A DNA stretch of 64,000 bases, taken from contig NZ_NSKH01000024.1 in assembly GCF_003144095.1 (NCBI RefSeq), positions 201,198 through 265,197 of the forward strand. Reading direction: 5' to 3'. The translations under genes were made by a program, and so were the position numbers. The notes beneath the pieces were generated by a model, which did no database searches, had not been told where the DNA came from, and worked only from the letters and a program-made list of their open reading frames with translations. Source of the DNA: Streptomyces sp. ICBB 8177. Its GTDB lineage: Bacteria; Actinomycetota; Actinomycetes; Streptomycetales; Streptomycetaceae. Positions 1-64,000 of the stretch are shown piece after piece (positions within the stretch are counted from its first letter, which is position 1; each line of letters begins with the position of its first letter).

Positions 1-951
1 GGGCGAGGGCGGCGGGCAGGCACAGGGCGACGGAGGCGTTGACGATGGCCCGGCGGATGGGGTGGCCGTTCTCCCGTACGTCGTCCGAGACGTTGGGCTC
101 GACGATCATGCAGCTCCCGTCGGCCGCCAGCGTCTCCCCGACGTGCCGCAGGGCCTCGCCCGGGTCGCCCATGTCGTGCAGGCAGTCGAAGAAGGTGACC
201 AGGTCGTAGTCCTCGCCGGGGAAGTCCTGCGCCGTCGCCACGTCGAACTCCACCCGGTCCGCCAGCCCCTCCCGTACCGCGATCCCCCGGGCCGACTCGA
301 CGGAGGGGCGGTGGAAGTCGAAGCCGTGGAAGGAGGACGCGGGGTACTCGCGCGCCATCAGCATCGTCGAGTACCCGTATCCGCAGCCCACGTCGGCCAC
401 CTTGGCGCCGTCGGCCAGCCTGCGCCCGCCGTCCTCCAGCGCGGGCAGCCACTCGGGCACCAGCGCCGCGGTGTAGCCGGGCCGGAAGAACTTGGCGGTG
501 CCCGCGAACAGAGCCGGGCCGTGTGCCTCCCAGCCCACGCCGTCGCCGGTGCGGAACGCCTCCAGCAGCGCGTCCTCGGTGCCGTACAGCGCCTGCAGCA
601 TGGTGAAGAACCCGGCCGCGTAGGTGGGCACGCTCGCGTCGGCGAGCACGGCGGCGTGCTCGTCCGGCAGCGTGTAGGTGTCGTCCTCGGCGTCGTACGT
701 GACGTACTCGCCGGCCACCTGCGCCGCCAGCCATTCGCGTACGTAACGCTCCATCAGGCCCGCGCGGTCGGCGAGTTGGGCCGAGGTCAGCGGGCCCGCT
801 CCGGCCATCGCGGTGTAGAGCCCGAGCCGGTCGCCGATCGACGTGCACAGCCCCGACATCGCGGCGGCCCCGTCGGTGACCACCTGCTCCAGGAACTCCA
901 TCACCTTGTCTTCGTCCACGTGCCGCTCGGGCGCCGGCGTCCGCGTCGCCA
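1..951 (-). CDS. Class I SAM-dependent methyltransferase; 3' end runs off the window (partial)
   Basis: Reverse-strand translation gives MATRTPAPERHVDEDKVMEFLEQ...VADVGCGYGYSTMLMAREYP...LVTFFDCLHDMGDP, with a GxGxG SAM-binding motif. ATG at 949-951 (reverse complement). High GC3. Not in the ORF track because no stop lies inside the window. Confidence 0.6.
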
Positions 952-1111
952 TGGCGGTCCACCTCCCGGTGGTCGGGTCGTGCCCCTCCGCTCCAACGGC
1001 TTCCACTCCAGCAGGGCGCGGGGCGCGGGGCCATACGGGGTTTCCCGTACAGCGTGGGGCGGGGCGGCGCGTCGAGACTGGGGGTACGGAACAGGACCCG
1101 GGAGGTCCATC

Positions 1112-1303
1112 ATGCGCAAGACGATCGACTGCCGTGACTATCCCAGCGAGGTCAACTGCTCGCTGGCCATCTCCGGTGAGGAGGACGAGGTGGTGCGCGC
1201 CGCCGCGGAGCACGCCGCCTCCGTCCACAGCGAGCAGGACACCCCCGCCCTGCGCGAGGGCATCCGCTCGATGCTCAAGGACGAGGCGCCCCAGCACGTG
1301 TGA
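1112..1303 (+). CDS. DUF1059 family small protein
   Basis: MRKTIDCRDYPSEVNCSLAISGEEDEVVRAAAEHAASVHSEQD... matches the DUF1059 small-protein pattern. ATG at 1112 inside a longer spurious ORF. Confidence 0.65.
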   Translation: MRKTIDCRDYPSEVNCSLAISGEEDEVVRAAAEHAASVHSEQDTPALREGIRSMLKDEAPQHV

Positions 1304-1308
1304 CCCGG

Positions 1309-1448
1309 CACCTGTGACCCGGCACGGGTGATCCGGGGCGCGTGCTCCGGGACGAATGATCCGGCACGGGTGATCCGGCACGGGTGATCCGGGGCGCGTG
1401 CTCCGGCACGGGTGACTCGGCGTGTGTGCTCCGGCACGGGTGATCCGG
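1309..1448. repeat. Tandem array of ten 14-nt units (consensus CACGGGTGATCCGG / GGCGCGTGCTCCGG), with a higher-order 56-nt period
   Basis: Direct reading of the sequence. The array starts at the stop codon of the DUF1059 gene and ends in a small GC hairpin (GGCCGCTTCGGCC). Confidence 0.8.
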
Positions 1449-1537
1449 CCGCTTCGGCCTGTCCGGCGGGTGCGGGCCGCCCGCTCGGCCACGTCTGACC
1501 CGACGCAGCCTGCCCCGCTCGCGGCGGATCGGGTTTG

Positions 1538-3391
1538 ATGGACGGTATGAGTGATGTCTTGGCCGGCATGCCGGAGTGGGAGAAGCGGTTCCGGGCGCCG
1601 CGGGTGGGGCTACCGGAGTGGGCGCAGGACGCCCCTGACCGTTCGTTGTTCGTCTCCAACGCCACGGGGACGTACGAGCTGTACGCCTGGGACCGCGCGA
1701 CCGGCGCGCGACGGCAGGTGACCGACCGGCCGAACGGCACGACCGACGGCACGCTGACGCCGGACGGCGAGTGGGTGTGGTGGTTCTCCGACACCGACGG
1801 CGACGAGTTCGGCGTGTGGATGCGCCAGTCGTTCCACGGGGGCGAGGACGTCCCGGCCGCGCCCGGGGTGGCCGCCGCCTACCCCGCGGGCGTCGCGCTG
1901 GGCCGCGACGGGCTCGCGGTGGTCGGCTGCTCGACGGACGACGAGGGCACCACGGTGTACGTGCTGCGGCCGGGCGCCGAGCCGGTGGAGATCTACCGCC
2001 ACGAGCAGTCCGCGGGCGTCGGCGACCTCAGCGAGGACGGCACGCTGCTGGTGATCGAGCACACCGAGCACGGCGACGCGATGCACAGCGCGCTGCGCGT
2101 GGTCGACCTCGACGGCCGCACGGTCGCCGAGCTGGACGACACCGAGGGCGGCACCCGCGAACTCGGCCTGGAGTGCCTGGGGTTCGCCCCGGTCGCCGGG
2201 GACACCCGGCTGCTCGTCGGCCACCAGCGGCGCGGGCGCTGGGAGCCCGCGCTGTGGGACGTGGCGAGCGGCGCGCTGACGGAACTGGCGATCGACCTGC
2301 CCGGCGACATCAGCGCCGACTGGTACCCGGACGGCTCGGCCCTGCTGGTCGAGCACACCTACCGGGGCCGCAGCGAGCTGTGGCGCCACGAGCTGGCGAC
2401 CGGCGCGCTCACCCGCATCCCCACCGACCCCGGCACCATCGGCGGCGCCACCGCCCGCCCGGACGGCACGGTGGAGTTCCTGTGGTCGTCGGCCGCGCTG
2501 CCGCCGCAGGTGCGCTCCGACCGGGGCGGCCTCGTGCTGGAGGCGCCGGGCTTCACCGCTCCGGCGTCGGTTCCGGTCGAGGACGTCTGGGTGGAAGGTC
2601 CGGGCGGCCCGGTGCACGCGCTGGTGCAGCGGCCCGAGGGCGAGGGCCCGTTCCCGACCGTCTTCGACATCCACGGCGGCCCCGCCTGGCACGACAGCGA
2701 CGCCTTCGCGGCGGCCCCGGCGGCCTGGATCGACCACGGCTACGCGGTGGTGCGCGTCAACTACCGCGGCTCCACCGGTTACGGGCGCGAGTGGACGGAC
2801 GCGCTGAAGATCCGCGTGGGCCTGATCGAGCTGGAGGACATCGCGGCGGTACGCGCCTGGGCGGTGGACAGCGGGCTCGCCGACCCGTCGCGGCTGGTGC
2901 TGTCCGGCGGTTCGTGGGGCGGCTACCTGACGCTGCTGGGTCTGGGCACCCAGCCGGAGGCGTGGTCGGTGGGGCTCGCGGCGGTGCCGGTGGCGGACTA
3001 CCTGGCCAGCTACGAGGACGAGATGGAGCCGTTGAAGGCGCTGGACCGCACGATGTTCGGCGGCTCCCCGCAGGAGGTGCCCGAGCGCTACACCGCGTCG
3101 TCGCCGATCACCTACGTGGAGGCCGTGCGGGCGCCGGTCTTCATCTCGGCCGGCACCAACGACCCGCGCTGCCCGATACGGCAGATCGACAACTACGTGG
3201 GGCGGCTGGCGGAGCTGGGCAGGACCCACGAGGTCTACCGCTACGACGCCGGGCACGGCTCGCTCGTCGTCGAGGAACGGATCAAGCAGCTGCGGCTGGA
3301 GCTGGCGTTCGCCGAGAAGCACCTGGGCGGCGCCCCGGGCTCCGGCGAACGGCCCCCGCTGAGCGGCGTGGGCTCGGCACCGCAGTCCTGA
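1538..3391 (+). CDS. S9 family peptidase (prolyl oligopeptidase / acylaminoacyl-peptidase-like)
   Basis: GGSWGGYL nucleophile-elbow motif (GxSxGG). N-terminal beta-propeller-like region. C-terminal alpha/beta hydrolase with RCPIRQ and YDAGHG. Confidence 0.85.
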   Translation: MDGMSDVLAGMPEWEKRFRAPRVGLPEWAQDAPDRSLFVSNATGTYELYAWDRATGARRQVTDRPNGTTDGTLTPDGEWVWWFSDTDGDEFGVWMRQSFHGGEDVPAAPGVAAAYPAGVALGRDGLAVVGCSTDDEGTTVYVLRPGAEPVEIYRHEQSAGVGDLSEDGTLLVIEHTEHGDAMHSALRVVDLDGRTVAELDDTEGGTRELGLECLGFAPVAGDTRLLVGHQRRGRWEPALWDVASGALTELAIDLPGDISADWYPDGSALLVEHTYRGRSELWRHELATGALTRIPTDPGTIGGATARPDGTVEFLWSSAALPPQVRSDRGGLVLEAPGFTAPASVPVEDVWVEGPGGPVHALVQRPEGEGPFPTVFDIHGGPAWHDSDAFAAAPAAWIDHGYAVVRVNYRGSTGYGREWTDALKIRVGLIELEDIAAVRAWAVDSGLADPSRLVLSGGSWGGYLTLLGLGTQPEAWSVGLAAVPVADYLASYEDEMEPLKALDRTMFGGSPQEVPERYTASSPITYVEAVRAPVFISAGTNDPRCPIRQIDNYVGRLAELGRTHEVYRYDAGHGSLVVEERIKQLRLELAFAEKHLGGAPGSGERPPLSGVGSAPQS

Positions 3392-3401
3392 CGCGGGTGG
3401 C

Positions 3402-4301
3402 TCAAGGGGTGGCGGGGTGCGAGGCGGCGGCGTCCGCCTCCGCCTCGTCGCCCGCCTCCGCCCCGTCGTCCGCGCCCGCCTCGTCGGTCGGATCGCCGTC
3501 CGGCTTCGGCTCCGTGTCGTCCTCGTCCGGGATCAGGCCCAGCGCCCGGTCCCGGACGACCTCCGCCTCACGGCGGGCCAGCCGGACCCAGATGAAGACC
3601 ACGAAGCCCGCGAAGACGAACCACTCGCCGGTGTAGCCGAGGTTCTGGAACGCCTGCATGTCGAGCCCGGTGTTGGGCGGCGCGGCGGGCGGCACCGCCT
3701 TCATCGGCGCCGCGGCGTCGACCAGCGTGATCCACCCGTTGTAGACCGGGTACGGCACCAGGTTGACCAGCGAGGCGGCGCTGATCATGCCGACCTGTCC
3801 GGCGGGCAGCCCGCCGTCGGAGTCCACCCCGTCGTCGCCCGGTGCCTCCGAGGCCTGGAGGGTGCCGGTGACGGTGACCTGCCCCGCGGGGGGCGCCGGA
3901 ACGTGTCCGGGGTGGTCGGCGTCGCCGGGCAGCCAGCCGCGCACCACGGGCAGCGTGCCGCCGTCGGTGCGCAGCAGCCCGAGCACGTAGAAGCCGCTCC
4001 GGTTGTCGACGTAGCGGTCCGGCACGAGGTACTGGTGGGCGAGGTCGTAGTGCCCGGTCACGGTGACGTTCCGCCCCGAGGTGGCCTGGTCGACCGGGGT
4101 CTTCACGGTCGGCAGGGCCCGGTTCAGCGGGATGGCGGGGGCGGTGCCGGGGCGCGGTGCGTGCTCGGCGGTGCGGTGCTGGGCGACGCGGGCGTCGAAC
4201 CGGCTCAGCTGCCAGGTCCCCATGAAGACGCAGAAGGGGATGGCGAGGAGCGAGACAAGGGTGATCCCGAGCCAGCGGGGGGTCAGCAGGAACCGGTACA
4301 C
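3402..4301 (-). CDS. SURF1 family protein (cytochrome oxidase assembly)
   Basis: N-terminal TM helix, LSRFDARV...VTGHYD...YLVP pattern typical of SURF1, and a C-terminal TM helix. Convergent with the peptidase gene. Confidence 0.8.
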   Translation of the reverse strand: MYRFLLTPRWLGITLVSLLAIPFCVFMGTWQLSRFDARVAQHRTAEHAPRPGTAPAIPLNRALPTVKTPVDQATSGRNVTVTGHYDLAHQYLVPDRYVDNRSGFYVLGLLRTDGGTLPVVRGWLPGDADHPGHVPAPPAGQVTVTGTLQASEAPGDDGVDSDGGLPAGQVGMISAASLVNLVPYPVYNGWITLVDAAAPMKAVPPAAPPNTGLDMQAFQNLGYTGEWFVFAGFVVFIWVRLARREAEVVRDRALGLIPDEDDTEPKPDGDPTDEAGADDGAEAGDEAEADAAASHPATP

Positions 4302-4356
4302 GTCTCAACGGTAAGGGGGCACGGCAGGCCGCCCGGACCCGCCCCCCGGCTCCCGG

Positions 4357-5553
4357 CTACGGGACGGGCAGCGCCTCGGTGCGGTAGACGGTCCCGGCGC
4401 AGGCCGAGGGCAGGGTGACGGCGGGGGCGGGGCCGCCCTGGGTGGTCACGTCGGTCAGCGCGACGCCCTCGCCGGACGGTGTGCTGGTGGGCGCCGCACC
4501 CCCGCCGGCGTCCCCCGTGCCGTCGCCGGGGGCCGCGCCGGTGCCGTCGCCCGAGCCGCCGGACGCGCCGCCCGATCCGTCCGCGCCGCCCGAGGCGGGG
4601 GGCGGGTCGGTGGCGCAGCCCGAGGTGCCGCCGCCGGGGGCGGGGACGAAGGCGAAGCGGACCTGGTAGGCCTGGCCGGGCGGCACCACCACGGAGTCCG
4701 GCTCGGTCGCCGGGTCTGGCAGCGCGGTCGCCGGATCGCCCTCGGTGTGCTGGACGACCTGGATCCTGGAGGCGTCGGCCGCGCCCTGGGCGGTGACCGA
4801 CAGGGTGCCGCCGTCGCTCACCGTGCAGCTGGTGTGCGAGACGTTGACGACGCGGAACGAGCCGTAGACGCGGCCCTGCTGGTCGGGGGCGGCGGCCTGC
4901 GCGGTGCCGTCGCCGAGCTGGGTGCGCGAGCAGGCGGGCGAGGTGACGAAGGTGGCCGTGGGCAGCGCCGCGCCGGACGGGCTGTCGGAGGCGCCGGGCG
5001 ACGGTGAGCCGCCGGCGGAGCCCGAGGGGGACGCGGCCGGCCCGGCGGTGACGGTCGCGGGAACGCCGGGCAGGCCGCCGTCGGCGTCCGGGGTGCCGCC
5101 ACCGTCCACACCGGGGCTGCTGCCGTCGCCCTGGGCACCGGAGGCGCGCGCGACGCCCGCGTTGTCCATGCCGCCGCCGGAGGTGACGTGCAGCAGCGCG
5201 GGCACGGCGGCGCCGACCAGCAGCACGCTCGCCGCGGCGCCCACCACGGCCTGCCGCCGTCTCGCCCGCCGCGCGGGCACGCCACGGCGCAGCCGCTCCA
5301 GCGCCTCGGGGCACGGGTCGACGTCGCGCACGGCGTCGCGCATCAGGCGGCGCAGCTCGTCCTCCCCGAAGGGCGCGCCGAGGGCGTCACCGCAGGGCGA
5401 CTCGTCGCGCGGGGCTCGGGCGCCGTGGCCGGAGCCGTCGGGGCCGCTGCCCTCGTAGCCGGAGTCGTCGTGGGCGCGGTCGCCGTGCGCGGCTCTGTCG
5501 CGCGGGGTGTCGTCTTCCGCCATGCCTTCCTGGCCGAAGGGGTCTGTGGTCAT
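4357..5553 (-). CDS. Putative anti-sigma factor / membrane protein with a low-complexity extracellular region
   Basis: Start overlaps the sigma-factor stop (ATGA coupling). Acidic N-terminus, one TM helix (AVVGAAASVLLVGAAVPALL), and a Ser/Gly/Pro-rich region followed by a beta-rich domain. Confidence 0.55.
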   Translation of the reverse strand: MTTDPFGQEGMAEDDTPRDRAAHGDRAHDDSGYEGSGPDGSGHGARAPRDESPCGDALGAPFGEDELRRLMRDAVRDVDPCPEALERLRRGVPARRARRRQAVVGAAASVLLVGAAVPALLHVTSGGGMDNAGVARASGAQGDGSSPGVDGGGTPDADGGLPGVPATVTAGPAASPSGSAGGSPSPGASDSPSGAALPTATFVTSPACSRTQLGDGTAQAAAPDQQGRVYGSFRVVNVSHTSCTVSDGGTLSVTAQGAADASRIQVVQHTEGDPATALPDPATEPDSVVVPPGQAYQVRFAFVPAPGGGTSGCATDPPPASGGADGSGGASGGSGDGTGAAPGDGTGDAGGGAAPTSTPSGEGVALTDVTTQGGPAPAVTLPSACAGTVYRTEALPVP

Positions 5554-6051
5554 GCCGGGGTCTCCATGGCGACACGGAGGGCCGCGATGCCGCGGGACCC
5601 GTACGCCTTGACGGAGCCTACGGATATGCCCAGCGTCTCGGCCACCTGAGCCTCGGTCATGTCGGCGAAGTACCGCAGCACCAGCACCTCGCGCTGGCGC
5701 CGTTGCAGGCCGCGCATCGAGCGGATGAGCTGGTCGCGTTCCAGCTGCTCGTAGGCGCCCTCCTCGGCGCTGGCCATGTCCGGCATCGGCTTGGACAGCA
5801 GCTTCAGGCCCAGGATGCGGCGGCGCAGCGCGGAGCGGGAGAGGTTGACGACCGTCTGGCGCAGGTAGGCGAGGGTCTTCTCGGGCTCGCGGACCCGGCC
5901 GCGGGCGGAGTGCACCCGGATGAACGCCTCCTGGACGACGTCCTCGCAGGAGGCGGTGTCGTCCAGCAGCAGCGCGGCGAGGCCGAGCAGCGAACGGTAG
6001 TGGGCGCGGTAGGTCTCGGTGAGGTGGTCGACCGTGGTGCCCGCGGTCATC
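5550..6051 (-). CDS. ECF (sigma-70 family) RNA polymerase sigma factor
   Basis: Region 2 (YRAHYRSLLGLAALLL...DVVQEAFIRVH) and region 4 (REVLVLRYFADMTEAQVAETLGISVGSVKAYGSRG). Start chosen at MTAGTT; the ORF extends further upstream. Confidence 0.75.
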
Positions 6052-6367
6052 GCGTCGTCAGCGCCCGCCGCGGTGGCACTCACCGGGGCGTCCGCCGGCG
6101 CGTGCGCGACCGGCCAGGGCGCGATCACCGGCAGACCGCCCGAGGGACGGGACGCACGCAACGGCGCGGGAGCGCTCCCCGCCCGTCCCAGCGGCGCCGT
6201 GAAGGGCGTTGCCATGCCGAGTGCCTCTGCCACGACTGTTGGACTCCCGCCCACCCGCAAGGGTTGTACGAGATCCGCATGCGAACCAACTCATCCCCAC
6301 TGCCCCGGTCTGCGCCGACAACCCGATACGCCCCCGTTACCGCCGATACGAGGCCGCCGGTACGAAA

Positions 6368-6413
6368 AAACACGCTCCCCGCCCAACTGCCGTGGCAGCA
6401 GGGCGGGGAGCGT
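6368..6413 (-). terminator. Rho-independent terminator downstream of asd
   Basis: 13-bp perfect stem ACGCTCCCCGCCC/GGGCGGGGAGCGT followed on the minus strand by a T-run (plus-strand AAAAAAC). Confidence 0.7.
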
Positions 6414-6505
6414 CATTGTCGAACGTCCGAGCGGTCCGCTTCAAGCGGTACAGACCACAGACTTCGTCACAAGTCCTTCACAAGACCGGTCGTCCGGCAG
6501 GGCTT

Positions 6506-7627
6506 TCAGGCGCCGGTCAGTTCGGCGGCGACCAGCTCGGCGATTTGAGCGGTGTTCAGCGCGGCCCCCTTGCGGAGGTTGTCGCCGCACAGGAACAGCT
6601 CCAGCGCGTACGGGTCGTCGAGCGACCGGCGGACCCGGCCGACCCAGGTCGGGTCGGTGCCCACCGCGTCGGCGGGGGTGGGGAACTCGCCCTCGGCCGG
6701 GTTGTCGCAGACCACGACGCCCGGCGCGCTGCCCAGGATCTCGTGCGCCCGGGCCACCGACACCTCGTTCTCGAACCGCGCGTGGACGGTGAGCGAGTGC
6801 GTGGTGATGACGGGGACGCGCACACAGGTCGCGTTGACCCGCAGGTCGGGCAGGCCGAGGATCTTGCGGGACTCGTTGCGGACCTTCAGCTCCTCGCTGG
6901 ACCAGCCCTCGTCCTTCAGCGAGCCCGCCCACGGCACCACGTTGAGCGCCAGCGGCGCCGGGAACGGGCCGAAGTCACCGACGGCGCGCCGCACGTCGCC
7001 GGGCTGGGTGCCCAGGGAGGTGCCGCCCACCTTGGCGATCTGCTCGCGCAGGGTGTCGATGCCGGGCTGGCCCGCGCCGGACGCCGCCTGGTAGGAGGAG
7101 ACGACCAGCTCGGACAGGCCGAACTCGGCGTGCAGCGCGCCCAGCGCCACGATCATCGACAGCGTGGTGCAGTTGGGGTTGGAGATGATGCCGCGCGGAC
7201 GCACCCGCGCCGCGTGCGCGTTGACCTCCGGGACCACCAGCGGCACGTCGTCGTCCATGCGGAACGCGCCGGAGTTGTCCACCGCCACCGCGCCCTTGGA
7301 GGCCGCGATCGGCGCCCACTGCGCGGAGACCTCGTCCGGCACGTCGAACATCGCGACGTCGACGCCCTCGAACGCCTCCTCGCTCAGCGCGACGACCTCG
7401 ACCTCCTCGCCGCGCACGACGAGCCTGCGCCCGGCGGAGCGCGGGGAGGCGATCAGCCGGATCTCGCCCCAGACGTCCTCGCGCGAGGAGAGGATGCCCA
7501 GCATCACGGTCCCGACCGCGCCGGTGGCACCGACGACGGCCAAAGTGGGCTTCGGCACGGAGTGCCGTCCGTCAGGGGTGGCGGCCGGGTGACGGGTGGG
7601 CTTCCTGCCCTTGGGGAACGCGGTCAT
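6506..7627 (-). CDS. asd: Aspartate-semialdehyde dehydrogenase
   Basis: [11 protein letters not shown]...[11 protein letters not shown]...IISNPNCTT...[10 protein letters not shown]. Start overlaps the ask stop (ATGA). Confidence 0.9.
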
Positions 7628-8895
7628 CGGCCCGTCCCTCCGTAGACCACGGCCTCGTCGCTCTCGGTGTCGAGACCGAAGGCCGTGTGGACGGCGCGGA
7701 CCGCCTCGTTGACGTCGTCGGCGCGGGTGACCACCGAGATGCGGATCTCGGAGGTGGAGATCAGCTCGATGTTGACGCCCGCGTTGGACAGCGCCTCGAA
7801 GAACGTCGCGGTGACGCCGGGGTTGGTCTTCATGCCGGCGCCGACCAGCGAGATCTTGGCGATCTGGTCGTCGTAGCGCAGCGAGTCGAAGCCGACCTGG
7901 GGGCGGGTGCGCTCCAGGGCCTGGACCGCCTTGCGGCCGTCGGTCTTCGGCAGGGTGAAGGAGATGTCGGTCAGACCGGTCGAGGCGGCCGACACGTTCT
8001 GCACGACCATGTCGATGTTGATCTGCGCGTCGGCGATCGCGCGGAAGATCGTCGCGGCCTCGCCCGGCTTGTCCGGTACGCCGACGACCGTGACCTTCGC
8101 CTCGGACGTGTCGTGCGCGACCCCCGAAATGATCGCCTGCTCCATCGGGTGGCCCCCTAGCGGTTCGTTGCTGACCCAGGTCCCGCGCAGTCCGGAGAAG
8201 GACGAGCGCACGTGGATCGGGATGTTGTATCGGCGCGCGTATTCCACGCAGCGGTGCAGCAGCACCTTGGATCCGGACGAGGCCAGCTCCAGCATGTCCT
8301 CGAAGGAGATCCAGTCGATCTTGCGGGCCTTCTTCACCACCCGCGGGTCGGCGGTGAAGACGCCGTCGACGTCCGTGTAGATCTCGCACACCTCGGCGTC
8401 GAGCGCGGCGGCCAGCGCCACGGCCGTGGTGTCCGAGCCGCCCCGGCCGAGCGTGGTGATGTCCTTCTTGTCGTGGGACACCCCCTGGAAACCGGCGACG
8501 ATGGCGATGTTGCCCTCGTCCAGCGCGGTGCGGATGCGGCCCGGTGTGACGTCGATGATCCGGGCCTTGTTGTGGACCGAGTCGGTGATGACCCCGGCCT
8601 GGCTCCCGGTGAAGGACTGCGCCTCGTGACCGAGGTTTTTGATCGCCATCGCCAGCAGGGCCATGGAGATCCGCTCTCCGGCGGTCAGCAGCATGTCGAA
8701 CTCGCGTCCGGCAGGGATCGGAGATACCTGCTGGGCGAGATCGATCAACTCGTCCGTCGTGTCACCCATCGCCGACACCACGACGACCACCTGGTGGCCG
8801 CTCTTCTTGGCATCGACGATCCGCTTGGCGACGCGCTTGATGCCCTCGGCATCCGCAACGGATGAGCCGCCGTACTTCTGCACGACAAGGCCCAC
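7624..8895 (-). CDS. ask: Aspartate kinase
   Basis: [12 protein letters not shown]...[16 protein letters not shown]... plus two C-terminal ACT domains. GTG start with a GAGGAG RBS. An internal in-frame ATG with a GGGGG RBS at about 8145 matches the known Ask-beta subunit start. Confidence 0.9.
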
Positions 8896-9120
8896 GTGCG
8901 CTCCTCGCAACTGTGTTTTCTGGGGCATTCCCCCAGACCCCCGCGAGGGGGAATGCGTTCGGCTCAGTCTAACGAGCGGGCGCGATCCGCCCCGGGCGTA
9001 TCACATCGTGAGACTTGCCGCTCACTACATGATCACACCGGCGCGGGCGCGCACCGCTCGGCCGCTTCAGCTGCGGAGCATGCCCGCTCCTCGCGACGGC
9101 ACACGGAGACGTAAGACAGG

Positions 9121-9230
9121 TCACACGGGTGGGCGACGCGCTGTCCCCGTCACACGCCCGGGCGGACGCGTCACGTGCGTGGGCGACGCTTCACGCGCGT
9201 GGGCGGCGCGTCACACACGTGGGCGGCGCA
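9121..9230. repeat. Five tandem about 20-27-nt repeats (TCACRYRCGTGGGCGRCGC) containing CACGTG-like cores
   Basis: Direct reading. Located in the ask upstream region, overlapping the 3' end of the DUF5063 gene. Confidence 0.7.
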
Positions 9231-10044
9231 GGCCCAGCGGTTCGGCGATCTCGGCGGCCATCACCCGGCCCGCCTCCTCCGCCAGCGTCTCGTCGCCGGC
9301 CGAAGCGTCGGTGTCGGTGTCCAGGCCGTCCAGCTCGTCCAGCGGCGAGTCCAGCCGTACGTGCGCCACGAGCGACTGGAGCGCCCGCAGCGAGGCGCTG
9401 GCGGTCGGGCCCCAGTTGGACAGGTAGGAGAACTGCCACCACCACAGCGCCTCGCTGACCCGGCCCTCCCGGTAGTGGGCGAGGCCGTGCGACAGGTCGG
9501 TCACCACGTCCGCGAGGTCGTCGGAGATCCGGCAGGCCACCGGCATGCTGCGCGGCACGTACGGGTCGAAGACCTCGGAGTAGACGTCGATCGGCTCCAG
9601 CAGGCGGGCGAGGTTCTCCCGCAGCTGGTCGGCGTCCGGCTCCGGACCCGCGTCGGGCTCGTAGCGCTCGTCCGGGACGATGTCCTCGTGCGCGCCGAGC
9701 CGGCCGCCCGCCAGCATCAGCTGGGAGACCTCCAGCAACAGGAACGGCACCGCGCTGTCGGGCTCGTCGCCCTTGGCGACCTCCCGAACGGCCACGATGA
9801 AGCTCTCGATCTGGTCGGCGATCTGCACCGCGAAGTCGTCCGGGGCGCCGGAGCCGGCCCGTCCGCGCGAGGCGGCGTGCGCGGCGGCCGGGCGGCCGGA
9901 ACCCGCGCTCGGCGCGGCGTGTGCCGTGACGCGCGCCGTGTCGTTCGTCTTGCCGTTCGACTTGTCGTTCGCCGACGTGGCAGTCGTGGCGGGCGTCGGC
10001 CGGGGCTCGCCCGGGGCGTTGCCGCGGGCCGCTGTGTCAGACAT
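9211..10044 (-). CDS. DUF5063 domain protein (conserved actinobacterial protein next to recR)
   Basis: Sequence character ([20 protein letters not shown]...[10 protein letters not shown]...[14 protein letters not shown]) and conserved position between ask and recR. Confidence 0.65.
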
Positions 10045-10636
10045 CGAGCAGTCGTCTCCCTTCGAAGGCGCGTCCGAGCGTGACCTCGTCGGCGTACTCC
10101 AGGTCGCCCCCCACGGGCAGCCCGCTGGCCAGCCGCGTCACCTTCAGGCCCATGGGCTTCACCATGCGCGCGAGGTAGGTCGCGGTGGCCTCTCCCTCCA
10201 GATTGGGGTCCGTGGCCAGGATCAGCTCGGTGACCGTGCCGTCAGCGAGCCTGGCCAGCAGTTCCCGTATCCGCAGATCGTCCGGGCCGACGCCCTCGAT
10301 CGGGCTGATCGCCCCGCCCAGCACGTGGTAGCGGCCCCGGAACTCCCGGGTCCGCTCCACCGCCACGACGTCCTTCGGCTCCTCGACGACGCAGATCACC
10401 GAGGGGTCGCGGCGCGGGTCCTGGCAGACCCGGCACTGCTCGTCCTGCGCCACGTTGCCGCAGACACCGCAGAACCGCACCTTCTCCTTGACCTCGGCGA
10501 GCGCGTGCGCCAACCGCCGGACGTCGGCCGGGTCGGCCTGGAGGATGTGGAAGGCGATCCGCTGCGCGCTCTTGGGCCCGACGCCGGGCAGCCTGCCCAG
10601 TTCGTCGATGAGGTCCTGGACCACGCCTTCGTACAC
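10037..10636 (-). CDS. recR: Recombination protein RecR
   Basis: [31 protein letters not shown]4 zinc finger CGVCGN...CRVC, and a Toprim domain. Confidence 0.92.
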
Positions 10637-10710
10637 GAAAACGCCTTCTCTCTGTGCCTTCTGCGGTTCTGCGGTTCAGCTCGACGGGCTTCGGTCGTTG
10701 TCGGCCCGGG

Positions 10711-11055
10711 TCAGAACGGCAGGCCGGGGATGCCGCCCCCGCCGCCCAGACCCTGGGCCAGCGGGCCGAGCTTCTGCTGCTGGAGCGCCTGCGCCGCCGC
10801 GTTGCCGTCGCGCACCGCGGCGAGGATCAGGTCGGCCAGCGTCTCGGTGTCGTCCGGGTCCACCGCGTCGGGCGCGATCACCAGGCCGACCAGCTCGCCC
10901 GCCCCGCTGACGGTGGCCTTCACCAGCCCGCCGCCCGCGGTGCCCTCGACCTTCGCCTCGGCCAGCTCGGCCTGGGCGTCGGCGAGATCCTGCTGCATCT
11001 TCTGGGCCTGCTTGAGCAGCTGCTGCATGTTGGGCTGACCACCACCGGGGATCAC
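10711..11055 (-). CDS. ybaB: YbaB/EbfC family nucleoid-associated protein
   Basis: [24 protein letters not shown]... GTG start with an AGGAG RBS. The ORF track shows a longer N-terminal extension. Confidence 0.85.
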
Positions 11056-11347
11056 GGGTTCGCTCCTGCCGTACGACAACGTTCCAACGTATGCGGTAGG
11101 GCGAGCCTACGTGCTCCAACGGCGGAGCGCGCTACGCCGTGCGGAGGATCCAGCGCGGCGGAACGCGCGCCGTGCGCCCGCCCTTTCACCACCACTACCA
11201 GGAGTACGCCGACGGCATGGCGGCAGGGTCATCCCTTCGTCAACTTTCCCTTACCGACTGATGACGTTGACCGGCCGGCGGCTGATGGCGTTGACCGGGC
11301 GGGCACCGGCCGAGGGGTCGGCCGGGCGGGCGGGGCCCGGCCAGGGG

Positions 11348-13628
11348 TCACTCGTTGACGATCTCCTCGATCACCGTGGCGCCGAGCTCGCGGACGATCA
11401 GGTCGTGGCCGGTGAGCGCGGTGTCGTCGAGGTCGGGGTCGTCCTCCTCCGGGATGTCGTCCTCGATCGAGACGACCGGGGGCGGCTCCGGCGCGGAGGG
11501 CGCCGCGGAGCGCGACGGCTCGGGCCCGGACGACGGCTGCTGCGGCGGCTGCGGTCCCCGGGGCGGCCCGCTCGGGCCGGACTGCGCCGGGGGCGCGGAC
11601 GGCGCGAAGGAGGCGGAAGGGGCGGCGCCGGCCGGTCCCGCGGCGGACGGGCGCGACGGGCCGGGGAAGCCTCCGCCCTGCGGCCCGGAGGACCCGGACG
11701 GCCCGAAGCCTCCCTGGCCTCCCCCTCCCCCGCTGCCGCCAGACGGGTCGACCAGCGCCTCGATCTTCCACTCGACGTGCAGCAGGTCGTTGACCGCCTG
11801 GCGCAGGACGTCCTCGCTGCCGCCGCTGACGAAGCTGTCGCGGGCACCCGGGTTGGCGAACCCGAGCTGGAGCGTCGTCCCGTCGAACCCGACGACCTGC
11901 GCGTTCTGGCTCAGCAGGATCCAGGTGAAGCGGCGGCGGTTCTTGACCGCTTCGAGGATGTCGGGCCACATCTGGCGCACCCGGGACGGATCGCCCGCGA
12001 CAGCCCCGGCACCGCTCGGGGCAGGCGCCTGCCCGGACGCGGCCGTCGCGGGGGCGGGCGCCTGCGCGGGCGCCGCCGGGGACGACGGCGGCGCGGCCGG
12101 GGACGACGGCGGGGTGGCGGTGGGCCAGGCCCCCGGCGCGGGGCTCGGGGCGCCCCCGGAACCGGGCCGCGCGGCGGTCGGCCAGGCCCCGGGGACCCGG
12201 GCGGCGGAAGCGGCCGGGGCGTCCGCCGACGCCGTTGCGGCGGGAGCCGGAGGAGTGGGAGGAGCGTCGGCCGCCGGGACCGGGGCGGCCGGGGCGGCGG
12301 GCACGGCGGGCGCGGGAGGCGTGGCGGGGGCGGGCACCTGGCCCGGGCCGCCCGGAGCGGGCCGCACCGCCGCCCGGGCCTCCGCGGGGCCGTTCACCGA
12401 ACCGGTCGCCTGCGCGCCGCCGCCCGGCTCGGGCGCGTAACCCGTGGGCGCCGCGAGTCCACCCGCCAGGGCCTGCCGCTCCAGCCGGTCCAGCCGGGCG
12501 GCGACGGCGCGTTCGTCGCCGTAGGCGGCGGGCAGCAGCACGCGGGCGCAGATCAGCTCCAGTTGGAGGCGCGGCGAGGTGGCACCGCGCATCTCGGTCA
12601 GACCGGCGTTGACCAGGTCCGCGGCGCGGCTCAGCTCGGCGGCGCCGAAGACCGAGGCCTGGGCCGCCATCCGCTCGACCACGTCGGCCGGGGCGTCTAT
12701 CAACCCCTTCTCACCCGCGTCCGGGACGGCGGCCAGGATGACCAGGTCACGCAGCCGCTCCAGCAGGTCGGCGACGAAACGGCGCGGGTCGTGGCCGCCC
12801 TCGATGACGCGGTCGACGACCTCGAAGGCCGCCGCGCCGTCACCCGCGGCGAAGGCGTCCACCACGTCGTCCAGCAGCGCGCCGTCGGTGTAGCCGAGCA
12901 GCGCGGTGGCCATCGCGTACGTCACGCCGGACTCGCCCGCGCCGGCGAGCAGCTGGTCCATCACCGACATCGAGTCACGGACCGAGCCCGCACCGGCCCG
13001 GACGACCAGCGGGTACACGCCGTCCTCGACCGCGATGGCCTCCCGGGCGCAGACCTCGGCCAGGTAGTCGCGCAGCGTGCCCGGCGGGACCAGGCGGAAC
13101 GGGTAGTGGTGGGTGCGCGACCGGATCGTGCCGATGACCTTCTCCGGCTCGGTGGTCGCGAAGATGAACTTCAGGTGCTCCGGCGGCTCCTCGACGACCT
13201 TCAGCAGGGCGTTGAAGCCCGCCGAGGTGACCATGTGGGCCTCGTCGATGATGTAGATCTTGTACCGGCTGGACGCGGGCCCGAAGAAGGCCTTCTCCCG
13301 CAGGTCGCGCGCGTCGTCCACGCCGCCGTGCGACGCGGCGTCGATCTCGATGACGTCGATCGAGCCCGGCCCGTTGCGCGCCAGGTCGCGGCAGGAACGG
13401 CACTCGCCGCACGGCGTCGGCGTGGGCCCCTGCTCGCAGTTCAGGCACCGGGCGAGGATCCGCGCGCTGGTCGTCTTGCCGCAGCCGCGCGGACCGCTGA
13501 ACAGGTACGCGTGGTTGACCCGGTTGTTGCGCAGCGCCTGCGACAACGGGTCGGTGACGTGCTCCTGCCCGATGACCTCGGCGAAGGACTCGGGACGGTA
13601 GCGGCGGTACAGAGCGAGAGACACGCTT
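11348..13628 (-). CDS. dnaX: DNA polymerase III subunits gamma/tau
   Basis: VSLALYRRYRPESFAEVIGQEHV...GPRGCGKTTSARILA...C-x2-C-x-C zinc module. Long Pro/Ala-rich tau linker. GTG start chosen at the conserved N-terminus; the ORF track's extra 5' extension is probably not translated. Confidence 0.88.
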
Positions 13629-13767
13629 ACGACGATATCGGGGCCCACCGACAACCGGCGCCGTCCGAGGCGGCCACCCGTCCGGCCCGGGCCCGCTCCC
13701 CGTGCCGGACGCCCTGCCCTCACTCGGACGAGTGGTTGTTTGTATGACCATTGGCGACACGGAGTAA

Positions 13768-16746
<2,979 letters not shown>

Positions 16747-16762
16747 CGCCGCCCCGGCGCGC

Positions 16763-17380
16763 CTACTCGGCGGGCTCGGCGGACTTCGCGGGGCTCGCGG
16801 ACTTCGCCGCCTTGGCCGCGCGCTTGGCCTCCTGCTTGAAGGCGCGCACCTTGGCGAGCGACTCGGGTCCTGTGATGTCGGCGGCCGAGCGGTACGAGCC
16901 GTGCTCGCCGTAGGGTCCGGCCGCCTCGCGCCAGCCGGGCGGGGTCACGCCGTACTGCTTGCCCAGCAGCGCCAGGAAGATCTGCGCCTTCTGCCTGCCG
17001 AAGCCGGGCAGGGCGTTGAGCCTGGCGAGCAGGTCCCTGCCGGAGGCGGCGTCGCGCCAGACGGCGGCGGCGTCGCCGTCGTAGTGCTCGACGAGGTACT
17101 GGCACAGCTGCTGCACGCGCTTGGCCATCGAGCCCGGGTAGCGGTGCACCGCGGGCTTGGCGGAGAGCAGGGCGGCGAACGCCTCGGGGTCTTCGGCGGC
17201 GATGCGGTGCGCGTCCAGGTCGTCGTCGCCGAGCCGGCGGGCGATGGTGTACGGGCCGGAGAACGCCCACTCCATCGGCACCTGCTGGTCCAGCAGCATG
17301 CCGGTGAGCGCCGCCAGCGGGCTGCGGCCGAGCAGCGCGTCCGCGGCGGGGTCCTGGGCGAGGTGGATCGTGTGGTTCAT
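16763..17380 (-). CDS. HhH-GPD family base-excision DNA repair protein
   Basis: LNALPGFGRQKAQIFLALL helix-hairpin-helix/GPD signature. Lys-rich C-terminal tail. Confidence 0.7.
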   Translation of the reverse strand: MNHTIHLAQDPAADALLGRSPLAALTGMLLDQQVPMEWAFSGPYTIARRLGDDDLDAHRIAAEDPEAFAALLSAKPAVHRYPGSMAKRVQQLCQYLVEHYDGDAAAVWRDAASGRDLLARLNALPGFGRQKAQIFLALLGKQYGVTPPGWREAAGPYGEHGSYRSAADITGPESLAKVRAFKQEAKRAAKAAKSASPAKSAEPAE

Positions 17381-17440
17381 ACCGCCGATGATCCCCTCGC
17401 CCGGGCCCCGCCGCAGCCGCTGCGGCGGTCGGCGCGGCGG

Positions 17441-19069
17441 TCAGCCGACGTTCAGCGCGGTGTCGTCGATGACGAACGAGGTCTGCTTCTGCGAGTCCTC
17501 GGTGCCGGTGAACCTCACGGTGACCGTCTGGCCCGCGTAGCCGCTCAGGTCGAAGGTGCGCTGGGTGTAGCCGCTCGCCGCGTTCAGGTTCGAGTACGTG
17601 GCGAGGGTGCCCAGCACGCTGCCGGAGCTGTTGACCACCTGGGCCTTGAGGGTGTCGTACGCGGTCGAGGAGGTGGTCTCCGCGGTGTCGATGTGCAGCC
17701 AGAAGGACAGGCTCGCCGAGCAGCCGGACGGAATGGTGACCGTCTGCGCGAGCGTCGCGGTGTTGGCGTCGCCGTAGCCGTTGAGCCAGGCCTTGTAGGA
17801 GCCGGAGTGGGCGGGCTCCTTGCTGCTGTTGGTGATGACGCCGCTGGTGGCCGTCCAGCCCGTGTTGCCGGACTCGAAGCCGGGGTTGGCGAGCAGCTGG
17901 CCGGAGGAGCAGGTGCCCCCACCGCCGGTCGTGGTGCCGCCGGTCGTCGTCCCGCCCGTGGTCGTGCCACCGGTCGTGGTCCCGCCCGTGGTCGTGCCAC
18001 CGGTCGAGGTACCGCCGGTCGTCGTCCCGCCGCCGCCGGTCGCACCGGAGAGCCAGGCGGTGGCGTTCAGGGCCAGGGCGGCGTTGCTGGCGGTGTTCCA
18101 GCCGTCGTACAGCGTCTTGCCGGACTCGCCGGTTCCGTCGTCGATGGTCGAGCTGTCGCCCCAGATCGCCACCCGGCCGGAGCCGAAGGTGGAGGTGGCG
18201 AAGAACGCGCCGGTGTCACCGCTGTAACCGGTGCGGTAGACCAGGCCCTTGACCGAGGAGTTGTCGGACGGCTTGAGGGTGAAGGTCGTGCCGTCGTTGA
18301 TGGAGCTTCCGGCCACCGCGCCGAACGGGCCGTTGAGCACCGGGTCGCTGGGGTCGCTGATCGCCTTGGGGCTGTCGGAGCTGATGTCGAGCAGGTCGAC
18401 GGAGAACCCGAACGGGTCGGAGGAGTCGACGCTGTTGTTGGTCATCAGGTCGTTGATGATCTTCGGCGAGTCGGCGCCGTCGTTGTTGCGGTCGCTGCCG
18501 TTGTGGTCGGAGATCAGGAAGAGCCCGCCGCCGTTGCGCACGAACTCCATCAGCGCGGTCTTCTCCGCCGAGGTGAGCAGGATGTTGGGCTCGGGCAGGA
18601 CGAAGGCGTCGAAGTTCTTCAGGTCCAGCGCGCCGGAGGTGCCGTAGGTGATGCTGTCGCCGGACGGCAGGGTGTCGAGCGTGTAGTCGCCGGTCTTCTG
18701 GAGGGCGACGCCCCAGGAGGAGATGGCGCCGGTCCAGTCCGTCTCCTTGGTGGGGTCGGGGTTCTGGGCCGTCGGGTCCGGCTGGCTGGTGCTGATGATC
18801 CAGTCGGCGTTGCCGGCCGTCTCCGCCTTGGTGTCGTCGAACAGCACGCGGCGGGTGCCGCTGGAGGCGGCGGGCCTGGCGGCCGTGCCGTCCGTGTGGG
18901 CTCTCGACGCCGCCTGTGCCGCGAGGCTGGTGCGCGGGGTCGCCGCGTCGGCCTGCTGCACGGCCGCGCAGGCGGCGGCCACGGCCACGGCGGCCAGCGC
19001 GCCGACGACGCGCCGGGAGGGTCGAGCCGGTCGAGCCGGTCGGGCCGTGGGTCTGATGGGTCCGGGCAT
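17441..19069 (-). CDS. Secreted protein: signal peptide, unknown N-domain, (GGTTT)n linker, C-terminal CBM4/9-like carbohydrate-binding domain
   Basis: N-terminal Ala-rich signal peptide. [17 protein letters not shown] linker. C-terminal [11 protein letters not shown] motif typical of CBM_4_9-like beta-sandwich domains. Confidence 0.6.
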
Positions 19070-19310
19070 CCGTCATACCTTCCGTGTGGGGTGGTAGGTG
19101 GCGGTGCGGGTGCGAAGGGGATTCTTCGCGCGTAGAACGTGGGGTGGGCTGCCCCGCGTCGACGAGCGGGTGAAACGTACATGACAATCTGCCCACGGGA
19201 CAACGCTTCCGCACCCACCCCACAGGTTCGGCGGCAGGCCCCGCGGGGGCGAGGAGCGGCCCCCTCCGGGGCGAGGCGGGCCGGACGCGGCCGGACCCAC
19301 CCGGCCCGCG

Positions 19311-21053
19311 CTACGCCGTCGTCGGAGGGTCGGTCGCGGCGAGCGGGAGGCTGACCCGGAAGACCGCGCCGCTGCCCGGGGCGGTCTCCAGGTCCACCCG
19401 GCCGTGGTGGGCGGTGACCAGCGCGGAGACGATGGCCAGACCAAGACCCGCGCCGCCGCCCTCCTGGCGGCTGCGGGAGGCGTCGACCCGGTAGAAGCGC
19501 TCGAAGACCCGGGCCGCCTGTTGCGGCGTCAGCCCCGGCCCCTCGTCGGCGACCTCCAGCACGCCGCGGCCGGCCACCGTACCCACTCCGATCCGCACCG
19601 GCGTGCCCTTCGGGGTGTGCGCGACGGCGTTGCCGACCAGGTTGGCGATCACCTGCCGCAGCCGTGCCTCGTCGCCCAGCACGAGGGCGGGACCGGGCGG
19701 GGCGCCGTCGCCGCCGGGGCCGGTCAGGGCGACCGGGCGGGTCGCGTCCAGCGCGGTCGTGTCGTGCAGCGCGTCGGCGGCCAGGGTGCGCAGGTCCATC
19801 GGGGCCAGTTGCAGGGGGCGTTGCTCGTCCATCCGGGCCAGCGTCAGCAGGTCCTCGACCAGCCCGCCCATCCGCACCGCCTCGCTCTCGATGCGGGCCA
19901 TCGTGCGCTTGACGTCCGCCTCCTCGCTGAGCGCGCCCATGCGGTACAGCTCGGCGAAGCCGCGTATCCCGGCGAGCGGCGTGCGCAGCTCGTGGCTGGC
20001 GTCGGCGACGAACCGCCGCATCCGGTCCTCGGACTCGGCACGGGCGGCGAACGCGGACTCGATCTGCGCCAGCATCCCGTTCAGGGCGCTGGACAGGCGT
20101 CCGGCCTCGGTGCGCGGGGAGGCCTCGGGCATCCGGTGCGACAGCGGGCGCCCGGCGGCGATCTCGGCGGCCGTCGCCTCGATCCTGCGCAGCGGCCCGA
20201 GCCCCGCCCGTACCGCGAACCAGCCCGCGATCCCCAGCAGCGCCACGACGACCGCGCCGATCAGCAGGAACGCGGTGTGCAGACGCGAGGTCGTGGTGGT
20301 CACGTCGTCAAGTGAGGAGGCCACGACGACCCCGGCGGGCAGCCCGGTGGGTTCCTGCGCGGCGGCGGCCCCCACGGCGGCGTGACCCGACGCCTGAGGC
20401 GACGACGAGACCCCCGGCGACCCCGATGTCACCGCTGACGACGCCGACGCGTTCGACCCGTTCTCCGCCGCGCCGGAGGCCGCCGCGCCGAAGCCGGTCC
20501 CCCCTGAGGTGCCCGCGCCGCCGGGGGCCGTGGTCGCGTCCACCGGCAGGATCAGCACCCGCCAGCTGCCACCGCCGTGGTCGCTCGGCACGTCGAACGG
20601 CGCGTCCATGTGCGCCTTGAGCTGCGCCGCGTCCATCGTGGGCCACAGAGGGCGCGGGTCCCCGGCGGCGACCGGGTCGCGCAGTTGCTCGGCGATGCCG
20701 CCGTCCGCCGCGGCGAAGGCGACCACGTACTGGCTGGGCAGCCAGGCGCGCCCGCCGTCGCCGCGCACCCTCGGCTCGGGCACGCCCTCGACGGCGAGCC
20801 GGCGCGCAAGCGGCCGTCCGAAGCGCTCCAGCTGCTGGTCGACGCGCTGCACCAGCTTGCCCTGCACCGAGCCCAGCACCACCGTGTCGCTCACCGTCAG
20901 CCCCAGCGCGGCCAGCGCCAGCGACAGCAGCACCAACCGGGAACGCAGCGACAGCGCGGACGGCCGCGACGACGCGAGCAGCCGGCCCGCCTTCCGGCCG
21001 AGCAGCCCCAGCACGCCCGCCGAGCGGGGCGCCCGTACCGTTGACGCCGTCAC
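19311..21053 (-). CDS. Two-component sensor histidine kinase
   Basis: Two TM helices, HAMP, H-box [19 protein letters not shown], and HATPase_c motifs (GLGLAIV). Confidence 0.85.
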   Translation of the reverse strand: MTASTVRAPRSAGVLGLLGRKAGRLLASSRPSALSLRSRLVLLSLALAALGLTVSDTVVLGSVQGKLVQRVDQQLERFGRPLARRLAVEGVPEPRVRGDGGRAWLPSQYVVAFAAADGGIAEQLRDPVAAGDPRPLWPTMDAAQLKAHMDAPFDVPSDHGGGSWRVLILPVDATTAPGGAGTSGGTGFGAAASGAAENGSNASASSAVTSGSPGVSSSPQASGHAAVGAAAAQEPTGLPAGVVVASSLDDVTTTTSRLHTAFLLIGAVVVALLGIAGWFAVRAGLGPLRRIEATAAEIAAGRPLSHRMPEASPRTEAGRLSSALNGMLAQIESAFAARAESEDRMRRFVADASHELRTPLAGIRGFAELYRMGALSEEADVKRTMARIESEAVRMGGLVEDLLTLARMDEQRPLQLAPMDLRTLAADALHDTTALDATRPVALTGPGGDGAPPGPALVLGDEARLRQVIANLVGNAVAHTPKGTPVRIGVGTVAGRGVLEVADEGPGLTPQQAARVFERFYRVDASRSRQEGGGAGLGLAIVSALVTAHHGRVDLETAPGSGAVFRVSLPLAATDPPTTA

Positions 21054-21057
21054 CGCG

Positions 21058-21798
21058 TCAGCCCTGCGGCTTGCGCAGCACGTAGCCGATGCCGCGCACG
21101 GTGTGGATGAGCTTGGGCGCGCCGCCGTCGCCGGAGTCGACCTTGCGGCGCAGGTAGGAGATGTACGACTCGACGATGCTCAGGTCGCCGCCGAAGTCGT
21201 AGGCCCACACGTGGTCGAGGATCTGCGGCTTGGACACCACCCGGCCCGCGTTGGCCATCAGGTACTCCAGCAGCTTGAACTCGGTCGGCGACAGCGACAC
21301 CGGCCGGCCGCCGCGCAGCACCTGATGGCCCACCGGGTCCAGTTCCAGGTCGCCGACCACCAGCGTGCCGTCCTCCTCCGGCCCGCCGGTGCGGCGCAGG
21401 ATGGCCCGGATGCGGGCGATCAGCTCCTCCAGGCTGAACGGCTTGGTGACGTAGTCGTCGCCGCCCGCGGTCAGCCCGGAGACCTTGTCCTCCACGCCGT
21501 CCTTGGCGGTAAGGAAGATCACCGGGAGCCGGTCGCGGGCCGCCGCCGCGCTCCTGCCGTACGCGCCGGACTCCTCACGCAGCCGCCGCACCACCGCGAA
21601 GCCGTCCATGTCGGGCAGCATCACGTCCAGCACGACCAGGTCGGGCCGCTCCTTGGCGACCGCCGCGAGCGCCTCGTTCCCCGAGGCCGCCGAGGCGACC
21701 TTGAACCCGGCGAAGCGCAGGGAGGCGGAGAGCAGTTCCCTGATGTTGGGTTCGTCGTCCACGACCAGCAGGCTGGCCTCGGGTGCGGATGCGTCCAT
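21058..21798 (-). CDS. OmpR-family response regulator
   Basis: LLVVDDEPNIRELL receiver domain and a winged-helix output domain (LSPTEFKLLEYL...GYVLRKP). ATG chosen at MDASAPE. Confidence 0.85.
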   Translation of the reverse strand: MDASAPEASLLVVDDEPNIRELLSASLRFAGFKVASAASGNEALAAVAKERPDLVVLDVMLPDMDGFAVVRRLREESGAYGRSAAAARDRLPVIFLTAKDGVEDKVSGLTAGGDDYVTKPFSLEELIARIRAILRRTGGPEEDGTLVVGDLELDPVGHQVLRGGRPVSLSPTEFKLLEYLMANAGRVVSKPQILDHVWAYDFGGDLSIVESYISYLRRKVDSGDGGAPKLIHTVRGIGYVLRKPQG

Positions 21799-21934
21799 GG
21801 TCGTTGCGGCCCCTGGGGAGATTGCGGGCGTGGGTCGCGCGCGGTCGGTACGGGCGAGCGCACGGTACGCCCGCAGTCTTTGGAATCCCTGAGACGTCCT
21901 CGGTGCCTGCGACGTCCATACCTGAAACGTCGCG

Positions 21935-22753
21935 TCAGCCGTTGCCGCCGCCGGAGGCACCGGCGCCCGTGCCGCCCCCACCGCCGAAGCCGCCACCACC
22001 GAACCCACCACCGCCGAAGCCGGTGCTCGCGCCCTCGGTGACCGTCGTCGCCGCGATGTCGCCGGAGGAGTCCTGGGTGCCGCGCACGGTGACGGTCTGG
22101 CCGGGCTGGAGGTCGGACGTCCTGCCCGGCTTCGCCTCGGTCACCTGGGTGGACTTGCCGGTGGTGACCTTCACGATGTCGCCCTGGGCGTCGGTCACGT
22201 AGATCGTGCTGCCGTCGACCAGCTTCACCGTGCCCATGGTCAGGCCGGAGCCGGAACCGGAGCCGCTTCGGCCGGCGCCCGCGGAGGCACCGCTCCCGCC
22301 GAAGCGGCCCGCCGCACCGTAGGCACCCGTGCCGCTGCCGGTGCCCGTCGCTCCGCGCGCCCCGGCGGCGAACGTGCCGCCCGCGTGCCCGGAGCCGTTC
22401 AGATCGCTCTTCTCCACCAGCGCGCCGCCCGCGAACGCCAGCGCGGCGACCACCGCGCCGGACAGCGCCAGCGTCAGCCACGGCAGCTTGCGGCGCGGCG
22501 GCGCGGCCAGTTCGGCGGAGATGTCGCGGGCGTCCGGCGGCTCGGCGAGGACCGACTCCGGGTCGGTGACCGGCTCGACCGCGGTGGCGACCACGCCCGC
22601 GTCGTCCATCGTGGCGAGCACGGCGGTGGGCTCTCCCCCGGTTTCGTTCCTGGGTTCGTCCCTGGATTCGTCCCTGGGTTCGTCGAGCAAGGTGTCGGAC
22701 GGCGCCGGGTGGTGGGCGTCCGCCTTCACGAGATCGGTGCGGCGTCGGGCCAT
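21935..22753 (-). CDS. Membrane-anchored hypothetical protein with a DUF5666-like beta domain and Gly-rich repeats
   Basis: One TM helix, then TVKLVDGSTIYVTDAQGDIVKVTTGKSTQVT, flanked by GGFGGGG repeats. Sits upstream of the response regulator. Confidence 0.5.
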   Translation of the reverse strand: MARRRTDLVKADAHHPAPSDTLLDEPRDESRDEPRNETGGEPTAVLATMDDAGVVATAVEPVTDPESVLAEPPDARDISAELAAPPRRKLPWLTLALSGAVVAALAFAGGALVEKSDLNGSGHAGGTFAAGARGATGTGSGTGAYGAAGRFGGSGASAGAGRSGSGSGSGLTMGTVKLVDGSTIYVTDAQGDIVKVTTGKSTQVTEAKPGRTSDLQPGQTVTVRGTQDSSGDIAATTVTEGASTGFGGGGFGGGGFGGGGGTGAGASGGGNG

Positions 22754-22842
22754 GTCCGGTTCTCCTGTCCGTACGGGAGTCGAGTCGTCGAGTCGTGAGG
22801 AAGGGATGGAGGGGTGGTGGTCGCAGGCCTGCGGCGGCGCCG

Positions 22843-24054
22843 CTACTCGTGCCGCAGTGCCTCGATCGGCCGCAGGCTCGCCGCCCGGTTGGCGGGGTAG
22901 CTGCCGAAGAACAGCCCGATCGCGACGGCGATGGCGAACGCGCCGACCACCGACTCCGGGATGACCACCGGCGTGATGCCCACGATCTTGAAGCGGGAGC
23001 CGAGCAGGCCCACGGCCACACCGAGTCCGCCGCCGATCAGCGACAGCAGCGTCGACTCGGCGAGGAACTGGCCGAGGATGACGCCCTTGGGCGCGCCGAT
23101 CGCCTTGCGGATGCCGATCTCACGGGTCCGTTCTGCGACGGTGACCAGCATGATGTTGGTGATGCCGATGCCGCCGACCAGCAGCGAGATCGCGGCGACC
23201 GCGCCCAGCAGCACGGTGAACGTCTGGTTGGTGGACGCCTGCGTGGTCAGCAGCGACGCCTGGTTGCTGACCTGGAAGTCCAGCGCGGTCGGGTCGCTGA
23301 TGCCGTGCTGGCCCATCAGCACCGTGGTGATCTCGTTCTGCGCGGCGGTCGTCGCGGAGGCCGACTTCGCCTCGACCAGGATCTGGTTGAGCGAACCGAA
23401 GCCGGTGAACGCGTTCTGCACGGTCGGCAGCGGCGCGACCACCACGTCGTCCGGGTCCTGGAACCCGGTGCCGCCCTTGGTCTCCAGGACGCCGACCACG
23501 GTGAACGGCGTGCCGCCGAGCACCATCTGCTTGCCGACCGGGTTCACCGTGCCGAACACGTCGGTGGCCGTGGTCGAGCCGATCACCGCGACCTTGCGGG
23601 AGCCCAGCACGTCGTCGTCGCTGAAGTAGTCGCCCTTGGCGACCTTGCTGTTGGACGCCTCGAAGTAGGCCGGGTAGGTGCCGACGACCTGGCTGACGGT
23701 GTGCGAGGTGCCCTGGTAGACCGCGGTCTGCGAGGTGGTGACCTCGGGCGCGACCGACTCGATGTCCGGCGCCTGCTTCGGGTCGGCCAGCGCCTTGGCG
23801 TCGTCCACGGTCAGCGGCTTGATCGTGGTCGCGGTGGACTGGCCGCCGAAGCCGCCGCCGGAGGTGACGGTCAGCGAGTTGGTGCCCAGCTTCTCGATGG
23901 AGTCCTTGACCGCCTGCGACGAGCCGTTGCCCACCGCCAGCAGCAGGATGACCGCGGCGACACCGATGAGCACCCCGAGCATGGTCAGCGCGGAACGCAC
24001 CTTGTTCGCCGCCAGGCCCGCCACGGCGAACCGCAGCGTCTGCAACGGATTCAT
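22843..24054 (-). CDS. ABC transporter permease (FtsX/MacB family)
   Basis: N-terminal TM helix, large periplasmic domain, and C-terminal FtsX 3-TM bundle (TREIGIRKAIGA). Start overlaps the ATPase stop (ATGA). Confidence 0.85.
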   Translation of the reverse strand: MNPLQTLRFAVAGLAANKVRSALTMLGVLIGVAAVILLLAVGNGSSQAVKDSIEKLGTNSLTVTSGGGFGGQSTATTIKPLTVDDAKALADPKQAPDIESVAPEVTTSQTAVYQGTSHTVSQVVGTYPAYFEASNSKVAKGDYFSDDDVLGSRKVAVIGSTTATDVFGTVNPVGKQMVLGGTPFTVVGVLETKGGTGFQDPDDVVVAPLPTVQNAFTGFGSLNQILVEAKSASATTAAQNEITTVLMGQHGISDPTALDFQVSNQASLLTTQASTNQTFTVLLGAVAAISLLVGGIGITNIMLVTVAERTREIGIRKAIGAPKGVILGQFLAESTLLSLIGGGLGVAVGLLGSRFKIVGITPVVIPESVVGAFAIAVAIGLFFGSYPANRAASLRPIEALRHE

Positions 24055-24935
24055 CGCCCGCCTCCCGGGGCCGCCGCGAAGGCGGCGGGATCACGCAGCG
24101 CGGGCGGTGGTCCGTCCACCGGCGCCTGCCGTACGTCGTCCACCACGCGGCCGTCGACCAGCCGCAGCACCCGCTTGGCGTGCCGGGCCACCTCGTCCTC
24201 GTGGGTGATCAACACGACCGTGCGGCCGGACGCGTTGAGCCGGTCGATGATGGCCAGCACCTCCTCGGTGCTGCGGCTGTCGAGGTTGCCGGTCGGCTCG
24301 TCGGCCAGCAGCATCGCGGGCGCGGTGACCAGGGCGCGGGCGACCGCCACGCGCTGCTGCTGGCCGCCGGACAGCTCGTTGGGGCGGTGGTCCATCCGGT
24401 CGCCGAGACCCACCAGGGTCAGCGCCGCCTCGGCCCGCCGCCGGCGTTCCGCGGACCTCACCCCGGCGTACGCCAGCGGCAGTTCGACCTGGTCGAGCGC
24501 GGGAGTGCGCGGGATCAGGTTGAACGACTGGAAGACGAAGCCGATCTTTCGGTTGCGCACCAGCGACAACTGGTGCTCGTCCAGCCCGCCGACGTCGATG
24601 CCGTCCAGCAGGTAGCGGCCGTGGCTGGGCACGTCGAGACAGCCGAGGATGTTCATCAGCGTCGACTTGCCCGAGCCCGAACTTCCCATCACCGCCACGA
24701 AGTCGCCCTGCTCGACGGACAGGTCGACGCCGAGCGGCTCGCCGCCCTCCGGGTCGTCCGGGCCCTTCAGGGCGTGGACGGACGCCTCGCCGTGCCCGTA
24801 CACCTTGCGCAGCGCGCGTACCTCGATGACCGGCGGCGGGCCCCAAGGGCCTTGCGCGTCAAGGGAGTCGGGGACAGAGGCGGGCGCGGGCCCCGCGTCC
24901 GCGCCCCGGCGGCGCTGCCGCGCGGACCCGATCAT
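24051..24935 (-). CDS. ABC transporter ATP-binding protein (MacB-type)
   Basis: Walker A GSSGSGKST, signature LSGGQQQRVAVARAL, Walker B LLADEPTGNLD. Start overlaps the adaptor stop (ATGA). Has an approximately 9-aa insertion before the first conserved strand. Confidence 0.85.
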   Translation of the reverse strand: MIGSARQRRRGADAGPAPASVPDSLDAQGPWGPPPVIEVRALRKVYGHGEASVHALKGPDDPEGGEPLGVDLSVEQGDFVAVMGSSGSGKSTLMNILGCLDVPSHGRYLLDGIDVGGLDEHQLSLVRNRKIGFVFQSFNLIPRTPALDQVELPLAYAGVRSAERRRRAEAALTLVGLGDRMDHRPNELSGGQQQRVAVARALVTAPAMLLADEPTGNLDSRSTEEVLAIIDRLNASGRTVVLITHEDEVARHAKRVLRLVDGRVVDDVRQAPVDGPPPALRDPAAFAAAPGGGR

Positions 24936-26367
24936 CCGCGGCCCCCGCCACCGGACCGGATCCCGCCGCCGGTGCGCCCGCCACCGAAGCCGCCACGGCT
25001 GCCGCCACCGCCCAGACCGCCGGGGAACGAGCCGCTGGGGAAGCCGTTGCTGCCGGTCGAGGCGACCGAGGCGATCTGCACCGTCTCGCCCTGCGTCAGG
25101 CCGCTGGTGATCTGGTCGTCGGTGTCGCCCTCGACGCCCACGGTGACGTCGACCCGCTGCGTGGAGCCGTCCGCCTTGACGACGGTCACCGTGCGGTCGG
25201 TGCCGGTGCCGCTGACCGCGGCGGTCGGCACGTACAGGGCGCCGGACGCCTCGCCGGTGACGACCTGGACGGTCGCGCTCATGCCGGTGCGCAGGTTCGC
25301 GGTGGAGCTGGTGATGGCCAGGGTGGCCGCGTACTGGACGGCGCTGCCGGAGCTGCTGCCGCCCCCGCCGCCTCCCGAGCCGGAACCGCTGCTGACCGGG
25401 AGCGAACTGACCGACACCATTTTCGCGTTGAGGGTGGTGCCGGACTCCGCGTTGAGGCTGACGGTGGCCGCCTGGCCGGGCTTGACCTTGAGCGCGTCGG
25501 TCTCGGAGAAGTCCGCGGTGACCTCCATGCCGGTCGGGTTGGTGATGACCACGAAGCCGGTGGGGGCGGAGGACGAGGAGGAGCTGGAGGACGAGCCGCT
25601 GCTCGCGTTGCCGCTGCCTGAGCCGCTGGAGCCGCTTGAGCCGCTTGAGCCCGACACCGTGTCGCCGACCTTGCCGGCCACCGAGGCGACGGTGCCGCCG
25701 ACCGGGGCCGTGAGCACGGTGCCGTCCACGGCGCGCTGCGCGGCGTCCACCGCGTCCTGCGCCTGGGTGACGCTCGCCTCGGCCTGCGCGAGTTGCGCGG
25801 GGTCGACGGTGGTGGTCAAGGCGGCGTCGGTGGCGGTGGCGGTCGTGGTGCCGCTCGTCAGGTAGGAGGAGTCACGGGCCCCGCCGCCGTTCGAGCCACC
25901 GTTGGAGCCGCCGTTCGAACCACCGGAACCCGTTGAACCGGATCCGGACCCGGAGGTGGTTGTGGTGCTCTCCCCCTCCTCGACCTTGGTCAGATTGGCC
26001 TGGGCGGCGGTGAGGTTGGCCTCGTCCTCGCTGAGCGTCTCGTTCGCGGAGGTCGGGTCGACCTTGGCGAGCGTCTCGCCCTTGGTGACCTTGTCGCCGG
26101 GCTTGACGTCGACCTCGGTGAGCGTGCCGCCCGTGGTGAAGTCGACGCCCGCGTCGGTGGGCGACGTCAGCGATCCGGAACCGGAGACCGTGGCCAGCAC
26201 GGTCCCCTTGGCAACGGTCGCGGTACGCGTGCTCGTGTGCGCGGAACCGCCGCCGCCGCTGTTCACCGCCGCGTAGGAACCGGCGGCGGCAGCGAGGAGC
26301 ACCACGCCGAGCACCGAGTTCATCAGGACGGCCCTGCGCCGCCGTGGGAGCACCTTCATGCCGCGCA
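24932..26367 (-). CDS. Efflux periplasmic adaptor (HlyD/MacA family) with long Gly/Ser-rich regions
   Basis: Signal/TM segment, biotinyl-lipoyl-like and beta-barrel segments (VKPGDKVTKGETLAKVDP..., GTVLTAPVGGTV). Start chosen at MRGMKVLP; the ORF track extends further. Confidence 0.75.
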
Positions 26368-26621
26368 TCCTGACCGCCCGCTCCAGTGAACCCCTGGGAG
26401 CGATCTGGGAGTTCGCTGGCAGCGCGAGCGCGTGCGTGCGACACGAGGGCGGGGGCGGAACGGTTGATACAGGGAGCAACCCCACTCGACGAACCGGCGC
26501 CGCCCCGGCACGATTCCCAGGAAACTCCCAGGTCGTTCCCAGGGGTCCTCCATGCCGGTGCGGTTCAGTCGTGCGGAATCCGTTCCCGAGCCGTTTTCGA
26601 ACCCACGAGGAGACCGCGCCC

Positions 26622-27224
26622 ATGACGACCCGGACCATCCCGACGGCGCTGCGGGCCGCCGCGTCCGTAGCCGTCATCGCCTCGGGCGCGCTGCTGCTGA
26701 CCGCGTGCTCGTCGTCCTCGTCCTCCTCCGCGTCGTCGAACGCGTCGGCGTCGGCGTCCTCCTCCTCAGCGGGCGGGCGTCAGCAGATGGCCGCGTACAC
26801 GCAGTGCCTGTCGCAGCACGGTGTCAAGATCACCCGGCCCTCGGGCCGCCCGAGCGCGCGGCCGAGCGGCGGCTTCCGCCACGGTGGCGGTGGCGGCGGC
26901 GGGTTCGGCGGCTTCGGCTTCGGCGGCGGGGCGTCGGCGAACCCGGCGATGCAGAAGGCCGCGCAGGCCTGCGCGAGTCTGCGTCCGCAGTTCAAGGGCG
27001 GCGGCGGCAACAGTGCCTACGCGACGGCGTTCAAGGCGTTCACGGGGTGCCTGAAGGACCACGGCGTCAACCTCCCGTCCGCCTCCTCCGGCACGATGGG
27101 CGGCGGCACGCGCGGCCTCAACACCTCGGACCCGAAGACCGCGGCGGCCTACAAGACCTGCAAGCCCCTCCTCCCCCAGCGGGGCCCCGGCAACCCGACG
27201 GCTAGCGCAACCCCGTCGGCGTAG
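26622..27224 (+). CDS. Lipoprotein (Cys-containing repeats, Gly-rich)
   Basis: Lipobox LLLTAC after a signal peptide. Repeated QCLSQHGV / GCLKDHGV motifs. Confidence 0.6.
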   Translation: MTTRTIPTALRAAASVAVIASGALLLTACSSSSSSSASSNASASASSSSAGGRQQMAAYTQCLSQHGVKITRPSGRPSARPSGGFRHGGGGGGGFGGFGFGGGASANPAMQKAAQACASLRPQFKGGGGNSAYATAFKAFTGCLKDHGVNLPSASSGTMGGGTRGLNTSDPKTAAAYKTCKPLLPQRGPGNPTASATPSA

Positions 27225-27249
27225 CAGCCCGCCCCCTCGCCTTCCGCGA

Positions 27250-27333
27250 ATCAGTTGTCACCCCCTTGTCTCCGGCAACAACCTCAGGTTGACAATTCGT
27301 TGTCTCCGACAAGGGGGTGACAACTGATTCACG
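27250..27333. repeat. Long imperfect inverted repeat (about 25-bp arms) in the convergent intergenic region
   Basis: TGAATCAGTTGTCACCCCCTTGTC ... GACAAGGGGGTGACAACTGATTCA with a 35-nt spacer that has its own internal dyad symmetry. Confidence 0.75.
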
Positions 27334-27344
27334 GGGAACGAGGC

Positions 27345-27885
27345 GTGCCGCCGTCAGCTGCTCCGGATGTGGTGGAGCATCAGCAGGGCGGCGACGGCGT
27401 TGGCCGACCGGATCTCACCGCGGGTCACCAGGTCCGGCACGTCCTTGAGCGGCACCCACTCCCGGCGCTCCGACTCGAAGGCGTCCTCCGGGTCGCCGAC
27501 GTATTCGGCATCCTGGGCCCAGAAGACCTAGTGGCGGGCGTCGGTCAGCCCATGCTGCGGCTCGACCATCATCAACTCCCGCAACGGCCCCGGTCGCCAG
27601 CCCGTCTCCTCCAGCATCTCCCGCGCGGCGGCGTCCGCCGGCTCCTCCCCGTCCTCGACCACGCCGGCGGCCAGTTCGTAGCTCCACGTGCCGGTGATGA
27701 AGCGATGCCGCCACAGCAGGAGGACCTCGTCGGCGTCGTTGACGACGGTCGCCAGAGCCACCGGCCGCTGCCGGATGACGTAGTGGTCCAGGTGGCGGCC
27801 GTCAGGCAGTTCCACGTCAGCGAGGTTCACCCGAAGCCACGGGTTCTCGTACACGGTGTGCTCGCCGAGATTCGTCCACCGCACC
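27345..27885 (-). pseudogene. NUDIX hydrolase interrupted by an in-frame TAG (27528-27530)
   Basis: NUDIX box GVVEDGEEPADAAAREMLEETG upstream of the stop. The reading frame continues with homologous-looking sequence (VFWAQDAEYVGDP...VPLKDVPDLVTRGEIRSANAVAALLML) after the TAG. Confidence 0.65.
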
Positions 27886-27894
27886 GCGCGACCC

Positions 27895-28260
27895 TTAACG
27901 CGCCGACTTCTCGATTGCCTCGAAGATGTCCGCGTCGGTCTCCCTCTGCCACAGCGGGAGTTCTGGCCAGTCCGCCACGTAGCCCGGCTTCGGGTTTTCG
28001 AAGTGCTTGAACATCTGAGCGGTCCAGCAGGTGGCGACGAAGCGGCTCTTCTGCTCGCGGGACAGCCGGTCCGTCCTGGCGTCACTGACCTCGACGAACC
28101 GACGCACCTGCTCGTACACCGCTTGCGCCGCATCGCGTTCCCACTGCGGGGTGTCGTCCCACGGGGTCACGTATCCGGCCTTCGGCTCACCGGGAAAGTG
28201 CCGCCGCACGCCCTCGATCCAGGCCTCCCGGAACAGTCGTGCACCCTCGGTCTGCGACAT
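27895..28260 (-). CDS. Hypothetical protein
   Basis: High GC3. ATG with a GAGGTGG RBS (MSQTEGARLFREAWIEGV...). Directly upstream of, and co-oriented with, the NUDIX gene. Confidence 0.5.
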   Translation of the reverse strand: MSQTEGARLFREAWIEGVRRHFPGEPKAGYVTPWDDTPQWERDAAQAVYEQVRRFVEVSDARTDRLSREQKSRFVATCWTAQMFKHFENPKPGYVADWPELPLWQRETDADIFEAIEKSAR

Positions 28261-28285
28261 GCCCACCTCTTCCGTCACGGTGTCC

Positions 28286-29526
28286 TCAGCGAGGCGATCT
28301 CCGCCTCCAACTCGGCCAATCGCCGGTCCCGTTTGTGACGGGGCCGAACTCGGCGCACAGCTCTCGGAGTCTACGAGTCAGGTAGCCGGAAGACGAGGCG
28401 CGAGCGAGTTCGACGGCCTCCCGGCCATACGACACCGCTTGTTCCAGGTCGCACCGCTTCACGCCGACGGCGCGAGGTCTGTCAACACAGCACCCCTTCT
28501 GCGATATGACTGCCCAGCGGCCAGGGCAGTGTTCCCCAGAGCCAAACTGAGCGTCGTCTCCGCACTTTCCAAACGCTCTAGTCGCACGTACCTGGCACCG
28601 CGCTCCTCCGCGAGACGAGAGCCATCGAACCTGAGCCATCCGCCGTTGCTAACGACCGGAGTGAGGTCCCGGACCTTCTCCGCACGGTCCAACGCGTCTT
28701 CGCAGGCTCGAAGTTCGCCCATACCGGCGTACGCCTCCGCTTGGACCGACGCGACCCAATGACGGGTCGGGAGCGCGCTGTCCCCATGCTCAGCCAGCCT
28801 CTCAGCCACACCAAGCATCTGTGACGCCTGGCCATAGCGGTGCTCTGCCATGTCAACATAGGCATGCCGTACCAAGGCGCATGCCCACAAGTCATAGGCC
28901 CCGGCCTCCCTGCTGAGCGATGCTGCGAGGACGTAGGAGGCCGCGGCGTCGTCATAGCGGTTCGCGTCGAAGGCCACCTCACCGGCCAACTGGAGGAGGT
29001 CTGCCGCAGCGGTCATGAGCGGCGGAATGTTCCCACGGCCAGCGGTCATCGCCTCGTTGACCGCTACGAGTTGGTCGCGGGCGAACCGTGCGTACGGATT
29101 GCTTCGACCTCGCCAGTTGGTAGACCTGCCAGAGATGACTGTTCATCCGGCTGAATTCAGTGGGCGTCGCCCGTCGAACACCCGTAGCGAGGGCTTCGGT
29201 TTCTTCGGCGGGAAGAGCGGCAAGTGCTCCGCTGAGGGCGAGCGAGCGAAGAAACGCGGCGAATCATCTCGTCATGCTCTCCGGCATTCGGGCGAACTTC
29301 GGCTTCGTGCGTGGTTTCTGCCCCGTCTGCTGTTCGGGACGTCGACAGGAGTGCATCGAGTTCTTGGAGGCTGACGTCCAACGCGGCCGCCAAACGCCGT
29401 CGCTGCGGTGGTTGAGGGGCGATCCTCCCGGCCTCCCAGCGCCCGACCGTCGTACGGTCCACGCCGAGTAACTCGGCCAGCTTCTCCTGACTGTAGCCCA
29501 GCACCCTGCGCCTCTTCGCCAATCCC
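28286..29526 (-). pseudogene. XRE-family HTH regulator with C-terminal TPR-like domain, split across three frames (at least two frameshifts)
   Basis: HTH piece 29526-29157 (LGYSQEKLAELLGVDRTTVGRWEAG), middle TPR-like piece 29049-28459, and C-terminal piece 28639-28286, all on the minus strand but in different frames. Confidence 0.55.
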
Positions 29527-30006
29527 ATGGCCGAACCTTCCCACAACGCGAGGCTTTCGCAGACCGTGCGCGGGTCTGCGTCAAGTCTGCCGCACTGATG
29601 CCGTGGTTACCCACGTCTTCGCGCGCTTTCCTGATGCAGCGGAGGATGAGCACGGTGAGCCCGGGAGGAGTTGCCATGGCCACAGGAGATCCCGACCCAG
29701 AAGGCGAGTTGAACAGTTGTTCCCGAAGTCGAGAACGGCTCAGCGAACAGCGAGTCCTCATGACGTACAGAGTCTCTCGTGATTCCGGACGTACTTGGGA
29801 GCAGTCACCCAGGTGCTTGGGGACGACCACCTGCCGATCCTGGACAACCCACGTCGCTATCCACCCTGCGCGTGCCCACGTTGTTCAGGCGTGGCCGACG
29901 GCCCCGGTCGCGCAACGACAGTCTGGCCAGTTGCGGACCTGTAGGAGCGAGCCATCGTCTCCAGCGGGTCCAACCACACCGAAGGATCGAAACCAAAGGA
30001 GAAGCA

Positions 30007-30158
30007 TGCGAATCGCAGCGATCAGGCACATGGACACCAGCGGAGCGTTCGCGCAAGGCGACGAGGAGAAGGACAAGCTGCCGGGGCAGCCGTGGACGCC
30101 GCAGCCGCCCTCGCCGGACGGTGGTAGTCCTCAGGGTGACGGGAAGCACCGCAAGTGA
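30007..30158 (+). CDS. Small precursor-like peptide (50 aa) with a conserved Asp-Gly-rich C-terminus; candidate substrate of the downstream PIMT homolog
   Basis: ATG preceded by a perfect AAGGAG RBS at 5-nt spacing. Product is MRIAAIRHMDTSGAFAQGDEEKDKLPGQPWTPQPPSPDGGSPQGDGKHRK. Its stop TGA overlaps the GTG start of the next gene. A paralog is present at 34166. Confidence 0.7.
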
Positions 30159-31303
30159 CCGACACGGACACCGGCCGCCCCAGCGACGAGTTGGGGCGGT
30201 ACCTCCTTGATCGCGGTGACATGACATCGGACTGGGCCGTGCCTTTCGCCGCCGTGCCGCGTGCGGCGTTCCTGCCCGACCGGATGTGGGTCTGGGACAT
30301 GGAGACACAGGGGACTGAACTCCACGACAAGCAAGATGACTTGGCCGCTTGGACCCGTGCCGCCTACCGTGACGCGCCGATCGTCACCCAGTGGGACGAC
30401 GGCCGGCACGCCGGGTCCACGGCCGGGAGGCTCGCCACCAGCTCGGCGTCGATGCCCTCCGTGGTCCTGAGCATGCTGCGGGACCTCGACGTCGTGGACG
30501 GTGTGCGGGTACTGGAGATCGGCACCGGCACGGGCTGGAACGCGGGGCTCCTGTGTGCCCGCCGGGGCGAGGCGAACGTCGTCACCGTCGAGGTCGACGC
30601 CCAGGTGGCCGCCACCGCACGCACCGCGCTGGGCAGAGCCGGGCTGCGGCCCGCCGTCGTCTGCGGTGACGGCGCGGCCGGATACGGTGTCCGCGCACCG
30701 TACGACCGCGTGATCGCCACCGTGGGCGTGCGTAGCGTGCCGTACGCGTGGATCGAGCAGACCCGCCCCGGCGGAATCGTGCTCACCCCCTGGGGCACGC
30801 ACTACAGCAACCAGGAGGCCCTGGCCCGCCTCACGGTGGACGAGGACGGCACGGCGTCGGGTCCGTTCCTGCGGCCGGTCGAGTTCATGACCCTGCGCGG
30901 CCAGCGTCTCGACTGGGGGCGGTTCTCCGGCCACGTTCCGGAGGACTACGCGTCGATTCCTGCCGTGCGGAGAAGCTGCGTCACCTTGGCCGAACTGACC
31001 GGCACCGCCCAGCAGTTCGTGTGCGGGCTGCGGATGCACCGGTGCGCCCAGGTCGTCAACGGGCGCCGCGTCTGGCTCTTCGACATGGACTCGACGTCCT
31101 GGGTTCTGGCGGAGTTCCCGGAGGAAGACGGCCCACCGCTGGTGAGGCAGTTGGGGCCGCGACCCTTGTGGGACGAGTTGCTATGCGTCCTCGAATGGTG
31201 GAGACGGGGAGGCTCGCCGGGCCCCCGCCACTTCGGGCTGACGGTCACTCCCAACGGTCAGTCGGCATGGCTTCTCGACCGCGCCAACGCCTGGGTCGTG
31301 TGA
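30155..31303 (+). CDS. Protein-L-isoaspartate(D-aspartate) O-methyltransferase (PIMT/PCMT) family protein with an approximately 150-aa C-terminal extension
   Basis: VLEIGTGTGWNAGLL SAM motif I and overall PCMT-like N-terminal layout. GTGA overlap with the upstream peptide gene. The architecture resembles PIMT homologs found in RiPP clusters. Confidence 0.8.
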   Translation: MTDTDTGRPSDELGRYLLDRGDMTSDWAVPFAAVPRAAFLPDRMWVWDMETQGTELHDKQDDLAAWTRAAYRDAPIVTQWDDGRHAGSTAGRLATSSASMPSVVLSMLRDLDVVDGVRVLEIGTGTGWNAGLLCARRGEANVVTVEVDAQVAATARTALGRAGLRPAVVCGDGAAGYGVRAPYDRVIATVGVRSVPYAWIEQTRPGGIVLTPWGTHYSNQEALARLTVDEDGTASGPFLRPVEFMTLRGQRLDWGRFSGHVPEDYASIPAVRRSCVTLAELTGTAQQFVCGLRMHRCAQVVNGRRVWLFDMDSTSWVLAEFPEEDGPPLVRQLGPRPLWDELLCVLEWWRRGGSPGPRHFGLTVTPNGQSAWLLDRANAWVV

Positions 31304-31402
31304 CTACGCGGGACTCTTGTCTCCGGCCCGCGTGCCGAAGGCCCCCGTCGCGGTGGGCGCGCTGGGGGCCTTCGGGGTGAGGCGGCGTCAAAAGGGCTCG
31401 CC

Positions 31403-32599
31403 TCAGCGGATGTTCACCGGGCCGTCGTCGTCCGAAGTGCCGTCCTGCGGGCGGGTCTTGGCCGTGCCCAGGTAGCGCTGGAGCTGTGCGCCGGGGGCCG
31501 GAGAGGAAGACGCGCCGTCCGCGCCGCTGAGGTTGCGGCGGACCGAGTCCAGGATCGTCAGGCCCTGGCCGACCAGGCCCGCCGCGATCTCGCCCAGGCC
31601 GTCCGCGCCGTTGAGGACGTTGACGTTCGCGCCGGCCAGGCCCGCCGACGCCTCCTTGACGATCTGCGGCAGCTGGTCGATCAGCATGCGGTCGAGCGCG
31701 ACGCGGTCGTGCGAGGCGGCGGCCTCTGCCTGGATCTTCATCCGTTCGGCCTCGGCCAGCGCCAGCACCCGGATGCGCTCGGCCTCCGCCTGCGCGGGCT
31801 TGACCACCTCGGCGACCAGCTGCTGCTGCCGCAACTGGGCCGCGCGCTCTGCCAGTTCGGTCTGCGCCGCCAGCACCTCCTGCTGGGCGTGCGCCTGCGC
31901 CAGCGGTCCGGCCTGCGCGGCCTGCGCCTGGACGCGGTCCACCTCGGCGTTGTACTGCGCCTGCACGACCGCGGTCTGCCGGGCGTACTCGGCCTGGTTG
32001 CGGGCCGCCTCCTGCTGCGCCTCCACCGACTGCTGGGTGGCCTGCGCCTGCGCGATCTGCGCCTGCCGCTGGATGGCCGCCTTGTGCGGGGCGGACATCG
32101 CGTCGATGTAACCGGTGTCCCCGTCGTCGATCGACTGGATCTGCAACGAGTCCACGATCAGGCCGATCTTGGCCATCTCCGCCTTGGACGTCTCCAGCAC
32201 CTCGGTGGCGAGCTTCTGCCGTTCGGTGACGATCTCCTCGACCGTCATCGAGCCGATGATGGCCCGCAGGTGGCCCGCGAAGATGCGGCCGGTCAGGATC
32301 GACATCTGGTCCTGGTCGGACAGGAAGCGCTGACCGGCGTTGACGATGCTCTCGTTGTCGTTGCCGACCTTGAACGCGATCACGGCCTTCACCGTCAGCG
32401 CGATGCCCTGCTTGGTCACGCACTTCTCTGCGACCTCCGCCTCGCACATCGCGAGGGTGAGGAAGCGGACCTTGCGGAACACGGGGAGGACGAACTTGCC
32501 GTGCCCCGTCACCACCCGGAACGGAGCACCCCCCTGGCCCCGCCTGCCCCCCGAGATCAGCATCGCCTCGTCAGGGGCGGGAACGCGGTAACCGAACAT
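31403..32599 (-). CDS. Flotillin-like SPFH/band-7 domain protein
   Basis: SPFH domain (EAEVAEKCVTKQGIALTVKAVIAFKV...) followed by a long Ala/Gln-rich coiled coil. Confidence 0.85.
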   Translation of the reverse strand: MFGYRVPAPDEAMLISGGRRGQGGAPFRVVTGHGKFVLPVFRKVRFLTLAMCEAEVAEKCVTKQGIALTVKAVIAFKVGNDNESIVNAGQRFLSDQDQMSILTGRIFAGHLRAIIGSMTVEEIVTERQKLATEVLETSKAEMAKIGLIVDSLQIQSIDDGDTGYIDAMSAPHKAAIQRQAQIAQAQATQQSVEAQQEAARNQAEYARQTAVVQAQYNAEVDRVQAQAAQAGPLAQAHAQQEVLAAQTELAERAAQLRQQQLVAEVVKPAQAEAERIRVLALAEAERMKIQAEAAASHDRVALDRMLIDQLPQIVKEASAGLAGANVNVLNGADGLGEIAAGLVGQGLTILDSVRRNLSGADGASSSPAPGAQLQRYLGTAKTRPQDGTSDDDGPVNIR

Positions 32600-32613
32600 C
32601 CTTCGTCGTCTCC

Positions 32614-32864
32614 TCAACCAGCGTCGCCGGCGTCACCGGCCAACGCGTCCAACGGATCGGCCCATTCGATGACGTCGACCTGGCGGGTGCCCCGGGACTC
32701 GACCACCAGGACGTTCGCTCCCTTGGGCAGCGGCTCCGCGGACCAGGCGAGGAACGCCTCCGATCCGCCCCGGACCCGCACCAGCACCTCGCCGGGCCCG
32801 TCGGCCCCGCGAGTGCCGATGAGCAGCACCCCCGCGCAACCGACCACAGCCTCGTCCGACGCCA
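32614..32864 (-). CDS. NfeD-like OB-fold protein (flotillin-associated)
   Basis: GEVLVRVRGGSEAFLAWSAEPLPKGANVLVVESRGTRQVDV OB-fold pattern. Immediately upstream of the flotillin gene. Confidence 0.6.
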
Positions 32865-32990
32865 TTGACGGCCATCCCCCATCGTTCCTGGTCCTGGTTC
32901 CGACCTTAGCGCTCCGCGAGATCGACGCCCATGGTGGTGAGGTCACGAGTCGGGGGGCGCCCACCGCCAGCGGCCCGAGCCCGGACGGCC

Positions 32991-33719
32991 TCAGTGGCGC
33001 TCGTGCCCCAGCCCGATCTCGTACGCGATCTCCAGCCGCACGTCCGGCACCGTGATGTCGGCCGTCTCGACCGGGCGGCCGTCCGCCGCGTAGTACGTGC
33101 GCTCGATGTGCAGCAGCAGGTCACCGGGGGCGATGCCGAGCAGCGCCGCCTCCGCGGTGGTGGCCCGTCCGGGACGCGGCACCTCCACGGCCCTGGTGAT
33201 CTCGATGCCGATGCTGCGCATCCGCTCGACCACGCCCTTGCCCTTCATCGGGCCCAGCTCCGGCAGCACGATCGGGGTGCGGCCGGTGATCGCCATCGGC
33301 TCCCAGCTCTCCGCCAGGTGGACCGGCTGACGGTCGGTGAGGAACTCGTACCGCGTCCGTACGCACATGTCCCCCTCGGCGATGTCCAGCCTGCGGGCGA
33401 TGCGGGCCGGGGCCGGGGTGTGCGCCTCGCTGTGGAACTCGCGTGCGGCGCCGCCGCCCGGGGTGGCCTCACCACGCGAACGCACCATCCGGTGCCGCTC
33501 GCGCGGCTCGCGCACGTACGTGCCGGAGCCCGCCCGGCCCTCCAGCAGGCCCTCGACGATGAGCAGGTCGACCGCGCGCTGCGTCACGTTCCGCCCGACG
33601 CCGTACTCCTCGGCGAGGCGGGCGCGTGACGGCAGGCGTTCGCCGGTGGCCCACTCCCCGCCCCTGACCCGGGCGCGCAGGGCCTCGGCGACCTCGAGGT
33701 AGGGGGCCTCGCGTGCCAT
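32991..33719 (-). CDS. GntR/HutC-family transcriptional regulator (UTRA effector domain)
   Basis: N-terminal GntR wHTH (LPSRARLAEEYGVGRNVTQRAVDLLIVEGLLEGRAGSGTYV) plus a C-terminal UTRA-like domain. Confidence 0.85.
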   Translation of the reverse strand: MAREAPYLEVAEALRARVRGGEWATGERLPSRARLAEEYGVGRNVTQRAVDLLIVEGLLEGRAGSGTYVREPRERHRMVRSRGEATPGGGAAREFHSEAHTPAPARIARRLDIAEGDMCVRTRYEFLTDRQPVHLAESWEPMAITGRTPIVLPELGPMKGKGVVERMRSIGIEITRAVEVPRPGRATTAEAALLGIAPGDLLLHIERTYYAADGRPVETADITVPDVRLEIAYEIGLGHERH

Positions 33720-33810
33720 CCGCCGTCTCCCGACTGCCGTGTGCCGTCTACCGGTTGGTGCGCTCTTGGGTGCCTTTGCTCCGTTGACAAAGCTACTGCA
33801 TCAGGTACAA

Positions 33811-33824
33811 GCTGCTTAAGCAGC
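33811..33824. promoter_or_regulatory. Perfect 14-bp palindrome GCTGCTTAAGCAGC in the GntR divergent promoter region (candidate operator)
   Basis: Self-complementary sequence in an AT-richer stretch between the GntR start (33719) and the downstream operon. A TTGACA hexamer lies at 33784-33789. Confidence 0.5.
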
Positions 33825-33866
33825 ATTACCATGTGTGATCACCGGCCGCCTCACCTGGGGACATTC

Positions 33867-34166
33867 GTGCGTTCACCCGAAGCCCGCGCCCGCGAGGTCG
33901 CCGACCGGCTGGCGGCCGCGACCGGCACCGAGGCCCGCACCCTCGCGACCCCGGAGGCCATCCGGGTCGAGGTCTACGTCCCCGACGAGATCCCGGAGCC
34001 GCTGCACACCGCCCTCGTCGACGCCCTGCGCCGCGCCGACCGCTACGGGCACGCGCGCACGGCGGACGCGGCGGTGGCGTGGGCGGAGATCACCCGTACC
34101 GGCCGGGGCGACGTGCCCGGCGAAGAGCACGACCACCCACCCCAGCCCCAGGAGGGAACGCCATGA
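33867..34166 (+). CDS. Hypothetical protein (about 99 aa), translationally coupled to peptide copy 2
   Basis: Very high GC3. GTG with a GGGGA RBS; an alternative ATG lies at 33831. Stop TGA overlaps the ATG of the peptide gene (ATGA). Confidence 0.5.
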   Translation: MRSPEARAREVADRLAAATGTEARTLATPEAIRVEVYVPDEIPEPLHTALVDALRRADRYGHARTADAAVAWAEITRTGRGDVPGEEHDHPPQPQEGTP

Positions 34167-34297
34167 GGATCGAGATCCTGACGCACGCAGGCGGCGACGG
34201 CGGCGACAGCCTCCCCGGCCAGCCCTGGCAGCCCCCGCAGGAGCCGCCGAGCCCGGACGGCGGCAGCCCCGAGGGGGACGGGAAGCACCGCAGGTGA
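34166..34297 (+). CDS. Small precursor-like peptide, copy 2 (43 aa), paralog of the 30007 gene
   Basis: GGAGG RBS. Product is MRIEILTHAGGDGGDSLPGQPWQPPQEPPSPDGGSPEGDGKHRR. The C-terminal 27 aa are nearly identical to copy 1. Stop TGA overlaps a GTG start (GTGA), as in copy 1. Confidence 0.65.
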   Translation, partial: RIEILTHAGGDGGDSLPGQPWQPPQEPPSPDGGSPEGDGKHRR

Positions 34298-34689
34298 CCG
34301 TGCGCGACACGGCGCGAGCGCGGCCCACCCGGCAGGAGCTGGGCCGCGCCCTGCGCGCCTCGGGTGCGCTGGGTCAGGCCTGGGTGCCCGCTTTCGAAGC
34401 GGTCGACCGGGCCGCGTTCCTGCCCGACGTGATGTGGCCGTACGACATGGCGACCGGCGCCAGTGCCACGGTGGACCGGCGCACCGATCCGGACGCCTGG
34501 TTCGCCTGCGCCGACCGCGATGTACCGATCACCACGCAGTGGGACGACGGCGCGCACGAAGGACCGGCGCCGGGGAGGGTCGCCACCTCGTCGTCGTCCA
34601 TGCCGTCGGTCGTCTTCCGGATGCTGGACGACCTCGCGCTGGTCCTCGCCGTCGGAACGCCTTCACAAGAAGTTCGCGGGGAACACTGA
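34294..34689 (+). pseudogene. Truncated paralog of the PIMT-family methyltransferase (N-terminal about 130 aa only)
   Basis: ...VPAFEAVDRAAFLPDVMWPYDM...ITTQWDDGAHEGPAPGRVATSSSSMPSVVFRMLDDL aligns to residues of about 25-115 of the 30155 protein, then ends in a stop before the SAM-binding motif. A lower-GC junction follows (ATCCACACATATGTTTGTCTGCATGATTTCGG). Confidence 0.65.
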
Positions 34690-34787
34690 AGATCCACACA
34701 TATGTTTGTCTGCATGATTTCGGTCTCAGCCCCCGGTCTTTCCCGATTCATTGCCCTGACGCGCCGGGGGTTCCCCGGGTCAGACGT

Positions 34788-36671
34788 TCACGCGCCGGGG
34801 AAGACCAGCGACTGCTCGCCGCCCAGGGTGGCCGGGGTGGTGTCCTGGAAGAGGGAGGCCGAGCCGTCCGGCCAGCGGGCGAGGATGTCGTCGGCGGAGG
34901 CGTTCGCCGTGTAGGCGCCGACCGTCATCGCCGCCGCGGACTTCCAGCGGGCGTTGGCGTTCAGCAGGCGGTGCTCGGTGCCCAGGCGGGACTGCGAGGT
35001 GGCCGGGTAGACGTCGAGTTCGCCGTCGATCCAGCGCACGGCCACGTCCCAGTTGGCGCCCGCGCCGCCGAAGTGGCCGGCCGCCACCGACACCGCGTAC
35101 TTCCACGTGGCGTTGGGGGCCAGCAGCCGGTGCTTGGTGCCGAAGGTGTTCGCGCCCACGCCGGTGTAGACGTCGACCTCGCCGTTGCTCCAGCGCACCA
35201 GCAGGTCGCTGACGTAACTGCCGTTGTGGAACTGGCCACCCGTGATCTGCGCGGCGTTCTTCCACGCCGATCCCGGCTTCGCCATCACGACCTCGTGGCC
35301 GAGCCCGGACGAGCCGAGATCGGGGAAGAGGCTGACGTGCCCGTCCGCCCAGCGCACCATCAGGTCGTACTGACCGCTGCCCGCGAAGTCGCCGGCCGTG
35401 ATGGTGGCCGCCTGCTTCCACGCGGCGTTCGGCGCCTTGAGCTGCTTCTCCGGCAGGAAGCCGCCGTTGCCGTCGCCGGGGTAGAGGGTGACCTCGCCGT
35501 CGTCCCACACCACGACCAGGTCGCCGTGGTGGTCACCGGTGAAGTCGCCGGACGCCAGCAGCTTGGCGTGCTTCCACAGCGCCGCCCCGCCGGGCAGCTT
35601 GGGCTGGAGGCCGGTGTACGGGGGCAGCGGCGTGGGCGGCTGCTGCTGTCCCGCGACCGCCCGGGCGAGCAGCGCGGCGGCGTCGGAGCCGAAGTACGTG
35701 CCGTAGCTGATGTAGTTGACGTCCTGGTCGTTGCCGCCGCCGTTGTAGCCGCCGAGGTCGCCGATGACGTGGCCGGAGGTGGCGCCGTCCGCGTAGTCGG
35801 TGATCCAGGGACTGCCGGAGACGCCGCCGTAGTAGCCGCCGCAGGTCATCGACATCTGCCGGAAGCCGGGCAACTGGGTCGTCGGCACCGTGCACTTGAT
35901 GGCCGAGCCGTTCGGGTTGTGTCCGTAGGCGGGGTAGCCGACGACGGTCACGTGCGGGTTGTCGTACGTCGTGGGCTCGGTGAAGGTCAGCCCGCCGCCG
36001 ACCGCGTCCTGCACCTGCTGCCCCTTCTGGTTGGGCGCCAGCGTGGCGAACGCCGTGTCCAGGTCGGAGGTGGGGCCCTTGGTGGTGTGCGAGCCCGGAT
36101 CGGGGGTGTAGCGCGGGTCGATGTAGACCTGCTGCACGGGGAAGATGCCGTACGGCTGGCCGGCGGGCGCGGCGCCCATCACGAAGTCCGGCACGAAGAC
36201 GTAGTTGGCGTGGATGCCCAGGCCGCAGTGGGCGGCGGTGAGGATGACGTCGCGGGCCGGGGTGTCGATGACGCTGCCGGTGCAGGTCCAGTCGGTGCCG
36301 GTGGGGCCGTCGGAGCCGAAGAAGGTGCCGACCAGCGGCGTGCCGCGGAAGAACGTGCCCTGCGGGACGCCCGCCCCCTTCGGCGTCATCGGCCGCATGC
36401 CGCCGCCGGTCCGCGCGTCCAGCGGGCGGGCGTTCGCCATCCGCTGGGCCGTCCAGTACGAGGCGGCGGCGCGCGCCTTGGCCCCGGGGTCGGCGGCGGG
36501 ACGCCTTGAAGCAGCGGCACCGGAGGCGTGGTGGGCGGCGGACGGGGCGGCCGGTTCGTGGTGGGCCGGAGAGGCGGCGGAGGCCTGCGCCCCGGTGAGT
36601 CCGAGGACCGCCGCACAGACGGCGGCCAGCGCCGCCAGACGCGACGAGCGTCGCGAGTACCGCGAAGACAA
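34788..36671 (-). CDS. Secreted trypsin-like (S1 family) serine protease fused to a C-terminal FG-GAP/VCBS repeat domain
   Basis: Signal peptide, TAAHCG histidine motif, GDSGGP-like region (GGVSGSPW), then repeated FxGDxxGDG FG-GAP-type units. TTG start. Confidence 0.7.
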   Translation of the reverse strand: MSSRYSRRSSRLAALAAVCAAVLGLTGAQASAASPAHHEPAAPSAAHHASGAAASRRPAADPGAKARAAASYWTAQRMANARPLDARTGGGMRPMTPKGAGVPQGTFFRGTPLVGTFFGSDGPTGTDWTCTGSVIDTPARDVILTAAHCGLGIHANYVFVPDFVMGAAPAGQPYGIFPVQQVYIDPRYTPDPGSHTTKGPTSDLDTAFATLAPNQKGQQVQDAVGGGLTFTEPTTYDNPHVTVVGYPAYGHNPNGSAIKCTVPTTQLPGFRQMSMTCGGYYGGVSGSPWITDYADGATSGHVIGDLGGYNGGGNDQDVNYISYGTYFGSDAAALLARAVAGQQQPPTPLPPYTGLQPKLPGGAALWKHAKLLASGDFTGDHHGDLVVVWDDGEVTLYPGDGNGGFLPEKQLKAPNAAWKQAATITAGDFAGSGQYDLMVRWADGHVSLFPDLGSSGLGHEVVMAKPGSAWKNAAQITGGQFHNGSYVSDLLVRWSNGEVDVYTGVGANTFGTKHRLLAPNATWKYAVSVAAGHFGGAGANWDVAVRWIDGELDVYPATSQSRLGTEHRLLNANARWKSAAAMTVGAYTANASADDILARWPDGSASLFQDTTPATLGGEQSLVFPGA

Positions 36672-37052
36672 AGGAGTGTTCCCCCCAAGCGATGAAACGA
36701 TCCGCGCGGCAGTGGTCCCGCGCCGTCACATACGCCTGCCGCGGCCGTGGTGTTCAACCGGCGGAGGCGGTGCCTCCGCCGCTGTCACGCAGCGGACATC
36801 AGCGGCACAACGGCACCACACCGACATCTCACAGCCACTGAACAGGCAAATGTGATCGCCGGATTGTCGCACAAGGAAGTAGAGTGCCCAGGCTCGAACA
36901 CTCTCTTCACACACCGGACACGTTCTCCGCGTCGTCGTGGTGTCCGGCCGTGCGCGACAGCACCACACCACGCGCGCGGGTGCGCACCCCACCTCGCACC
37001 GTCCTCGTCGAAGACAGTCGCACCGTCCTTTTCAGAACAGAAGGGCACTTAC

Positions 37053-39167
37053 TTGCGCTCGACCGAAAGTCCCACGGGGGGACCCGGCGGCAGACGCGGA
37101 CGGCGGGTGGCCTCGGCCGCGACCGCCGCGCTGTCCACCGCCGCACTCGTCTCCGGCGGCCTGCTCGCTGCGACCCCGTCGCTCGCCGCCGCACCGGCCG
37201 CGCCCACCACGGCCCCGCACACCGCGACCGCGCACACCACGGCTCCGGCCGCGCGCACCGCGGCCACCCGCGCCGCGGCCCCGGCCGCCACGCACTCCAC
37301 CCCGGTCACGCACTCCGCCGTGGCCGTCAGGCACCTGTGCGCGCAGCCGACCAGGCCGGGCGAGATGGCCTGCCTCGCCGAGGCACGCACCGACGTCGTC
37401 CAGCGGATGAGCGTCGCCCCGAACGCCACGCCGTCCGGCTACGGCCCGGCGGACCTGCACAGCGCCTACAACCTGCCGTCCGGCAGCGCCGGCGCGGGCC
37501 AGACCGTGGCCATCGTGGACGCCCAGGACGACCCCAACGCCGAGGCCGACCTCGCCGCGTACCGCGCGCAGTACGGACTGCCGGCCTGCACCACCGCCGA
37601 CGGCTGCTTCCACAAGGTGGACCAGAACGGCGGCACCAGCTACCCGGCCGCCGACGCCGGCTGGGCCGGCGAGATCTCGCTCGACCTCGACATGGTCAGC
37701 GCGACCTGCCCGCAGTGCCACATCCTGCTGGTCGAGGCCAACTCGCCGTCGATGGACGACCTGGGCACCGCGGTCGACCGCGCCGTGGCCATGGGCGCCA
37801 AGTACGTCTCCAACTCCTACGGCGGCTCCGAGGACCCCAGCGAGGTCAAGGCCGACCTGGCGTACTTCGACCACCCGGGCGTGGCCATCACCGCCAGCGC
37901 CGGCGACACCGCCTACGGCGCGCAGTACCCGGCCGCCTCCCCGTTCGTCACCTCCGTGGGCGGCACGGCGCTCAGCCACGCCGCCAACTCCCGCGGCTGG
38001 AGCGAGTCGGTGTGGTCGACCAGCGCCGCCGAGGGCACCGGCTCCGGCTGCTCGGCGGACGAGGCCAAGCCGTCCTGGCAGAAGGACACCGGCTGCTCGC
38101 ACCGGACCATCTCGGACGTCTCCGCCGTCGCCGACCCGGCCACCGGCGTCGCCGTCTACGACACGTACCAGGCCTCCGGCTGGGACGTCTACGGCGGCAC
38201 CAGCGCCTCGTCGCCGATCATCGCCTCGGTCTACGCGCTGGCGGGCACGCCGGCCGCCGGCACCGTCCCGGCTTCGTACCCGTACGCGGACACCGCGGCC
38301 CTCAACGACGTGACCTCCGGCTCCAACGGCTCCTGCGGCGGCAGTTACCTGTGCACCGCGGGCACCGGCTACGACGGCCCGACCGGCCTCGGCACCCCCA
38401 ACGGCACCGCGGCCTTCACCGCCCCGGCGGGCAACGGCACCACCCTGGCCTCCGGCCAGGAGCTGCTGCCGGGCCAGAGCCTGAGCAACGCCGCGATGAC
38501 GCTGACCATGCAGACCGACGGCAACCTCGTCGCGTACCTGAAGACCGGCGCCAGCGGCAACGGCCCCGCGGTGTGGTCCAGCCACACCAACGGCAACACC
38601 GGCGCGTACGCGGTCATGCAGATGGACGGCAACTTCGTCGTCTACAAGAAGGGCGGCGGCCCCGCGAGCGGCGGCGCGCTGTGGTCCAGCGGCTCCTACG
38701 GCCACGGCGGCGCGTACGCCTCGCTCCAGTCGGACGGCAACCTCGTCGTCTACAAGGGCAGCAGCGCGCTGTGGTCGAGCGGCACCTGGCGCCGGTCGGC
38801 GACCATCGCCTCCAACACCAAGATGACCGCCGGCTGGTGGACGCAGAGCACCACCACCCGTCTGGTCGTGCAGGCGGACGGCAACCTGGTGCTGTACCGC
38901 AACAGTGACGGCGTGGCGCTGTGGTCGGCCAAGTCCAGCGGCAACGCGGGCGCGTACGCCTACATGCAGAGCGACGGCAACTTCGTCGTCTACAAGTCCA
39001 CCGGCGCCCCCGGCAAGGGCGGCGCGCTGTGGTCCAGCGGCACCTACGGCAACACCGGCGCGTACGCGATCGCCCAGAACGACGGCAACCTCGTCGTGTA
39101 CAAGAAGGGCGGCAGCGCCACCGCGGGCGGCCAGCTGTGGTCCACCGGCACCTCCGGCAAGGTCTGA
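37053..39167 (+). CDS. Secreted S53/sedolisin-like peptidase fused to C-terminal bulb-type (B-) lectin repeats
   Basis: Tat/Sec-like signal ([14 protein letters not shown]). Peptidase core with SGDTAYG...GGTSASSP. Six QxDGNxVxY lectin repeats ([27 protein letters not shown]...). TTG start is tentative. Confidence 0.65.
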
Positions 39168-39318
39168 CCGAAGGCCTTCCACCGCACCCAGCCCGCCCCG
39201 CCCGGCCTCGACCGCCGGGCGGGGCGGGCGTTTTCACGCATGGGTACGGCAGGCGCGGGCCGTGCGTCATCATGGCGGCCACCACATCGTTGACCGACGA
39301 GCGCAGCGGAGGCCTCAG

Positions 39319-40500
39319 ATGGGCCAGCCCTACGGCGGCTACCAGGACGAGATCTACCTCAACGGACTGGCCGGGATCGTCCCGTCCTATCCGCTCACGT
39401 TCGAGGGCCTTCAGGCCGGTGCGCGTGCCGCGTTGCCACCCTCGGTGTGGTCCTACGTGGCGGGCGGCGCCGGCGACGAGCACACCCAGCGCGCCAACGC
39501 GGCGGCCTTCACCCGCTGGGGCCTGGTGCCGCGGATGTTCGTCGGCGCCACCCGACGCGACCTGTCGGTCGAGCTGTTCGGCACGCGGTGGCCGTCGCCG
39601 GTGTTCATGGCGCCGATCGGTGTGATCGGGCTGTGCGCGCAGGACGGGCACGGCGACCTGGCGACCGCCGACGCCGCCGCCCGCACCGGCGTGCCGATGG
39701 TCGCCTCGACGCTGTCCGCCGATCCGCTGGAGGACGTGGCGGCGCGCTTCGGACAGACCCCCGGCTTCTTCCAGCTCTACACCCCGACCGACCGGGCGCT
39801 GGCCGAGAGCCTGGTGCACCGGGCGGAGCGCGCCGGGTTCCGCGGCATCGTGGTCACCCTCGACACCTGGATCACCGGCTGGCGCCCGCGCGACCTGTCC
39901 ACGGGCAACTTCCCCCAATTGCGCGGGAATTGTCTCGTCAACTACACCACCGACCCGGTATTCCGGGCGAGTCTGCCCCGGCCACCCGAGCAGGACCCGC
40001 AAGGGGCGGTGCTGCGCTGGACGCAGGTCTTCGGCAACCCGCTCACCTGGGACGACCTGCCCTGGCTGCGCTCGCTCACCCAACTGCCGCTGATCGTGAA
40101 GGGGTTGTGCCACCCGGAAGACGTGCGACGGGCGAAGGACCTCGGCGTGGACGGCGTCTACTGCTCCAACCACGGCGGCCGCCAGGCCAACGGCGGCCTC
40201 GCGGCGCTGGACGCGCTGCCCGGCGTGGTCGAGGCGGCGGACGGGCTGCCGGTGCTGTTCGACTCCGGGGTGCGCTCCGGCACGGACGTCGTCAAGGCGC
40301 TCGCCCTCGGCGCGAGCGCGGTGGGCATCGGCCGCCCCTACGCGTACGGGCTGGCGCTGGGCGGGACCGACGGCGTGGTCCACGTCCTGCGCTCGTTCCT
40401 GGCGGAGGCCGACCTGCTGATGGCGGTCGACGGCTATCCCACGCCGGACGCGCTCAGGCAGGACGGGGCGCTGCGTCCGGTGCCGGGAGGCGCAGGGTGA
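39319..40500 (+). CDS. FMN-dependent alpha-hydroxy-acid dehydrogenase/oxidase (lactate 2-monooxygenase-like)
   Basis: TIM-barrel FMN motifs (SNHGGRQ, GIGRPY) and overall family layout. Confidence 0.82.
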
Positions 40501-41683
40501 CCACGAGGCCGCCGGTGGACGGCGCCCGGAGCGTGACCCGGCCGCCGTGCGCCTCGGTGACGGCCCGCACGATGGACAGGCCCAGGCCCGTGCCGTCCGC
40601 GCGGCCCGAACGGGTGTGGCGGCCCCGGTGGAACGGCTCGAACAACTCCTCGGCCGTGCCGTCGTCCAGCACCGGGCCGTCGTTGCGCACGACCAGCTCC
40701 GCCTGACCGGATTCCGTGCGGCGGGTGGTGACGCTCAGCAGCCCGCCGTCGCGGTTGTACTTGACCGCGTTCTCCACGATGTTGCCGACCGCGATGCCCA
40801 GCAGCGCCACGTTGCCGCGCACCGGGGCCGCAGGCAGGTCGGCGGTCAGGCGCAGGCCGCGTTCCGCCCGCCGCAGCTCCACCTGGTCCAGCGCCTCGGC
40901 GGCGAGGTCGGCCAGGTCGTCCACCTCGTCCTCGGTCATCCGCTGCTCGGAGCGGGCGAGGACCAGCAGCGCGTCGGTGAGCCGCTGGGCGTGAAGGGTG
41001 GACTGGCTGACGTCCTGCGCCATCGTGCGCCACTGCTCCTCGGTGACGCTGGGCTTGGCGAGGGTGACCTCGACGGCGGCCCGGGTCAGCGCGAGCGGGG
41101 TGCGCAGCTCGTGGCTGGCGTTGGCGACGAAGCGGCGCTGCGCGGCGAACGCGGCGTCCAGCCGCTCCAGCATCCGGTCGAATGTGTCGCCCAGCTCCTT
41201 CAACTCGTCCGCCGGACCAGGCAGGTTGAGGCGTTCGTGCAGCGTGGTGCCGGTGGCCCGGCGGGCGGCTGCGGTGATCGCGGCGATCGGCCGCAGCATC
41301 CTTCCCGCGATCCACCAGCCCAGCAGCGCCGACACCGCGACCACCACCAGCAGCAGCACCAGCGCGATGCGCAGCAGGTGAGAGGCGGCGGCGTCGCGGA
41401 TCTGGTCGCTGAGCCCCACGAAGTGGTCGTGGTCGGGGTCGAGGCGGCTGGGGATCTCGCTGTCGGGCAGCGGCCTGAACAGCAGGTGGTAGAACGCGGT
41501 CGTCATCGCCAGCACCAGCACGCCGCCGCCGAGGGTGAACAGGCCCGCGTAGATCAGGGTGAGGCGCGTCCTGATGGTCAGCGCGGGCTTGGGCACCCGC
41601 TCCGCGAGGCGGCGCAGCCGAGCGCGCGAATTCGCCAGCGGGCCGGAGGGGGGCGCGGACGTGGTTTCCGGCGGGGGTGTCAT
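40454..41683 (-). CDS. Two-component sensor histidine kinase
   Basis: Two TM helices, HAMP, H-box [18 protein letters not shown], and HATPase_c ([12 protein letters not shown]). Start overlaps the response-regulator stop (ATGA). Confidence 0.85.
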
Positions 41684-42348
41684 GGCCGCGCGATCCGGTA
41701 CCCGGCGCCGACCACCGTCTCGATGGGATCGGGCGCGCCCAGCTTGCGCCGCAGCCGGTTGACGGTGACCCGGACGGTGTTGGTGAACGGGTCGGCGTGC
41801 TCGTCCCACGCCCGCTCCAGCAGTTGCTCCTGGCTGAGCACGGCGCCGTCGGCCGCCAGCAGCAGCCGCAGCACGGTGAACTCCTTCGCGGTCAGCGCGA
41901 CCGGCCGCCCGGCGCGCAGCACGACGCGGCGCAGGGTGTCCATGGTGATGTCACCGTCGCCCCAGGTCAGCACCGCGCTGTGGGAGCGGCCGCGGCGGCC
42001 CAGCGCCTGCACGCGCAGCACCAGTTCCGCGAACGAGAACGGCTTGCCCAGGTAGTCGTCGGCGCCCAGGGTCAGCCCGTCGACCCGGTCGTCGGTTCCG
42101 GACAGGGCGGTCAGCATGAGGATCATCGGCGCGTCGGCCCGCCCGGACAGCGCCCGGCACACGTCGTCGCCGGACAGCCCTGGCAGGTCGCGGTCGAGGA
42201 CGAGGACCTGGTAGCCCTCGTTGACGCCGAGCTTGTCCAGGGCGTCGGCGCCGTCGTGGCTGACGTCCACCGCCATGCCACGGTCGCGCAGCCCCTCGGC
42301 GATCCGGGCGGCCAGGCGTTCCTCGTCCTCCACGACAAGAATGCGCAT
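41680..42348 (-). CDS. OmpR-family response regulator
   Basis: MRILVVEDEERL receiver domain and wHTH output (LTAKEFTVLRLL...GYRIARP). Confidence 0.85.
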   Translation of the reverse strand: MRILVVEDEERLAARIAEGLRDRGMAVDVSHDGADALDKLGVNEGYQVLVLDRDLPGLSGDDVCRALSGRADAPMILMLTALSGTDDRVDGLTLGADDYLGKPFSFAELVLRVQALGRRGRSHSAVLTWGDGDITMDTLRRVVLRAGRPVALTAKEFTVLRLLLAADGAVLSQEQLLERAWDEHADPFTNTVRVTVNRLRRKLGAPDPIETVVGAGYRIARP

Positions 42349-42352
42349 GCTG

Positions 42353-43222
42353 TCATCCTCCGTCAGGACCGCGCGGGGCGGCAGCCGGGGCCACGTCACG
42401 CCGCGAACCGTCGAGGCCGTCGACCCGGCGCACCTGTCCGGCCGGGTCCACGGTGAGCGACCAGTACCCGTCGCGCCGGGCCAGCGCCTCCAGCCAGGCG
42501 TGGGCGTCGTCCACGCGGTCCGCGGTGGCCGCCCTCGCCATGGCCGCGGTCGCGTAGCCGTCGGCCAGCGCGAGATCGGGGCCGACGACGGTGACCTGCG
42601 CGAGCCCGGCGGCCGGGCGCCCGGTGCCGGGGTGCCACACGTGGAAGCCGCGTTCCGCCGTGCCCGAGGTGGCCACCGCGGCGTCACTCAGCGGGAGCAC
42701 CGCCAGCACGCCGCCGGGCCGGTGCGGATCGGTCACGCCCACCCGCCAGGGCCCGCCGCCCCACCCGCCGCGCACCCGTACGTCGCCTCCCGCGTTGAGG
42801 GCGAAGGCGGCCAGGCGTTCCGCGAGCAGGGCGGCGGCGCGTTCCGCGGCCCAGCCCTTGACGGCGCCGCACGGGTCGAAGCCCGGCGGGTCGCCGACCG
42901 CCCAGGCGTCGAACGCGCCGCCGCTGTCCGCGTGCAGCCGGTCGCACAACCGCAGGACCTCGGTCAGCAGCGGCCCTTCCGGGTGCCCGGGCAGGTCGGC
43001 GGTGCGCAGCCGGCCGTCCCTGATCCGGCTGACCGGGCTGTCCGGCCGGTACGGGGAGAAGACCTCGTCCAGCCGCCGCAGTTCGTCGAACGCCTCGCGC
43101 GCGGCGGCCCGGAACGCCTCCTCGCCGACCGCGCCGGGCGCCGCGAGGGAGACGACGGTGCCCATGACGTGGGTGACGGCTGTGCGCAGCGGGCCCGGCC
43201 GGCTCCGGACCGCGGAAGTCAT
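42353..43222 (-). CDS. FAD:protein FMN transferase (ApbE family)
   Basis: ApbE-like motifs (HVMGT, DAWAVGDP, GAVKGWAAE, TSGTAERG). Confidence 0.78.
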   Translation of the reverse strand: MTSAVRSRPGPLRTAVTHVMGTVVSLAAPGAVGEEAFRAAAREAFDELRRLDEVFSPYRPDSPVSRIRDGRLRTADLPGHPEGPLLTEVLRLCDRLHADSGGAFDAWAVGDPPGFDPCGAVKGWAAERAAALLAERLAAFALNAGGDVRVRGGWGGGPWRVGVTDPHRPGGVLAVLPLSDAAVATSGTAERGFHVWHPGTGRPAAGLAQVTVVGPDLALADGYATAAMARAATADRVDDAHAWLEALARRDGYWSLTVDPAGQVRRVDGLDGSRRDVAPAAAPRGPDGG

Positions 43223-43685
43223 CGGCGGGCCGCGTCCAGGGCGGCCTGGAGGGAGCGGGCGTACCCGCTGGAGGTGTAGGTGGCGCCGGAGACCACGTCG
43301 ATGTCGGCGCCCTGGGCGGTCAGCGCCTCCGACCTGAGCACCGGCAGCGCGTAGGCGTCGATCTGGTCGCTGCGACCGCCGTGCGTCTGCTGGAGCACGG
43401 TCACGTCGGTGAGCTTGCCGCCGCGCACGACGGCCTCGACCTGGACGGTGCCGTAGGGGGTCTGTTCGGCGGCACCGGTGAAGGTGCCGGTGGCGGCGGA
43501 CGTGGCCCGGGGGGCGGTCGTGGTCGTGGGGGCGGCCGGGGTGCCGGAGGCCGGTCCCGCGGCGCGGTCGGCGCCGGTCAGGGCGGAGCGGGGCCGGCCG
43601 CCCGTCTCTGCCCTGACCCCGATCAGCAGCGCGACCGAACAGCCGGTCAACGCGAGGGCGGCGGTGGTCGCACGCATGATGTCGT
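43219..43685 (-). CDS. FMN-binding domain lipoprotein
   Basis: Lipobox LTGCS. C-terminal FMN_bind pattern (VSGATYTSSGYARSLQAAL) whose Thr is the usual ApbE flavinylation target. Start overlaps the ApbE gene (ATGA). Confidence 0.7.
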
Positions 43686-43708
43686 CCCTCCTCAGGGATC
43701 GCCGGGTG

Positions 43709-45184
43709 TCAGAACGCGAACGCCTCGGTGCGGATGCGGCGCGCGGGCACGCCGGCCCGGCGCAGTTCGGCTCGTACGAACGCGGTCCAGCCGGCCGGAC
43801 CGCACAGGTAGACGTCGCGCTCGGCCAGAGCGGGGACCATCGCGCGCAGGCGGTCGGCGCGCAGCGGGTCGTCGGCGGGACCGCCGCGCGGACCGACGAC
43901 GGCGAGCAGGCCGAACCCGCGGGCCTGCGCGATCCGGCGCAGCTCGGCGTGGAGCACGAGGTCCTCGGGCCGGGAGGCGCGCTGGACCAGCAGCACGCCG
44001 CCGTCCCCGCTGCCGCTGTCGTGCCGACCGTCGTGGTGACCGGGGCCACCCCGGGCCGCCGCGGGCAGCGTCTCGTACAGCGCGCGCAGCGGTGTGACAC
44101 CCGCGCCCGCCGCCAGCAGCAGCACGGGCCGCGCGGGCCGCGCCGTCGCCCCCCAGCGCCGCCGCGCGGTGAACGCGCCGTACGGGCCCTCGAACCACAC
44201 CCGCGTGCCCGGCCGCAGCCGCGCCACGGCCCCGCTCGCGTCGCCGAGCGCCTTCACGGTGATCCGCAGGGCGTCCGGCGTGGGCGCGGCCGACAGCGAG
44301 TACGGGTGCGACTGCCACCACTGGCCGCGGGCGAGGAAGCGCCACCGCAGGAACTGCCCGGCTCGCGCCCCCAGCCGGTCCAGGTCGCGCCCGGTGAGGT
44401 GGACGGAGACCACGCCCGGCCCCTCGGCCACCACCGCGGCCACCCGCACGCCGTGCCGCAGCGAGCGGTACAGCGGCAGCCCGAGGCGGAAGACCACGAC
44501 GGCGGCGCCCACCACGACGTGCGCGGCCGACCACAGCAGGCGGTTGCGCGGGGAGGCGGAGAACTCCGTGCCGACCGCGAACTCGTGGGAGAACGCCAGC
44601 GCGATCGCCACGTACGCGAGCAGGTGGACGTGGTACCAGGACTCGTAGGCGACCCTGCGCCGTATCGCGCGCGCGGAGACCACGCCGATCAGGCCCAGCA
44701 GCCCGAGCGAGACCGCCGCGAGCCACACGTCGGTGTAGCCGGTCACGACCGCCCAGGTCTCGGTCAGCGGGTCGGTGTGCCCCTGCCAGGCGTAGCCGCA
44801 GACGATCAGGACGGCGTGCGCGAAGGCCAGGGCGACGGTGTACTCCCCGAGCGCGCGGTGCAGCCGGGCCACGGTGTCCGAGCCGATCCGGTTCTCCAGC
44901 CACGGCACGCGGGCCATCAGGGCGACCAGGACCAGCAGGAGGTAGGCGGCGAGCAGTCCGGCGATCCGCCCGGCGGCGCTCAGGTCGGCCGCCGGGGAGT
45001 CCAGCGAGCCGGGGATGGTGTTCTGCCACCACACGAACGCGACCGGCAGTGCCCCCGCGACGATCACGGCCGTCAGCACGACTGGCATGGGCTCGCGGTG
45101 CGGGGCGGGGCGCGAGGGTGCGGCCCGGCGCCGGGCGGGCCGGGGGGCCGGGCGAGGGCGCAGGACCGGCGGGTTGGCGCTCAT
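43709..45184 (-). CDS. Ferric reductase-like transmembrane protein with FAD/NAD-binding domains
   Basis: Six TM helices with conserved His pairs, then HPYSLS FAD-binding motif and a GAGVTP NAD(P)-binding motif. Confidence 0.75.
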   Translation of the reverse strand: MSANPPVLRPRPAPRPARRRAAPSRPAPHREPMPVVLTAVIVAGALPVAFVWWQNTIPGSLDSPAADLSAAGRIAGLLAAYLLLVLVALMARVPWLENRIGSDTVARLHRALGEYTVALAFAHAVLIVCGYAWQGHTDPLTETWAVVTGYTDVWLAAVSLGLLGLIGVVSARAIRRRVAYESWYHVHLLAYVAIALAFSHEFAVGTEFSASPRNRLLWSAAHVVVGAAVVVFRLGLPLYRSLRHGVRVAAVVAEGPGVVSVHLTGRDLDRLGARAGQFLRWRFLARGQWWQSHPYSLSAAPTPDALRITVKALGDASGAVARLRPGTRVWFEGPYGAFTARRRWGATARPARPVLLLAAGAGVTPLRALYETLPAAARGGPGHHDGRHDSGSGDGGVLLVQRASRPEDLVLHAELRRIAQARGFGLLAVVGPRGGPADDPLRADRLRAMVPALAERDVYLCGPAGWTAFVRAELRRAGVPARRIRTEAFAF

Positions 45185-45978
45185 CACGCCACCTCGGGCC
45201 GCGCCACGTCGGCGCGGGAGACGGCGAGGTGGACCACGAACGCGACGATCGCCACGGCCCAGGCGAGGCTCACCGGCCCGGTGCCCCAGCCCAGCCCGCC
45301 GCGTGAGGTGGACACCGCCATCCAGTCGGCGAACGAGGCGCCCAGCGGCCGGGTGACGACGTAGGCGGACCAGAAGGCGGCGACCGGGCCCAGCCCGAGC
45401 CGCCGGTGCGCGAGCGCGGGCACCGCGATGACGGCGGCGAACAGGACGCCGGAGGACAGGTAGCCCAGGTGCAGCGTGGTGGCGGTCAGGTCACCGGTGG
45501 CGGTGCCGAGCGCGAAGGTGGTGACGACGGTGGCCCAGTAGAACGCCTCCCGGCGCGGGGTGCGCACGCTGTGGACGGACAACGTGCGCTCGCTGGCGTA
45601 CCACAGCGCCAGGACACCGACGAGCACGAGGGCGAACCCGCAGGTCGACGCCGCGTACGGGACGCCGAGGGCGACGTGCAGGGTGTCGGCGGCCATGGTG
45701 CCGAAGACGCTGACCATGACGACGGCCGTCCAGTACACCGCCGCGATGTAGCGCCGCACGCGGAACTGCACCGCGAGCGCGACGGCGAACGCCACGCCCC
45801 CGATGCCGACGGCGAGCACGGGATCCATGTGCTGGGCGAGGAAGTCGGAGGTGGCCTCCCCCATGCCGGTGGTCAGCACCTTGGTCACCCAGAAGGCGAC
45901 GGTCACCTCGGGCACCTTGCTGAGCGCCCCGGCGGCCACGGCGCCACCACCCCGCAGCCGCGGTTCCTCCACCACCCG
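45184..45978 (-). CDS. COG4705-like uncharacterized membrane protein
   Basis: LSKVPEVTVAFWVTKVLTTGMGE... with multiple TM helices. GTG start is approximate. Stop overlaps the ferric reductase start. Confidence 0.5.
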   Translation of the reverse strand, partial: RVVEEPRLRGGGAVAAGALSKVPEVTVAFWVTKVLTTGMGEATSDFLAQHMDPVLAVGIGGVAFAVALAVQFRVRRYIAAVYWTAVVMVSVFGTMAADTLHVALGVPYAASTCGFALVLVGVLALWYASERTLSVHSVRTPRREAFYWATVVTTFALGTATGDLTATTLHLGYLSSGVLFAAVIAVPALAHRRLGLGPVAAFWSAYVVTRPLGASFADWMAVSTSRGGLGWGTGPVSLAWAVAIVAFVVHLAVSRADVARPEVA

Positions 45979-46335
45979 AGCACCCACGGTCCGCACCACC
46001 CTTTCCCACGACACATGGCACACGACAGTGGTGGGAGTCTGCCGACCCCGGCCTAACACCCGCGTAACGCGACATGAGCACGCCACGGGGGCGGCCTCCT
46101 TCAGGCGCGGGACGGGGATCGCCCTCAGCTCCCGTCCTCCGACTCCTCGACGATGGGCCGCAGGGCCTGTCGCACCGCGTCGAGTGCGCCCTCGGAGTCC
46201 CTGGTGACGGCCGTGCGGCCCGGGCCCGTTCCGCCCACCGCGAGCGGGGCGGCGTGGCGTCATCCCGTCATCGGTGGCGGTGCGTGCGGGGGGCGGTGAA
46301 CGTCGGGGGGCGTCAGCGGTTGGGAAGGGGTCACT

Positions 46336-46695
46336 TCACGAGCTGCCGCCGGAGTCATGGGCGATCTTCTGAGCGGCGAACGGCATGTTCGGCCCCTGCC
46401 TCCTGGTGTGCCACCACTCCATGACGTTTTCCCTGACCATGAGGGCGAACCACTCGAGCGCGGCACGCGGCGCCCCGTCGAGGGCCGACCGGTGGTCGGC
46501 CTCTTCGAAGGACAACGTCACCTTCCACGTCTCGTCACCCTTGGCCCGCGAGACGACCACGACCCCGACCAGCACGAGTCGTCCGTTCCTGAAGTCGAAC
46601 TCGATCTCACGAAAGCTGATCCTCGGATCCCCGAGGGTTCCTCCGAAGGGCTCTTCAAGGACGTCCCGCAACTCGGATGAGACTCCGATCGCCAT
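46336..46695 (-). CDS. Hypothetical protein
   Basis: Coherent, non-low-complexity translation (MAIGVSSELRDVLEEPFGGTLGDPRISFREIEFDF...) downstream of the GT2 gene. Confidence 0.4.
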   Translation of the reverse strand: MAIGVSSELRDVLEEPFGGTLGDPRISFREIEFDFRNGRLVLVGVVVVSRAKGDETWKVTLSFEEADHRSALDGAPRAALEWFALMVRENVMEWWHTRRQGPNMPFAAQKIAHDSGGSS

Positions 46696-46826
46696 GAGGG
46701 CCGCCTGGCGATCAGGTGCCGTACCGGAAGGTCGCGGTGACCGGCCAACTCCGGCCCGCACACGCGGGAGAGGCGGTCCGCACACCGAGGCCGGGGCTCC
46801 CGCCCGCGCGGCTGGCGCCGGTCTTC

Positions 46827-47669
46827 TCACCGCTCCCGCAGGGCCGATCGCCTCATGCCAGGGGAATCCTGGTCGGGGATCCGGCTCAGCGGCGTGAATG
46901 CGGCGGTGCCGGAGCGCACGAGGGCTTCCGTGCCCGTCCACATCCGCAGGGCCTCCGCGCGCTCCCTGATCAGCGACATCCGCGCTTCCCACTCCGTCCC
47001 GCCCGTGTGATCGGGGTGCGCGGTGATCTGACCGCCGTGCTTGCGGTACAGCAGTCCCGTCTCGCCGATGAACCAGCCGTCCGCCAGCGAGTCCAGACCC
47101 ATCAGCAGCCCCGTGTCGCCCGAGGCGGGCAGCGCCATCCACCCGCCCAGCAACGCCATCAGCGAGCGCCGCACGCACAACGTCGCCGGGTGCACCTGCG
47201 GGCGCCGGCGTTCCTTCCAGAAGCGGAAGGCGCTGCCTCGACGCAGCCGCCCGGGGTGCGGATCGCTCCCCTCGAACGAGACCGTGCTGCCGTCCTCGAG
47301 GAGGTCGACCACACGGCTGGTGGTCCAGCCCACCGACGGGTGCTCCCGGAGTACCGCGACATCGCGGGCCAGCGCTCCCGGGGTCAGGCGGTCGTCCGCG
47401 TCCAGCGTCTTCACGTACGAGCCGGCCGACCGCGCGAACGCCATCGTGCGCGCCACGTGCGGGCCACCGGCCCGCGACGCAGAGATCCGGATGCGCCCGT
47501 CGTCGGTGGGAAGCCGGACGGCCGCGCCCACGCCCGCGCCGTCCTCCTGGACACACCATTCCCACGACCACCCCTCGGGCAACTCCTGGGCGAGCAGGGA
47601 GGCGTAGGCCTCGGGAAGGAAGCGCACCGCGTCCGCGTGTACGGGCGTCACGACCGATATGACGTTCAT
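46827..47669 (-). CDS. Glycosyltransferase family 2
   Basis: ISVVTPV...N-terminal GT-A motif and DADD (DxD) motif. Confidence 0.7.
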   Translation of the reverse strand: MNVISVVTPVHADAVRFLPEAYASLLAQELPEGWSWEWCVQEDGAGVGAAVRLPTDDGRIRISASRAGGPHVARTMAFARSAGSYVKTLDADDRLTPGALARDVAVLREHPSVGWTTSRVVDLLEDGSTVSFEGSDPHPGRLRRGSAFRFWKERRRPQVHPATLCVRRSLMALLGGWMALPASGDTGLLMGLDSLADGWFIGETGLLYRKHGGQITAHPDHTGGTEWEARMSLIRERAEALRMWTGTEALVRSGTAAFTPLSRIPDQDSPGMRRSALRER

Positions 47670-47896
47670 GCAGACCTTTCGTGGCTGGTTCGGCGCCGCC
47701 GCCCCGATGCGAACCCACCCACGGCTCGGGGTGACCGCGGGAGACCGGACGGCGCGAGGGTCCCCTAGATCATCCAGGCCGAGGGGATCACATCGCACGG
47801 CAATAACGCCCAGCCGGCCGGCAGCCCCCGAAGCGGCCGCGGAGCGATCCCGGGAGCGTCCGCGCCGGCCCGCACCACCTCCGGGCCGGCGTTTCC

Positions 47897-48607
47897 TCAC
47901 TCCAACTCGCGCAAATAGGCTTCCAGTTCCGCGGCTCCCGCCAGCATCGCCCGCCCCCGGGCGGCCAGCCGTGCCCGCCAGTCGTTCAGCGCGGACCCCA
48001 GCGGCTCCAGGCCTCCGGCCGCGCGCACCTGGGCGATCAGCGGGGCGATCCGCCCCAACGGGTAACCACCGCGCCTGAGTTGGTGGGCCAGCATCGCGTC
48101 CCTTACGTCGGACGCGTCGTAGACGCGGTAACCGGTCGCGGGGTCGCGGCGCGGGGTGAGCAGGCCCGCGCGTTCCCACTTGCGGAGCGTCGCGGGACGG
48201 ATCCCCAGTCTTGCGGACAGCGGACCGATGAACGTGCGGCCGGGGTCCGGCGTCGCGGGCTCCAGGCCGCGGAGGGCGTGCTCCACGGCCCGGAGGGTCC
48301 CGCGGTCCTCCAGCAACTGCGCGTGGCTCTCGTCGATCAGGCGGAACGCCTCGTCGGCCTCGCCCTCGTTCACCGCCCGCATGACCGCCGTCGCCGCCCG
48401 GTGGCCGTGGCCCGGCAGCAGGGCGAGGAACGCCCGCAGCGCCGCCGCGTGCAGCGGCGTGTAGGTGCGGTAACCGTGGGATGTGCGCTCCGAGGCCGGA
48501 AGGATGCCGGACTCCTCGTAGTTCCTGACCGCCTGCGTGGACAGGCCGTGCCCGCGTGCCAGGTCGACCGGCCTGAGGCGACCGCCCCTTTGAGACTTTC
48601 GCTGCAT
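47897..48607 (-). CDS. MerR-family transcriptional regulator (two HTH_MerR-like repeats)
   Basis: LRPVDLARGHGLSTQAVRNYEESGIL and a second IRPATLRKWERAGLL HTH. Confidence 0.7.
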   Translation of the reverse strand: MQRKSQRGGRLRPVDLARGHGLSTQAVRNYEESGILPASERTSHGYRTYTPLHAAALRAFLALLPGHGHRAATAVMRAVNEGEADEAFRLIDESHAQLLEDRGTLRAVEHALRGLEPATPDPGRTFIGPLSARLGIRPATLRKWERAGLLTPRRDPATGYRVYDASDVRDAMLAHQLRRGGYPLGRIAPLIAQVRAAGGLEPLGSALNDWRARLAARGRAMLAGAAELEAYLRELE

Positions 48608-48666
48608 GTACCCGCTGATGTCGTGTGGAAGCTTCCACCGGAAGTTCAACGATACCGTTGACGGGC

Positions 48667-49875
48667 ATGGCGAACGACATCAAGCACACCCTTCACTCCG
48701 TCGAGGCCTCCGCCGTCATGGGACTGCTTCCGGCCCGTCCGCGGCTGCTCGCGCTCGGCGAGCCGACCCACGGCGAGGACGCGCTGCTCCGCCTGCGCAA
48801 CGAACTCTTCCGGGAACTGGTCGAGAAGGAGGGCTACCACACCATCGCGATCGAGACCGACTGCATGAGGGGCCTGGCCGTGGACGAGTACGTCACCTCG
48901 GGCACGGGCGGCGGCACCCTGGACGACGTCATGGAACGGGGCTTCAGCCACGACTGGGGCGCCCACGCGGCCAACCGCGAACTCGTGTGCTGGATGCGCG
49001 AGTACAACGACGGCCGACCCGCCGCCGAACGGCTCCACTTCGCCGGGTTCGACGGCCCGTTGGAGTTCACCGGCGCCGCGAGCCCCCGGCAGGCTCTCAC
49101 CGCGCTCCACGGCTACCTCGCGGCGCATGTGGACGCCGGCCTGCTGCCCTGCACCGCGGAAACGCTCGACGCCGTGACCGGAGCCGACGAACGGTGGACC
49201 GACCCCGCCGCGATGACGGACCCGGCGCGGTCCGTGGGGCGATCGGCGCAGGCCCGTGAACTGCGGTCGCTCGCTGACGACTTGACGGCGCTGCTCGAAA
49301 CGCAGGCGCCCCACCTGTGCGCGACGACGTCACCGGACGACGTGGACCGCGCCCGCCTGTACGGGCGCACCGCGACCGGCCTGCTGCGCTACCACCACGG
49401 GATGGCCGACACCTCACCATCCCGCATGAGCCGGCTGGGCGCGCTGCGGGACCTGATGATGGCCGGCAACCTCCTCGCCCTCGCCGAACGGGGACCGGTG
49501 CTGGCCCACGCCCACAACGCCCACCTCCAGCGGGAGAAGAGCACGGTGCGGATGTGGGAAGAGAGGGTGGAGTGGTGGGGCGCCGGCGCGCTGGTCAGCG
49601 GCCGACTCGGCGCGGACTACGCGTTCGTGGCCACAGCCCTCGGCACGATCCGGCACCGGGGCGTGGACGTCCCGCCCCCGGACACCGTCGAGGGCCTGCT
49701 GTACGCGCTCGCGGAGGACCGCTGCGTCGTGGACGTCCAGCGGCTGGCCGCCGCCCTCACCACCGCACCGCCCGCACCGCGCGTGTCGCCCTGGTTCGGC
49801 TACGCACCCCTCGACCCGGCCCACCTGGCCGGCAGCGACGGCCTGGTGTTCGTCAAGGACGTCCCGCTGGTCTGA
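48667..49875 (+). CDS. Erythromycin esterase family protein
   Basis: LLALGEPTHGE...HTIAIETD pattern typical of the erythromycin esterase / EreA-like family. Confidence 0.7.
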   Translation: MANDIKHTLHSVEASAVMGLLPARPRLLALGEPTHGEDALLRLRNELFRELVEKEGYHTIAIETDCMRGLAVDEYVTSGTGGGTLDDVMERGFSHDWGAHAANRELVCWMREYNDGRPAAERLHFAGFDGPLEFTGAASPRQALTALHGYLAAHVDAGLLPCTAETLDAVTGADERWTDPAAMTDPARSVGRSAQARELRSLADDLTALLETQAPHLCATTSPDDVDRARLYGRTATGLLRYHHGMADTSPSRMSRLGALRDLMMAGNLLALAERGPVLAHAHNAHLQREKSTVRMWEERVEWWGAGALVSGRLGADYAFVATALGTIRHRGVDVPPPDTVEGLLYALAEDRCVVDVQRLAAALTTAPPAPRVSPWFGYAPLDPAHLAGSDGLVFVKDVPLV

Positions 49876-49997
49876 ACGCCACGCGGGGCGACTCTCCCCA
49901 CCCGGCTGAAGGCCCCGGCCATCGAGCTCGGGTTCCAGTGGTCGGGGCGTTCACCGCACCGGACTTCCCGACGGTGTCGTCAACTGGGGCTGCCCGG

Positions 49998-50579
49998 TCA
50001 GTGCAACTGCGCGGCCGCCGCGCGCAGTTCCTCGAACGCGGCGCGCGTGTGGGGCGCCAGTTCGCCCGGGTCCTCGTCGCGGGCGGGGTCGGCCCAGCGG
50101 GCGTAGCCGAGCTTGAACGCGAGCACGCCCAGCTCCGCGGCCACCTGGGCCGTGGGTTCCGCGACGCCGCGCCGCCTCAGGGCGTCGACCATCGCCGCGG
50201 CCATGCCGATGCTCTTCAGTGCCTCGCGATTGCGCAGTTCCTCGTTCGCCTCGATCGCCGCGCGCAGCAGCGGCCCGAGGTCGCGGTTGAACGACGTCAT
50301 CTCACCCGACGCGCGCTCCAGGCCGGCCGCGACGGCCGTCATCGGCGACGCGTCCGCCGGAGCGTCGGCGATGCCCTCCGCCAGCAGGCGGCTGAGGACC
50401 TCCTGCCCGGCCGTGAGGATCTCCCGCTTGTCCGCGAAGTGGCGGAAGAACGTGCTGCGGGTCAGCCCGGCCCGCTCCGAGATCTGGGCGACCGTCGTGT
50501 CGTCGTAGCCCTGCTCGGCGAACAGGCCGAGCGCCGCCACGACCAGGCGCCGACGGGCATCCGGCTTCCATCTGGGCAT
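49998..50579 (-). CDS. TetR/AcrR-family transcriptional regulator
   Basis: N-terminal HTH TVAQISERAGLTRSTFFRHFADK. Divergent from the SDR gene. Confidence 0.85.
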   Translation of the reverse strand: MPRWKPDARRRLVVAALGLFAEQGYDDTTVAQISERAGLTRSTFFRHFADKREILTAGQEVLSRLLAEGIADAPADASPMTAVAAGLERASGEMTSFNRDLGPLLRAAIEANEELRNREALKSIGMAAAMVDALRRRGVAEPTAQVAAELGVLAFKLGYARWADPARDEDPGELAPHTRAAFEELRAAAAQLH

Positions 50580-50663
50580 ACGACCAGCCTATCCGATGCG
50601 ACATGTGTCCCATCGCGGTGTACGGTGATGAGACACATGTCGCATCAGTATGGGGAGTCCGTC

Positions 50664-51545
50664 ATGCGCGTCTTCATCACCGGCGGAACGGGCCTGATCG
50701 GCTCGGCCGTCGTCGCCGAACTGCTCACCGCGGGACATTCCGTCACCGCCCTCGCCCGTTCCGACACCTCCGCCGCACACGCCAGGGCCGCCGGCGCCGA
50801 CGTGCTGCGCGGCGGCCTCGCCGACCTCGCGGTCCTGCGCACCGGCGCGGAGCAGGCGGACGGCGTCATCCACCTCGCCTTCAGCAACGACTTCAGCTCA
50901 CCCGAGTCGCTCGCGCGCGGCATCGAGGAAGAGGGCGCCGCGCTGGCAGCGGTCGGCGAGGTCCTCGCCGGCACGGACCGGCCGCTCGTCACCGTGTCGG
51001 GCACGCCCTGGGTCGCGGGGCGCGCGTCGACCGAGGCCGACCCGCTGCCGACCGAGGGTCCCGTCGCGGGCCGCAGCCGTTCCGTGACCCGTACGCTCGA
51101 ACTCGCCGCGCGGGGCGTGCGCACCTGCGCCGTACGGATGCCGCGCACGGTCCACAACGAGGGCCGTGGCGGGTTCGCCGGGCTGCTCACCGACATCGCC
51201 CGCCGCACCGGCACCGCCGGCTACCCCGGCGACGGCACGCAGCGCTGGCCCGCCGTCCACGCGCTCGACGCCGCCGTGCTGTTCCGGCTCGCCCTGGAGA
51301 AGGCTCCGGCCGGAAGCGCGTGGCACGCCGTCGCCGACGAGGGGGACGCGGTGCGCGACATCGCCGCGGTCATCGGGCGGCGGCTCGGGCTGCCCGTCGC
51401 GTCGGTCCCGACGGAGAGCTTCGGCGCCCTCGGCCCGGTCTTCGCGGCCGACCAGCCCGCGTCCAGCGCCCACACACGCGCCGCGCTCGACTGGAAGCCG
51501 ACCCACCCGAGCCTGCTGGAGGACCTGGAGAAGATCGAGCCCTGA
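50664..51545 (+). CDS. NAD(P)-dependent oxidoreductase (SDR / NmrA-like family)
   Basis: MRVFITGGTGLIGSAVV Rossmann motif. GGGGAG RBS. Confidence 0.8.
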   Translation: MRVFITGGTGLIGSAVVAELLTAGHSVTALARSDTSAAHARAAGADVLRGGLADLAVLRTGAEQADGVIHLAFSNDFSSPESLARGIEEEGAALAAVGEVLAGTDRPLVTVSGTPWVAGRASTEADPLPTEGPVAGRSRSVTRTLELAARGVRTCAVRMPRTVHNEGRGGFAGLLTDIARRTGTAGYPGDGTQRWPAVHALDAAVLFRLALEKAPAGSAWHAVADEGDAVRDIAAVIGRRLGLPVASVPTESFGALGPVFAADQPASSAHTRAALDWKPTHPSLLEDLEKIEP

Positions 51546-51636
51546 GCGGCCGCGACGGGGGTCTGCCGACAGGACGTCGGTTGAACCGGGTGAGCGCTCC
51601 TCCCCGCCGGCCTCCAAGGCGTGCCGGTCATGCCGA

Positions 51637-51672
51637 ACGGCCCGGCGCGTGGGTGCGCGCCGGGCCGTTCAG
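51637..51672. terminator. Bidirectional hairpin terminator between convergent genes
   Basis: Perfect 15-bp stem GAACGGCCCGGCGCG/CGCGCCGGGCCGTTC with a 6-nt loop. Confidence 0.7.
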
Positions 51673-51703
51673 CGATTCAGCGTCTCCGGTGGGAGAACAC
51701 GGT

Positions 51704-53671
51704 TCAGTTGGTGATGTTCAGGTACTGCCAGGCACCGTTGTTGGTCGCGTTGACGTCGTCGCCGGACGAGCCCTGCACGTAGACGACGCGGATCCGGGCC
51801 TTGATGTTGGCCTGGCCCGCCGCGCCGAGGTTGATCTTCGCGTCCCCGGAGGGCGGAAGCGCGAAGTACTGGGAGTTCGTCGTCCGCCAGCTGCCCCCGG
51901 AGTAGACCTGGAAGTCCACGCGCTCCTTTCGGCCCGGGTAGTACATCATCGTGGTGTTGAAGACGGCGTCGCTGTTCTTGTGGAACCACGCGTACTCGGT
52001 GGAGCCGATCTTCGCGTTGCGGTACTGGCCGGACAGGCTGCCGGACTCCCACACGCGGGTGTAGACGGTGGACGTCACGGTGCGCGGCGCGGTGCGGTCG
52101 TCACCGGCGTAGACGGCGCTGAGGGTGGTGTTGCGGGTCAGCCGCAGGGACACCGACAGATTGCCGCTGGAGTTGACCGTGCCGGACTTCAGCTCCGTGT
52201 TCGGCTTGTCACCGCCGTACGGGTTGGCCCAGATCTGCACGACCTTGTTCTTGTACTCCGACCCCAGGTGCGCGGTGAACGTCACCGTGGTGCCGTAGCC
52301 GTACTGCTGGTTGTTGTCGTTGAGCGTCAGCGACGGCGTGGTGCGCGAGACGGCCACCTTCGCGGACGTGCTCACAGCGGCCAGCGCGCCGCTGCCCGCG
52401 TACGACACCGTGTAGGTGACGGTGCCGCCGGCGGGCGGGGTGTCCGTGAAGGAGTACGTGCCGTCCGAGTTGACGGTCACCGGGGCCAGCGCCTTGCCCT
52501 GCGGGCTGTCCAGGTCGGTGCGGGTGACCGCCAGTCGGGTCCCGGCGGGCAGGGCGGTGGCCGCCGAGAGCTTGCCCTTGACGGTCAGGGCCTTGCCGCG
52601 CGTGGCGGAGGAGGGCGCGGAGGCGGTCAGGGTCGGGACGGTCTTCGTCGGGTCGGTGAGCACGCGCAGGGTGAACGGGCCGCCCTCCTGGCCCTCCAGC
52701 GCGTAGATCCGCGACTCGTCCGGCGCCCAGGCCAGGGACGGGGTGACCGGCGAGGCGGCGTAGGAGCGCAGCGGCACGGACGCGGCCGGCCGGTAGACCG
52801 AGATCTCGCCGCCGGCGACCTGCGCGACCGTGCCGTCCGGCGCGACGGCGGCGGACTGCCCCTGCGGGTAGCTGCCGTCGGGGGTGAACTTCCCGTTCGC
52901 GTAGGCGTCCCGGTTCGTGCCGTTGATCAGGACCTGCGTGCCGCCGGGCACCAGCTGGATGTCGTCGATGCCGTTGTTGAGCGAGTAGTCGCCGAAGTGG
53001 AACGCGACCACCTTCGGGGTGCCGCTGGAGACGTCGAGGACGCCCTCGGAGTCCGTGGACATGCCGCTGTCGGCCATCGCGATCACGCCGGGCTCGGCCG
53101 GGTTGGTGCTCATCAGGGCCGGATTCCAGAACCCCTGGTTCGGGTACGGGTCCGTGAACTGGCCCATCGTCACGGCCGTCGGGTCCGACGGGTCCTTGGC
53201 CGGGTCGACAGACCCGAGGTTGCTGTCCCACTGGTCGCCGTAGGTGAACCACACCTTGCCACCGGAGAACGCCACGTACTGCGGTCCCTTGGTGGTGGGA
53301 ACGACGTACCGAGCGGTCACCGTCAGGGTCTTGGCGTCGATGGCCACGATCTCGTTGCCGCCGAACGCCGCGGCGTAGACCGTGGAGCCGTCGTCGGAGA
53401 CGGCCAGCGAGGTCACGCCGGTGATGCCGGGCACCGTGCCGATGAGGTTGCCCGAGGTGTCGGCCGCCTCGACGCTGTTGTTGGCCTCGTCGCCCACGAA
53501 GACCCGGCCCAGCGGCGCGTCGACCGCCAGACCGCCGTCCCGCGTGACCGTCACCGCGCTCGCCGCCGAGGCCGTGCCCGCGGCCGAGGCGGTCAGGACC
53601 GACGCGCCCATCGCGACCGCCACCATGGCAGCGGAGACCGTGCGTCTGCGCGCCCGTGTTGTGTTCTTCAT
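51704..53671 (-). CDS. Secreted protein with beta-propeller (YVTN/NHL-like) and Ig-like domains
   Basis: Signal peptide (MKNTTRARRRTVSAAMVAVAMGASVLTASAAG), repeated beta-strand-rich units, and a Thr/Ser-rich C-terminal beta-sandwich region. Confidence 0.6.
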   Translation of the reverse strand: MKNTTRARRRTVSAAMVAVAMGASVLTASAAGTASAASAVTVTRDGGLAVDAPLGRVFVGDEANNSVEAADTSGNLIGTVPGITGVTSLAVSDDGSTVYAAAFGGNEIVAIDAKTLTVTARYVVPTTKGPQYVAFSGGKVWFTYGDQWDSNLGSVDPAKDPSDPTAVTMGQFTDPYPNQGFWNPALMSTNPAEPGVIAMADSGMSTDSEGVLDVSSGTPKVVAFHFGDYSLNNGIDDIQLVPGGTQVLINGTNRDAYANGKFTPDGSYPQGQSAAVAPDGTVAQVAGGEISVYRPAASVPLRSYAASPVTPSLAWAPDESRIYALEGQEGGPFTLRVLTDPTKTVPTLTASAPSSATRGKALTVKGKLSAATALPAGTRLAVTRTDLDSPQGKALAPVTVNSDGTYSFTDTPPAGGTVTYTVSYAGSGALAAVSTSAKVAVSRTTPSLTLNDNNQQYGYGTTVTFTAHLGSEYKNKVVQIWANPYGGDKPNTELKSGTVNSSGNLSVSLRLTRNTTLSAVYAGDDRTAPRTVTSTVYTRVWESGSLSGQYRNAKIGSTEYAWFHKNSDAVFNTTMMYYPGRKERVDFQVYSGGSWRTTNSQYFALPPSGDAKINLGAAGQANIKARIRVVYVQGSSGDDVNATNNGAWQYLNITN

Positions 53672-54113
53672 GCTGTTGTCGAAACCCCCACATGGAATCC
53701 CGGTCTCCCGCCGGGAATCAGGGCTCCCACCTGCTCCGATCCGCGCCCGCCTCTTCGTCATGGCGTGGTCGCGATCCCCCCGGAACGGTGGTTGCTGACC
53801 GCAGCGTAGAACACGCCACGGACAGCGGACACACCGATATGCCACTGGAGCGGCGCCGCTCGTTCTCCCGGTGCGGAACACGGCGGCGAGGCGACGCGGC
53901 AGCGGTGAGGAACCGCCGCTGAAGGGGGAGGAGGAGGTCGAGCTCAGCCAAGGACGAGGGCGGGCGCGGGGGCGAGGGCGGGGGTCACGCAGCAGCGGGG
54001 TACTGGATTGCCCGGCGTCGGACGGGGCTGCGAAGCTCGGCCGCATGTTCTCACGCCGTCATCACCGCACGTCCTCCGCCCAGCCCGCCCGACCCGCCTT
54101 CGAAACCGCCGAA

Positions 54114-54800
54114 TGAGCGCTCCGCTCGGCGAGATCGTCGTGGTGGCCGGGCGGGCCGCGCGGGCGGCGGGCTTCGACGACCTGCGCGACGCGGCGACCC
54201 GCGGTCATCGAGGCCCCGGAGGACGGGCGCGCCCTCTACGACTTCGGCTACGCGTGCATCGAGCGGGGCGTCGGCTACCTCGCGATCCCGGCGCTGCGCG
54301 AGGTCGTGCTGGGCCTGCCGGCGGTGCCCTTCGAACCGGAGCGCGAGGCCACACTCGTCGTGGCCTACGACCTGAAGGAGTTGCTGGAGCCGGAGACGCG
54401 CGACGCGGGCGTTGAGGCGCTGCGGGCGCTCCAGGACCGCACCCCCGGCCAGATCCTCCACGAGCACGCCAGTTGCTGGACGGACACCCCGCCGGTCACC
54501 GCCGACTCGGTGGGCCTGCTGGCGCAGGCGGTCACTCCGCCGTGGGGCGAGCGGCTGCGGCCCCGCCCCGACCGCTCCGGTGTGGACCGGCTTCCGGTCG
54601 ACCCCCGCCCTGAGGCGGAGTTGGCCGCGGAGATCGTCATGGCGAGCGCCGAGTCCGACCCCGGTGACGGCGCCACCCCGCCCGACCCGGACGCGACGTT
54701 CACGGCCTTCGCCGCCGCCGTGGCCGGCACCTGGCTCCAGGGCCCCCGCGCCCGCGTCCACGCTGTGGGCCCGGTGCCCAGCTCCGCTTCAACTGACCGG
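54114..54800 (+). pseudogene. Hypothetical gene with a +1 frameshift near 54200
   Basis: MSAPLGEIVVVAGRAARAAGFDDLRDAATR reads through only if the frame shifts at about 54199-54205 into ...VIEAPEDGRALYDFGYACIERGVGYLAIPALREVVLGLPAVPFEPEREATLVVAYDL... Both pieces have high GC3. Confidence 0.5.
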
Positions 54801-54811
54801 GCCCACCCCGA

Positions 54812-54839
54812 GACGACGAAGGCCCGCACCGGTTTCCCG
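54812..54839. terminator. Hairpin terminator
   Basis: GGCCCGCACCGG-TTTC-CCGGTGCGGGCC perfect 12-bp stem, followed by TTTG. Confidence 0.65.
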
Positions 54840-54861
54840 GTGCGGGCCTTTGCCTGCGGCG

Positions 54862-54953
54862 GATACGGGATGCTGACTCGTGAGGGATCGCCCCCAGCAC
54901 GCTTTCCAACTCTCGTGATGGTGACGGTGTCCGGGGTGGTCACCCGACCAGTG
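54862..54953 (-). other. Degenerate tRNA-Ser-like sequence: 3' half conserved (anticodon loop to acceptor end), 5' half unrelated
   Basis: Reverse complement ...GAGAGTTGGAAAGCGTGCTGGGGGCGATCCCTCACGAGTCAGCATCCCGTATCCGCC aligns to the 3' approximately 55 nt of tRNA-Ser(GGA) at 55741-55831. The acceptor stem cannot form. Confidence 0.6.
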
Positions 54954-55680
54954 TCATGTGCCGCAAGTGCGTCCAGTGAGGCGCACAACACCTCCCACCA
55001 GCCGTCCGACAGCTCCGGGGGCTTCGCTCACGATGGCGCGTCCGACAGGAGCCCCCGGCAGAAGCTCAGTTTCATCGGCCCGCCACGTCACCGACTCGTC
55101 CGTGTCTCGCCAGACCACACACCCGGGCCACGCGGGCTTGGCAATGCCTTCCGGAGGCGCGGCACTGTCCGTGCCGTTCCACCCCTGAGCGGGGATCTTG
55201 TCGAACAAGCGCCGCTCGATCCGTACCCAGGTGTCGCGGACTGTTCCGGCCCCCACGGATCGGTGCTTGCGCACCACCGTGTCCGGGAGCAAGCGCGCTT
55301 GCAAAGACCGCTCGACTCGATCAAGAACCTCGTCAACAGGCTCTACCCGTAGATCAACAGCCTTGCCCGTGGAAACCGGGAGCGTCATGAACGCGACCGT
55401 AGCAGCGGTACAGCGTGAGGTACCCGGCGCCGAGGCACGGGCGGCAATGGCCGGCGAGAAGCGCGCGATGCCGGGTGATCAGCTCCAACACCGGCAACCC
55501 GTCCGGGGGGGCGACCACCTCTCCTCGGCAGATTGCACATCTCTGGTCGGCTTCAGCACAAACGATCTTGGGTGTCTTCTCCGGGCCAGCCATAAACGGC
55601 ACCCTCCCAGAGCGTTCGGCCGGGCGCGGCCGAGTCGGCCGGGCTCCTCCGGCCCCTGGGCACAGCAACTGCAACCCTCA

Positions 55681-55722
55681 ACGTCGAAGGGCCCCACCGC
55701 TCGCGGTGGGGCCCTTCGACGT
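55681..55722 (-). terminator. Perfect 19-bp-stem hairpin immediately 3' of tRNA-Ser(GGA)
   Basis: ACGTCGAAGGGCCCCACCG-CTCG-CGGTGGGGCCCTTCGACGT. Confidence 0.65.
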
Positions 55723-55740
55723 TGTGCCCGGTGAGAGCAC

Positions 55741-55831
55741 TGGCGGAGGATACGAGATTCGAACTCGTGAGGGGTTGCCCCCAACACGCTTTCCAAGCGT
55801 GCGCCCTAGGCCACTAGGCGAATCCTCCGCC
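55741..55831 (-). tRNA. tRNA-Ser (anticodon GGA)
   Basis: Reverse complement GGCGGAGGATTCGCC...CACGC-TTGGAAA-GCGTG...long variable arm...GAGTTCGAATCTC...CTCCGCCA folds as a cloverleaf. Acceptor 7/7, anticodon loop UUGGAAA, genomic CCA. Confidence 0.9.
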
Positions 55832-56395
55832 GCACACATTACAAGACCGCGGGGGGTGGTTGCGAACTCGATCCCGGGGCCGGGGATCGGGTAGGCTGGG
55901 CGCAGCCCCTCACGTGGCGCTATCTCGCTGAACTCCCCCAGGGCCGGAAGGCAGCAAGGGTAGGTGGGCTCTGGCGGGTGCGTGGGGGGTCTTCGCGTCT
56001 TTCGGCGCCTCACGAGCCTGGCGGGCCCTCCCGCGACGGAAGTGCCCGCGGCGACGTGCGCCGGCTCTCCGTCCGGCCACTTGCCGCCGACCCGCGCGGA
56101 GGTGTGACGAAGGCGACACCGTCGTCAGCGTTCCCCCGAGGCAAACGCCGGCGAGCCCCGGCACCTTCCGACTCGGACCACGAAATCCCGTCAGGACCGA
56201 ACCCGTCGCGCCGCCGCGCCCCGTACCTACCATTTCAAGCCATATCCGACGCCTCGGCCGGAGTGTCCCCGCCGCGGTGTCAAGGGCTCTACGGGCGCGT
56301 ACGGGGGCGGAAAGGGGTGCCGAGGGGTCCCCCATCGTGGGCGGGGGCCTTCGGCTGGGCTGCGGCCGCACAGCCTTGGCCGGTAGGCTTTCCGT

Positions 56396-56692
56396 GTGAT
56401 CTTCAAGCGCATCGGCAGCAGTCGGCCGTATCCCGACCACGGCCGTACGAGCACCCGCGAATGGGCGGACGTCGCGCCGCGCCCGGTACGCCTCGACCAA
56501 CTGGTGACCACCAAGGGCCAGCTCGACCTGGAGACACTGCTGGCCGAGGACTCCACGTTCTACGGAGACCTGTTCGCCCACGTCGTGAAGTGGCAGGGCG
56601 ACCTCTATCTGGAGGACGGCCTGCACCGGGCGGTCCGCGCCGCGCTCCAGCAGCGCCAGGTGCTGCACGCCCGCGTGCTGGAGATGGACTGA
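56396..56692 (+). CDS. Conserved hypothetical protein
   Basis: VIFKRIGSSRPYPDHGRTSTREWADVAPRPVRLDQLVTTKGQLDLETLLAEDSTFYGDLFAHVVKWQGDLYLEDGLHRAVRAAL is a coherent globular sequence with high GC3. Confidence 0.5.
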   Translation: MIFKRIGSSRPYPDHGRTSTREWADVAPRPVRLDQLVTTKGQLDLETLLAEDSTFYGDLFAHVVKWQGDLYLEDGLHRAVRAALQQRQVLHARVLEMD

Positions 56693-56857
56693 GGCGGCAG
56701 GCACCCGGCCCGGGCACGGCCGCCTACCCGCCCGGGCGCCCGCACGCCTGCCCCAACTGGTCCGACCGGCGTGTTCGTTGCCTCTTTCGGGTCGGGCGCT
56801 AGGCCATTCGTTGATCATCTAGTAGGCCTTGGCCGGATACCGCACTACGCTGCGGCT

Positions 56858-57520
56858 ATGAGCATGCTCACTCCCCCCGGCATGGGCGGGAAGTACCGCG
56901 TCACGGGCAAGCACTACCCGCGGATGCGGCGCCCCCGCGGTCATCGGCGACTCGTGCTGTCGGTCGTCTCCGCCGTCGTGGTGCTCGGGCTGATCGGCTG
57001 GGGGACGGTGCAGCTCATCCACGTCTTCGGCGGCACCTCGCACGACGCCGCCCAGGGCGGACGCTGCTCCGCCAGGCGCGGTCACGACGTGAGCACGCGT
57101 GCGGGCGGTGCTCCGGCAGACGCGCCCGTGCCCAAGCCGTCCACCATCACCGTCAACGTCTACAACGCGACGCCGCGCACCGGTCTCGCCAAGTCGACCG
57201 CCGACGAGCTGAAGAAGCGCGGCTTCGTCATCGGCAAGGTCGGCAACGCGTCGGCGCAGTACAACCAGAAGGTGCCGGGCCCGGCCATACTGCTCGGCGG
57301 CCCGCAGGCGCAGGCGGCGCTCAAGGTGCTGGGCACGCAGCTGTCGGGCTCCAGCATGAAGACGGACCCCTCGCGTGCCGGGGCGTCCAACGTCGATCTG
57401 ATCATCGGTTCGGGCTTCGGCTCGCTGACCCCGCAGCAGAACGCCGGCGCCGCCCTGGCCGCGCTCAGCCATCCGGCCCCGGCGGCCTCCGCCTCCGGCG
57501 CCGGCAAGAAGGGCTGCTGA
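56858..57520 (+). CDS. LytR_C (LytR/CpsA/Psr C-terminal) domain membrane protein
   Basis: One TM helix, then ITVNVYNATPRTGLAKSTADELKKRGFVIGKVGNA, typical of LytR_C. Confidence 0.65.
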   Translation: MSMLTPPGMGGKYRVTGKHYPRMRRPRGHRRLVLSVVSAVVVLGLIGWGTVQLIHVFGGTSHDAAQGGRCSARRGHDVSTRAGGAPADAPVPKPSTITVNVYNATPRTGLAKSTADELKKRGFVIGKVGNASAQYNQKVPGPAILLGGPQAQAALKVLGTQLSGSSMKTDPSRAGASNVDLIIGSGFGSLTPQQNAGAALAALSHPAPAASASGAGKKGC

Positions 57521-57616
57521 GCCCGGCGCGCGCCGCTGAGCCCGCCCCGAACGGCGAACGGGTCCGGCCGCCACGATCACCGTGGTGGCCGGACCCGTCA
57601 TCCGTCGAAGGGGCCG

Positions 57617-58251
57617 CTAGCCCGCCGTTCCGTACATCCGGTCGCCCGCGTCGCCCAGGCCCGGAACGATGTAGCCGTTCTCGTTGAGCCGCTCGTCGAC
57701 CGACGCGGTCACCACCGTGACCGGGGCGCCGCTCAGCTCGCGTTCCATCACCTCGACGCCCTCCGGCGCCGCCAGCAGGCAGATCGCGGTCACGTCGTCG
57801 GCGCCGCGCTCGATCAGGGTGTTGATCGCGGCCACCAGCGTGCCGCCGGTCGCCAGCATCGGGTCGAGCACGTAGACCTGGCGGCCGGACAGGTCCTCCG
57901 GCATGCGCGTGGCGTACGTGGACGCCTTCAGCGTGTCCTCGTCGCGGACCATGCCCAGGAAGCCGACCTCGGCGGTCGGCAGTAGCCTGACCATGCCGTC
58001 CAGCATGCCGAGACCGGCCCGCAGGATCGGCACGACCAGCGGACGCGGGTGCGACAGGCGTACGCCGGTGGTGCGCTGCACCGGGGTCGTGATGTCGACC
58101 TGCTCGGTGCGCACGTCGCGGGTGGCCTCGTACGCGAGCAGGGTGACCAGCTCGTCGGCGAGCCGCCGGAAGGTGGGCGAGTCGGTGCGCTCGTCGCGCA
58201 GCGTCGTGAGTTTGTGCGCCACCAGCGGGTGGTCGACGACATGGATCCGCA
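57617..58251 (-). CDS. upp: Uracil phosphoribosyltransferase
   Basis: [23 protein letters not shown]...ILRAGLGM...[12 protein letters not shown]...[12 protein letters not shown]. Confidence 0.9.
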
Positions 58252-58415
58252 TGCCCCCGACATTAACGGAGGTTCCCCGGTCCCCGGCCCGCCCCCGGCC
58301 ACACCGCGAAACCGGCCGGCACGGCCCCCTGCCCGCTCTGCCTCCCCGCATCATCCGCCGGTGCGGGGGAAGGAGTGACGTACGCCGAACGTAACCGTGC
58401 GTAGAGGTGGTAGCC

Positions 58416-58607
58416 ATGGCCGAGCGCCCAGCCCAGCCCGACGAGTCCTCGACCCCGTCCGCACGGGACGCGGAGCGCCGCCGCAGGCGCGCCCTCTTCC
58501 TGCGCGAGCTGAACGAGGCCAAGGAACTGCGGGCGCGGGTGCAGCCCCGGCGGGCCAGGGCGGCGCGGATGCGGGAGCAGATGCGGATGCGCACCTTCCG
58601 CTGGTAG
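58416..58607 (+). CDS. Small basic hypothetical protein (63 aa)
   Basis: ATG with a GAGGTGG RBS. Arg-rich product [42 protein letters not shown]... Coding status is uncertain. Confidence 0.35.
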
Positions 58608-58617
58608 GACGGGCTCA

Positions 58618-58722
58618 CTGCCGCTGGGCCCTCTACCGCTGGGCTTGCTGCCGCTGGGCTCGTTGCCCCTGGGCTCACTACCGCTGGGCTCGTTGCCCCT
58701 GGGCCGCTGCCGCGGGCAGGAC
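58618..58722. repeat. Six tandem 15-nt units (consensus CNCTRCCGCTGGGCT) ending in the palindrome GCTGCCGCGGGCAGG
   Basis: Direct reading. Located immediately after the small ORF. Confidence 0.7.
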
Positions 58723-59052
58723 GCGGAGCTTCCGCCGGCAAGACGGGCCGCCTCCGCTCGCAGGACCGGTCGCCTCCGCTGGTGGCGCAGGGGCTGCCGC
58801 GACGCCGGGGAACCAGCGGTGCAACCCACCCGCCTCACGGACCGTTCCGCCCGTCACCGTACGTAACGCTGTTGGCGGCACCGGTAGCGCTCCTGGCGGT
58901 GCGCCAGCCCAAAAAACCCGAAAAAACGTGCACAGCCTGGCACGACGCAGTGCGGAAGAGCCGCCGCAGAGCTTAGGTTTCTGCCACGATGCCGAGTGGG
59001 CGGGGCGCATCCCCGTCCGTCCCGGAACACTAAGACCAGTGGGAGAGTCACG

Positions 59053-59595
59053 GTGTATTTCGCCGCACTGCTCGCGCGCACCGAGGACGGGTGGGAAGCG
59101 AGCGACACGGAGCTTGACGATGTGGAGACCCTCGCGGACCTGGCCGATCTGGCCCGGGAGGCGACGGCCGACGACGAGACGGTGCTCGTACTGATCGAGC
59201 AGGAGGACGCCTGGTTCGGCGTCGTCCGGGTGGACGGCGAGGACGACCCCCGTATCTATGTGTCGGACGCTTCCGCCGCGGCCCGCAGCTCGTACGGGGA
59301 GATCCTGCTCACCGACGAACTGCTGGGGCGCGACCCCGACGACGAACTGGAGGACCTCGACGCCCTCGACCTGGACGGCACCGAGGACGGCGAGGGCGAG
59401 ACCGGGGAGGACGACGCTCCGCAGGACATCGAGCCGATCCCCTCGGGCCCGGTCGGCGAGGCCACGCTGCTGGCCGACTTCGGGGTGAGCGAGCAGGACC
59501 TGCGCTCGCTCAGCGGGGACGGCGTGCCCGGCGAGGCGCTCGGCGAGATCGCGGAGGCCCTCGGCTGCGGCGAACTGCTGGAGGCGGTCCGCTGA
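59053..59595 (+). CDS. tRNA adenosine deaminase-associated protein (acidic)
   Basis: VYFAALLARTEDGWEASDTELDDVETLADL... is highly acidic. Conserved position directly upstream of tadA. GTG with a GGGAGAG RBS. Confidence 0.65.
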   Translation: MYFAALLARTEDGWEASDTELDDVETLADLADLAREATADDETVLVLIEQEDAWFGVVRVDGEDDPRIYVSDASAAARSSYGEILLTDELLGRDPDDELEDLDALDLDGTEDGEGETGEDDAPQDIEPIPSGPVGEATLLADFGVSEQDLRSLSGDGVPGEALGEIAEALGCGELLEAVR

Positions 59596-59663
59596 GCCCT
59601 GACCCGTCCCGCCCCGACGACAGGCCGGCCGGCGACCCGCTGCGCGAGCCGTGGGTCCCGGCC

Positions 59664-60101
59664 ATGCGGCACGCCCTGGACGAGGCGGCGCTCGCCCCTC
59701 GCACCGGGGACGTGCCGGTGGGCGCGGTCGTGCTGGCGCCCGACGGCACGGTGATCGGGCGCGGCCACAACGAACGCGAGGCGACCGGCGACCCGACCGC
59801 CCACGCCGAGGTGCTGGCGATCCGCGAGGCGGCCCGCGCGGTCGGCGAGTGGCGGCTGACCGGCTGCACGCTCGTCGTCACGCTGGAGCCGTGCACGATG
59901 TGCGCGGGCGCGATCGTGCTGTCCCGGCTGGACCGGGTGGTCTACGGCGCCCGCGACGAGAAGGCGGGCGCGGCCGGCTCCCTGTGGGACGTCGTCCGCG
60001 ACCGCCGCCTCAACCACCGCCCCGAGGTGATCACGGGCGTCCTGGAACCGGAGTGCGCACGCGAGCTGACCGCGTTCTTCCGCGGGCCGCGGACGGCCTG
60101 A
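59664..60101 (+). CDS. tadA: tRNA adenosine(34) deaminase
   Basis: CMP/dCMP deaminase zinc motifs HAEVLAIREA and PCTMCAGAI. Confidence 0.85.
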   Translation: MRHALDEAALAPRTGDVPVGAVVLAPDGTVIGRGHNEREATGDPTAHAEVLAIREAARAVGEWRLTGCTLVVTLEPCTMCAGAIVLSRLDRVVYGARDEKAGAAGSLWDVVRDRRLNHRPEVITGVLEPECARELTAFFRGPRTA

Positions 60102-60171
60102 AGACGGTCCCGCGGCACCGGATCCGTATCCGATTTCGATGCGGGGCCCGGCGTCCGCTAAGCTCTCTCCC

Positions 60172-60261
60172 GGTAGCGTGTCCGAGCGGCCTAAGGAGCA
60201 CGCCTCGAAAGCGTGTGAGGGGGCAACTCCTCCGTGGGTTCAAATCCCACCGCTACCGCCA
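60172..60261 (+). tRNA. tRNA-Ser (anticodon CGA)
   Basis: GGTAGCG...CACGC-CTCGAAA-GCGTG...long variable arm...GTGGGTTCAAATCCCAC-CGCTACC-G-CCA. Acceptor 7/7. Confidence 0.9.
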
Positions 60262-60567
60262 TTGAACCGCCCGCGTCCCCCGGGATGCGGGCGGTTTCGT
60301 CATACGAGGGCCCCTGCGGCCAGGTCCGCGTACGCGCGCCGCACCCCGCCCCGCCCGCACGCCACTTCACCGCACCGCCTTCGCGGCCCCGCCGCCGCGT
60401 CGCGGCCCCACCGCCACGTCGGCGTTCCGCCCGCGCGGCAGGTCACCGCTTCGCCAAATCGCAACGCAACTGCACCCCTTGGCCCTGACATCACCGTGGT
60501 TAGACTCACCGCACTGGAGCGCGGGGGGCGGTCCGGAGTTCGAAGACGGTCGGGGAGGCGGACGGAC

Positions 60568-60732
60568 ATGGCTCAGGCAAGGAAGATCATGATGTACATC
60601 GTCGTGATCTTCGTCCTGTACACGATCATCACCTCCCCCGCGCGGGCCGCGCAGCTGGTCCAGATAGGCTTCGAGGGCATATCCAGCGCCGCGAAAGGCA
60701 TCGGGCAGTTCATGAGCCAGCTGGTGAAGTAG
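60568..60732 (+). CDS. Small membrane protein (54 aa)
   Basis: GGAGG RBS 8 nt upstream. One clear TM helix (MMYIVVIFVLYTIITSP). Confidence 0.5.
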   Translation: MAQARKIMMYIVVIFVLYTIITSPARAAQLVQIGFEGISSAAKGIGQFMSQLVK

Positions 60733-60763
60733 CCCGCCCCTGACGTCCCCCCGGGAGCACGCG

Positions 60764-61057
60764 ATGATCCGTCACCTCGTCCTGTTCAAGCTCAACGACG
60801 GCGTCTCGCGCGACGAGGAGCGCGTCACCGAGGGCGTACGCGCCTTCGAGGCCCTGGGCGGGCAGATCCCGGAGCTGGCCTCCTGGGAGTGCGCCTGGAA
60901 CATCACCGACCGCCCGATCGCCTACGACTACGCCATCAACTGCACGGTGGCCGACCGCGACGCGCTGGTCCGCTACCTGGAGCACCCGGCCCACCAGGCG
61001 GGCGTCGCCCTGTGGCAGCAGTTCGCCACGTGGGTGATCGCGGACTACGAGATCTGA
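60764..61057 (+). CDS. Dabb-family stress-responsive protein (A/B barrel)
   Basis: MIRHLVLFKLNDGVSRDEERVTEGVRAFEALGGQIPELASWECAWN matches the Dabb fold signature. Confidence 0.75.
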   Translation: MIRHLVLFKLNDGVSRDEERVTEGVRAFEALGGQIPELASWECAWNITDRPIAYDYAINCTVADRDALVRYLEHPAHQAGVALWQQFATWVIADYEI

Positions 61058-61068
61058 TCCCACCGGCA

Positions 61069-61300
61069 CACGAGCCGGAGCCGGGCCGGGGCCCCTGACT
61101 ACGCGAGCCGGAGCCGACCGGGGTCCCTGACAACGCGGGCGGACCCCGAGCCGGGGTCCCCTGACAACGCGGGCCGGGGCCCCGAGCCGGGTCCCGAACG
61201 ACGCGGGCACCGCCCTGATCAGGGTCCCCGAGCAGCGCGGGCCGTACCCGAGCCGTACCCCTGACGGCGCGGGCCGACCAACCACCCCGGAGCCCGAACC
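61069..61300. repeat. About seven degenerate tandem repeats of 32-34 nt (CGGGCCGGGGCCCCGAGCCGGGGTCCCCTGACAACG-like)
   Basis: Direct reading. Units are adjacent with no spacers. Confidence 0.7.
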
Positions 61301-61620
61301 CGGACAGCCCAGGCCGGCCCCCGCAGAACTCCCGTCGACACGAGGCCGGCGCCCGGCACCACCAACCGCCCGGCTCCAGGCCGCCCGGCACCAACCACCC
61401 GGCACTGCCTCCCGGACGCGGGCCGTCCTGCCCGCGCCGCCCTTCCGCGTTCGCCCGCCAGGGTCATCACCCCGTCCGCACGCACACGCCCCGCGTACGG
61501 CCCTGCCGCGTGCCTCGCGCGCGCTCCGCGCCCGCCCCTCCCGGTCCCTCGCGGCCGGGCCCGGCTCCCCTCCCGTCCCGCTCCGGTCAACTGACCGTCA
61601 ACACGGCTCTTTACGGTGCT

Positions 61621-61704
61621 TGCACACAGTGCACATGTCTTGTGATGCTATGACCGCTTTGACCGCTTTTGACGGGTAGTCGATCAATCGGTGAGGGGTG
61701 GTGT
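61621..61704 (+). promoter_or_regulatory. AT-richer promoter region with direct repeats (TGCACA x2; TTGACCGCTTT x2) and a GGGTAG -10-like element (SigB-type consensus GGGTAY)
   Basis: Local GC drop. Repeats and a GGGTAG lie about 20 nt upstream of the RBS of the sigma gene. Confidence 0.3.
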
Positions 61705-62772
61705 ATGTCGTTGACGGCCCGCTTCGCGCCCCCTTCCGCGCCCGCGCAGTCCGCCGCGCCCCCCGCGCCCCCTTCGGCCTCCGCGCCCCCCTCCACGTCG
61801 GCAACGCCCTCCGCCCCGGCAGCGGCCCCGGCGCAGACCCCGGCCCAGGCCTCGGCCTCGGACGCGACGCCGTCCATGACGCCTTCGGCGCCGCCGCCGG
61901 CCGCGGACGTCCCCGGCCCCGCGGCCACCTCCCGCGGCTCCACCCCGCCCAGGACCACCCCCTTCCCGCCGCGCGCCTCCGACTCGCCCGCGGACTCCGC
62001 GCGCCGCAGCCGGGCCGCCGACGCGCGGGCGCTGACGCAGGTGCTCTTCGAGGAGTTGTCGGGGCTGGAGCCGGGCACGCCGGAGCACGCCCGCGTACGC
62101 GCCGCGCTCATCGAGATCAACCTGCCGCTGGTGCGCTACGCCGCCGCCCGCTTCCGCAGCCGCAACGAGCCGATGGAAGACGTCGTACAGGTCGGCACGA
62201 TCGGGCTGATCAACGCCATCGACCGGTTCGATCCGCAGCGCGGGGTGCAGTTCCCGACGTTCGCGATGCCGACCGTCGTGGGGGAGATCAAACGTTACTT
62301 CAGGGACAACGTGCGCACCGTCCACGTCCCCCGGCGCCTGCACGAGCTGTGGGTCCAGGTGAGCGGGGCGATCGAGGACCTGACGGTGCTGCACGGCCGC
62401 TCGCCGACGACCGGCGAGATCGCCGAGCGCCTGAAGCTCACCGAGGAAGAGGTGCTGGCCTGCCTGGAGGCGGGGCGGGCCTACCACGCGACCTCGCTGG
62501 AGGCCGCGCAGGAGGGCGACGGCGCGCCCGGGCTGCTGGACCGCCTCGGCTACGAGGACCCGGAGCTGGCGGGCGTGGAGCACCGCGAACTGGTGCGCCA
62601 TCTGCTCGTGCAACTGCCCGAACGCGAGCGCCGGATCCTCCTGTTGCGGTACTTCGGCAACCTGACGCAGTCGCAGATCAGCGCCGAACTGGGGGTGTCG
62701 CAGATGCACGTCTCCCGGTTGCTGTCGCGCAGCTTCGCACGCCTGAGGTCCGCAAACCAGATCGAGGCGTAA
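61705..62772 (+). CDS. SigB/SigF-family (group 3) RNA polymerase sigma factor with a Pro/Ala-rich N-terminal extension
   Basis: Regions 2-4 ([37 protein letters not shown]..., [28 protein letters not shown]). ATG with a GAGGGGTGG RBS. Confidence 0.85.
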
Positions 62773-62867
62773 CCCACGGGAGCGACACCCGTTCGCCATC
62801 TCCGGTGCAAATAAGTCGACTTGGCGCTACAGCGTGTTGCCGACATGTGACATTCTGCGGATACCGC

Positions 62868-62895
62868 GTTTGTGGCGGCCCGGCCTGACGGTATT
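62868..62895 (+). promoter_or_regulatory. Candidate SigB-type promoter (GTTTGT-N16-GGTATT)
   Basis: Matches the GnnT-N14-16-GGGTAY pattern with one mismatch, about 50 nt upstream of the second sigma gene. Confidence 0.3.
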
Positions 62896-62945
62896 CAGGT
62901 GAAGGAACGTCACGCGCGACCCGTCCGCGACCTCGAGGGGGTGGC

Positions 62946-63926
62946 ATGTCCGTAGAAGTGGGCAGTCCGAAGGAGCTTCAGTTCGACGCGCCCGCCGACA
63001 CCGGCCACGGTGTGGACACCGGCGTGGGCCCCGGCAGCGGCAACGTCGTGGACTCCGGCACCGGCCATGGCGCGGTCGCCGACACCGGCCCCGCCGTGGA
63101 CATCGGCCCCGCCGCGGACGTCGCCACCGGCGACGGTGTGGACGCGGGCGTGGACACCGGCGAGGCCATCAACACGCGCACGCTGTCCCGTTCGCTGTTC
63201 CTGCGGCTCGCCGAGCTGCCGGACCACAGCCCCGAGCGCGGCTACGTGCGCGACACCCTCATCGAGCTCAACCTCCCCCTGGTGCGCTACGCGGCCGCCC
63301 GCTTCCGCAGTCGCAACGAGCCGATGGAGGACATCGTCCAGGTCGGCACGATCGGGCTGATCAAGGCGATCGACCGGTTCGACTGCAACCGCGGGGTGGA
63401 GTTCCCGACCTTCGCGATGCCCACGGTGGTCGGCGAGATCAAGCGCTTCTTCCGTGACACCTCCTGGTCGGTGCGGGTGCCGCGCAGGCTCCAGGAACTG
63501 CGGCTGGCGCTCACCAAGACCAGCGACGAGCTGTCGCAGCGCCTCGACCGCTCCCCCACCGTCTCCGAACTCGCCGCCGCCCTCGGGGTGTCGGAGGAGG
63601 ACGTGGTGGACGGCCTCGCGGTGGGCAACGCGTACACCGCCAGCTCCCTGGACTCCCCGCCGCCGGAGGACGAGTCCAACGAGGGCTCGCTCGCGGACCG
63701 GCTGGGCTACGAGGACACCGCGCTGGAGGGCGTGGAGTACCGCGAGTCGCTCAAGCCGCTGCTGGCCCAACTCCCGCCCCGGGAACGGCGGATCATCATG
63801 CTGCGGTTCTTCGCCAACATGACGCAGTCGCAGATCGGCGAGGAGGTCGGCATCTCGCAGATGCACGTCTCCCGGCTGCTCACGCGGACGCTGGCGCAGC
63901 TGCGGGAGGGTCTGACCGCCGAGTGA
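62946..63926 (+). CDS. SigB/SigF-family sigma factor (paralog of the 61705 gene) with a repetitive Asp/Thr/Gly-rich N-terminal region
   Basis: [37 protein letters not shown]...[41 protein letters not shown]. Confidence 0.85.
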   Translation: MSVEVGSPKELQFDAPADTGHGVDTGVGPGSGNVVDSGTGHGAVADTGPAVDIGPAADVATGDGVDAGVDTGEAINTRTLSRSLFLRLAELPDHSPERGYVRDTLIELNLPLVRYAAARFRSRNEPMEDIVQVGTIGLIKAIDRFDCNRGVEFPTFAMPTVVGEIKRFFRDTSWSVRVPRRLQELRLALTKTSDELSQRLDRSPTVSELAAALGVSEEDVVDGLAVGNAYTASSLDSPPPEDESNEGSLADRLGYEDTALEGVEYRESLKPLLAQLPPRERRIIMLRFFANMTQSQIGEEVGISQMHVSRLLTRTLAQLREGLTAE

Positions 63927-64000
63927 CGGACGGGCGGGAGACGCGGACATCCGGCCGCCGGGCGCGCACCCCACCGCCCCGGCGGCCCGCGTCCCGCATG

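Follow-up and report, generated by a model that had tools for sequence, protein, structure and literature searches.

In 2023, one RiPP class was described under two names, as type I pamtides (SpaA/SpaM of Streptomyces sparsogenes; Lee et al. 2023, PMC10787088) and as imiditides (NmaA/NmaM of Nonomuraea maritima; Cao et al. 2023, 10.1101/2023.04.07.536058), the latter with a published motif of 41 aa. Its clusters, commonest in Streptomyces, are two-gene units in which a Gly/Pro/Asp-rich precursor of ~45 to 50 aa, acidic N-proximally and basic at the C terminus, lies immediately upstream of a co-directional methyltransferase, a PIMT homologue of 370 to 400 aa with a GxGxG motif and, in its C-terminal domain, a WxxxGxP motif; their surroundings lack a cyclase or any further class-defining RiPP enzyme. 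The two-domain architecture is shared by the O-methyltransferases of graspetides (TIGR04188, e.g., ThfM of fuscimiditide), whose precursors form a Thr/Asp stem-loop. The other system of reference is yuaF-floT/yuaG of Bacillus subtilis, in which a small NfeD-like gene sits immediately upstream of a co-directional SPFH/flotillin gene.

Elements of both kinds adjoin one another in a 64,000-nucleotide stretch of Streptomyces sp. ICBB 8177 (hereafter, the window), which we compared with about 85 other genomes, including one close relative, the sister species Streptantibioticus parmotrematis. Read 5' to 3', the locus consists of an XRE-TPR pseudogene, pep1-PIMT1, the flotillin and NfeD-like genes, a GntR/UTRA regulator, and orf105-pep2 with a PIMT2 remnant (Table 1). 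An earlier note had given much the same arrangement, and small coordinate corrections suffice: the intact peptide/PIMT module spans 30006-31303 (formerly 30007-31303), and the truncated one, pep2 with a 131-aa PIMT2 stump, spans 34163-34689 (formerly 34166-34689). The modules share an orientation, with starts 4157 bp apart (described as about 4.2 kb), and the NfeD-like, flotillin and GntR genes between them (31403-33719) are all on the minus strand, as described. We also detected orf105, missing from the earlier description, which is part of module 2 and translationally coupled to pep2.

Table 1. Features of the locus (window coordinates)
Feature	Coordinates	Strand	Description
Palindrome	27235..27343		~88 bp, near-perfect; arms of 45 nt, 80% complementary
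NUDIX hydrolase	27357..27884	-	Inactivated by a single premature TAG (27528-27530), at codon 119 of 176
orf121	27898..28260	-	Conserved hypothetical; accompanies unit A PIMT cassette
XRE-TPR pseudogene	28337..29540	-	Regulator of the XRE family (HTH + TPR), divergently oriented to pep1-PIMT1
pep1	30006..30158	+	Type I pamtide/imiditide precursor of 50 aa, rich in Gly, Pro and Asp: MRIAAIRHMDTSGAFAQGDEEKDKLPGQPWTPQPPSPDGGSPQGDGKHRK
PIMT1	30155..31303	+	382 aa; intact RiPP-type peptide aspartyl O-methyltransferase (PAMT)
Flotillin/SPFH	31403..32617	-	Band_7, E = 2e-23, 83.7 bits; Flot, 25.5 bits
NfeD-like (putative OB-fold)	32614..32865	-	83 aa; conserved partner upstream of flotillin
GntR/UTRA (HutC-type) regulator	32991..33719	-	GntR, 57 bits; UTRA, 62.5 bits; divergent from orf105-pep2-PIMT2
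orf105	33867..34166	+	Small acidic protein; stop overlaps pep2 start (ATGA)
pep2	34163..34297	+	44-aa precursor peptide, intact: MRIEILTHAGGDGGDSLPGQPWQPPQEPPSPDGGSPEGDGKHRR
PIMT2 remnant	34294..34689	+	131 aa: first 127 codons of a PAMT gene for 395 aa, then junction-derived sequence and stop
Deletion junction	34642..34659		~18 bp of filler replacing ~4.4 kb present in S. parmotrematis

PIMT1 combines an N-terminal PCMT domain (Pfam PCMT, E = 1.2e-25, 90.9 bits) with a C-terminal substrate-recognition domain, matches the RiPP methyltransferase model TIGR04188 over its full length (296.6 bits, covering positions 8-362 of a 363-position profile), and carries 82/82 family-invariant residues, including G123/G125/G127 (GxGxG) and W349/G353, with WRRGGSP as its WxxxGxP motif. 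Its precursor gene, pep1 (G+P+D, 38%), has AAGGAG as a ribosome-binding site and a stop codon overlapping the GTG start of PIMT1 (GTGA), and the C-terminal motif LPGxPWxPP..PxPDGxxPxGDGxHRK recurs ahead of the PIMT homologue at most of the 80 loci from other genomes. Because of the PCMT domain, the full-length TIGR04188 match, the WxxxGxP and GxGxG motifs and the precursor motif, the modules are classed, by published definitions and on sequence grounds, as type I pamtide/imiditide clusters, and the peptide/PIMT pair is not novel but belongs to an already published class, with which it also shares the lack of a cyclase nearby. Their chemistry would comprise SAM-dependent O-methylation of one conserved Asp, in a PDG or GDG motif, followed by cyclization of the Asp ester to an aspartimide, which may hydrolyze to isoaspartate. 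The locus departs from the published systems in that modification of its peptides is predicted, in having two paralogous cassettes 4 kb apart, one without a functional enzyme, and in the conserved divergent regulator of each cassette (XRE-TPR for one, GntR with orf105 for the other), further conserved genes being absent according to the imiditide paper. Although TIGR04188 is the best NCBIfam match of PIMT1, the score falls below the family cutoff of 380; unlike in graspetide systems, no ATP-grasp ligase lies nearby, and the precursor is linear and Pro-rich.

Together with orf121 and the divergent XRE-TPR gene, now a pseudogene, pep1-PIMT1 makes up a first unit, which we term unit A (27.9-31.3 kb). 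The orf121 product is 88% identical to its S. parmotrematis counterpart and 77% identical to PIMT-adjacent orthologues at two other loci (L011 and L043), and a Pfam search with it gave no significant match. The unit A layout of XRE-TPR and pep1-PIMT1 is found again elsewhere (Streptomyces sp. NPDC059649; locus L011), with an intact XRE-TPR of 439 aa (L011 7929-9248). Aligned with this orthologue, with which the region is collinear at 69% nucleotide identity, the pseudogene covers residues 19-420 in frames -3, -1, -2 and -1, and its N-terminal fragment retains an HTH_3 domain (E = 7e-13).

The GntR/UTRA gene had been viewed as cargo bracketed by the modules, but it pairs divergently with orf105-pep2-PIMT2, a cassette that is conserved elsewhere without flotillin. 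L086, from another organism, has the gene order orf105-pep-PIMT and an intact unit (GntR, 76% identity; PIMT2, 75%), with a precursor core nearly identical to that of pep2; GntR orthologues (57 to 76% identity) are likewise divergent from and adjoin orf105 homologues at L086, L087 and L088. We found 10 homologues of orf105, whose AlphaFold2 model (pLDDT 84; topology alpha-beta-beta-alpha-beta-beta) has no significant fold match in the PDB. Joined to PIMT2 by a GTGA overlap, as is pep1 to PIMT1, pep2 (G+P+D, 48%) is 91% identical to a 45-aa S. parmotrematis gene. These genes constitute unit C (33.0-34.7 kb), which is a second pamtide cluster and an ancient paralogue of the first.

Between them lies unit B (31.4-32.9 kb), a widespread two-gene operon of the NfeD-like and flotillin genes. 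Flotillin, whose true start is likely the ATG at 32599, is 85 to 95% identical to orthologues across Streptomyces, Actinacidiphila and Streptacidiphilus (dN/dS, 0.13). The NfeD-like gene, for which a 116-aa open reading frame was rejected in favor of the real size of 83 aa, encodes a protein 96% identical to that of S. parmotrematis and 73 to 82% identical to the product of the gene directly upstream of flotillin at L082-L085. The pairing is also supported by a small gene of 75 to 85 aa that precedes flotillin at 6/6 other loci examined; the pair, present in all six of these genomes with differing flanks, is conserved across Streptomycetaceae. The 83-aa protein scores 14.5 bits against Pfam NfeD, below the cutoff of 29.1, so that the assignment is below the family threshold, and it has weak profile matches to YuaF (2k14) and an NfeD short homologue (2exd). 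In contrast to the B. subtilis system, the upstream protein is only 83 aa long, with a subthreshold NfeD match and no evident separate membrane-anchor region, and the flotillin, at 148 bits, scores far under the 700-bit cutoff of the FloT equivalog model.

The earlier interpretation is partly supported. The region is indeed a patch of decaying genes: XRE-TPR, NUDIX and PIMT2 have decayed, the GC content falls to 0.64-0.66 at 28-30 kb, and an otherwise collinear alignment with S. parmotrematis at 85 to 93% identity is interrupted by one indel of +1.66 kb and another of -4.4 kb. The reading of the modules as duplicated does not hold. S. parmotrematis is the only genome compared that shares the layout, and its PIMT2 is intact. 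The frameshifted XRE regulator reported previously is a full-length XRE-TPR pseudogene with at least three frameshifts and one in-frame stop; the block containing it (1.66 kb, 28310-29972) corresponds to 88 bp in S. parmotrematis, where the gene has been lost altogether, independently of its decay in the window. A single TAG does interrupt NUDIX (Pfam, E = 1e-14; profile positions 3-67 of 134 precede the stop), whose counterpart in S. parmotrematis is intact (176 aa; 95% identity across 175 aa) and has CAC at this codon; with a dN/dS of 0.09, its inactivation appears to be recent. PIMT2 has lost its catalytic two-thirds, along with three downstream genes, through a 4.4-kb non-homologous deletion. 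The segment without counterpart (L001 14704-19128 in S. parmotrematis) holds the 3' two-thirds of PIMT2 and genes for a TetR protein, an FAD monooxygenase and a 475-aa protein without a Pfam domain, the last three being absent across the entire window; no direct repeat flanks the junction. The stump, 89% identical to residues 1-127 of intact PIMT2, stops just short of GxGxG, has lost the SAM-binding and C-terminal domains, and retains no Pfam domain; its low dN/dS (0.22) suggests recent inactivation. The long inverted repeat noted upstream is a palindrome located where NUDIX and a secreted-protein gene, whose stop is at 27224, converge, with a predicted hairpin of -71.6 kcal/mol and, in Rfam, nothing but below-threshold miRNA-hairpin matches. 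The palindrome is a repeated element rather than unique to this site: in S. parmotrematis it occurs twice, at the orthologous position and again in the interval separating PIMT1 from flotillin (L001 11152-11238, 88.6%).

Were these lesions errors of sequencing or assembly, a concern in that the source is a draft (463-kb contig) and single frameshifts are frequent errors in high-GC genomes, one would not expect at least three frameshifts and a stop within 1.2 kb of XRE-TPR while the other compared genes from 26.6 to 36.7 kb align to S. parmotrematis without a frameshift; the independent loss of XRE-TPR there, the two substitutions required for CAC to become TAG, and the clean 4.4-kb absence with collinear flanks in PIMT2 also make an artifact very unlikely. 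No more credible is a recent local duplication or composite mobile unit, in which direct-repeat modules mobilize or recombine across the flotillin-GntR segment. The modules are co-oriented, 4.16 kb apart, with 73 to 80% nucleotide identity over stretches of 64 to 128 nt, and two PIMT homologues occur within 10 kb of each other at 7/80 loci of other genomes. However, the methyltransferases are 48 to 51% identical overall (51% for the stump against the PIMT1 N terminus), each is nearer to homologues in other species (55 to 58% for PIMT1, up to 64% for the stump), and they fall into different clades of a neighbor-joining tree without support values; for these reasons the modules are, as far as protein comparison goes, ancient paralogues and not the duplicates previously supposed. 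A mobile unit is further contradicted by the absence of terminal repeats, transposases and integrases from 27-35 kb and by the division of the intervening genes between units B and C, which have conserved partners of their own. At 29.6 and 34.7 kb, a search for direct repeats found none beyond the homology between modules, and the PIMT2 deletion ends outside the modules, with 18 bp of filler and no junction repeat.

That the modified peptides act at, or are organized by, a flotillin/NfeD microdomain, with selection for the bracketing, is equally improbable. The layout is retained in two species, lineage-specific co-regulation is conceivable, and a 2026 review, citing positive charge, speculates that imiditides and type I pamtides contact membranes; pep1 and pep2, however, are roughly charge-neutral, not strongly cationic. 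No flotillin or NfeD gene lies near PIMT (flanks up to 10 kb) at any of 79 non-sister loci, although the 80 loci were the best matches to PIMT1, so that the PIMT2 clade is undersampled, and a PCMT gene is absent from all 6/6 other flotillin loci examined. Apart from PIMT itself, no neighboring family occurs at more than 25/80 loci. Both genes are present but unlinked, on separate contigs or >10 kb apart, in at least four genomes (Streptomyces sp. RGM 3693, NPDC048516, NPDC048650 and S. inhibens), and units A, B and C each occur alone elsewhere. Within the locus, the genes are on opposite strands with separate regulators, one module lacks its enzyme in the window, and the XRE-TPR regulator is lost in both lineages. 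The functional link raised in the earlier note is not borne out: the synteny comparison gave the result that the note itself had named as refuting it, and agrees with its alternative suggestion of a coincidental adjacency.

With gene identities, paralogy, unit independence, indels and pseudogenization all observed, the locus is very probably a lineage-specific juxtaposition of three units conserved independently elsewhere. The adjacency would go back to a single origin in the ancestor that ICBB 8177 shares with S. parmotrematis, and would now be eroding.

Every element of the architecture described in the earlier note is present in the window, in a gene set drawn from the ORF listing, the codon-position GC profile, Pfam and NCBIfam scans, and alignment to the genome of the sister species, Streptantibioticus parmotrematis. 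The two modules, each a small precursor gene followed by a PIMT homologue (pep1 with PIMT1 and pep2 with the PIMT2 stump), lie on the same strand with 4,157 bp between their starts, and the 4-nt GTGA overlap of precursor stop and methyltransferase start is identical in both. The borders of the patch (29.6 and 34.7 kb), where the note had proposed a search, hold no direct repeats apart from the module homology itself. Scans for sigma-70 promoters and intrinsic terminators between 27 and 35 kb gave no matches, such scans being uninformative in an actinomycete sequence of 72% GC, the value for this window. The last gene of the locus encodes a secreted, trypsin-like protease of 627 aa that carries FG-GAP/VCBS-type repeats; the gene contains four periodic repeat units of ~159 nt (34995-35524), and its stop lies ~130 bp beyond the PIMT2 deletion junction.

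Features of the peptide/methyltransferase locus (window coordinates)
Feature	Coordinates	Strand	Remark
Palindrome, ~88 bp	27235-27343		Near-perfect, between convergent gene ends
NUDIX gene	27357-27884	-	Internal TAG
orf121	27898-28260	-	
XRE-TPR pseudogene	28337-29540	-	
pep1	30006-30158	+	
PIMT1	30155-31303	+	382 aa
Flotillin	31403-32617	-	
NfeD-like protein (putative)	32614-32865	-	83 aa
GntR/UTRA regulator	32991-33719	-	
orf105	33867-34166	+	
pep2	34163-34297	+	
PIMT2 stump	34294-34689	+	131 aa
Trypsin-like/FG-GAP protease	34788-36671	-	

Type I pamtides, or imiditides, combine a precursor of ~45 aa, rich in Gly, Pro, and Asp and basic at its C terminus, with a PIMT homologue bearing an additional C-terminal domain, and they are most common in Streptomyces (PMC10787088; 10.1101/2023.04.07.536058). 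SpaM (acting on SpaA) and NmaM (acting on NmaA) methylate one Asp, which becomes an aspartimide, and these are the only pairs for which Asp methylation has been demonstrated (PMC10787088; 10.1101/2023.04.07.536058); for SpaM, hydrolysis to isoAsp was inferred by the authors, who could not confirm it (PMC10787088). Imiditide methyltransferases are defined by a 41-aa C-terminal signature motif (10.1101/2023.04.07.536058).

PIMT1, 100% identical to a protein of Streptomyces sp. ICBB 8177, falls within the length range of the class (300 to 450 aa) and carries an N-terminal Pfam PCMT domain (90.9 bits, residues 69-249), in which the GxGxG S-adenosylmethionine (SAM)-binding motif reads EIGTGTG, with G123, G125, and G127 invariant across the aligned family. 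Its match to TIGR04188, a model of RiPP-associated methyltransferases, runs from end to end at 296.6 bits, below the cutoff of 380, and covers an extra C-terminal domain at about residues 250-382 (class range, 110 to 180 aa). That domain contains the WxxxGxP motif as WRRGGSP (W349-P355; W349 and G353 invariant, P355 nearly so), and all 82 residues that are invariant across 24 homologues are retained in PIMT1. The 50-aa pep1 product, with seven Gly, seven Pro, and five Asp residues, fits the class precursors (30 to 75 aa, Asp containing, co-directional, and at most 500 bp upstream), its gene overlapping the PIMT1 start by 4 nt. Neither the Pfam matches of the ORFs scanned between 26.6 and 36.7 kb nor the annotation of the sister locus includes an ATP-grasp, LanB/C, or lasso cyclase protein. 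Since precursor and methyltransferase match the published definition, the modules add new members to an established RiPP class, and pep1-PIMT1 is a predicted type I pamtide/imiditide cluster, its chemistry being likewise predicted.

At E<1e-10, PIMT1 has more than 3,100 homologues, and 531 PIMT loci were confirmed in a one-genome-per-species collection, the best 80 of which formed our neighborhood set. Most of these 80 loci have a small, often unannotated ORF that ends at the methyltransferase start, encoding a precursor with the motif [L/H]PGxPWxPP..P.PDGxxPxGDGxHRK or a variant ending in ..PDGGPGVPNPPK; pep1 and pep2 are clear members of this family. The pairs are ordinary members of the pamtide/imiditide class, which is very abundant in Streptomyces. 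The pamtide precursor of loci L002 to L081, encoded ~150 nt ahead of position 10001 in each, is strikingly conserved over more than 70 species. Its two C-terminal flavors (..PDGxxPxGDGxHRK and ..PDGGPGVPNPPK..) track methyltransferase clades, and at some loci, S. parmotrematis pep1 among them, it is missing from the called genes.

The suggestion that the peptides are linked to the flotillin is not supported by comparison with related genomes. Outside S. parmotrematis, none of the 79 PIMT loci has a homologue of flotillin or of the NfeD-like protein in the flank examined (up to 10 kb; tblastn, E<1e-3), and clustering of ~1,200 neighbor genes yielded no family besides PIMT in more than 25 of the 80 loci. 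The commonest neighbors (DUF397, XRE-DUF5753, HATPase_c_2, and DUF6879) are regulators typical of variable regions. Streptomyces sp. RGM 3693, NPDC048516, NPDC048650, and S. inhibens each carry a PIMT cassette as well as a flotillin orthologue, but the two are located on different contigs or are separated by more than 10 kb. Conversely, the flotillins of six other genomes (two Actinacidiphila, three Streptomyces, and one metagenomic contig) are 86 to 95% identical to that of the window and always follow the same 75- to 85-aa gene, with flanks that vary and with no PCMT gene within 7 kb in any of the six. That PIMT and flotillin occur apart in related genomes is the outcome that the earlier note itself named as refuting, and the adjacency is best read as incidental and inherited by the two sister species. 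At three of these six loci (L084, L089, and L090, at 8.2-10.5 kb), flotillin is followed downstream by a cytochrome P450 gene and a small ferredoxin gene, sometimes joined by a MarR gene; this is apparently the more usual setting of flotillin in Streptomyces, replaced in the lineage of ICBB 8177 and S. parmotrematis.

The flotillin itself has a Band_7 (SPFH) domain (83.7 bits; cutoff, 23.6) and a Flot domain slightly below cutoff (25.5 against 27 bits), and it is not a FloT equivalog (148 against 700 bits). The 83-aa protein scores 14.5 bits against the C-terminal OB-fold domain of NfeD (PF01957; E=0.043; cutoff, 29.1; profile positions 2-52 of 57), and profile searches of the PDB returned YuaF (E=0.34) and a short NfeD homologue (2exd; E=0.91); its single-sequence AlphaFold2 model is unusable (pLDDT, 54). 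Its gene is directly upstream of flotillin on the same strand in the window and in seven other genomes, and it is on these below-threshold matches and the conserved position that its putative assignment to NfeD rests.

The word "duplicated" in the earlier note implied a local duplication. The precursor 3' ends of the two modules share 80% nucleotide identity, which reflects conservation of the motif across the family and not recent copying. The PIMT2 stump shares only 51% identity with PIMT1 (first ~125 residues), PIMT1 is 48% identical to the full-length PIMT2 of S. parmotrematis, and each is closer to homologues of other species (55 to 58% for PIMT1, up to 64% for the stump). The two proteins fall in different major clades of a neighbor-joining tree of 74 homologues, a separation to be taken with some caution because the tree is without bootstrap support, and both clades are represented at unlinked loci in several genomes. 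These data argue against a local duplication and for ancient paralogues. A second, divergent PIMT homologue lies within 10 kb in 7 of the 80 loci (L002, L003, L019, L025, L043, L071, and L072), with unrelated genes between; in L003, the two lie 4.5 kb apart in the same orientation, the second having a precursor of another type. Grouping of paralogous pamtide cassettes in variable regions seems to be recurrent.

Whereas the description of imiditides reports no other conserved genes (10.1101/2023.04.07.536058), some subfamilies here are accompanied by XRE-TPR or by GntR and orf105. In Streptomyces sp. NPDC059649 (L011), orf121 and XRE-TPR are divergent from a precursor-PIMT pair, collinear with window positions 27905-29273 at 69% nucleotide identity, and orf121 is near PIMT in L043 too. 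An apparent NUDIX gene in these two loci was rejected: the query overlapped orf121 in another frame, and the true NUDIX is absent there. The regulator of module 2 has GntR (57.2 bits) and UTRA (62.5 bits) domains, each over cutoff, in the architecture of the HutC subfamily. The earlier note placed it, with the flotillin operon, among the genes bracketed by the modules, but locus L086 has GntR on the minus strand, divergent from orf105-precursor-PIMT, without flotillin (GntR, 76% identical; PIMT2, 75%; precursor core, near-identical), and L087 and L088 have the GntR-orf105 pair alone; this makes GntR the regulatory partner of module 2 and not cargo of the flotillin operon. The divergent pair (window 32991-34166; ~4100-5500 in L086 to L088) is conserved in Streptomyces, Kitasatospora, and an uncultured actinobacterium, whether or not a pamtide precursor and methyltransferase follow downstream. 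Only about 10 homologues of orf105 are detectable. Its product has no Pfam or NCBIfam matches, its confident AlphaFold2 model (pLDDT, 84) has an alpha-beta-beta-alpha-beta-beta order, and a Foldseek search of the PDB yielded nothing beyond weak, generic alpha/beta sandwich matches (best E=0.007; TM<0.5).

Decay of the patch is borne out by the XRE-TPR pseudogene, the NUDIX nonsense codon, and the truncated PIMT2. In S. parmotrematis (L001), gene order is identical and PIMT2 is intact (395 aa). The two sequences are collinear from 18579 to 36701 at 85 to 93% identity, with two exceptions. Window positions 28310-29972, comprising the XRE-TPR pseudogene and its leader, are shrunk to 88 bp in S. 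parmotrematis, and where L001 has positions 14704-19128, the window has ~18 bp of filler instead (34642-34659), at a junction free of repeats. The window has thereby lost two-thirds of PIMT2, from its 3' side, along with genes for a TetR protein, an FAD monooxygenase, and a 475-aa protein of unknown function. The stump retains 127 homologous codons, its ORF ends just short of the GxGxG SAM-binding motif, and a Pfam scan of it found no domain left; module 2 in the window is thus predicted to have no functional methyltransferase beside its precursor. The XRE gene, described as frameshifted, is indeed disrupted, to a greater extent than claimed: it has four frame segments and one in-frame stop, and the intact 439-aa orthologue of L011 aligns to it over residues 19-420. 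The internal TAG of NUDIX was also confirmed, at 27528-27530, where the sister species has CAC in an intact 176-aa gene that is 95% identical. The PIMT2 stump has a dN/dS of 0.22 and NUDIX one of 0.09, and both therefore seem to have been inactivated recently in comparison with the divergence of the two species. The change from CAC to TAG takes two substitutions in a strongly conserved gene, which is not usual for a single, very recent inactivation. GC content dips to 0.64-0.66 at 28000-30000, against ~0.72-0.73 in the remaining window, coincident with the XRE-TPR pseudogene and the 460-bp noncoding pep1 leader, where GC3 is weak (~0.7); the intact XRE-TPR orthologue of L011 was missed by the gene caller (filters, GC3 >= 0.82 and GC2 < 0.68).

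The long inverted repeat upstream is real, a palindrome with a predicted hairpin of -71.6 kcal/mol, on which an Rfam scan (26.5-35.5 kb) gave spurious, below-threshold miRNA-hairpin matches and nothing else. L001 has copies at 8651-8720 and 11152-11238, the second being 88.6% identical and again between convergent genes, PIMT1 and flotillin, where the window has none. It resembles a small, dispersed repeat of the palindromic kind and may terminate transcription in both directions.

The pep2 gene is intact and 91% identical to its S. parmotrematis orthologue, and the C-terminal segments of pep1 and pep2 are almost identical (PSPDGGSP[Q/E]GDGKHR[K/R]); in SpaA, replacing the last five residues abolished modification (PMC10787088). 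Tentatively, and with the odds against it, pep2 might be an orphan yet still functional precursor that PIMT1, 4 kb upstream, modifies in trans; as a separate and equally doubtful proposal, GntR divergent from orf105-precursor-PAMT (PAMT being the PIMT homologue) might constitute a four-gene pamtide variant not described before, with translational coupling between a small alpha/beta protein and the precursor.

The main value of this analysis lies in correcting the peptide-flotillin reading. Position beside flotillin is uninformative on the function of pamtide/imiditide peptides, so it supplies no guilt-by-association evidence for peptide action at membrane microdomains. Precursors of the class went uncalled as genes at several of the loci examined, and the two sister genomes offer a clean natural case of RiPP cluster dismantling, in which the enzyme was deleted and the precursor kept.

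Follow-up and report, generated by a model that had tools for sequence, protein, structure and literature searches.

A probable two-gene imiditide/type I pamtide cluster in Streptomyces sp. ICBB 8177

Gene organization of the locus

The locus lies in a 64-kb stretch of DNA from Streptomyces sp. ICBB 8177, which was analyzed over its whole length and is referred to here as the window. Precursor peptide gene 1 occupies positions 30006..30158 on the + strand and encodes 50 aa, and an AAGGAG ribosome-binding site (29996..30001, + strand), read directly, stands 4 nt ahead of its ATG. A first-pass annotation had described this 50-codon ORF together with its AAGGAG; the translation was exactly as quoted there, with the ATG at 30006 instead of 30007 and a spacer of 4 nt instead of 5. 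In the product, a variable N-terminal part of 17 residues is followed by the conserved core GDEEKDKLPGQPWTPQPPSPDGGSPQGDGKHRK. Gly, Pro, Asp and Lys are abundant in the peptide (7, 7, 5 and 4 of its 50 residues, respectively), which carries DEEKDK in its N-terminal half and KHRK at its C-terminal end and contains no cysteine; its NCBI entry (P0121) is a hypothetical protein. Two Asp-Gly sites are encoded: Asp38-Gly39 within a PDG motif (30117..30122, + strand), the predicted position of methylation and aspartimide formation, and the less conserved Asp45-Gly46 within GDGK (30138..30143, + strand).

The TGA of precursor gene 1 (30156-30158) shares the letters GTGA with the GTG start (30155-30157) of a putative methyltransferase gene of 382 aa (30155..31303, + strand), a 4-nt overlap across 30155-30158 that had been correctly reported before. 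From this overlap of stop and start codons we infer that the two genes share one transcript and are probably co-translated. The NCBI start for the methyltransferase gives a product 22 aa shorter (P0001). Despite this shorter call, the GTG start at 30155 is supported by comparison with related loci, because the N-terminus is conserved and an identical 4-nt overlap is present in four other called gene pairs. An exact-sequence look-up of the 382-aa protein and of P0001 returned no record.

Upstream of the pair lies an XRE gene that is broken across three frames and is thus a pseudogene, with an intact 439-aa orthologue in locus L011; downstream, a flotillin/Band_7 gene is convergent with the methyltransferase gene. 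These two flanking genes had been correctly named in the first-pass annotation; the short ORF at the position assigned there to NfeD has no Pfam match. A GC-rich stem-loop (31335..31375, no strand assigned) was predicted by RNA folding in the intergenic stretch on which the methyltransferase and flotillin genes converge, and the fold of 31304-31402 has a minimum free energy of −60.7 kcal/mol (z = −2.99). This structure likely marks the end of the two-gene operon. Because it has no T-run, it was not flagged by the consensus scan for intrinsic terminators, which gave no hit in 29400-31500. No sigma-70 promoter consensus was found in the same interval, a scan of limited value in Streptomyces.

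A putative peptide aspartyl O-methyltransferase

The 382-aa protein is predicted to be a PIMT-homologous peptide L-aspartyl O-methyltransferase on the basis of its Pfam PCMT match, its AlphaFold2 model, Foldseek comparison and conserved alignment columns. The earlier reading of it as a PCMT-family protein was borne out by profile search: residues 69-249, within a sequence that includes VLEIGTGTGWNAGLL, match PF01135 with E=1.2e-25. A SAM motif and a C-terminal extension of about 150 aa had also been described; both are present, and the part beyond the end of the PCMT match measures about 130 residues. In the SAM motif GTGTG (G123-T-G125-T-G127), G123, G125 and G127 are invariant among 61 homologues. 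The extra C-terminal domain of about 130 aa carries WXXXGXP as W349-RRG-G353-S-P355, of which W349 and G353 never vary in the same 61 homologues and P355 shows at least 90% conservation, and a further region of about 90 aa lies at the N-terminus. This architecture suggests a PIMT homologue whose additional C-terminal domain would serve in substrate recognition, as is typical of RiPP-associated enzymes.

The AlphaFold2 model (pLDDT 87.4) found its best fold match in the Thermotoga maritima PIMT (1DL5; Foldseek E=1.5e-20, 369 alignment columns, 23% identity), with both the catalytic and C-terminal domains covered and the predicted C-terminal domain aligning with that of 1DL5. The T. maritima enzyme differs in repairing isoAsp in damaged proteins, with no partner peptide. 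The Pfam match, along with matches to PDB PIMT sequences, could be taken as a sign of an ordinary isoaspartyl methyltransferase that serves in protein repair and has nothing to do with the neighboring ORF. We regard this as hardly credible: the protein scores far under the equivalog cut-offs of the repair models (68.8 vs 159 for TIGR00080; 86.4 vs 188 for NF001453), it has N- and C-terminal regions in addition to the single domain of about 210 aa that defines the canonical enzyme, and it is accompanied by a conserved partner peptide.

Kinship with RiPP-associated PIMT homologues, which had been anticipated, was borne out in part. The best NCBIfam match, nearly full length, is TIGR04188 ('ATP-grasp peptide maturase system methyltransferase'; 3.1e-88), the closest curated model, and the graspimiditide methyltransferases ThfM and AmdM represented by it share the domain architecture and chemistry; the score of 296.6, however, is below the trusted cut-off of 380. 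It might be argued from this match that a graspetide (graspimiditide) or lanthipeptide system has left the methyltransferase behind as an orphaned tailoring enzyme, whose ATP-grasp or LanBC partner and true substrate would be encoded at another genomic site, the small ORF being incidental. ThfM and AmdM require an ATP-grasp-cyclized substrate, whereas none of the roughly 54 ORFs scanned with Pfam over the entire window proved to encode an ATP-grasp, LanB/LanC, lasso, FHA/VWA or radical-SAM partner, as the first-pass annotation had stated for the first three. Nor did such a partner (ATP-grasp, Lan, lasso, FHA/VWA or radical-SAM) occur within 10 kb on either side in four relatives (L001 and L082-L084). 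Taken with the sub-threshold score and with the conservation of the small ORF described below, these results make an orphaned enzyme very improbable, and assignment to a graspimiditide system was rejected. A role in FxLD lanthipeptide biosynthesis was likewise rejected, since the TIGR04364 score of 107 bits falls short of the cut-off (320) and its alignment is confined to residues 93-212, the window contains no Lan genes, and the peptide lacks the Cys expected of an FxLD/TxDGC precursor; so was lasso-peptide tailoring, as no lasso enzyme gene is present among the ORFs of the window.

Conservation of the precursor/methyltransferase pair

The locus of S. parmotrematis (Streptantibioticus parmotrematis, L001) is 83% identical and was used for comparison. 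Between the two orthologues of precursor 1, all 12 substitutions in codons 18-50 are synonymous and none is non-synonymous, a pattern from which we conclude at the sequence level that purifying selection acts on the peptide. The proposed co-occurrence of peptide and PIMT homologue also held on a wider scale: of 80 related genome loci, 68 have an ORF with PGxP[W/Y/F]...PDG upstream of the methyltransferase on the same strand, while a clean upstream ORF is absent from the remaining 12 or so. Because of this substitution pattern and these upstream homologues, precursor 1 is, as judged from comparative sequence data, a real gene, far beyond chance. The co-variation of the small ORF with the methyltransferase and the selection acting on it also argue against an orphaned tailoring enzyme beside an incidental ORF.

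The 15 annotated precursor homologues are 39-50 aa long, and the 68 motif-matched homologues have a median length of 45 aa. The same precursor/methyltransferase arrangement is found in L001 and L082-L084. In a tblastn comparison of 17 neighbor proteins with the 80 loci, the pair alone was conserved and the neighboring genes were not; the flotillin/NfeD, GntR, NUDIX and MacB-ABC genes, syntenic with the closest relative only, were therefore rejected as parts of the system. The comparison of neighbor proteins with the 80 loci revealed no protease or exporter conserved with the pair.

None of the 68 motif-matched homologues lacks the Asp-Gly of PDG, in a search that itself demanded P[DN][GS], with Asp encoded by GAC in 63 and GAT in 5 and Gly by all four of its codons. 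At the position of Asp45, 36 of the 45 HRK-type homologues keep Asp while the other 9 have G, N, H or S, and the Asp45-Gly46 site is absent from the 23 homologues with other C-termini. The first-pass annotation had rightly noted two Asp-Gly hot spots and treated them as equal; conservation, read with the P[DN][GS] requirement of the search in mind, favors Asp38 over Asp45 as the most likely site.

Several of these observations could also fit a small ORF that acts as a regulatory uORF or leader, the substrates being other cellular proteins, or whose peptide binds the enzyme tightly to regulate or inhibit it. The stop/start overlap, the lack of a conserved protease or exporter, the loci without a clean ORF, and the very tight binding and low turnover described in the literature for NmaA-NmaM all lend this some weight, and Pro/Gly-rich proteins have been proposed as substrates of FHA-associated PAMTs. 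We nevertheless consider it improbable. The amino-acid sequence itself is conserved across genera, and Asp-Gly is invariant while its codons vary, so the peptide fits a substrate or ligand better than a mere coupling device; moreover, in homologous systems the peptide is modified directly.

Class assignment, predicted chemistry and a degenerate second copy

Two-gene clusters consisting of a precursor and a PIMT homologue have been validated under the name imiditides, with 670 clusters and NmaA/NmaM of Nonomuraea maritima (Cao et al. 2023, bioRxiv 10.1101/2023.04.07.536058), and, as another name for the same class, type I pamtides, with SpaA/SpaM of Streptomyces sparsogenes (Lee et al. 2023, PMC10787088); a 2026 review counts 1414 type I pamtides (PMC13001092). 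The class is defined by this pair without another RiPP enzyme, and in both characterized systems linear precursors yield products shifted by +14 and −18 Da (10.1101/2023.04.07.536058; PMC10787088). Class criteria for the enzyme are a GXGXG PIMT domain and an extra C-terminal domain of 110-180 aa with WXXXGXP, in a total of 300-450 aa; the precursor is a same-strand, Asp-containing ORF of 30-75 aa whose distance from the methyltransferase is at most 500 bp on the upstream side or 1000 bp on the downstream side.

All five bioinformatic criteria examined are found in the cluster. The enzyme, at 382 aa, combines a PIMT-homologous catalytic domain and GXGXG with the extra C-terminal WXXXGXP domain. 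Its precursor is a same-strand, Asp-containing ORF of the right length that abuts it, is Gly/Pro/Asp/Lys-rich, and has a conserved Asp beside Pro/Gly between an acidic N-terminal and a basic C-terminal part. No defining enzyme of another RiPP class lies nearby. We therefore assign the locus with high confidence as a two-gene imiditide/type I pamtide cluster, matched to NmaA/NmaM and SpaA/SpaM by their published descriptions. Because a precursor and PIMT homologue alone already define this class, the cluster is an uncharacterized member of a class described in 2023 and not a new one. The first-pass statements that PIMT homologues always adjoin LanB/C, lasso or ATP-grasp enzymes, and that the locus belongs to no described RiPP class, were thus overtaken by the 2023 reports. 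Its central proposal, a minimal pair that would aspartimidylate a linear ribosomal peptide or convert it to isoAsp, is by analogy the best-supported reading.

By description, the likeness to NmaA/NmaM is close: the precursor lies just upstream of the PIMT homologue (46 + 373 aa there, 50 + 382 aa here), the precursors are linear and Gly/Pro/Asp/Lys-rich, the enzymes carry GXGXG and a C-terminal WXXXGXP, and no other RiPP enzyme is present. NmaA differs in its site, as the aspartimide formed at Asp28-His29 is unusually stable; because both candidate sites here are Asp-Gly, imide formation and hydrolysis would be expected to be faster. SpaA/SpaM, likewise compared by description, shares the Streptomyces lineage, a Gly/Pro/Asp-rich precursor of about 45 aa with an acidic N-terminal part and a basic C-terminus, and a conserved Asp beside Pro/Gly. 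SpaM activity needs the C-terminal residues of its precursor, which the invariant KHRK tail here fits; the modified residue there is Asp23, whereas Asp38 is predicted here. Cysimiditides/type II pamtides share the two-gene precursor + PAMT architecture, but their precursors bear two CxxCxGxG zinc-ribbon motifs flanking the Asp, and this assignment was rejected for the cysteine-free precursor 1.

In the proposed mechanism, the enzyme would recognize its linear, Pro/Gly-rich precursor, with the PGQPW...PDG core and the basic KHRK tail as the probable contacts, and would transfer a methyl group from SAM to the side-chain carboxylate of a single Asp, Asp38 being the likeliest. Attack on the methyl ester by the Gly39 backbone nitrogen would follow spontaneously, yielding an aspartimide (−18 Da). 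Because Gly follows Asp, this aspartimide would be expected to hydrolyze fairly quickly to an isoAsp/Asp mixture in which isoAsp dominates. Such Asp methylation leading to aspartimide/isoAsp is likely, in view of the literature on NmaM and SpaM.

For class discovery little is gained, as both architecture and chemistry have been in print since 2023 and catalogues already list such clusters by the hundreds to thousands, with Streptomyces the most frequent source. The locus does define a precursor motif of very high conservation, PGxPW...PDG...GDGKHRK, in which the candidate site is clear. These features together with the short median peptide (45 aa) make it convenient for studying linear-substrate recognition; any tractable imiditide member is useful for studies of class function. 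A full-text literature search with the core motifs returned unrelated papers only, and Cao et al. had mined with a 41-aa C-terminal MEME motif (10.1101/2023.04.07.536058).

A second copy about 4 kb downstream had been overlooked in the first-pass annotation. Precursor peptide gene 2 (34163..34297, + strand; 44 aa, MRIEILTHAGGDGGDSLPGQPWQPPQEPPSPDGGSPEGDGKHRR) is an intact ORF with AGGAGGG upstream and an L001 orthologue at 14221-14358. Beside it lies a methyltransferase 2 remnant (34294..34689, + strand) in which residues 1-115 are conserved, at 89% identity to the intact 395-aa MT2 of S. parmotrematis, before the protein is cut ahead of the SAM-binding motif; the remnant has no Pfam match. 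A deletion of about 4.4 kb accounts for the truncation (window 34639/34658 = L001 14700/19129).

Precursor 2 is intact while its own methyltransferase is deleted, and a single enzyme might act in trans on several precursors. In that case the peptides might function in the cell and not as secreted natural products, in keeping with the absence of a conserved exporter or protease. We consider it unlikely, though worth stating, that the PGxP[W/Y/F]...PDG family is a functionally distinct imiditide subgroup of this kind, with such trans service, two-site modification in its HRK-type members and intracellular action. The traits of this subgroup are a polyproline core, an invariant Asp-Gly, and a tail of either GDG[KT]HRK or PDGGPGVPNPPK. 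The intact orphan precursor 2 beside its deleted cognate enzyme provides a natural test of cross-reactivity between paralogous methyltransferases.

The precursor-methyltransferase gene pair and its conservation

An AAGGAG ribosome-binding site (29996-30001, forward strand) precedes, with a 4-nt spacer, the ATG at 30006 of a short ORF (30006-30158, +) that translates to MRIAAIRHMDTSGAFAQGDEEKDKLPGQPWTPQPPSPDGGSPQGDGKHRK. The TGA stop of this precursor ORF (30156-30158) overlaps the GTG start (30155-30157) of a 382-aa enzyme ORF that ends at 31303 on the same strand, both being read directly in the sequence. The first-pass annotation had described this arrangement, and only its ATG position and spacer length needed minor correction. 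In the NCBI annotation, the peptide is a hypothetical protein (entry P0121) and the enzyme starts at an internal Met 22 residues downstream (entry P0001, 360 aa). The longer GTG start is supported by three lines of comparative evidence: enzyme homologues share a conserved N-terminal stretch (ELGRxLLDxG..T.DW), the GTGA overlap recurs at a paralogous pair in the window, and an identical 4-nt overlap is found in called gene pairs of four other genomes.

Sequence comparison indicates that the small ORF is a genuine gene. Relative to the Streptantibioticus parmotrematis orthologue (locus L001, 9852-10004), codons 1-17 carry 8 non-synonymous changes, while codons 18-50 carry 12 synonymous changes and no non-synonymous change; the enzyme beside this unchanged peptide segment is only 83% identical to its S. 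parmotrematis counterpart. A protein search returned 15 peptide homologues of 39-50 aa, nearly all with the C-terminus ...LPGQPW.P...PSPDGGSPEGDGKHRK. Eighty genome loci encoding enzyme relatives at 49-83% identity were then compared, from Streptomyces, Streptacidiphilus, Kitasatospora and related genera. At 68 of them, an ORF on the enzyme's strand that stops at the enzyme start or shortly ahead of it carries the motif PGxP[W/Y/F]-(7-15 residues)-Asp-Gly; the Asp-Gly is preceded by Pro in these ORFs, giving PDG, and the peptides have a median length of 45 aa. The other 12 loci include three frameshifted versions and two with a PDSG variant. Across the 68, Asp is encoded by GAC in 63 and GAT in 5, and Gly by all four codons; this varied codon usage therefore points to conservation at the protein level.

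At four loci (L014 7555-7977, L022 7555-7977, L066 7316-7999 and L078 5399-5737), the precursor frame stays open far upstream, allowing 112-227 aa. These long frames could be a high-GC open-frame artefact or a precursor fused to a larger N-terminal protein, and their starts are putative.

Enzyme family and class assignment

The PIMT relationship proposed in the first pass held when the 382-aa protein was searched against Pfam: residues 69-249 match PCMT (PF01135, 1.2e-25). Residues ~95-250 match PDB PIMT sequences, and the SAM motif is GTGTG. Among NCBIfam models, the ATP-grasp peptide maturase system methyltransferase (TIGR04188) matched best, at 296.6 bits against a cut-off of 380. The FxLD lanthipeptide methyltransferase model scored 107 against a cut-off of 320, and the repair PIMT models TIGR00080 and NF001453 scored 68.8 against 159 and 86.4 against 188, respectively. 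Membership in any of these families was rejected, every score falling below its curated cut-off, and on these scores the enzyme is best described as a RiPP-type PIMT homologue outside those curated subfamilies.

With 61 homologues as input, AlphaFold2 gave a confident model (mean pLDDT 87.4, pTM 0.87). Its closest PDB structure was the two-domain Thermotoga maritima PIMT 1DL5, over 369 columns, compared with only ~245 columns for single-domain PIMTs; this predicted two-domain fold agrees with how RiPP-associated "PAMT" enzymes are described in the literature. In the C-terminal domain, W349-RRG-G353-S-P355 corresponds to WXXXGXP, the motif that has been reported from RiPP-associated PIMTs (bioRxiv 10.1101/2023.04.07.536058; PMC13001092). 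W348, W349 and G353 do not vary among enzyme homologues, and conservation of P355 is at least 90%.

The first-pass annotation recognised no described class for such a pair, a view overtaken by the literature, in which imiditides, or type I pamtides, were published with this architecture in 2023. Imiditide clusters consist of a precursor and a PIMT homologue and nothing else; the precursors, often unannotated, have 30-75 aa with a high content of Gly, Pro, Lys and Asp, and the PIMT homologue, of 300-450 aa, combines GXGXG with a special C-terminal domain (Cao et al., bioRxiv 10.1101/2023.04.07.536058). The same study predicted 670 clusters, among which Streptomyces was represented more often than any other genus, and reported methylation by NmaM of Asp28 in linear NmaA, followed by aspartimide formation. 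Under the independent name type I pamtides, precursors of ~45 aa were described with roughly 17% Gly, 17% Pro and 10% Asp, a conserved Asp beside conserved Pro/Gly, an acidic N-terminal part and a basic C-terminal part; linear SpaA with SpaM from S. sparsogenes gave +14 and -18 Da species (Lee et al., PMC10787088). A 2026 review covers both descriptions and counts 1414 type I pamtides (PMC13001092). The present pair agrees with the class in every bioinformatic feature tested, NmaA/M and SpaA/M being compared by description, and is assigned on sequence as a new, uncharacterised representative. Its small added value lies in a well-defined precursor motif and a natural orphan-precursor arrangement.

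Predicted chemistry and modified residue

By analogy with characterised homologous systems, the enzyme most likely binds the precursor in its linear form and uses SAM to methylate one Asp; the n+1 amide nitrogen would then attack the methyl ester to form an aspartimide, and hydrolysis would yield isoAsp/Asp. The earlier proposal of a peptide-methyltransferase pair installing aspartimide or isoAsp on a linear peptide appears sound. Comparison of homologues favours Asp38, within the PDG motif, as the predicted site, because its Asp-Gly is present in all 68 motif-bearing homologues; the search pattern demanded P[DN][GS] at this position, so that the 68/68 count is partly built in, yet Asn and Ser were absent from the matches. 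Asp45 (GDGK) could be a second, facultative candidate site: of 45 HRK-type peptides, 36 keep it and 9 have G, N, H or S in its place, and it is missing from the 23 homologues with other C-termini, mostly of the PDGGPGVPNPPK type. Since Gly comes after the Asp, fast imide formation and hydrolysis would be expected, as with SpaA, in contrast to the long-lived imide of NmaA, in which His follows the Asp (PMC13001092).

Genomic surroundings and a second pair

Pfam scans of ~54 ORFs across the whole window detected no ATP-grasp ligase, LanB/LanC, lasso cyclase/peptidase, YcaO, FHA/VWA or radical-SAM partner, the first three of these absences bearing out the earlier reading, and likewise none lies within 10 kb either side of the pair in S. 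parmotrematis, S. halobius, S. xinghaiensis and Actinacidiphila acididurans. The region belongs to the chromosomal core and includes dnaX, recR, ybaB, ask, asd, two-component systems, a MacB-type ABC exporter, a terpene synthase, SRP RNA and tRNA. When neighbouring window proteins were searched by tblastn against the 80 loci, the peptide-enzyme pair alone formed the conserved unit; synteny of flotillin, the NfeD-position ORF, GntR, NUDIX and MacB was restricted to the closest relative. A GC-rich stem-loop (31335-31375) lies between the enzyme gene and the convergent flotillin gene.

Upstream, the XRE-HTH/TPR regulator pseudogene (28286-29546, -), also recognised in the first pass, is broken across three reading frames, whereas locus L011 (5929-7248) has an intact 439-aa orthologue at the same position upstream of its pair; S. 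parmotrematis lacks the entire 28294-29973 segment. XRE/HTH_31 regulators are also found a few kb or less from the pair in L082-L084; in Streptomyces such proximity could be coincidental.

Several further features were observed. An imperfect intergenic palindrome (27235-27343; 45-nt arms, 80% complementary, 19-nt spacer) has an 87.5% identical copy in S. parmotrematis (L001 11145-11238). The copy sits just downstream of the methyltransferase, a site without one in the window, and this pattern suggests that the palindrome is a small mobile element. A large ORF ~13 kb upstream (13774-16746, +) has two Terpene_syn_C_2 domains (E=3.4e-109); its product is a two-domain terpene synthase of geosmin-synthase type, unrelated to the pair. 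A prolyl oligopeptidase family (Peptidase_S9) gene (1535-3391, +) is 27 kb away from the Pro-rich precursor and is probably unrelated, because in the four relatives with called genes none turned up close to the pair. A tRNA gene (55744-55828, -) adjoins the bacterial small SRP RNA (55901-55997, +).

Beyond the first-pass observations, a second pair was found at 34163-34689, comprising an intact 44-aa paralogue of the first precursor (34163-34297; MRIEILTHAGGDGGDSLPGQPWQPPQEPPSPDGGSPEGDGKHRR) and a truncated methyltransferase, MT2, whose ORF it overlaps by GTGA. The first 115 residues of the MT2 remnant are 89% identical to the intact 395-aa S. parmotrematis MT2, and divergence precedes the SAM motif. 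Nucleotide comparison with S. parmotrematis revealed a ~4.4-kb deletion (L001 14700-19129) that cut off the rest of MT2 and also took a TetR gene, an FAD mono-oxygenase gene and a 475-aa gene. The first enzyme is only 48% identical to S. parmotrematis MT2, and the duplication is therefore old. Two pairs also occur in several other genomes (L030/L037, L040/L069, L059/L080 and L071/L072). In Streptomyces specialis, L071 and L072 lie on one contig in opposite orientation with identical precursors, and may be an inverted duplicate, since their fetched ranges share ~480 bp.

What the first reader, a model, noticed from the sequence alone, without database searches (positions are those of the whole stretch)
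33784..33830. Perfect 14-bp palindrome and a TTGACA hexamer in the GntR divergent promoter
GCTGCTTAAGCAGC (33811-33824) is exactly self-complementary and sits in a locally AT-richer stretch 90 bp upstream of the GntR start on the other strand. This is the classic arrangement for a GntR/HutC autoregulatory operator that also controls the divergent operon, which here is the hypothetical ORF plus peptide copy 2. A TTGACA -35-like hexamer is 22 bp upstream of it.
Basis: seen in the sequence. Interest (0 to 1): 0.5.

Follow-up and report, generated by a model that had tools for sequence, protein, structure and literature searches.

The report
GntR repressor operator in divergent promoter
The 14-bp palindrome is very probably a real binding site (one of two) for the neighbouring GntR/HutC-type regulator. 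It sits on the promoter of a small divergent operon that carries a peptide natural-product precursor, which makes it an ordinary kind of bacterial switch with unusually clear comparative evidence.

Summary
In detail: GCTGCTTAAGCAGC lies at 33811-33824 and TTGACA at 33784-33789, in a 45% GC patch of a 72.6% GC window. The palindrome alone is weak evidence, because 11 such palindromes occur in the window and about 15 are expected by chance. Comparison with 80 loci encoding orthologues of the adjacent HutC-type GntR settles the matter. About 75 of them keep a palindrome at the same position, and its two arms change together. A second, imperfect site (33792-33805) lies between the palindrome and the hexamer and changes in step with the first. 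The base pair at +/-3 tracks the regulator residue that aligns with the guanine-contacting Arg48 of NagR: Arg goes with C:G, Asp with G:C, and Gln/Pro/Ala with A:T. Asp appears to have arisen twice independently. The hexamer is conserved as TTGACA or TTGGCA. An nAnnCT -10-like hexamer follows it 17-18 bp downstream and overlaps the palindrome. The best reading is a repressor with two operators that occlude the promoter of hyp-pep2-(truncated methyltransferase), and probably the regulator's own promoter as well. This is a new member of a known kind, with a non-canonical HutC operator consensus. No binding experiment or transcription start data exist.

The parts
33811..33824 (.). Operator site 1: perfect 14-bp palindrome GCTGCTTAAGCAGC (family consensus nCT-R-N-T-NN-A-N-Y-AGn)
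   Evidence: Positionally conserved in about 75 of 80 orthologous loci. Symmetric covariation. Covaries with the GntR recognition-helix residue.
33792..33805 (.). Operator site 2: imperfect palindrome GCTACTGCATCAGG (half-sites CTACT and CTGAT), centre 19 bp from the centre of site 1
   Evidence: It is the only other intergenic match to CTRCTNNAGYAG in the window. Its -35-proximal half tracks the site 1 half-site across loci (115/150 matches against 89.9 +/- 3.1 in shuffles, 0/5000).
33784..33789 (+). -35-like hexamer TTGACA of the divergent (hyp) promoter
   Evidence: Conserved as TTGACA in 37 of 75 loci and TTGGCA in 32 of 75. It does not work as a -35 in the GntR direction, where a matching -10 is found in only 0-2 of 75 loci.
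33808..33813 (+). Candidate -10 hexamer CAAGCT of the hyp promoter, 18 bp after the -35, overlapping the left arm of site 1
   Evidence: At this fixed position 73 of 75 loci have nAnnCT (AAAGCT, GAAGCT, GATTCT, GAATCT, TAATCT and others), with a 17-18 bp spacer. This is inferred; the strict consensus scan found no promoter.
33790..33795 (-). Candidate -10 hexamer TAGCTT of the GntR promoter (reads AAGCTA on the + strand), overlapping site 2
   Evidence: TAnnTT is present at this position in all aligned rows. There is no recognisable -35. Inferred.
32991..33719 (-). GntR/HutC-family regulator gene (242 aa); recognition helix begins V-G-R-N-V-T-Q-R
   Evidence: PF00392 1.3e-15 and PF07702 UTRA 4.9e-17. 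The closest solved structure is 3EET, E 6.9e-47.
33867..34166 (+). Divergent gene hyp (99 aa, conserved ...RIRVE.DLP...ADRYGH...VWAE motif), preceded by the Shine-Dalgarno (SD) sequence GGGGA at 33857-33861
   Evidence: 100% identical to the 99-aa NCBI protein P0001 of Streptomyces sp. ICBB 8177. Found next to the GntR gene in about 45 loci. No family hit. AF2 model pLDDT 84, with no significant fold match.
34163..34297 (+). Peptide copy 2 (44 aa, Gly/Pro/Asp-rich; resembles a type I pamtide / imiditide precursor); its start overlaps the hyp stop (ATGA)
   Evidence: Type I pamtide precursors are described in PMC10787088.
34294..34689 (+). Truncated PIMT/PAMT-like methyltransferase fragment (131 aa, N-terminal third only); its start overlaps the peptide stop (GTGA)
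   Evidence: Matches TIGR04188 positions 3-105 of 363. A full-length counterpart sits at the same place in L001.
33835..33842 (.). GTGATCAC, part of a conserved element in the hyp 5' leader (ACG-N3-CGTGATC ... CTCAC just before the SD)
   Evidence: Function unknown.

Best explanation
The palindrome is operator site 1 of the adjacent HutC-type GntR regulator. Site 2 (33792-33805) is a second, imperfect copy 19 bp away. Each site is a dimer site with half-site 5'-CT(A/G)CT, separated by two central bases.

The sites lie on a sigma-70/HrdB-type promoter that fires to the right. The -35 is TTGACA (33784-89). Site 2 fills the spacer. The candidate -10, CAAGCT (33808-13), overlaps site 1, and site 1 also covers the expected transcription start. 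Regulator bound to both sites would block RNA polymerase. It would thereby repress hyp, peptide copy 2 and the methyltransferase remnant, which are translationally coupled.

Site 2 also overlaps a conserved TAnnTT hexamer that reads towards the GntR gene. The same occupancy would therefore probably autoregulate gntR, and with it the NfeD-like and SPFH genes downstream. An unknown small-molecule ligand of the UTRA domain would release the repressor.

Shown: the sequences, their conservation, the symmetric and cross-site covariation, and the residue-base covariation. Inferred: binding, the direction of regulation (repression), the -10 elements and start sites, operon extent, and the existence of an effector.
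For: (1) The protein is GntR HTH plus UTRA.
(2) In 80 orthologous loci (51-87% identity), a palindrome sits 62-94 bp upstream of the GntR start in about 75. The flanks and spacing are also conserved.
(3) The arms change together: pair 5-10 is C:G in 20 distinct sequences, A:T in 12 and G:C in 3. The covariation score is 0.384 against 0.162 +/- 0.023 in shuffles (0/500), and no more than 0.123 in slid controls.
(4) Site 2's -35-proximal half carries the same variable bases as site 1 in each lineage (115/150 against 89.9 +/- 3.1, 0/5000). A hairpin model does not predict this.
(5) The residue that aligns with NagR Arg48, which contacts a guanine (PMC4333415), predicts the +/-3 base pair: Arg with C:G in 18 of 19, Asp with G:C in 3 of 3, Gln/Pro/Ala with A:T in 13 of 14. 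These pairings match the Arg-G and Asp-C preferences reported for the family (PMC4494728).
(6) In a tree built from the effector domain alone, Asp occurs in two separate lineages (L073/L075 and L036), each with G:C.
(7) The -35 is conserved, and an nAnnCT hexamer lies 17-18 bp downstream in 73 of 75 loci.
(8) Loci that lack hyp still keep both sites. The binder is therefore encoded by the conserved gene, gntR.
(9) Within the window the motif occurs in intergenic DNA only at these two sites.
Against: There is no experimental binding, footprint or transcription start for this or any orthologous locus. The site does not fit the canonical HutC consensus NyGTMTAKACNy (GT-N4-AC). The candidate -10 CAAGCT matches the TATAAT consensus only at A2 and T6, and the consensus scan reports no promoter. 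The sequences are related, so the shuffle statistics overstate independence; the residue-base covariation rests on roughly 5-7 independent changes. The NJ tree has no support values. In the lineage without hyp, the rightward promoter-like elements are conserved without an obvious gene to drive. Part of that conservation may therefore have another cause.
Confidence: 0.8

Rival explanations
1. A chance palindrome in an AT-richer intergenic patch, with no function.
For: Perfect 14-bp palindromes are as common in the window as chance predicts (11 observed, 14.7 +/- 3.3 expected).
Against: The position is conserved, with compensatory arm changes, in about 75 of 80 orthologous loci down to 51% protein identity. 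The probability in this 148-bp region alone is about 0.01.
Confidence: 0.02
2. An RNA or DNA hairpin (leader structure, processing site or terminator), with arm covariation that preserves base pairing.
For: The 26-nt segment folds into a 5-bp stem with a 4-nt loop (-7.9 kcal/mol, z = -2.5). Symmetric covariation is what a stem would also show.
Against: The stem is short, and in longer contexts the fold is no better than shuffles (z = +0.6 and +1.1). There is no T-run or terminator and no Rfam match. Pair 4-11 shows both A.C (6) and G.T (5), so either strand would carry mismatches. A hairpin does not explain the direct covariation of site 2 with site 1, nor the covariation with a protein residue. 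The inferred start site lies inside the palindrome, so it would not be fully transcribed.
Confidence: 0.04
3. A real protein operator, but bound by a different regulator (for example the divergent hyp protein or a global factor) rather than the adjacent GntR.
For: No binding data exist. hyp is genetically linked to the site in about half of the loci.
Against: The sites persist where hyp is absent. The variable base pair follows the GntR recognition-helix residue, with the expected Arg-G and Asp-C chemistry, twice independently for Asp. hyp has no recognisable DNA-binding fold.
Confidence: 0.07
4. The GntR protein binds the sites but acts as an activator, or regulates only its own gene and not the divergent operon.
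For: In the lineage without hyp the sites can only serve gntR. Promoter assignments are inferred.
Against: The sites overlap the spacer, the -10 and the start of the rightward promoter, a geometry typical of repression. Known HutC members such as NagR and DasR are repressors (PMC4333415, PMC4918961). In hyp-containing loci the full -35/-10/leader/SD architecture is conserved together with the sites.
Confidence: 0.07

Closest known systems
NagR (YvoA) of Bacillus subtilis and DasR of Streptomyces coelicolor: GntR/HutC repressors binding palindromic dre sites
   Same: Same domain architecture (winged HTH plus UTRA; NagR E 1e-13). Dimer binding to a two-fold symmetric site. An arginine at the N-terminus of the recognition helix reads a guanine (PMC4333415), and the aligned residue here covaries with a G:C pair. 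The operators overlap promoters and act by repression.
   Different: The operator consensus here is CT(R)NT-N2-AN(Y)AG, not GT-N4-AC (TGGTCTAGACCA-like). The specificity-linked G is 3 bp from the dyad and on the opposite strand relative to the NagR G-4. The second arginine of helix 2 (NagR Arg38) is not at the aligned position (S-R-A-R instead of S-E-R-E). The effector is unknown, and the regulated genes are unrelated to amino-sugar use.
HutC/FadR-subfamily divergons with cooperative double sites (Suvorova, Korostelev and Gelfand 2015, PMC4494728)
   Same: The TF gene is divergent from its target operon. Two sites at constant spacing lie in the centre of the intergenic region, which that study interprets as joint control of both operons. 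The Arg-G and Asp-C residue-base correlations are also shared.
   Different: This orthologous group and its motif are not among the examples named in the text read. The motif departs from the family consensus those authors required for inclusion.
PDB 3EET, putative GntR-family transcriptional regulator (structural-genomics entry)
   Same: It is the closest solved relative (E 6.9e-47 over residues 4-234), and the conserved C-terminal core aligns.
   Different: No function or operator is described for it. It carries Asp at the specificity position, where the window protein has Arg (alignment).
Type I pamtide / imiditide gene clusters (precursor plus PIMT-like methyltransferase)
   Same: The operon under the operator carries a 44-aa Gly/Pro/Asp-rich peptide followed by a PIMT-like methyltransferase gene, as described for two-gene pamtide/imiditide clusters. 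The arrangement is intact in L001, L002, L003 and L010.
   Different: In the text searches made here, those papers contain no mention of GntR or of a regulator. In this window the methyltransferase behind peptide copy 2 is truncated. Most GntR-hyp cassettes carry no such genes.

Membership tests
GntR family, HutC subfamily (the regulator) | N-terminal winged helix-turn-helix of GntR type | tested here: met
   PF00392, E 1.3e-15, residues 5-68.
GntR family, HutC subfamily (the regulator) | C-terminal UTRA (chorismate-lyase-fold) effector domain | tested here: met
   PF07702, E 4.9e-17, residues 93-221. Partial matches to the PhnF and HutC NCBIfam models fall below their cut-offs.
HutC-subfamily operator | Palindrome matching NyGTMTAKACNy (GT and AC separated by 4 nt) | tested here: not met
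   The site is GCTGCTTAAGCAGC and the family consensus is nCT(R)NT-NN-AN(Y)AGn. The canonical consensus is quoted from PMC4494728. Exceptions to it are known in the subfamily.
HutC-subfamily operator | Two-fold symmetric dimer site whose bases covary with DNA-contacting residues of the HTH | tested here: met
   Symmetric covariation. The residue aligned to NagR Arg48 tracks base pair +/-3.
HutC-subfamily operator | Direct binding by the regulator and release by an effector | not testable with these tools
   Needs EMSA or footprinting and ligand screening.
TF-containing divergon with cooperative double sites | Two sites at constant spacing in the intergenic region between the TF gene and a divergent operon | tested here: met
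   Sites 1 and 2 have a fixed 19-bp centre-to-centre spacing in nearly all loci, as in the category defined in PMC4494728.
Sigma-70/HrdB-type promoter | -35 TTGACA-like hexamer, 16-18 bp spacer, -10 TAnnnT-like hexamer | tested here: inconclusive
   The -35 is perfect and conserved. The -10 is CAAGCT, matching only A2 and T6, although nAnnCT is conserved in 73 of 75 loci. The consensus scan found no site. There are no transcription start data.
Intrinsic terminator / known RNA family | GC-rich stem followed by a T-run, or a match to an Rfam model | tested here: not met
   No terminator-like site. No Rfam match at E <= 1.
Type I pamtide / imiditide cluster (cargo of the regulated operon) | Short Gly/Pro/Asp-rich precursor directly upstream of a full-length PIMT-like methyltransferase | tested here: inconclusive
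   Met for peptide copy 1 with the 382-aa methyltransferase (TIGR04188-like, 3.1e-88, below its cut-off; PF01135 1.2e-25). For copy 2, under this operator, only a 131-aa methyltransferase fragment remains. The pair is intact in L001. The modification itself was not tested.

The most novel reading that the evidence does not exclude
The GntR-hyp pair is a portable two-gene regulatory cassette of Streptomycetaceae. In the lineage of this window it has captured a type I pamtide/imiditide cluster (hyp-precursor-methyltransferase). That would make it the first candidate pathway-specific switch for that RiPP class. The cassette's natural series of helix variants (Arg, Gln, Pro, Ala, Asp) with matching operators would also give a ready-made recognition code for a non-canonical HutC binding mode (CT-N8-AG instead of GT-N4-AC).
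Probability: 0.4. Interest if true: 0.5.

Novelty: new member of a known kind. Interest (0 to 1): 0.35.

Why it matters
The result gives a specific, testable operator and promoter model for an uncharacterised but widespread group of Streptomyces HutC regulators. Relatives were found in at least 80 species, several on large linear plasmids. It links that regulator to a pamtide/imiditide-type peptide operon for which, in the two founding papers searched here, no regulator is mentioned. The matched changes in one helix residue and one operator base pair are a clean natural example of regulator-operator co-evolution, and could guide specificity engineering. It does not change how GntR regulators are understood to work.

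Tried and rejected
(1) The palindrome's own statistics: not significant at window scale.
(2) The strict promoter/terminator scan found nothing.
(3) The exact palindrome with up to 3 mismatches, and the generalised motif, were searched across the window. Apart from the two intergenic sites, the matches are GC-rich 12- to 14-mers. The one match checked (11008) lies inside a long ORF. None lies upstream of peptide copy 1.
(4) TTG(T/C)CA read as a -35 for the GntR gene: rejected, because no -10 follows in 0-2 of 75 loci.
(5) Function of hyp: no Pfam or NCBIfam hit and only 10 word-index homologues, all hypothetical. A confident AF2 model (pLDDT 84) gave no significant PDB fold match (best E 6.6e-3, TM below 0.5). 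The afdb50 library was unavailable.
(6) The idea that the pair is a plasmid or AICE kor/pra-type module: plasmid hits are annotated only as 'GntR family transcriptional regulator' or 'hypothetical protein', with no transfer genes adjacent. Not supported.
(7) Known RNA families: none.
(8) The BldD-box idea for the GTGATCAC element: the half-site order does not fit the box as I recall it. This was recalled from memory and not tested further.
(9) My first attempt at the site 2 register was off by one base and gave no signal. It was corrected.

Full report
OBSERVATION. The sequence is as described. GCTGCTTAAGCAGC occupies 33811-33824 and equals its own reverse complement. TTGACA occupies 33784-33789. 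The surrounding 60 bp are 45% GC in a window of 72.6% GC. The palindrome lies in the 147-bp gap between a minus-strand ORF (32991-33719) and a plus-strand ORF. I place the start of the plus-strand ORF at GTG 33867. This gives 99 aa, preceded by GGGGA at 33857-33861, and matches the length of the 100% identical NCBI protein from Streptomyces sp. ICBB 8177.

CHANCE. A perfect 14-bp palindrome is not remarkable in this window. Eleven centres qualify, against 14.7 +/- 3.3 in first-order Markov simulations. Within this 148-bp region the chance of at least one is about 1%. That is suggestive but weak, given the number of intergenic regions a reader scans. The sequence alone therefore does not decide the matter.

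THE NEIGHBOURS. The minus-strand protein has a GntR winged HTH (PF00392) and a UTRA domain (PF07702), so it belongs to the HutC subfamily. It falls below the cut-offs of all named NCBIfam equivalogs. Its closest solved relative is the uncharacterised 3EET (E 6.9e-47), followed by NagR/YvoA (1e-13). The divergent 99-aa protein, here called hyp, has no family match. Its stop overlaps the start of a 44-aa Gly/Pro/Asp-rich peptide (ATGA at 34163-34166). That peptide's stop overlaps the start of a 131-aa fragment of a PIMT-like methyltransferase (GTGA at 34294-34297). A second peptide (30006-30158) with a full-length 382-aa methyltransferase lies 3.6 kb to the left. These peptides fit the published description of type I pamtide / imiditide precursors.

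COMPARATIVE EVIDENCE. A scan of one genome per species returned 80 loci encoding relatives of the regulator at 51-87% identity. They come from Streptomyces, Streptantibioticus and Kitasatospora, plus one contig labelled Saccharothrix. In about 75 of them a palindrome sits 62-94 bp upstream of the regulator's start, inside a conserved architecture. Read towards the regulator gene, the order is:
- a leader element, GTGA-N6-GATCAC;
- CGT-nnn;
- site 1;
- TT-nnn;
- site 2, (C)CTG(A/G)TGCAGTAGC;
- (T)TTG(T/C)CAA.

Site 1 changes between lineages, and it does so symmetrically:
- GCTGCTTAAGCAGC (window, L001);
- GCTACTTAAGTAGG;
- TCTACTCCAGTAGC;
- GCTGAGTACTCAGC;
- TCTAATGCATTAGA;
- GCTAGTTAACTAGA.

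On 37 distinct sequences, 79.9% of cells pair. There are 43 double-sided changes against 22.9 +/- 3.1 in shuffles. The covariation score is 0.384 against 0.162 +/- 0.023 (0/500), and slid controls reach at most 0.123. The outer CT...AG is nearly invariant.

PROTEIN OPERATOR OR HAIRPIN. Three results favour a protein site.
- First, site 2 (33792-33805 in the window) carries, in its half next to the -35, the same variable bases as site 1 in each lineage. Examples are CTACT with CTACT, CTAAT with CTAAT, and CTAGT with CTAGT. There are 115 matches of 150 against 89.9 +/- 3.1 when loci are shuffled (0/5000). This is a direct, not an inverted, relationship, and no stem would require it.
- Second, the start of the regulator's recognition helix varies (V-G-x-N/S), and x predicts base pair 5:10 of site 1. 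Arg goes with C:G in 18 of 19 distinct combinations, Asp with G:C in 3 of 3, and Gln, Pro or Ala with A:T in 13 of 14. By alignment, x corresponds to NagR Arg48, FadR Arg45 and AraR Arg41. This residue makes bidentate contacts with a guanine in the crystal structures (PMC4333415). Arg-G and Asp-C are the preferred pairs found by family-wide correlation analysis (PMC4494728).
- Third, the predicted RNA stem is only 5 bp (-7.9 kcal/mol). Larger contexts fold no better than shuffles. No terminator and no Rfam family is found.

In a neighbour-joining tree built from residues 76 onward only, so that the DNA-binding domain does not influence it, Asp appears in two separate places: L073/L075, and L036 nested among Arg and Pro proteins. 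Both have G:C. The tree has no support values. The number of independent events is small, roughly five to seven, so the shuffle statistics overstate the evidence. The direction and chemistry of the changes are nonetheless coherent.

PROMOTER GEOMETRY (INFERRED). In the direction of hyp, the hexamer is TTGACA in 37 of 75 loci and TTGGCA in 32 of 75. A hexamer of the form nAnnCT follows 17-18 bp downstream in 73 of 75 (window: CAAGCT, 33808-33813). This hexamer shares its last bases with the left arm of site 1, and site 2 fills the spacer. Occupancy of both sites would therefore cover the spacer, the -10 and the expected start near 33820. Towards the regulator gene, a TAnnTT hexamer (window: TAGCTT, read on the minus strand at 33790-33795) is present in every aligned row and overlaps site 2. 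It is a plausible -10 of a -35-less promoter; from my own knowledge, many Streptomyces promoters lack a clear -35. The strict consensus scan finds no promoter on either strand, and no transcription start data are available.

WHAT IS REGULATED. hyp homologues with the motif ...RIRVE.DLP...ADRYGH...VWAE lie divergent to the regulator in about 45 loci. In L001, L002, L003 and L010, hyp is followed by a full-length PIMT-like methyltransferase, and in L001 also by a 91% identical copy of the peptide. The ancestral unit in this lineage is therefore regulator <-> hyp-precursor-methyltransferase. In the window the methyltransferase is cut after about 115 residues, and the intervening DNA seen in L001 is missing. 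A large group of relatives has site 1 TCTACTCCAG(C/T)AGC and the hexamer TTGGCA. This group has no hyp gene, and in an annotated plasmid example the upstream gene is co-directional. It nevertheless keeps both sites. This argues that the binder is the regulator itself and that autoregulation is a conserved function. Within the window, the generalised motif CTRCTNNAGYAG matches intergenic DNA only at the two sites.

COMPARISON WITH KNOWN SYSTEMS. The system works like NagR/DasR-type HutC repressors and like the 'cooperative double-site divergons' described for the family. As a family member, the protein passes both domain tests. The operator fails the canonical GT-N4-AC consensus. The conserved dinucleotides are CT/AG at +/-5 and +/-6, and the specificity-linked G is at +/-3 on the opposite strand compared with the NagR G-4. 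Exceptions to the consensus are already known in the subfamily. I therefore treat this as a new member with a variant motif, not a new kind.

hyp. A ten-sequence alignment gave a confident AlphaFold model (pLDDT 84; alpha-beta-beta-alpha-beta-beta). It has no significant match among solved structures (best E 6.6e-3, TM below 0.5). Its role is unknown.

VERDICT. This is an ordinary class of element, and the mechanism rests on inference until binding and start sites are measured. Interest is 0.35. Confidence that the palindrome is an operator of the adjacent regulator is 0.8.

Noticed in passing
window 34294-34689, compared with L001 4248-5390: The methyltransferase behind peptide copy 2 is only a 131-aa N-terminal fragment. 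The closest relative (Streptantibioticus parmotrematis) has a full-length 382-aa gene there and several kb more DNA before the S8-like protease gene. The window therefore appears to carry a deletion that leaves peptide copy 2 without its own enzyme.
   Followed up: partly
window 30006-31303 and 34163-34297: There are two Gly/Pro/Asp-rich peptides of 50 and 44 aa. The first is followed by a complete PIMT-like methyltransferase and fits type I pamtide / imiditide clusters. The two founding papers, as searched here, mention no regulator or hyp-like gene.
   Followed up: partly
window 33825-33861 (hyp 5' leader): The conserved leader motifs are ACG-N3-CGTGATC(AC), followed by CTCAC directly before the Shine-Dalgarno sequence. 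GTGA-N8-TCAC is present in 13 of 30 hyp-containing loci (not in the window itself). This may be a third protein site or a small RNA stem; it remains unexplained.
   Followed up: partly
L013-L020, L027, L032, L034, L038-L042 and others; L082 (annotated plasmid): A large clade of regulator orthologues has lost the divergent hyp gene but keeps both operator sites and a TTGGCA-17-AAAGCT promoter-like arrangement that points at no obvious gene. Several have a strong inverted repeat (for example GAGGTGGTC...GACCACCTC) just downstream.
   Followed up: partly
window 33867-34166; P0001-P0010: hyp defines a small uncharacterised protein family (about 80-100 aa, invariant D-R-Y-G-H and W-A-E). The predicted two-layer alpha/beta fold is confident, with no Pfam, NCBIfam or significant PDB match.
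   Followed up: yes
L081 (NZ_CP108116.1 plasmid) 4180-4805: In one plasmid locus hyp is followed in the same direction by a 'DUF6415 family natural product biosynthesis protein'. Twelve plasmid records, all from Streptomyces among those listed, carry regulator orthologues at 60-66% identity. This suggests that the cassette moves with accessory DNA.
   Followed up: no
window 31403-32964, minus strand: A 116-aa ORF and an SPFH/flotillin-like gene follow the regulator gene after a 26-bp gap. They are also present in L001 (91% and 98% identity) but not in other loci. They may be co-transcribed with gntR and so fall under the same operators.
   Followed up: no
window 27528-28133 and 28459-29546, minus strand: A Nudix-like ORF and an XRE-type HTH ORF followed by a helical-repeat-like ORF lie just left of the first peptide gene. 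They were identified by eye from the translations only.
   Followed up: no
PDB 3EET (alignment): The closest solved structure has Asp at the specificity position (G-V-S-D-T). On the rule found here, its operator would have G:C at +/-3.
   Followed up: no

What the first reader, a model, noticed from the sequence alone, without database searches (positions are those of the whole stretch)
33811..34689. Second, partly decayed copy of the peptide/methyltransferase module, with an extra coupled upstream ORF and a palindromic operator
Seen in sequence: at 34166 a second RBS-supported peptide gene (MRIEILTHAGGDGGDSLPGQPWQPPQEPPSPDGGSPEGDGKHRR) is again terminated by a TGA overlapping a GTG start (GTGA). 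The downstream ORF is homologous to the N-terminal about 130 aa of the 30155 methyltransferase but stops at 34689 before the SAM-binding motif, and is followed by an atypically AT-rich junction. The two peptides share MRI..I.H at the N-terminus and a nearly identical 27-aa C-terminus, differing only at Q/E, T/Q and K/R positions. That pattern points to selection on the core rather than neutral drift. Copy 2 additionally has a 99-aa ORF (33867-34166) coupled by an ATGA overlap. It is preceded by a perfect palindrome GCTGCTTAAGCAGC lying between this operon and a divergent GntR/HutC regulator. The paralogy firms up both peptide ORFs as real genes and suggests the module is mobile or duplicating.
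Basis: seen in the sequence. Interest (0 to 1): 0.75.

Follow-up and report, generated by a model that had tools for sequence, protein, structure and literature searches.

The report
Broken second imiditide operon under GntR control
This is the remnant of a second, regulator-controlled gene cluster for a known class of small modified peptides (imiditides, also called type I pamtides); a roughly 2.85-kb deletion in this strain cut off its modifying enzyme, so it is mostly ordinary.

Summary
At 34163-34297 lies an intact 44-aa Pro/Gly/Asp-rich precursor gene. It is coupled upstream to a 99-aa ORF (ATGA) and downstream to a 131-aa ORF (GTGA) that matches only the N-terminus of the methyltransferase at 30155. 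Both modules are imiditide / type I pamtide clusters, a RiPP class described in 2023.

The sister species Streptantibioticus parmotrematis carries both copies at the same positions. Its copy 2 enzyme is intact (395 aa) and is followed by TetR and FAD-monooxygenase genes. The window (Streptomyces sp. ICBB 8177) has lost about 2.85 kb, with the breakpoint at 34638. What remains lacks the SAM motif and the C-terminal recognition domain, so it is a dead enzyme.

The two copies are old paralogues, not a recent duplication: core dS is about 1.3 and the enzymes are 49-54% identical.

The 99-aa ORF belongs to an uncharacterised small-protein family that sits divergent from a GntR/HutC regulator in 24 of 24 distinct loci, with or without a methyltransferase. 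The palindrome is part of a dyad whose symmetry is kept by compensatory changes across genera, so it is a likely operator.

Whether the orphan precursor is modified in trans by the copy 1 enzyme is inference. Interest is modest.

The parts
32991..33719 (-). GntR/HutC-family transcriptional regulator (242 aa), divergent from the operon
   Evidence: Pfam GntR 1.4e-15 and UTRA 4.9e-17. A homologue lies divergent from the small ORF in every distinct locus examined, 24 of 24.
33784..33842 (.). Conserved intergenic promoter/operator block. It holds an invariant TTGACA (33784-33789), a near-invariant TGCATCAGGT and a dyad at 33808-33827 that contains the perfect palindrome GCTGCTTAAGCAGC (33811-33824).
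   Evidence: The block is conserved across Streptantibioticus, Streptomyces and Kitasatospora loci. The dyad keeps one centre of symmetry. 82% of cells are complementary against 17-35% when the partner is slid, 3 pairs carry changes on both sides, and 0 of 500 shuffles reach the observed covariation. Binding by the GntR protein is inferred, not shown.
33867..34166 (+). Small protein of unknown function (99 aa; conserved core of about 76 aa plus a variable acidic/Pro tail); first gene of the operon
   Evidence: 100% identical to an NCBI hypothetical protein of Streptomyces sp. ICBB 8177. 176 representative clusters match the profile at E<=1e-3. The AlphaFold model has pLDDT 84 and an alpha-beta-beta-alpha-beta-beta layout. 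Core GC3 is 0.95. No Pfam or NCBIfam family and no significant fold match.
34163..34297 (+). Imiditide / type I pamtide precursor peptide, copy 2 (44 aa), intact
   Evidence: ATGA overlap with the small ORF and an AGGAGGG ribosome-binding site. GC3 is 0.96. Composition is G 20.5%, P 18.2%, D 9.1%, against 17.3/16.8/10.2% for published type I pamtide precursors (PMC10787088). The core PGQPW..PPSPDGGSPEGDGKHRK is conserved in more than 11 homologues.
34294..34638 (+). N-terminal 115 codons of the copy 2 aspartyl O-methyltransferase (PAMT / PIMT homologue): a pseudogene remnant
   Evidence: 93-95% aa identity to the first 115 residues of the intact 395-aa S. parmotrematis enzyme. TIGR04188 positions 3-105 of 363, E 1.8e-14. 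No GxGxG and no WxxxGxP motif.
34639..34787 (.). 149-bp junction filler that replaces about 2.85 kb. It supplies the last 16 sense codons and the stop of the 131-aa ORF (to 34689) and holds a GC-rich hairpin just past the stop of the convergent trypsin-like gene.
   Evidence: No match in any related locus or elsewhere in the window. GC 0.59. GC3 of its codons is 0.53. Window 34788 onwards resumes homology with L001 at 9649.
30006..30158 (+). Precursor peptide, copy 1 (50 aa), paralogue
   Evidence: The C-terminal 33 aa are identical in two S. parmotrematis strains.
30155..31303 (+). Intact PAMT, copy 1 (382 aa); the only complete enzyme of this kind found near the orphan precursor
   Evidence: Pfam PCMT 1.2e-25. 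TIGR04188 3.1e-88 over positions 8-362 of 363. GTGTG at residue 123 and WRRGGSP at residue 349.

Best explanation
The segment is the remnant of a GntR/HutC-controlled imiditide (type I pamtide) operon.

Ancestral layout. A divergent GntR/UTRA regulator and a shared promoter/operator region drive three translationally coupled genes: a small alpha/beta protein, a 44-aa Pro/Gly/Asp-rich precursor, and a roughly 395-aa peptide aspartyl O-methyltransferase. In this RiPP class the enzyme methylates one Asp of the linear precursor using SAM. The methyl ester then cyclises spontaneously to an aspartimide, which can hydrolyse to isoAsp.

What happened in this strain. One deletion of about 2.85 kb removed everything after codon 115 of the enzyme, plus the downstream TetR and FAD-monooxygenase genes. 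The 131-aa product therefore lacks the SAM-binding motif, most of the Rossmann fold and the C-terminal substrate-recognition domain, and is catalytically dead.

What survives. The regulator, operator, small protein and precursor are intact, so the precursor is probably still expressed as an orphan. If it is modified at all, the old paralogous enzyme 4 kb upstream (30155-31303) must do it. That enzyme's own precursor has an almost identical C-terminal region.

Shown here: the anatomy, homology, deletion, age of the paralogy, and conservation of the dyad.
Inferred: repression by GntR at the dyad, expression of the orphan precursor, and trans-modification (about 40% likely in my estimate).
For: - Class assignment. 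Precursor length and composition and the overlapping two-gene layout match imiditides / type I pamtides (10.1101/2023.04.07.536058; PMC10787088; PMC13001092). The copy 1 enzyme carries PCMT, GxGxG and WxxxGxP.
- Deletion. Window 33002-34642 equals L001 5136-6794 at 90.7% identity. Homology resumes at window 34788 = L001 9649, and the breakpoint was read directly. L001 and L008 have an intact 395-aa enzyme followed by TetR and FAD genes. The same neighbours follow the related enzyme in L006, and neither gene has a match anywhere in the window.
- Intact enzymes elsewhere. All other GntR-linked loci have enzymes of 392-400 aa that form one clade with the window fragment.
- Recent loss. The fragment has omega 0.24 and no stops.
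- Loss of function. Removing only 50 C-terminal residues of NmaM abolishes both binding and modification (10.1101/2023.04.07.536058, section 10).
- Operator.
- Trans-modification plausibility. The last 14 residues are PDGGSPQGDGKHRK against PDGGSPEGDGKHRR. The C-terminal residues are required for SpaM and NmaM activity.
Against: - No expression or mass-spectrometry data exist for this strain.
- The copy 1 enzyme is only 49-54% identical to copy 2-type enzymes, so cross-recognition is uncertain.
- Peptide 2 differs from its orthologue by 3 nonsynonymous and 0 synonymous changes. One is a terminal K to R seen in none of 14 relatives. This could mean constraint is already relaxed, though the numbers are too small to test.
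- No sigma-70 consensus promoter is called by the simple scan.
- The origin of the 149-bp filler is unexplained.
- The role of the small protein is unknown. It also occurs without any methyltransferase, so it may have nothing to do with the peptide.
Confidence: 0.8

Rival explanations
1. Recent duplication or transposition: the module is an actively mobile or duplicating cassette, and copy 2 is a decaying fresh duplicate of copy 1.
For: There are two copies within 4 kb. The same precursor-enzyme pair occurs in at least three different genomic contexts across species: GntR-linked, XRE/DUF397-linked (L024, L025), and the lower-GC stretch around copy 1. A resolvase fragment lies next to copy 1 in L001.
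Against: Synonymous sites between the copies are saturated: core dS 1.29, enzyme N-terminus dS 0.87 with 54% aa identity. The copy 2 enzyme clusters with other species' enzymes, not with copy 1. Both copies are at orthologous sites in S. parmotrematis. No repeats or transposase flank copy 2.
Confidence: 0.07
2. The 131-aa ORF is not a dead remnant but a retained stand-alone N-terminal-domain protein, for example a precursor-binding or decoy factor.
For: The reading frame is open, translationally coupled, has GC3 of 0.90 and omega of 0.24. Short N-terminal homologues are annotated in several other genomes.
Against: Those short homologues break at different positions and have unrelated, frameshift-like tails, so they form no consistent domain family. 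The low omega is expected if the deletion is recent. Substrate recognition in this class maps to the C-terminal domain, which is absent (PMC13001092). The tail of the ORF is non-coding filler.
Confidence: 0.05
3. Assembly artefact: the truncation at about 34638 is a mis-join, and the real genome has a full-length enzyme.
For: The composition changes abruptly at the junction.
Against: The junction lies inside a 463-kb contig. The filler is unique sequence rather than a repeat. Homology resumes exactly at the stop codon of the next syntenic gene. TetR and FAD homologues are absent from the whole 64-kb window.
Confidence: 0.03
4. The dyad acts as an RNA or DNA hairpin (leader structure or attenuator) rather than as a protein operator.
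For: Compensatory changes keep the complementarity, which a hairpin would also need.
Against: The dyad lies 18 bp downstream of an invariant TTGACA, where a -10 element and transcription start would fall, so much of it would not be transcribed. Its 4-nt centre, AT-rich arms and invariant CT/AG positions suit a dimeric helix-turn-helix site. It always accompanies a GntR gene. There is no Rfam match.
Confidence: 0.08

Closest known systems
Imiditides / type I pamtides (NmaA-NmaM of Nonomuraea maritima; SpaA-SpaM of Streptomyces sparsogenes)
   Same: - A short precursor of about 45 aa, rich in Gly, Pro and Asp with a basic C-terminus, sits immediately upstream of and overlaps a PIMT-like O-methyltransferase.
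- That enzyme carries GxGxG and a C-terminal WxxxGxP domain. This holds for copy 1 and for the orthologue of copy 2.
- No other RiPP enzyme was identified among the neighbouring ORFs scanned against Pfam.
   Different: - Here the copy 2 enzyme is truncated to 115 homologous residues.
- The published cluster definition has no other conserved genes. This clade instead adds a translationally coupled upstream small protein and a divergent GntR/HutC regulator with a conserved dyad.
- No chemistry has been tested for this precursor family.
HutC-subfamily GntR repressors with divergent, autoregulated targets (for example DasR, HutC, PhnF)
   Same: - An N-terminal GntR helix-turn-helix plus a C-terminal UTRA effector domain.
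- A dyad-symmetric site in the shared intergenic region that overlaps the target promoter.
   Different: - The dyad AAnCTnn-N4-nnAGnTT does not match the DasR or HutC boxes as I recall them. That comparison is from memory and was not tested.
- The effector is unknown.
- The constant target is an uncharacterised protein of about 80 aa.
Graspetide-, lasso- and lanthipeptide-associated PAMTs (TIGR04188 'ATP-grasp peptide maturase system methyltransferase')
   Same: This is the best NCBIfam match for both the copy 1 enzyme and the fragment. They share the same clade of RiPP-associated PIMT homologues.
   Different: The score is below the family cut-off (297 against 380 bits). No ATP-grasp, LanB/C or lasso cyclase was found in the neighbouring ORFs scanned.

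Membership tests
Imiditide / type I pamtide BGC | Precursor ORF of 30-75 aa with at least one Asp, on the same strand, within 500 bp upstream of the methyltransferase (Cao et al. 2023 mining rule) | tested here: met
   Peptide 2 is 44 aa with 4 Asp and overlaps the downstream ORF by 4 nt.
Imiditide / type I pamtide BGC | Precursor of about 45 aa, rich in Gly, Pro and Asp, with a conserved Asp near Pro/Gly and conserved charged termini (Lee et al. 2023) | tested here: met
   G 20.5%, P 18.2%, D 9.1%. SPDGG and GDGKHRK are invariant across 15 relatives.
Imiditide / type I pamtide BGC | PIMT homologue of 300-450 aa | tested here: not met
   The copy 2 ORF is 131 aa, of which 115 are homologous. 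The feature is met by copy 1 (382 aa) and by the orthologue in L001 (395 aa).
Imiditide / type I pamtide BGC | GxGxG SAM-binding motif in the enzyme | tested here: not met
   Absent from the fragment. GTGTG is present in copy 1 and in all intact relatives.
Imiditide / type I pamtide BGC | C-terminal extension with a WxxxGxP motif (substrate recognition) | tested here: not met
   Absent from the fragment. Present in copy 1 (WRRGGSP) and in the L001 copy 2 enzyme (WDAAGRP).
Imiditide / type I pamtide BGC | No primary RiPP enzyme of another class (ATP-grasp, LanB/C, lasso cyclase) nearby | tested here: met
   Pfam scans of the larger neighbouring ORFs between about 21.6 and 39.2 kb show none. They show MacB-type ABC, NUDIX, XRE, SPFH, GntR, trypsin-like and lectin domains, and some ORFs had no hit.
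Imiditide / type I pamtide BGC | Asp methylation followed by aspartimide or isoAsp on the precursor | not testable with these tools
   Needs mass spectrometry of the native or co-expressed peptide.
GntR family, HutC subfamily | N-terminal GntR winged helix-turn-helix plus C-terminal UTRA domain | tested here: met
   PF00392 1.4e-15 (residues 6-69) and PF07702 4.9e-17 (residues 94-222).
GntR family, HutC subfamily | Binds a dyad operator in its own or its target's promoter | tested here: inconclusive
   A conserved dyad with compensatory changes is present. Binding was not tested.

The most novel reading that the evidence does not exclude
A monophyletic subgroup of imiditide clusters is wired as a four-gene unit: GntR/HutC sensor, dyad operator, small alpha/beta protein, then precursor and methyltransferase. 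In this reading the uncharacterised small protein is a working part of the system, for example a co-regulator or anti-repressor of the GntR protein, or a handler of the precursor. In ICBB 8177 the orphaned precursor would then be serviced in trans by the distant paralogous enzyme, making a natural one-enzyme, two-precursor, regulator-gated imiditide system. That would give the first handle on when, and therefore why, bacteria make these peptides, whose biological function is still unknown.
Probability: 0.2. Interest if true: 0.55.

Novelty: new member of a known kind. Interest (0 to 1): 0.33.

Why it matters
Imiditides / type I pamtides have known chemistry but no known biological role or regulation; the 2026 review names this as the main gap.

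This locus and its relatives show that one clade of these clusters sits under a dedicated GntR/HutC regulator with a recognisable operator, always together with an unstudied small protein. That offers an experimental way in: find the effector, find the conditions, and test the small protein.

The truncated enzyme is also a natural experiment. It can show whether a precursor can be shared between paralogous methyltransferases. It cautions that genome-mining rules requiring an intact 300-450-aa enzyme will miss orphan precursors.

Beyond that, the finding is an ordinary strain-specific pseudogenisation within a known RiPP class.

Tried and rejected
- Domain fusions among longer family members were uninformative.
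- The afdb50 fold library was unavailable.
- Exact-sequence look-up of the copy 1 enzyme found nothing on record.
- The 149-bp filler has no match in the window or in any fetched locus. I found no evidence of an IS or MITE origin.
- The simple promoter and terminator scan found nothing in 33650-34850. There was no Rfam match.
- Palindrome rarity as evidence was rejected: perfect 14-bp palindromes are as common as chance predicts in this GC-rich window.
- The apparent 'VLAVGT' versus 'VLEIGT' match beyond the breakpoint was rejected as coincidence, because DNA homology to the orthologue ends at 34638.
- Searching the pamtide supplement for this precursor core found nothing. The stored file is cut, so this is inconclusive.
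- The Kitasatospora 113-132-aa ORF that follows the small ORF is not related to the methyltransferase.

Full report
**1. What is in the sequence**

The window is high-GC actinomycete DNA (GC 0.726). The 99-aa ORF, the 44-aa peptide and the 131-aa ORF are each 100% identical to hypothetical proteins of Streptomyces sp. ICBB 8177, on a 463-kb contig.

Reading 33000-35400 and listing ORFs confirms the layout:

- a GntR gene on the minus strand, 32991-33719;
- a 147-bp intergenic region that contains GCTGCTTAAGCAGC at 33811-33824;
- a 99-aa ORF, 33867-34166;
- a 44-aa ORF, 34163-34297, overlapping it by ATGA and preceded by AGGAGGG;
- a 131-aa ORF, 34294-34689, starting at a GTGA overlap.

Codon-position GC shows all three plus-strand ORFs are coding. 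GC3 is 0.95 for the small ORF core, 0.96 for the peptide and 0.90 for the enzyme fragment. The last 17 codons of the 131-aa ORF have GC3 of 0.53.

**2. Relation to the first module**

The 131-aa product aligns to residues 3-124 of the 382-aa protein at 30155-31303 (51% identity, E 4e-32).

That larger protein is a PIMT-like methyltransferase. It hits Pfam PCMT at 1.2e-25 and TIGR04188 at 3.1e-88 over the whole model. It carries GTGTG at residue 123 and WRRGGSP at residue 349. The fragment covers only model positions 3-105 of 363 and has neither motif.

The two peptides share LPGQPW...PPSPDGGSP(Q/E)GDGKHR(K/R), with a 2-residue indel. Between the two cores dN is 0.14 and dS is 1.29. The similarity is therefore maintained by purifying selection over a long time. 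It is not due to recent copying, gene conversion or composition.

**3. The class is known**

A precursor of about 45 aa, rich in Gly, Pro and Asp and directly upstream of such a methyltransferase, defines the imiditides (Cao et al., 10.1101/2023.04.07.536058). The same class is called type I pamtides (Lee et al., PMC10787088) and was reviewed in PMC13001092.

The enzyme methylates one Asp of the linear precursor. The ester cyclises to an aspartimide, which may hydrolyse to isoAsp. Recognition depends on the enzyme's C-terminal domain and on the charged C-terminus of the precursor.

Peptide 2 is 20.5% G, 18.2% P and 9.1% D, against published means of 17.3, 16.8 and 10.2%. Its core recurs in annotated peptides from S. 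achromogenes, S. misionensis, S. silvisoli and others.

**4. The truncation is a strain-specific deletion**

Streptantibioticus parmotrematis (L001, and a second strain L008) is syntenic with the window and carries both modules. Its gene order is: peptide 1, enzyme 1, SPFH gene, small gene, GntR, small ORF, peptide 2, an intact 395-aa enzyme, TetR, FAD-monooxygenase, trypsin-like protein.

BLASTN aligns window 33002-34642 with L001 5136-6794 at 90.7% identity, and window 34788-37436 with L001 9649-12318. At the left edge the sequences part after ...GACCTCGCGC (34638). At the right edge homology resumes exactly at the stop codon of the trypsin-like gene.

So about 2.85 kb present in the sister species is replaced by 149 bp of lower-GC sequence, which has no match anywhere I could search.

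TetR and FAD genes also follow the related enzyme in a metagenomic locus (L006) and have no homologue anywhere in the window. Every other GntR-linked locus has a 392-400-aa enzyme. The window state is therefore derived.

The surviving 115 codons have no stops and an omega of 0.24 against the orthologue, which suggests a recent loss. Deleting only 50 C-terminal residues of NmaM abolishes binding and catalysis. A product that lacks the SAM motif, the fold and the C-terminal domain is dead by established knowledge.

**5. Age of the paralogy**

Enzyme 1 is 49-54% identical to the copy 2-type enzymes. Those enzymes are 71-78% identical to each other and 56-58% identical to the two-gene enzymes of S. 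achromogenes and S. misionensis. Copy 2 is thus closer to other species' enzymes than to copy 1.

Copy 1 lies in a lower-GC stretch (0.60-0.69 over 27.2-30.4 kb). Its flanks differ between the two species. It is also more diverged between them (dS 0.36-0.47) than the neighbouring genes (dS 0.09-0.21).

The pair has clearly moved between contexts over evolutionary time. Nothing indicates recent duplication or mobility of copy 2.

**6. The extra ORF and the regulator**

The 99-aa protein has a conserved core of about 76 aa, with invariant ADRYGH and WAE motifs, and a variable tail. A profile search finds 176 representative clusters at E<=1e-3. AlphaFold gives a confident alpha-beta-beta-alpha-beta-beta model (pLDDT 84). 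No family, fold or fusion gives it a function.

In all 24 distinct loci examined it lies divergent from a GntR/UTRA gene. Downstream of it:

- a precursor plus methyltransferase follow in the window, L001/L008, L004/L009, L006/L007 and L023;
- a different coupled ORF of 113-132 aa follows in Kitasatospora;
- an unrelated 103-aa ORF follows in L026;
- neither a methyltransferase nor the Kitasatospora ORF follows in L002/L010 and L005.

The small protein is therefore the regulator's constant partner, and the peptide-enzyme pair appears to have been captured behind it once; the GntR-linked enzymes are monophyletic in the tree. Its omega is fairly high (0.3-0.8), so it evolves fast.

**7. The palindrome**

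On its own it is not significant. Comparatively it is.

All loci share TTGACA, then (A)nCTAnTGCATCAGGT, then a dyad with the same centre. The arms read:

- GCTGC/GCAGC in the window;
- CTAC/GTAG in L004, L006 and L023;
- GCTGA/TCAGC in L005;
- GAATCTAA/TTAGATTC in Kitasatospora.

In a 14-sequence alignment 82% of arm cells are complementary, against 17-35% when the partner is slid by one to three columns. Three pairs carry changes on both sides, and 0 of 500 shuffles reach the observed covariation. The sequences are related and represent only a few independent events, so these numbers are supportive, not probabilities.

The position, just downstream of an invariant -35-like hexamer, suits a repressor operator. 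Binding by the GntR protein is inferred.

**8. How it most likely works now**

The regulator, operator, small protein and precursor are intact and nearly identical to those of the sister species, so the operon is probably still transcribed. It would yield the small protein, the unmodifiable precursor and a dead enzyme stub.

The only candidate modifier is enzyme 1. Its cognate precursor differs from peptide 2 in the last 14 residues only at Q/E and the final K/R. I rate trans-modification at about 40%.

A hint of relaxed constraint comes from the 3 nonsynonymous and 0 synonymous differences from the orthologue. One is a terminal K to R found in none of 14 relatives. The numbers are too small to test.

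**9. Verdict**

The object is a degenerate member of a known RiPP class. Its modestly new aspect is the conserved GntR / small-protein / operator context, which could help address the unknown biology of imiditides.

Noticed in passing
window 27200-30400: Copy 1 and its upstream XRE-HTH (29157-29546, minus strand) and TPR-like (28459-29049, minus strand) genes lie in a lower-GC stretch (0.60-0.69 against 0.726). The flanks of copy 1 differ from S. parmotrematis, where a resolvase fragment lies upstream. Its dS between the two species (0.36-0.47) is 2-4 times that of neighbouring genes. This may mean a separate history or horizontal acquisition of copy 1.
   Followed up: partly
L003 6243-6641; L011-L022 about 5150-5640: In Kitasatospora the small ORF is followed by a coupled, conserved ORF of 113-132 aa with no Pfam or NCBIfam match, in place of the precursor and methyltransferase. 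In L003 the cassette lies in a housekeeping gene neighbourhood (leuC/leuD, an HU-like gene, gpsA, ddl).
   Followed up: partly
P0162, P0165, P0170, P0173: Several other Streptomyces and Kitasatospora genomes annotate short N-terminal fragments of this methyltransferase family, with unrelated frameshift-like tails at different break points. This suggests that pseudogenisation of these enzymes is recurrent.
   Followed up: partly
L001 1849-3381: One S. parmotrematis strain carries an alcohol-dehydrogenase gene and a MarR gene inserted between enzyme 1 and the SPFH gene. Both are absent from the window and from strain Ptm05 (L008).
   Followed up: no
window 22843-26677 (minus strand): A MacB-type ABC exporter set (MacB_PCD/FtsX permease, ABC ATPase, HlyD-like adaptor) lies a few kb upstream of copy 1. 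Whether it exports the peptides is unknown.
   Followed up: no
window 34788-36671 (minus strand) and 36747-39167 (plus strand): A 627-aa secreted trypsin-like protein with FG-GAP repeats and an 806-aa protein with B-lectin repeats flank the deletion. Both are syntenic with S. parmotrematis.
   Followed up: no
window 34295-34297 region (last codon of peptide 2, 34292-34294): The C-terminal residue of peptide 2 is Arg in this strain but Lys in all 14 relatives examined, including both copy 1 peptides.
   Followed up: partly
L006 5314-7308; L001 7641-9672; L023 6449-7030: A convergent TetR gene lies downstream of the GntR-linked methyltransferase in three lineages. In L001/L008 and L006 it is followed by a FAD-monooxygenase, and those TetR genes are homologous (72% aa identity). 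The L023 TetR gave no match to the L001 TetR in the homology search. These genes may belong to the ancestral cluster or may only reflect synteny.
   Followed up: partly
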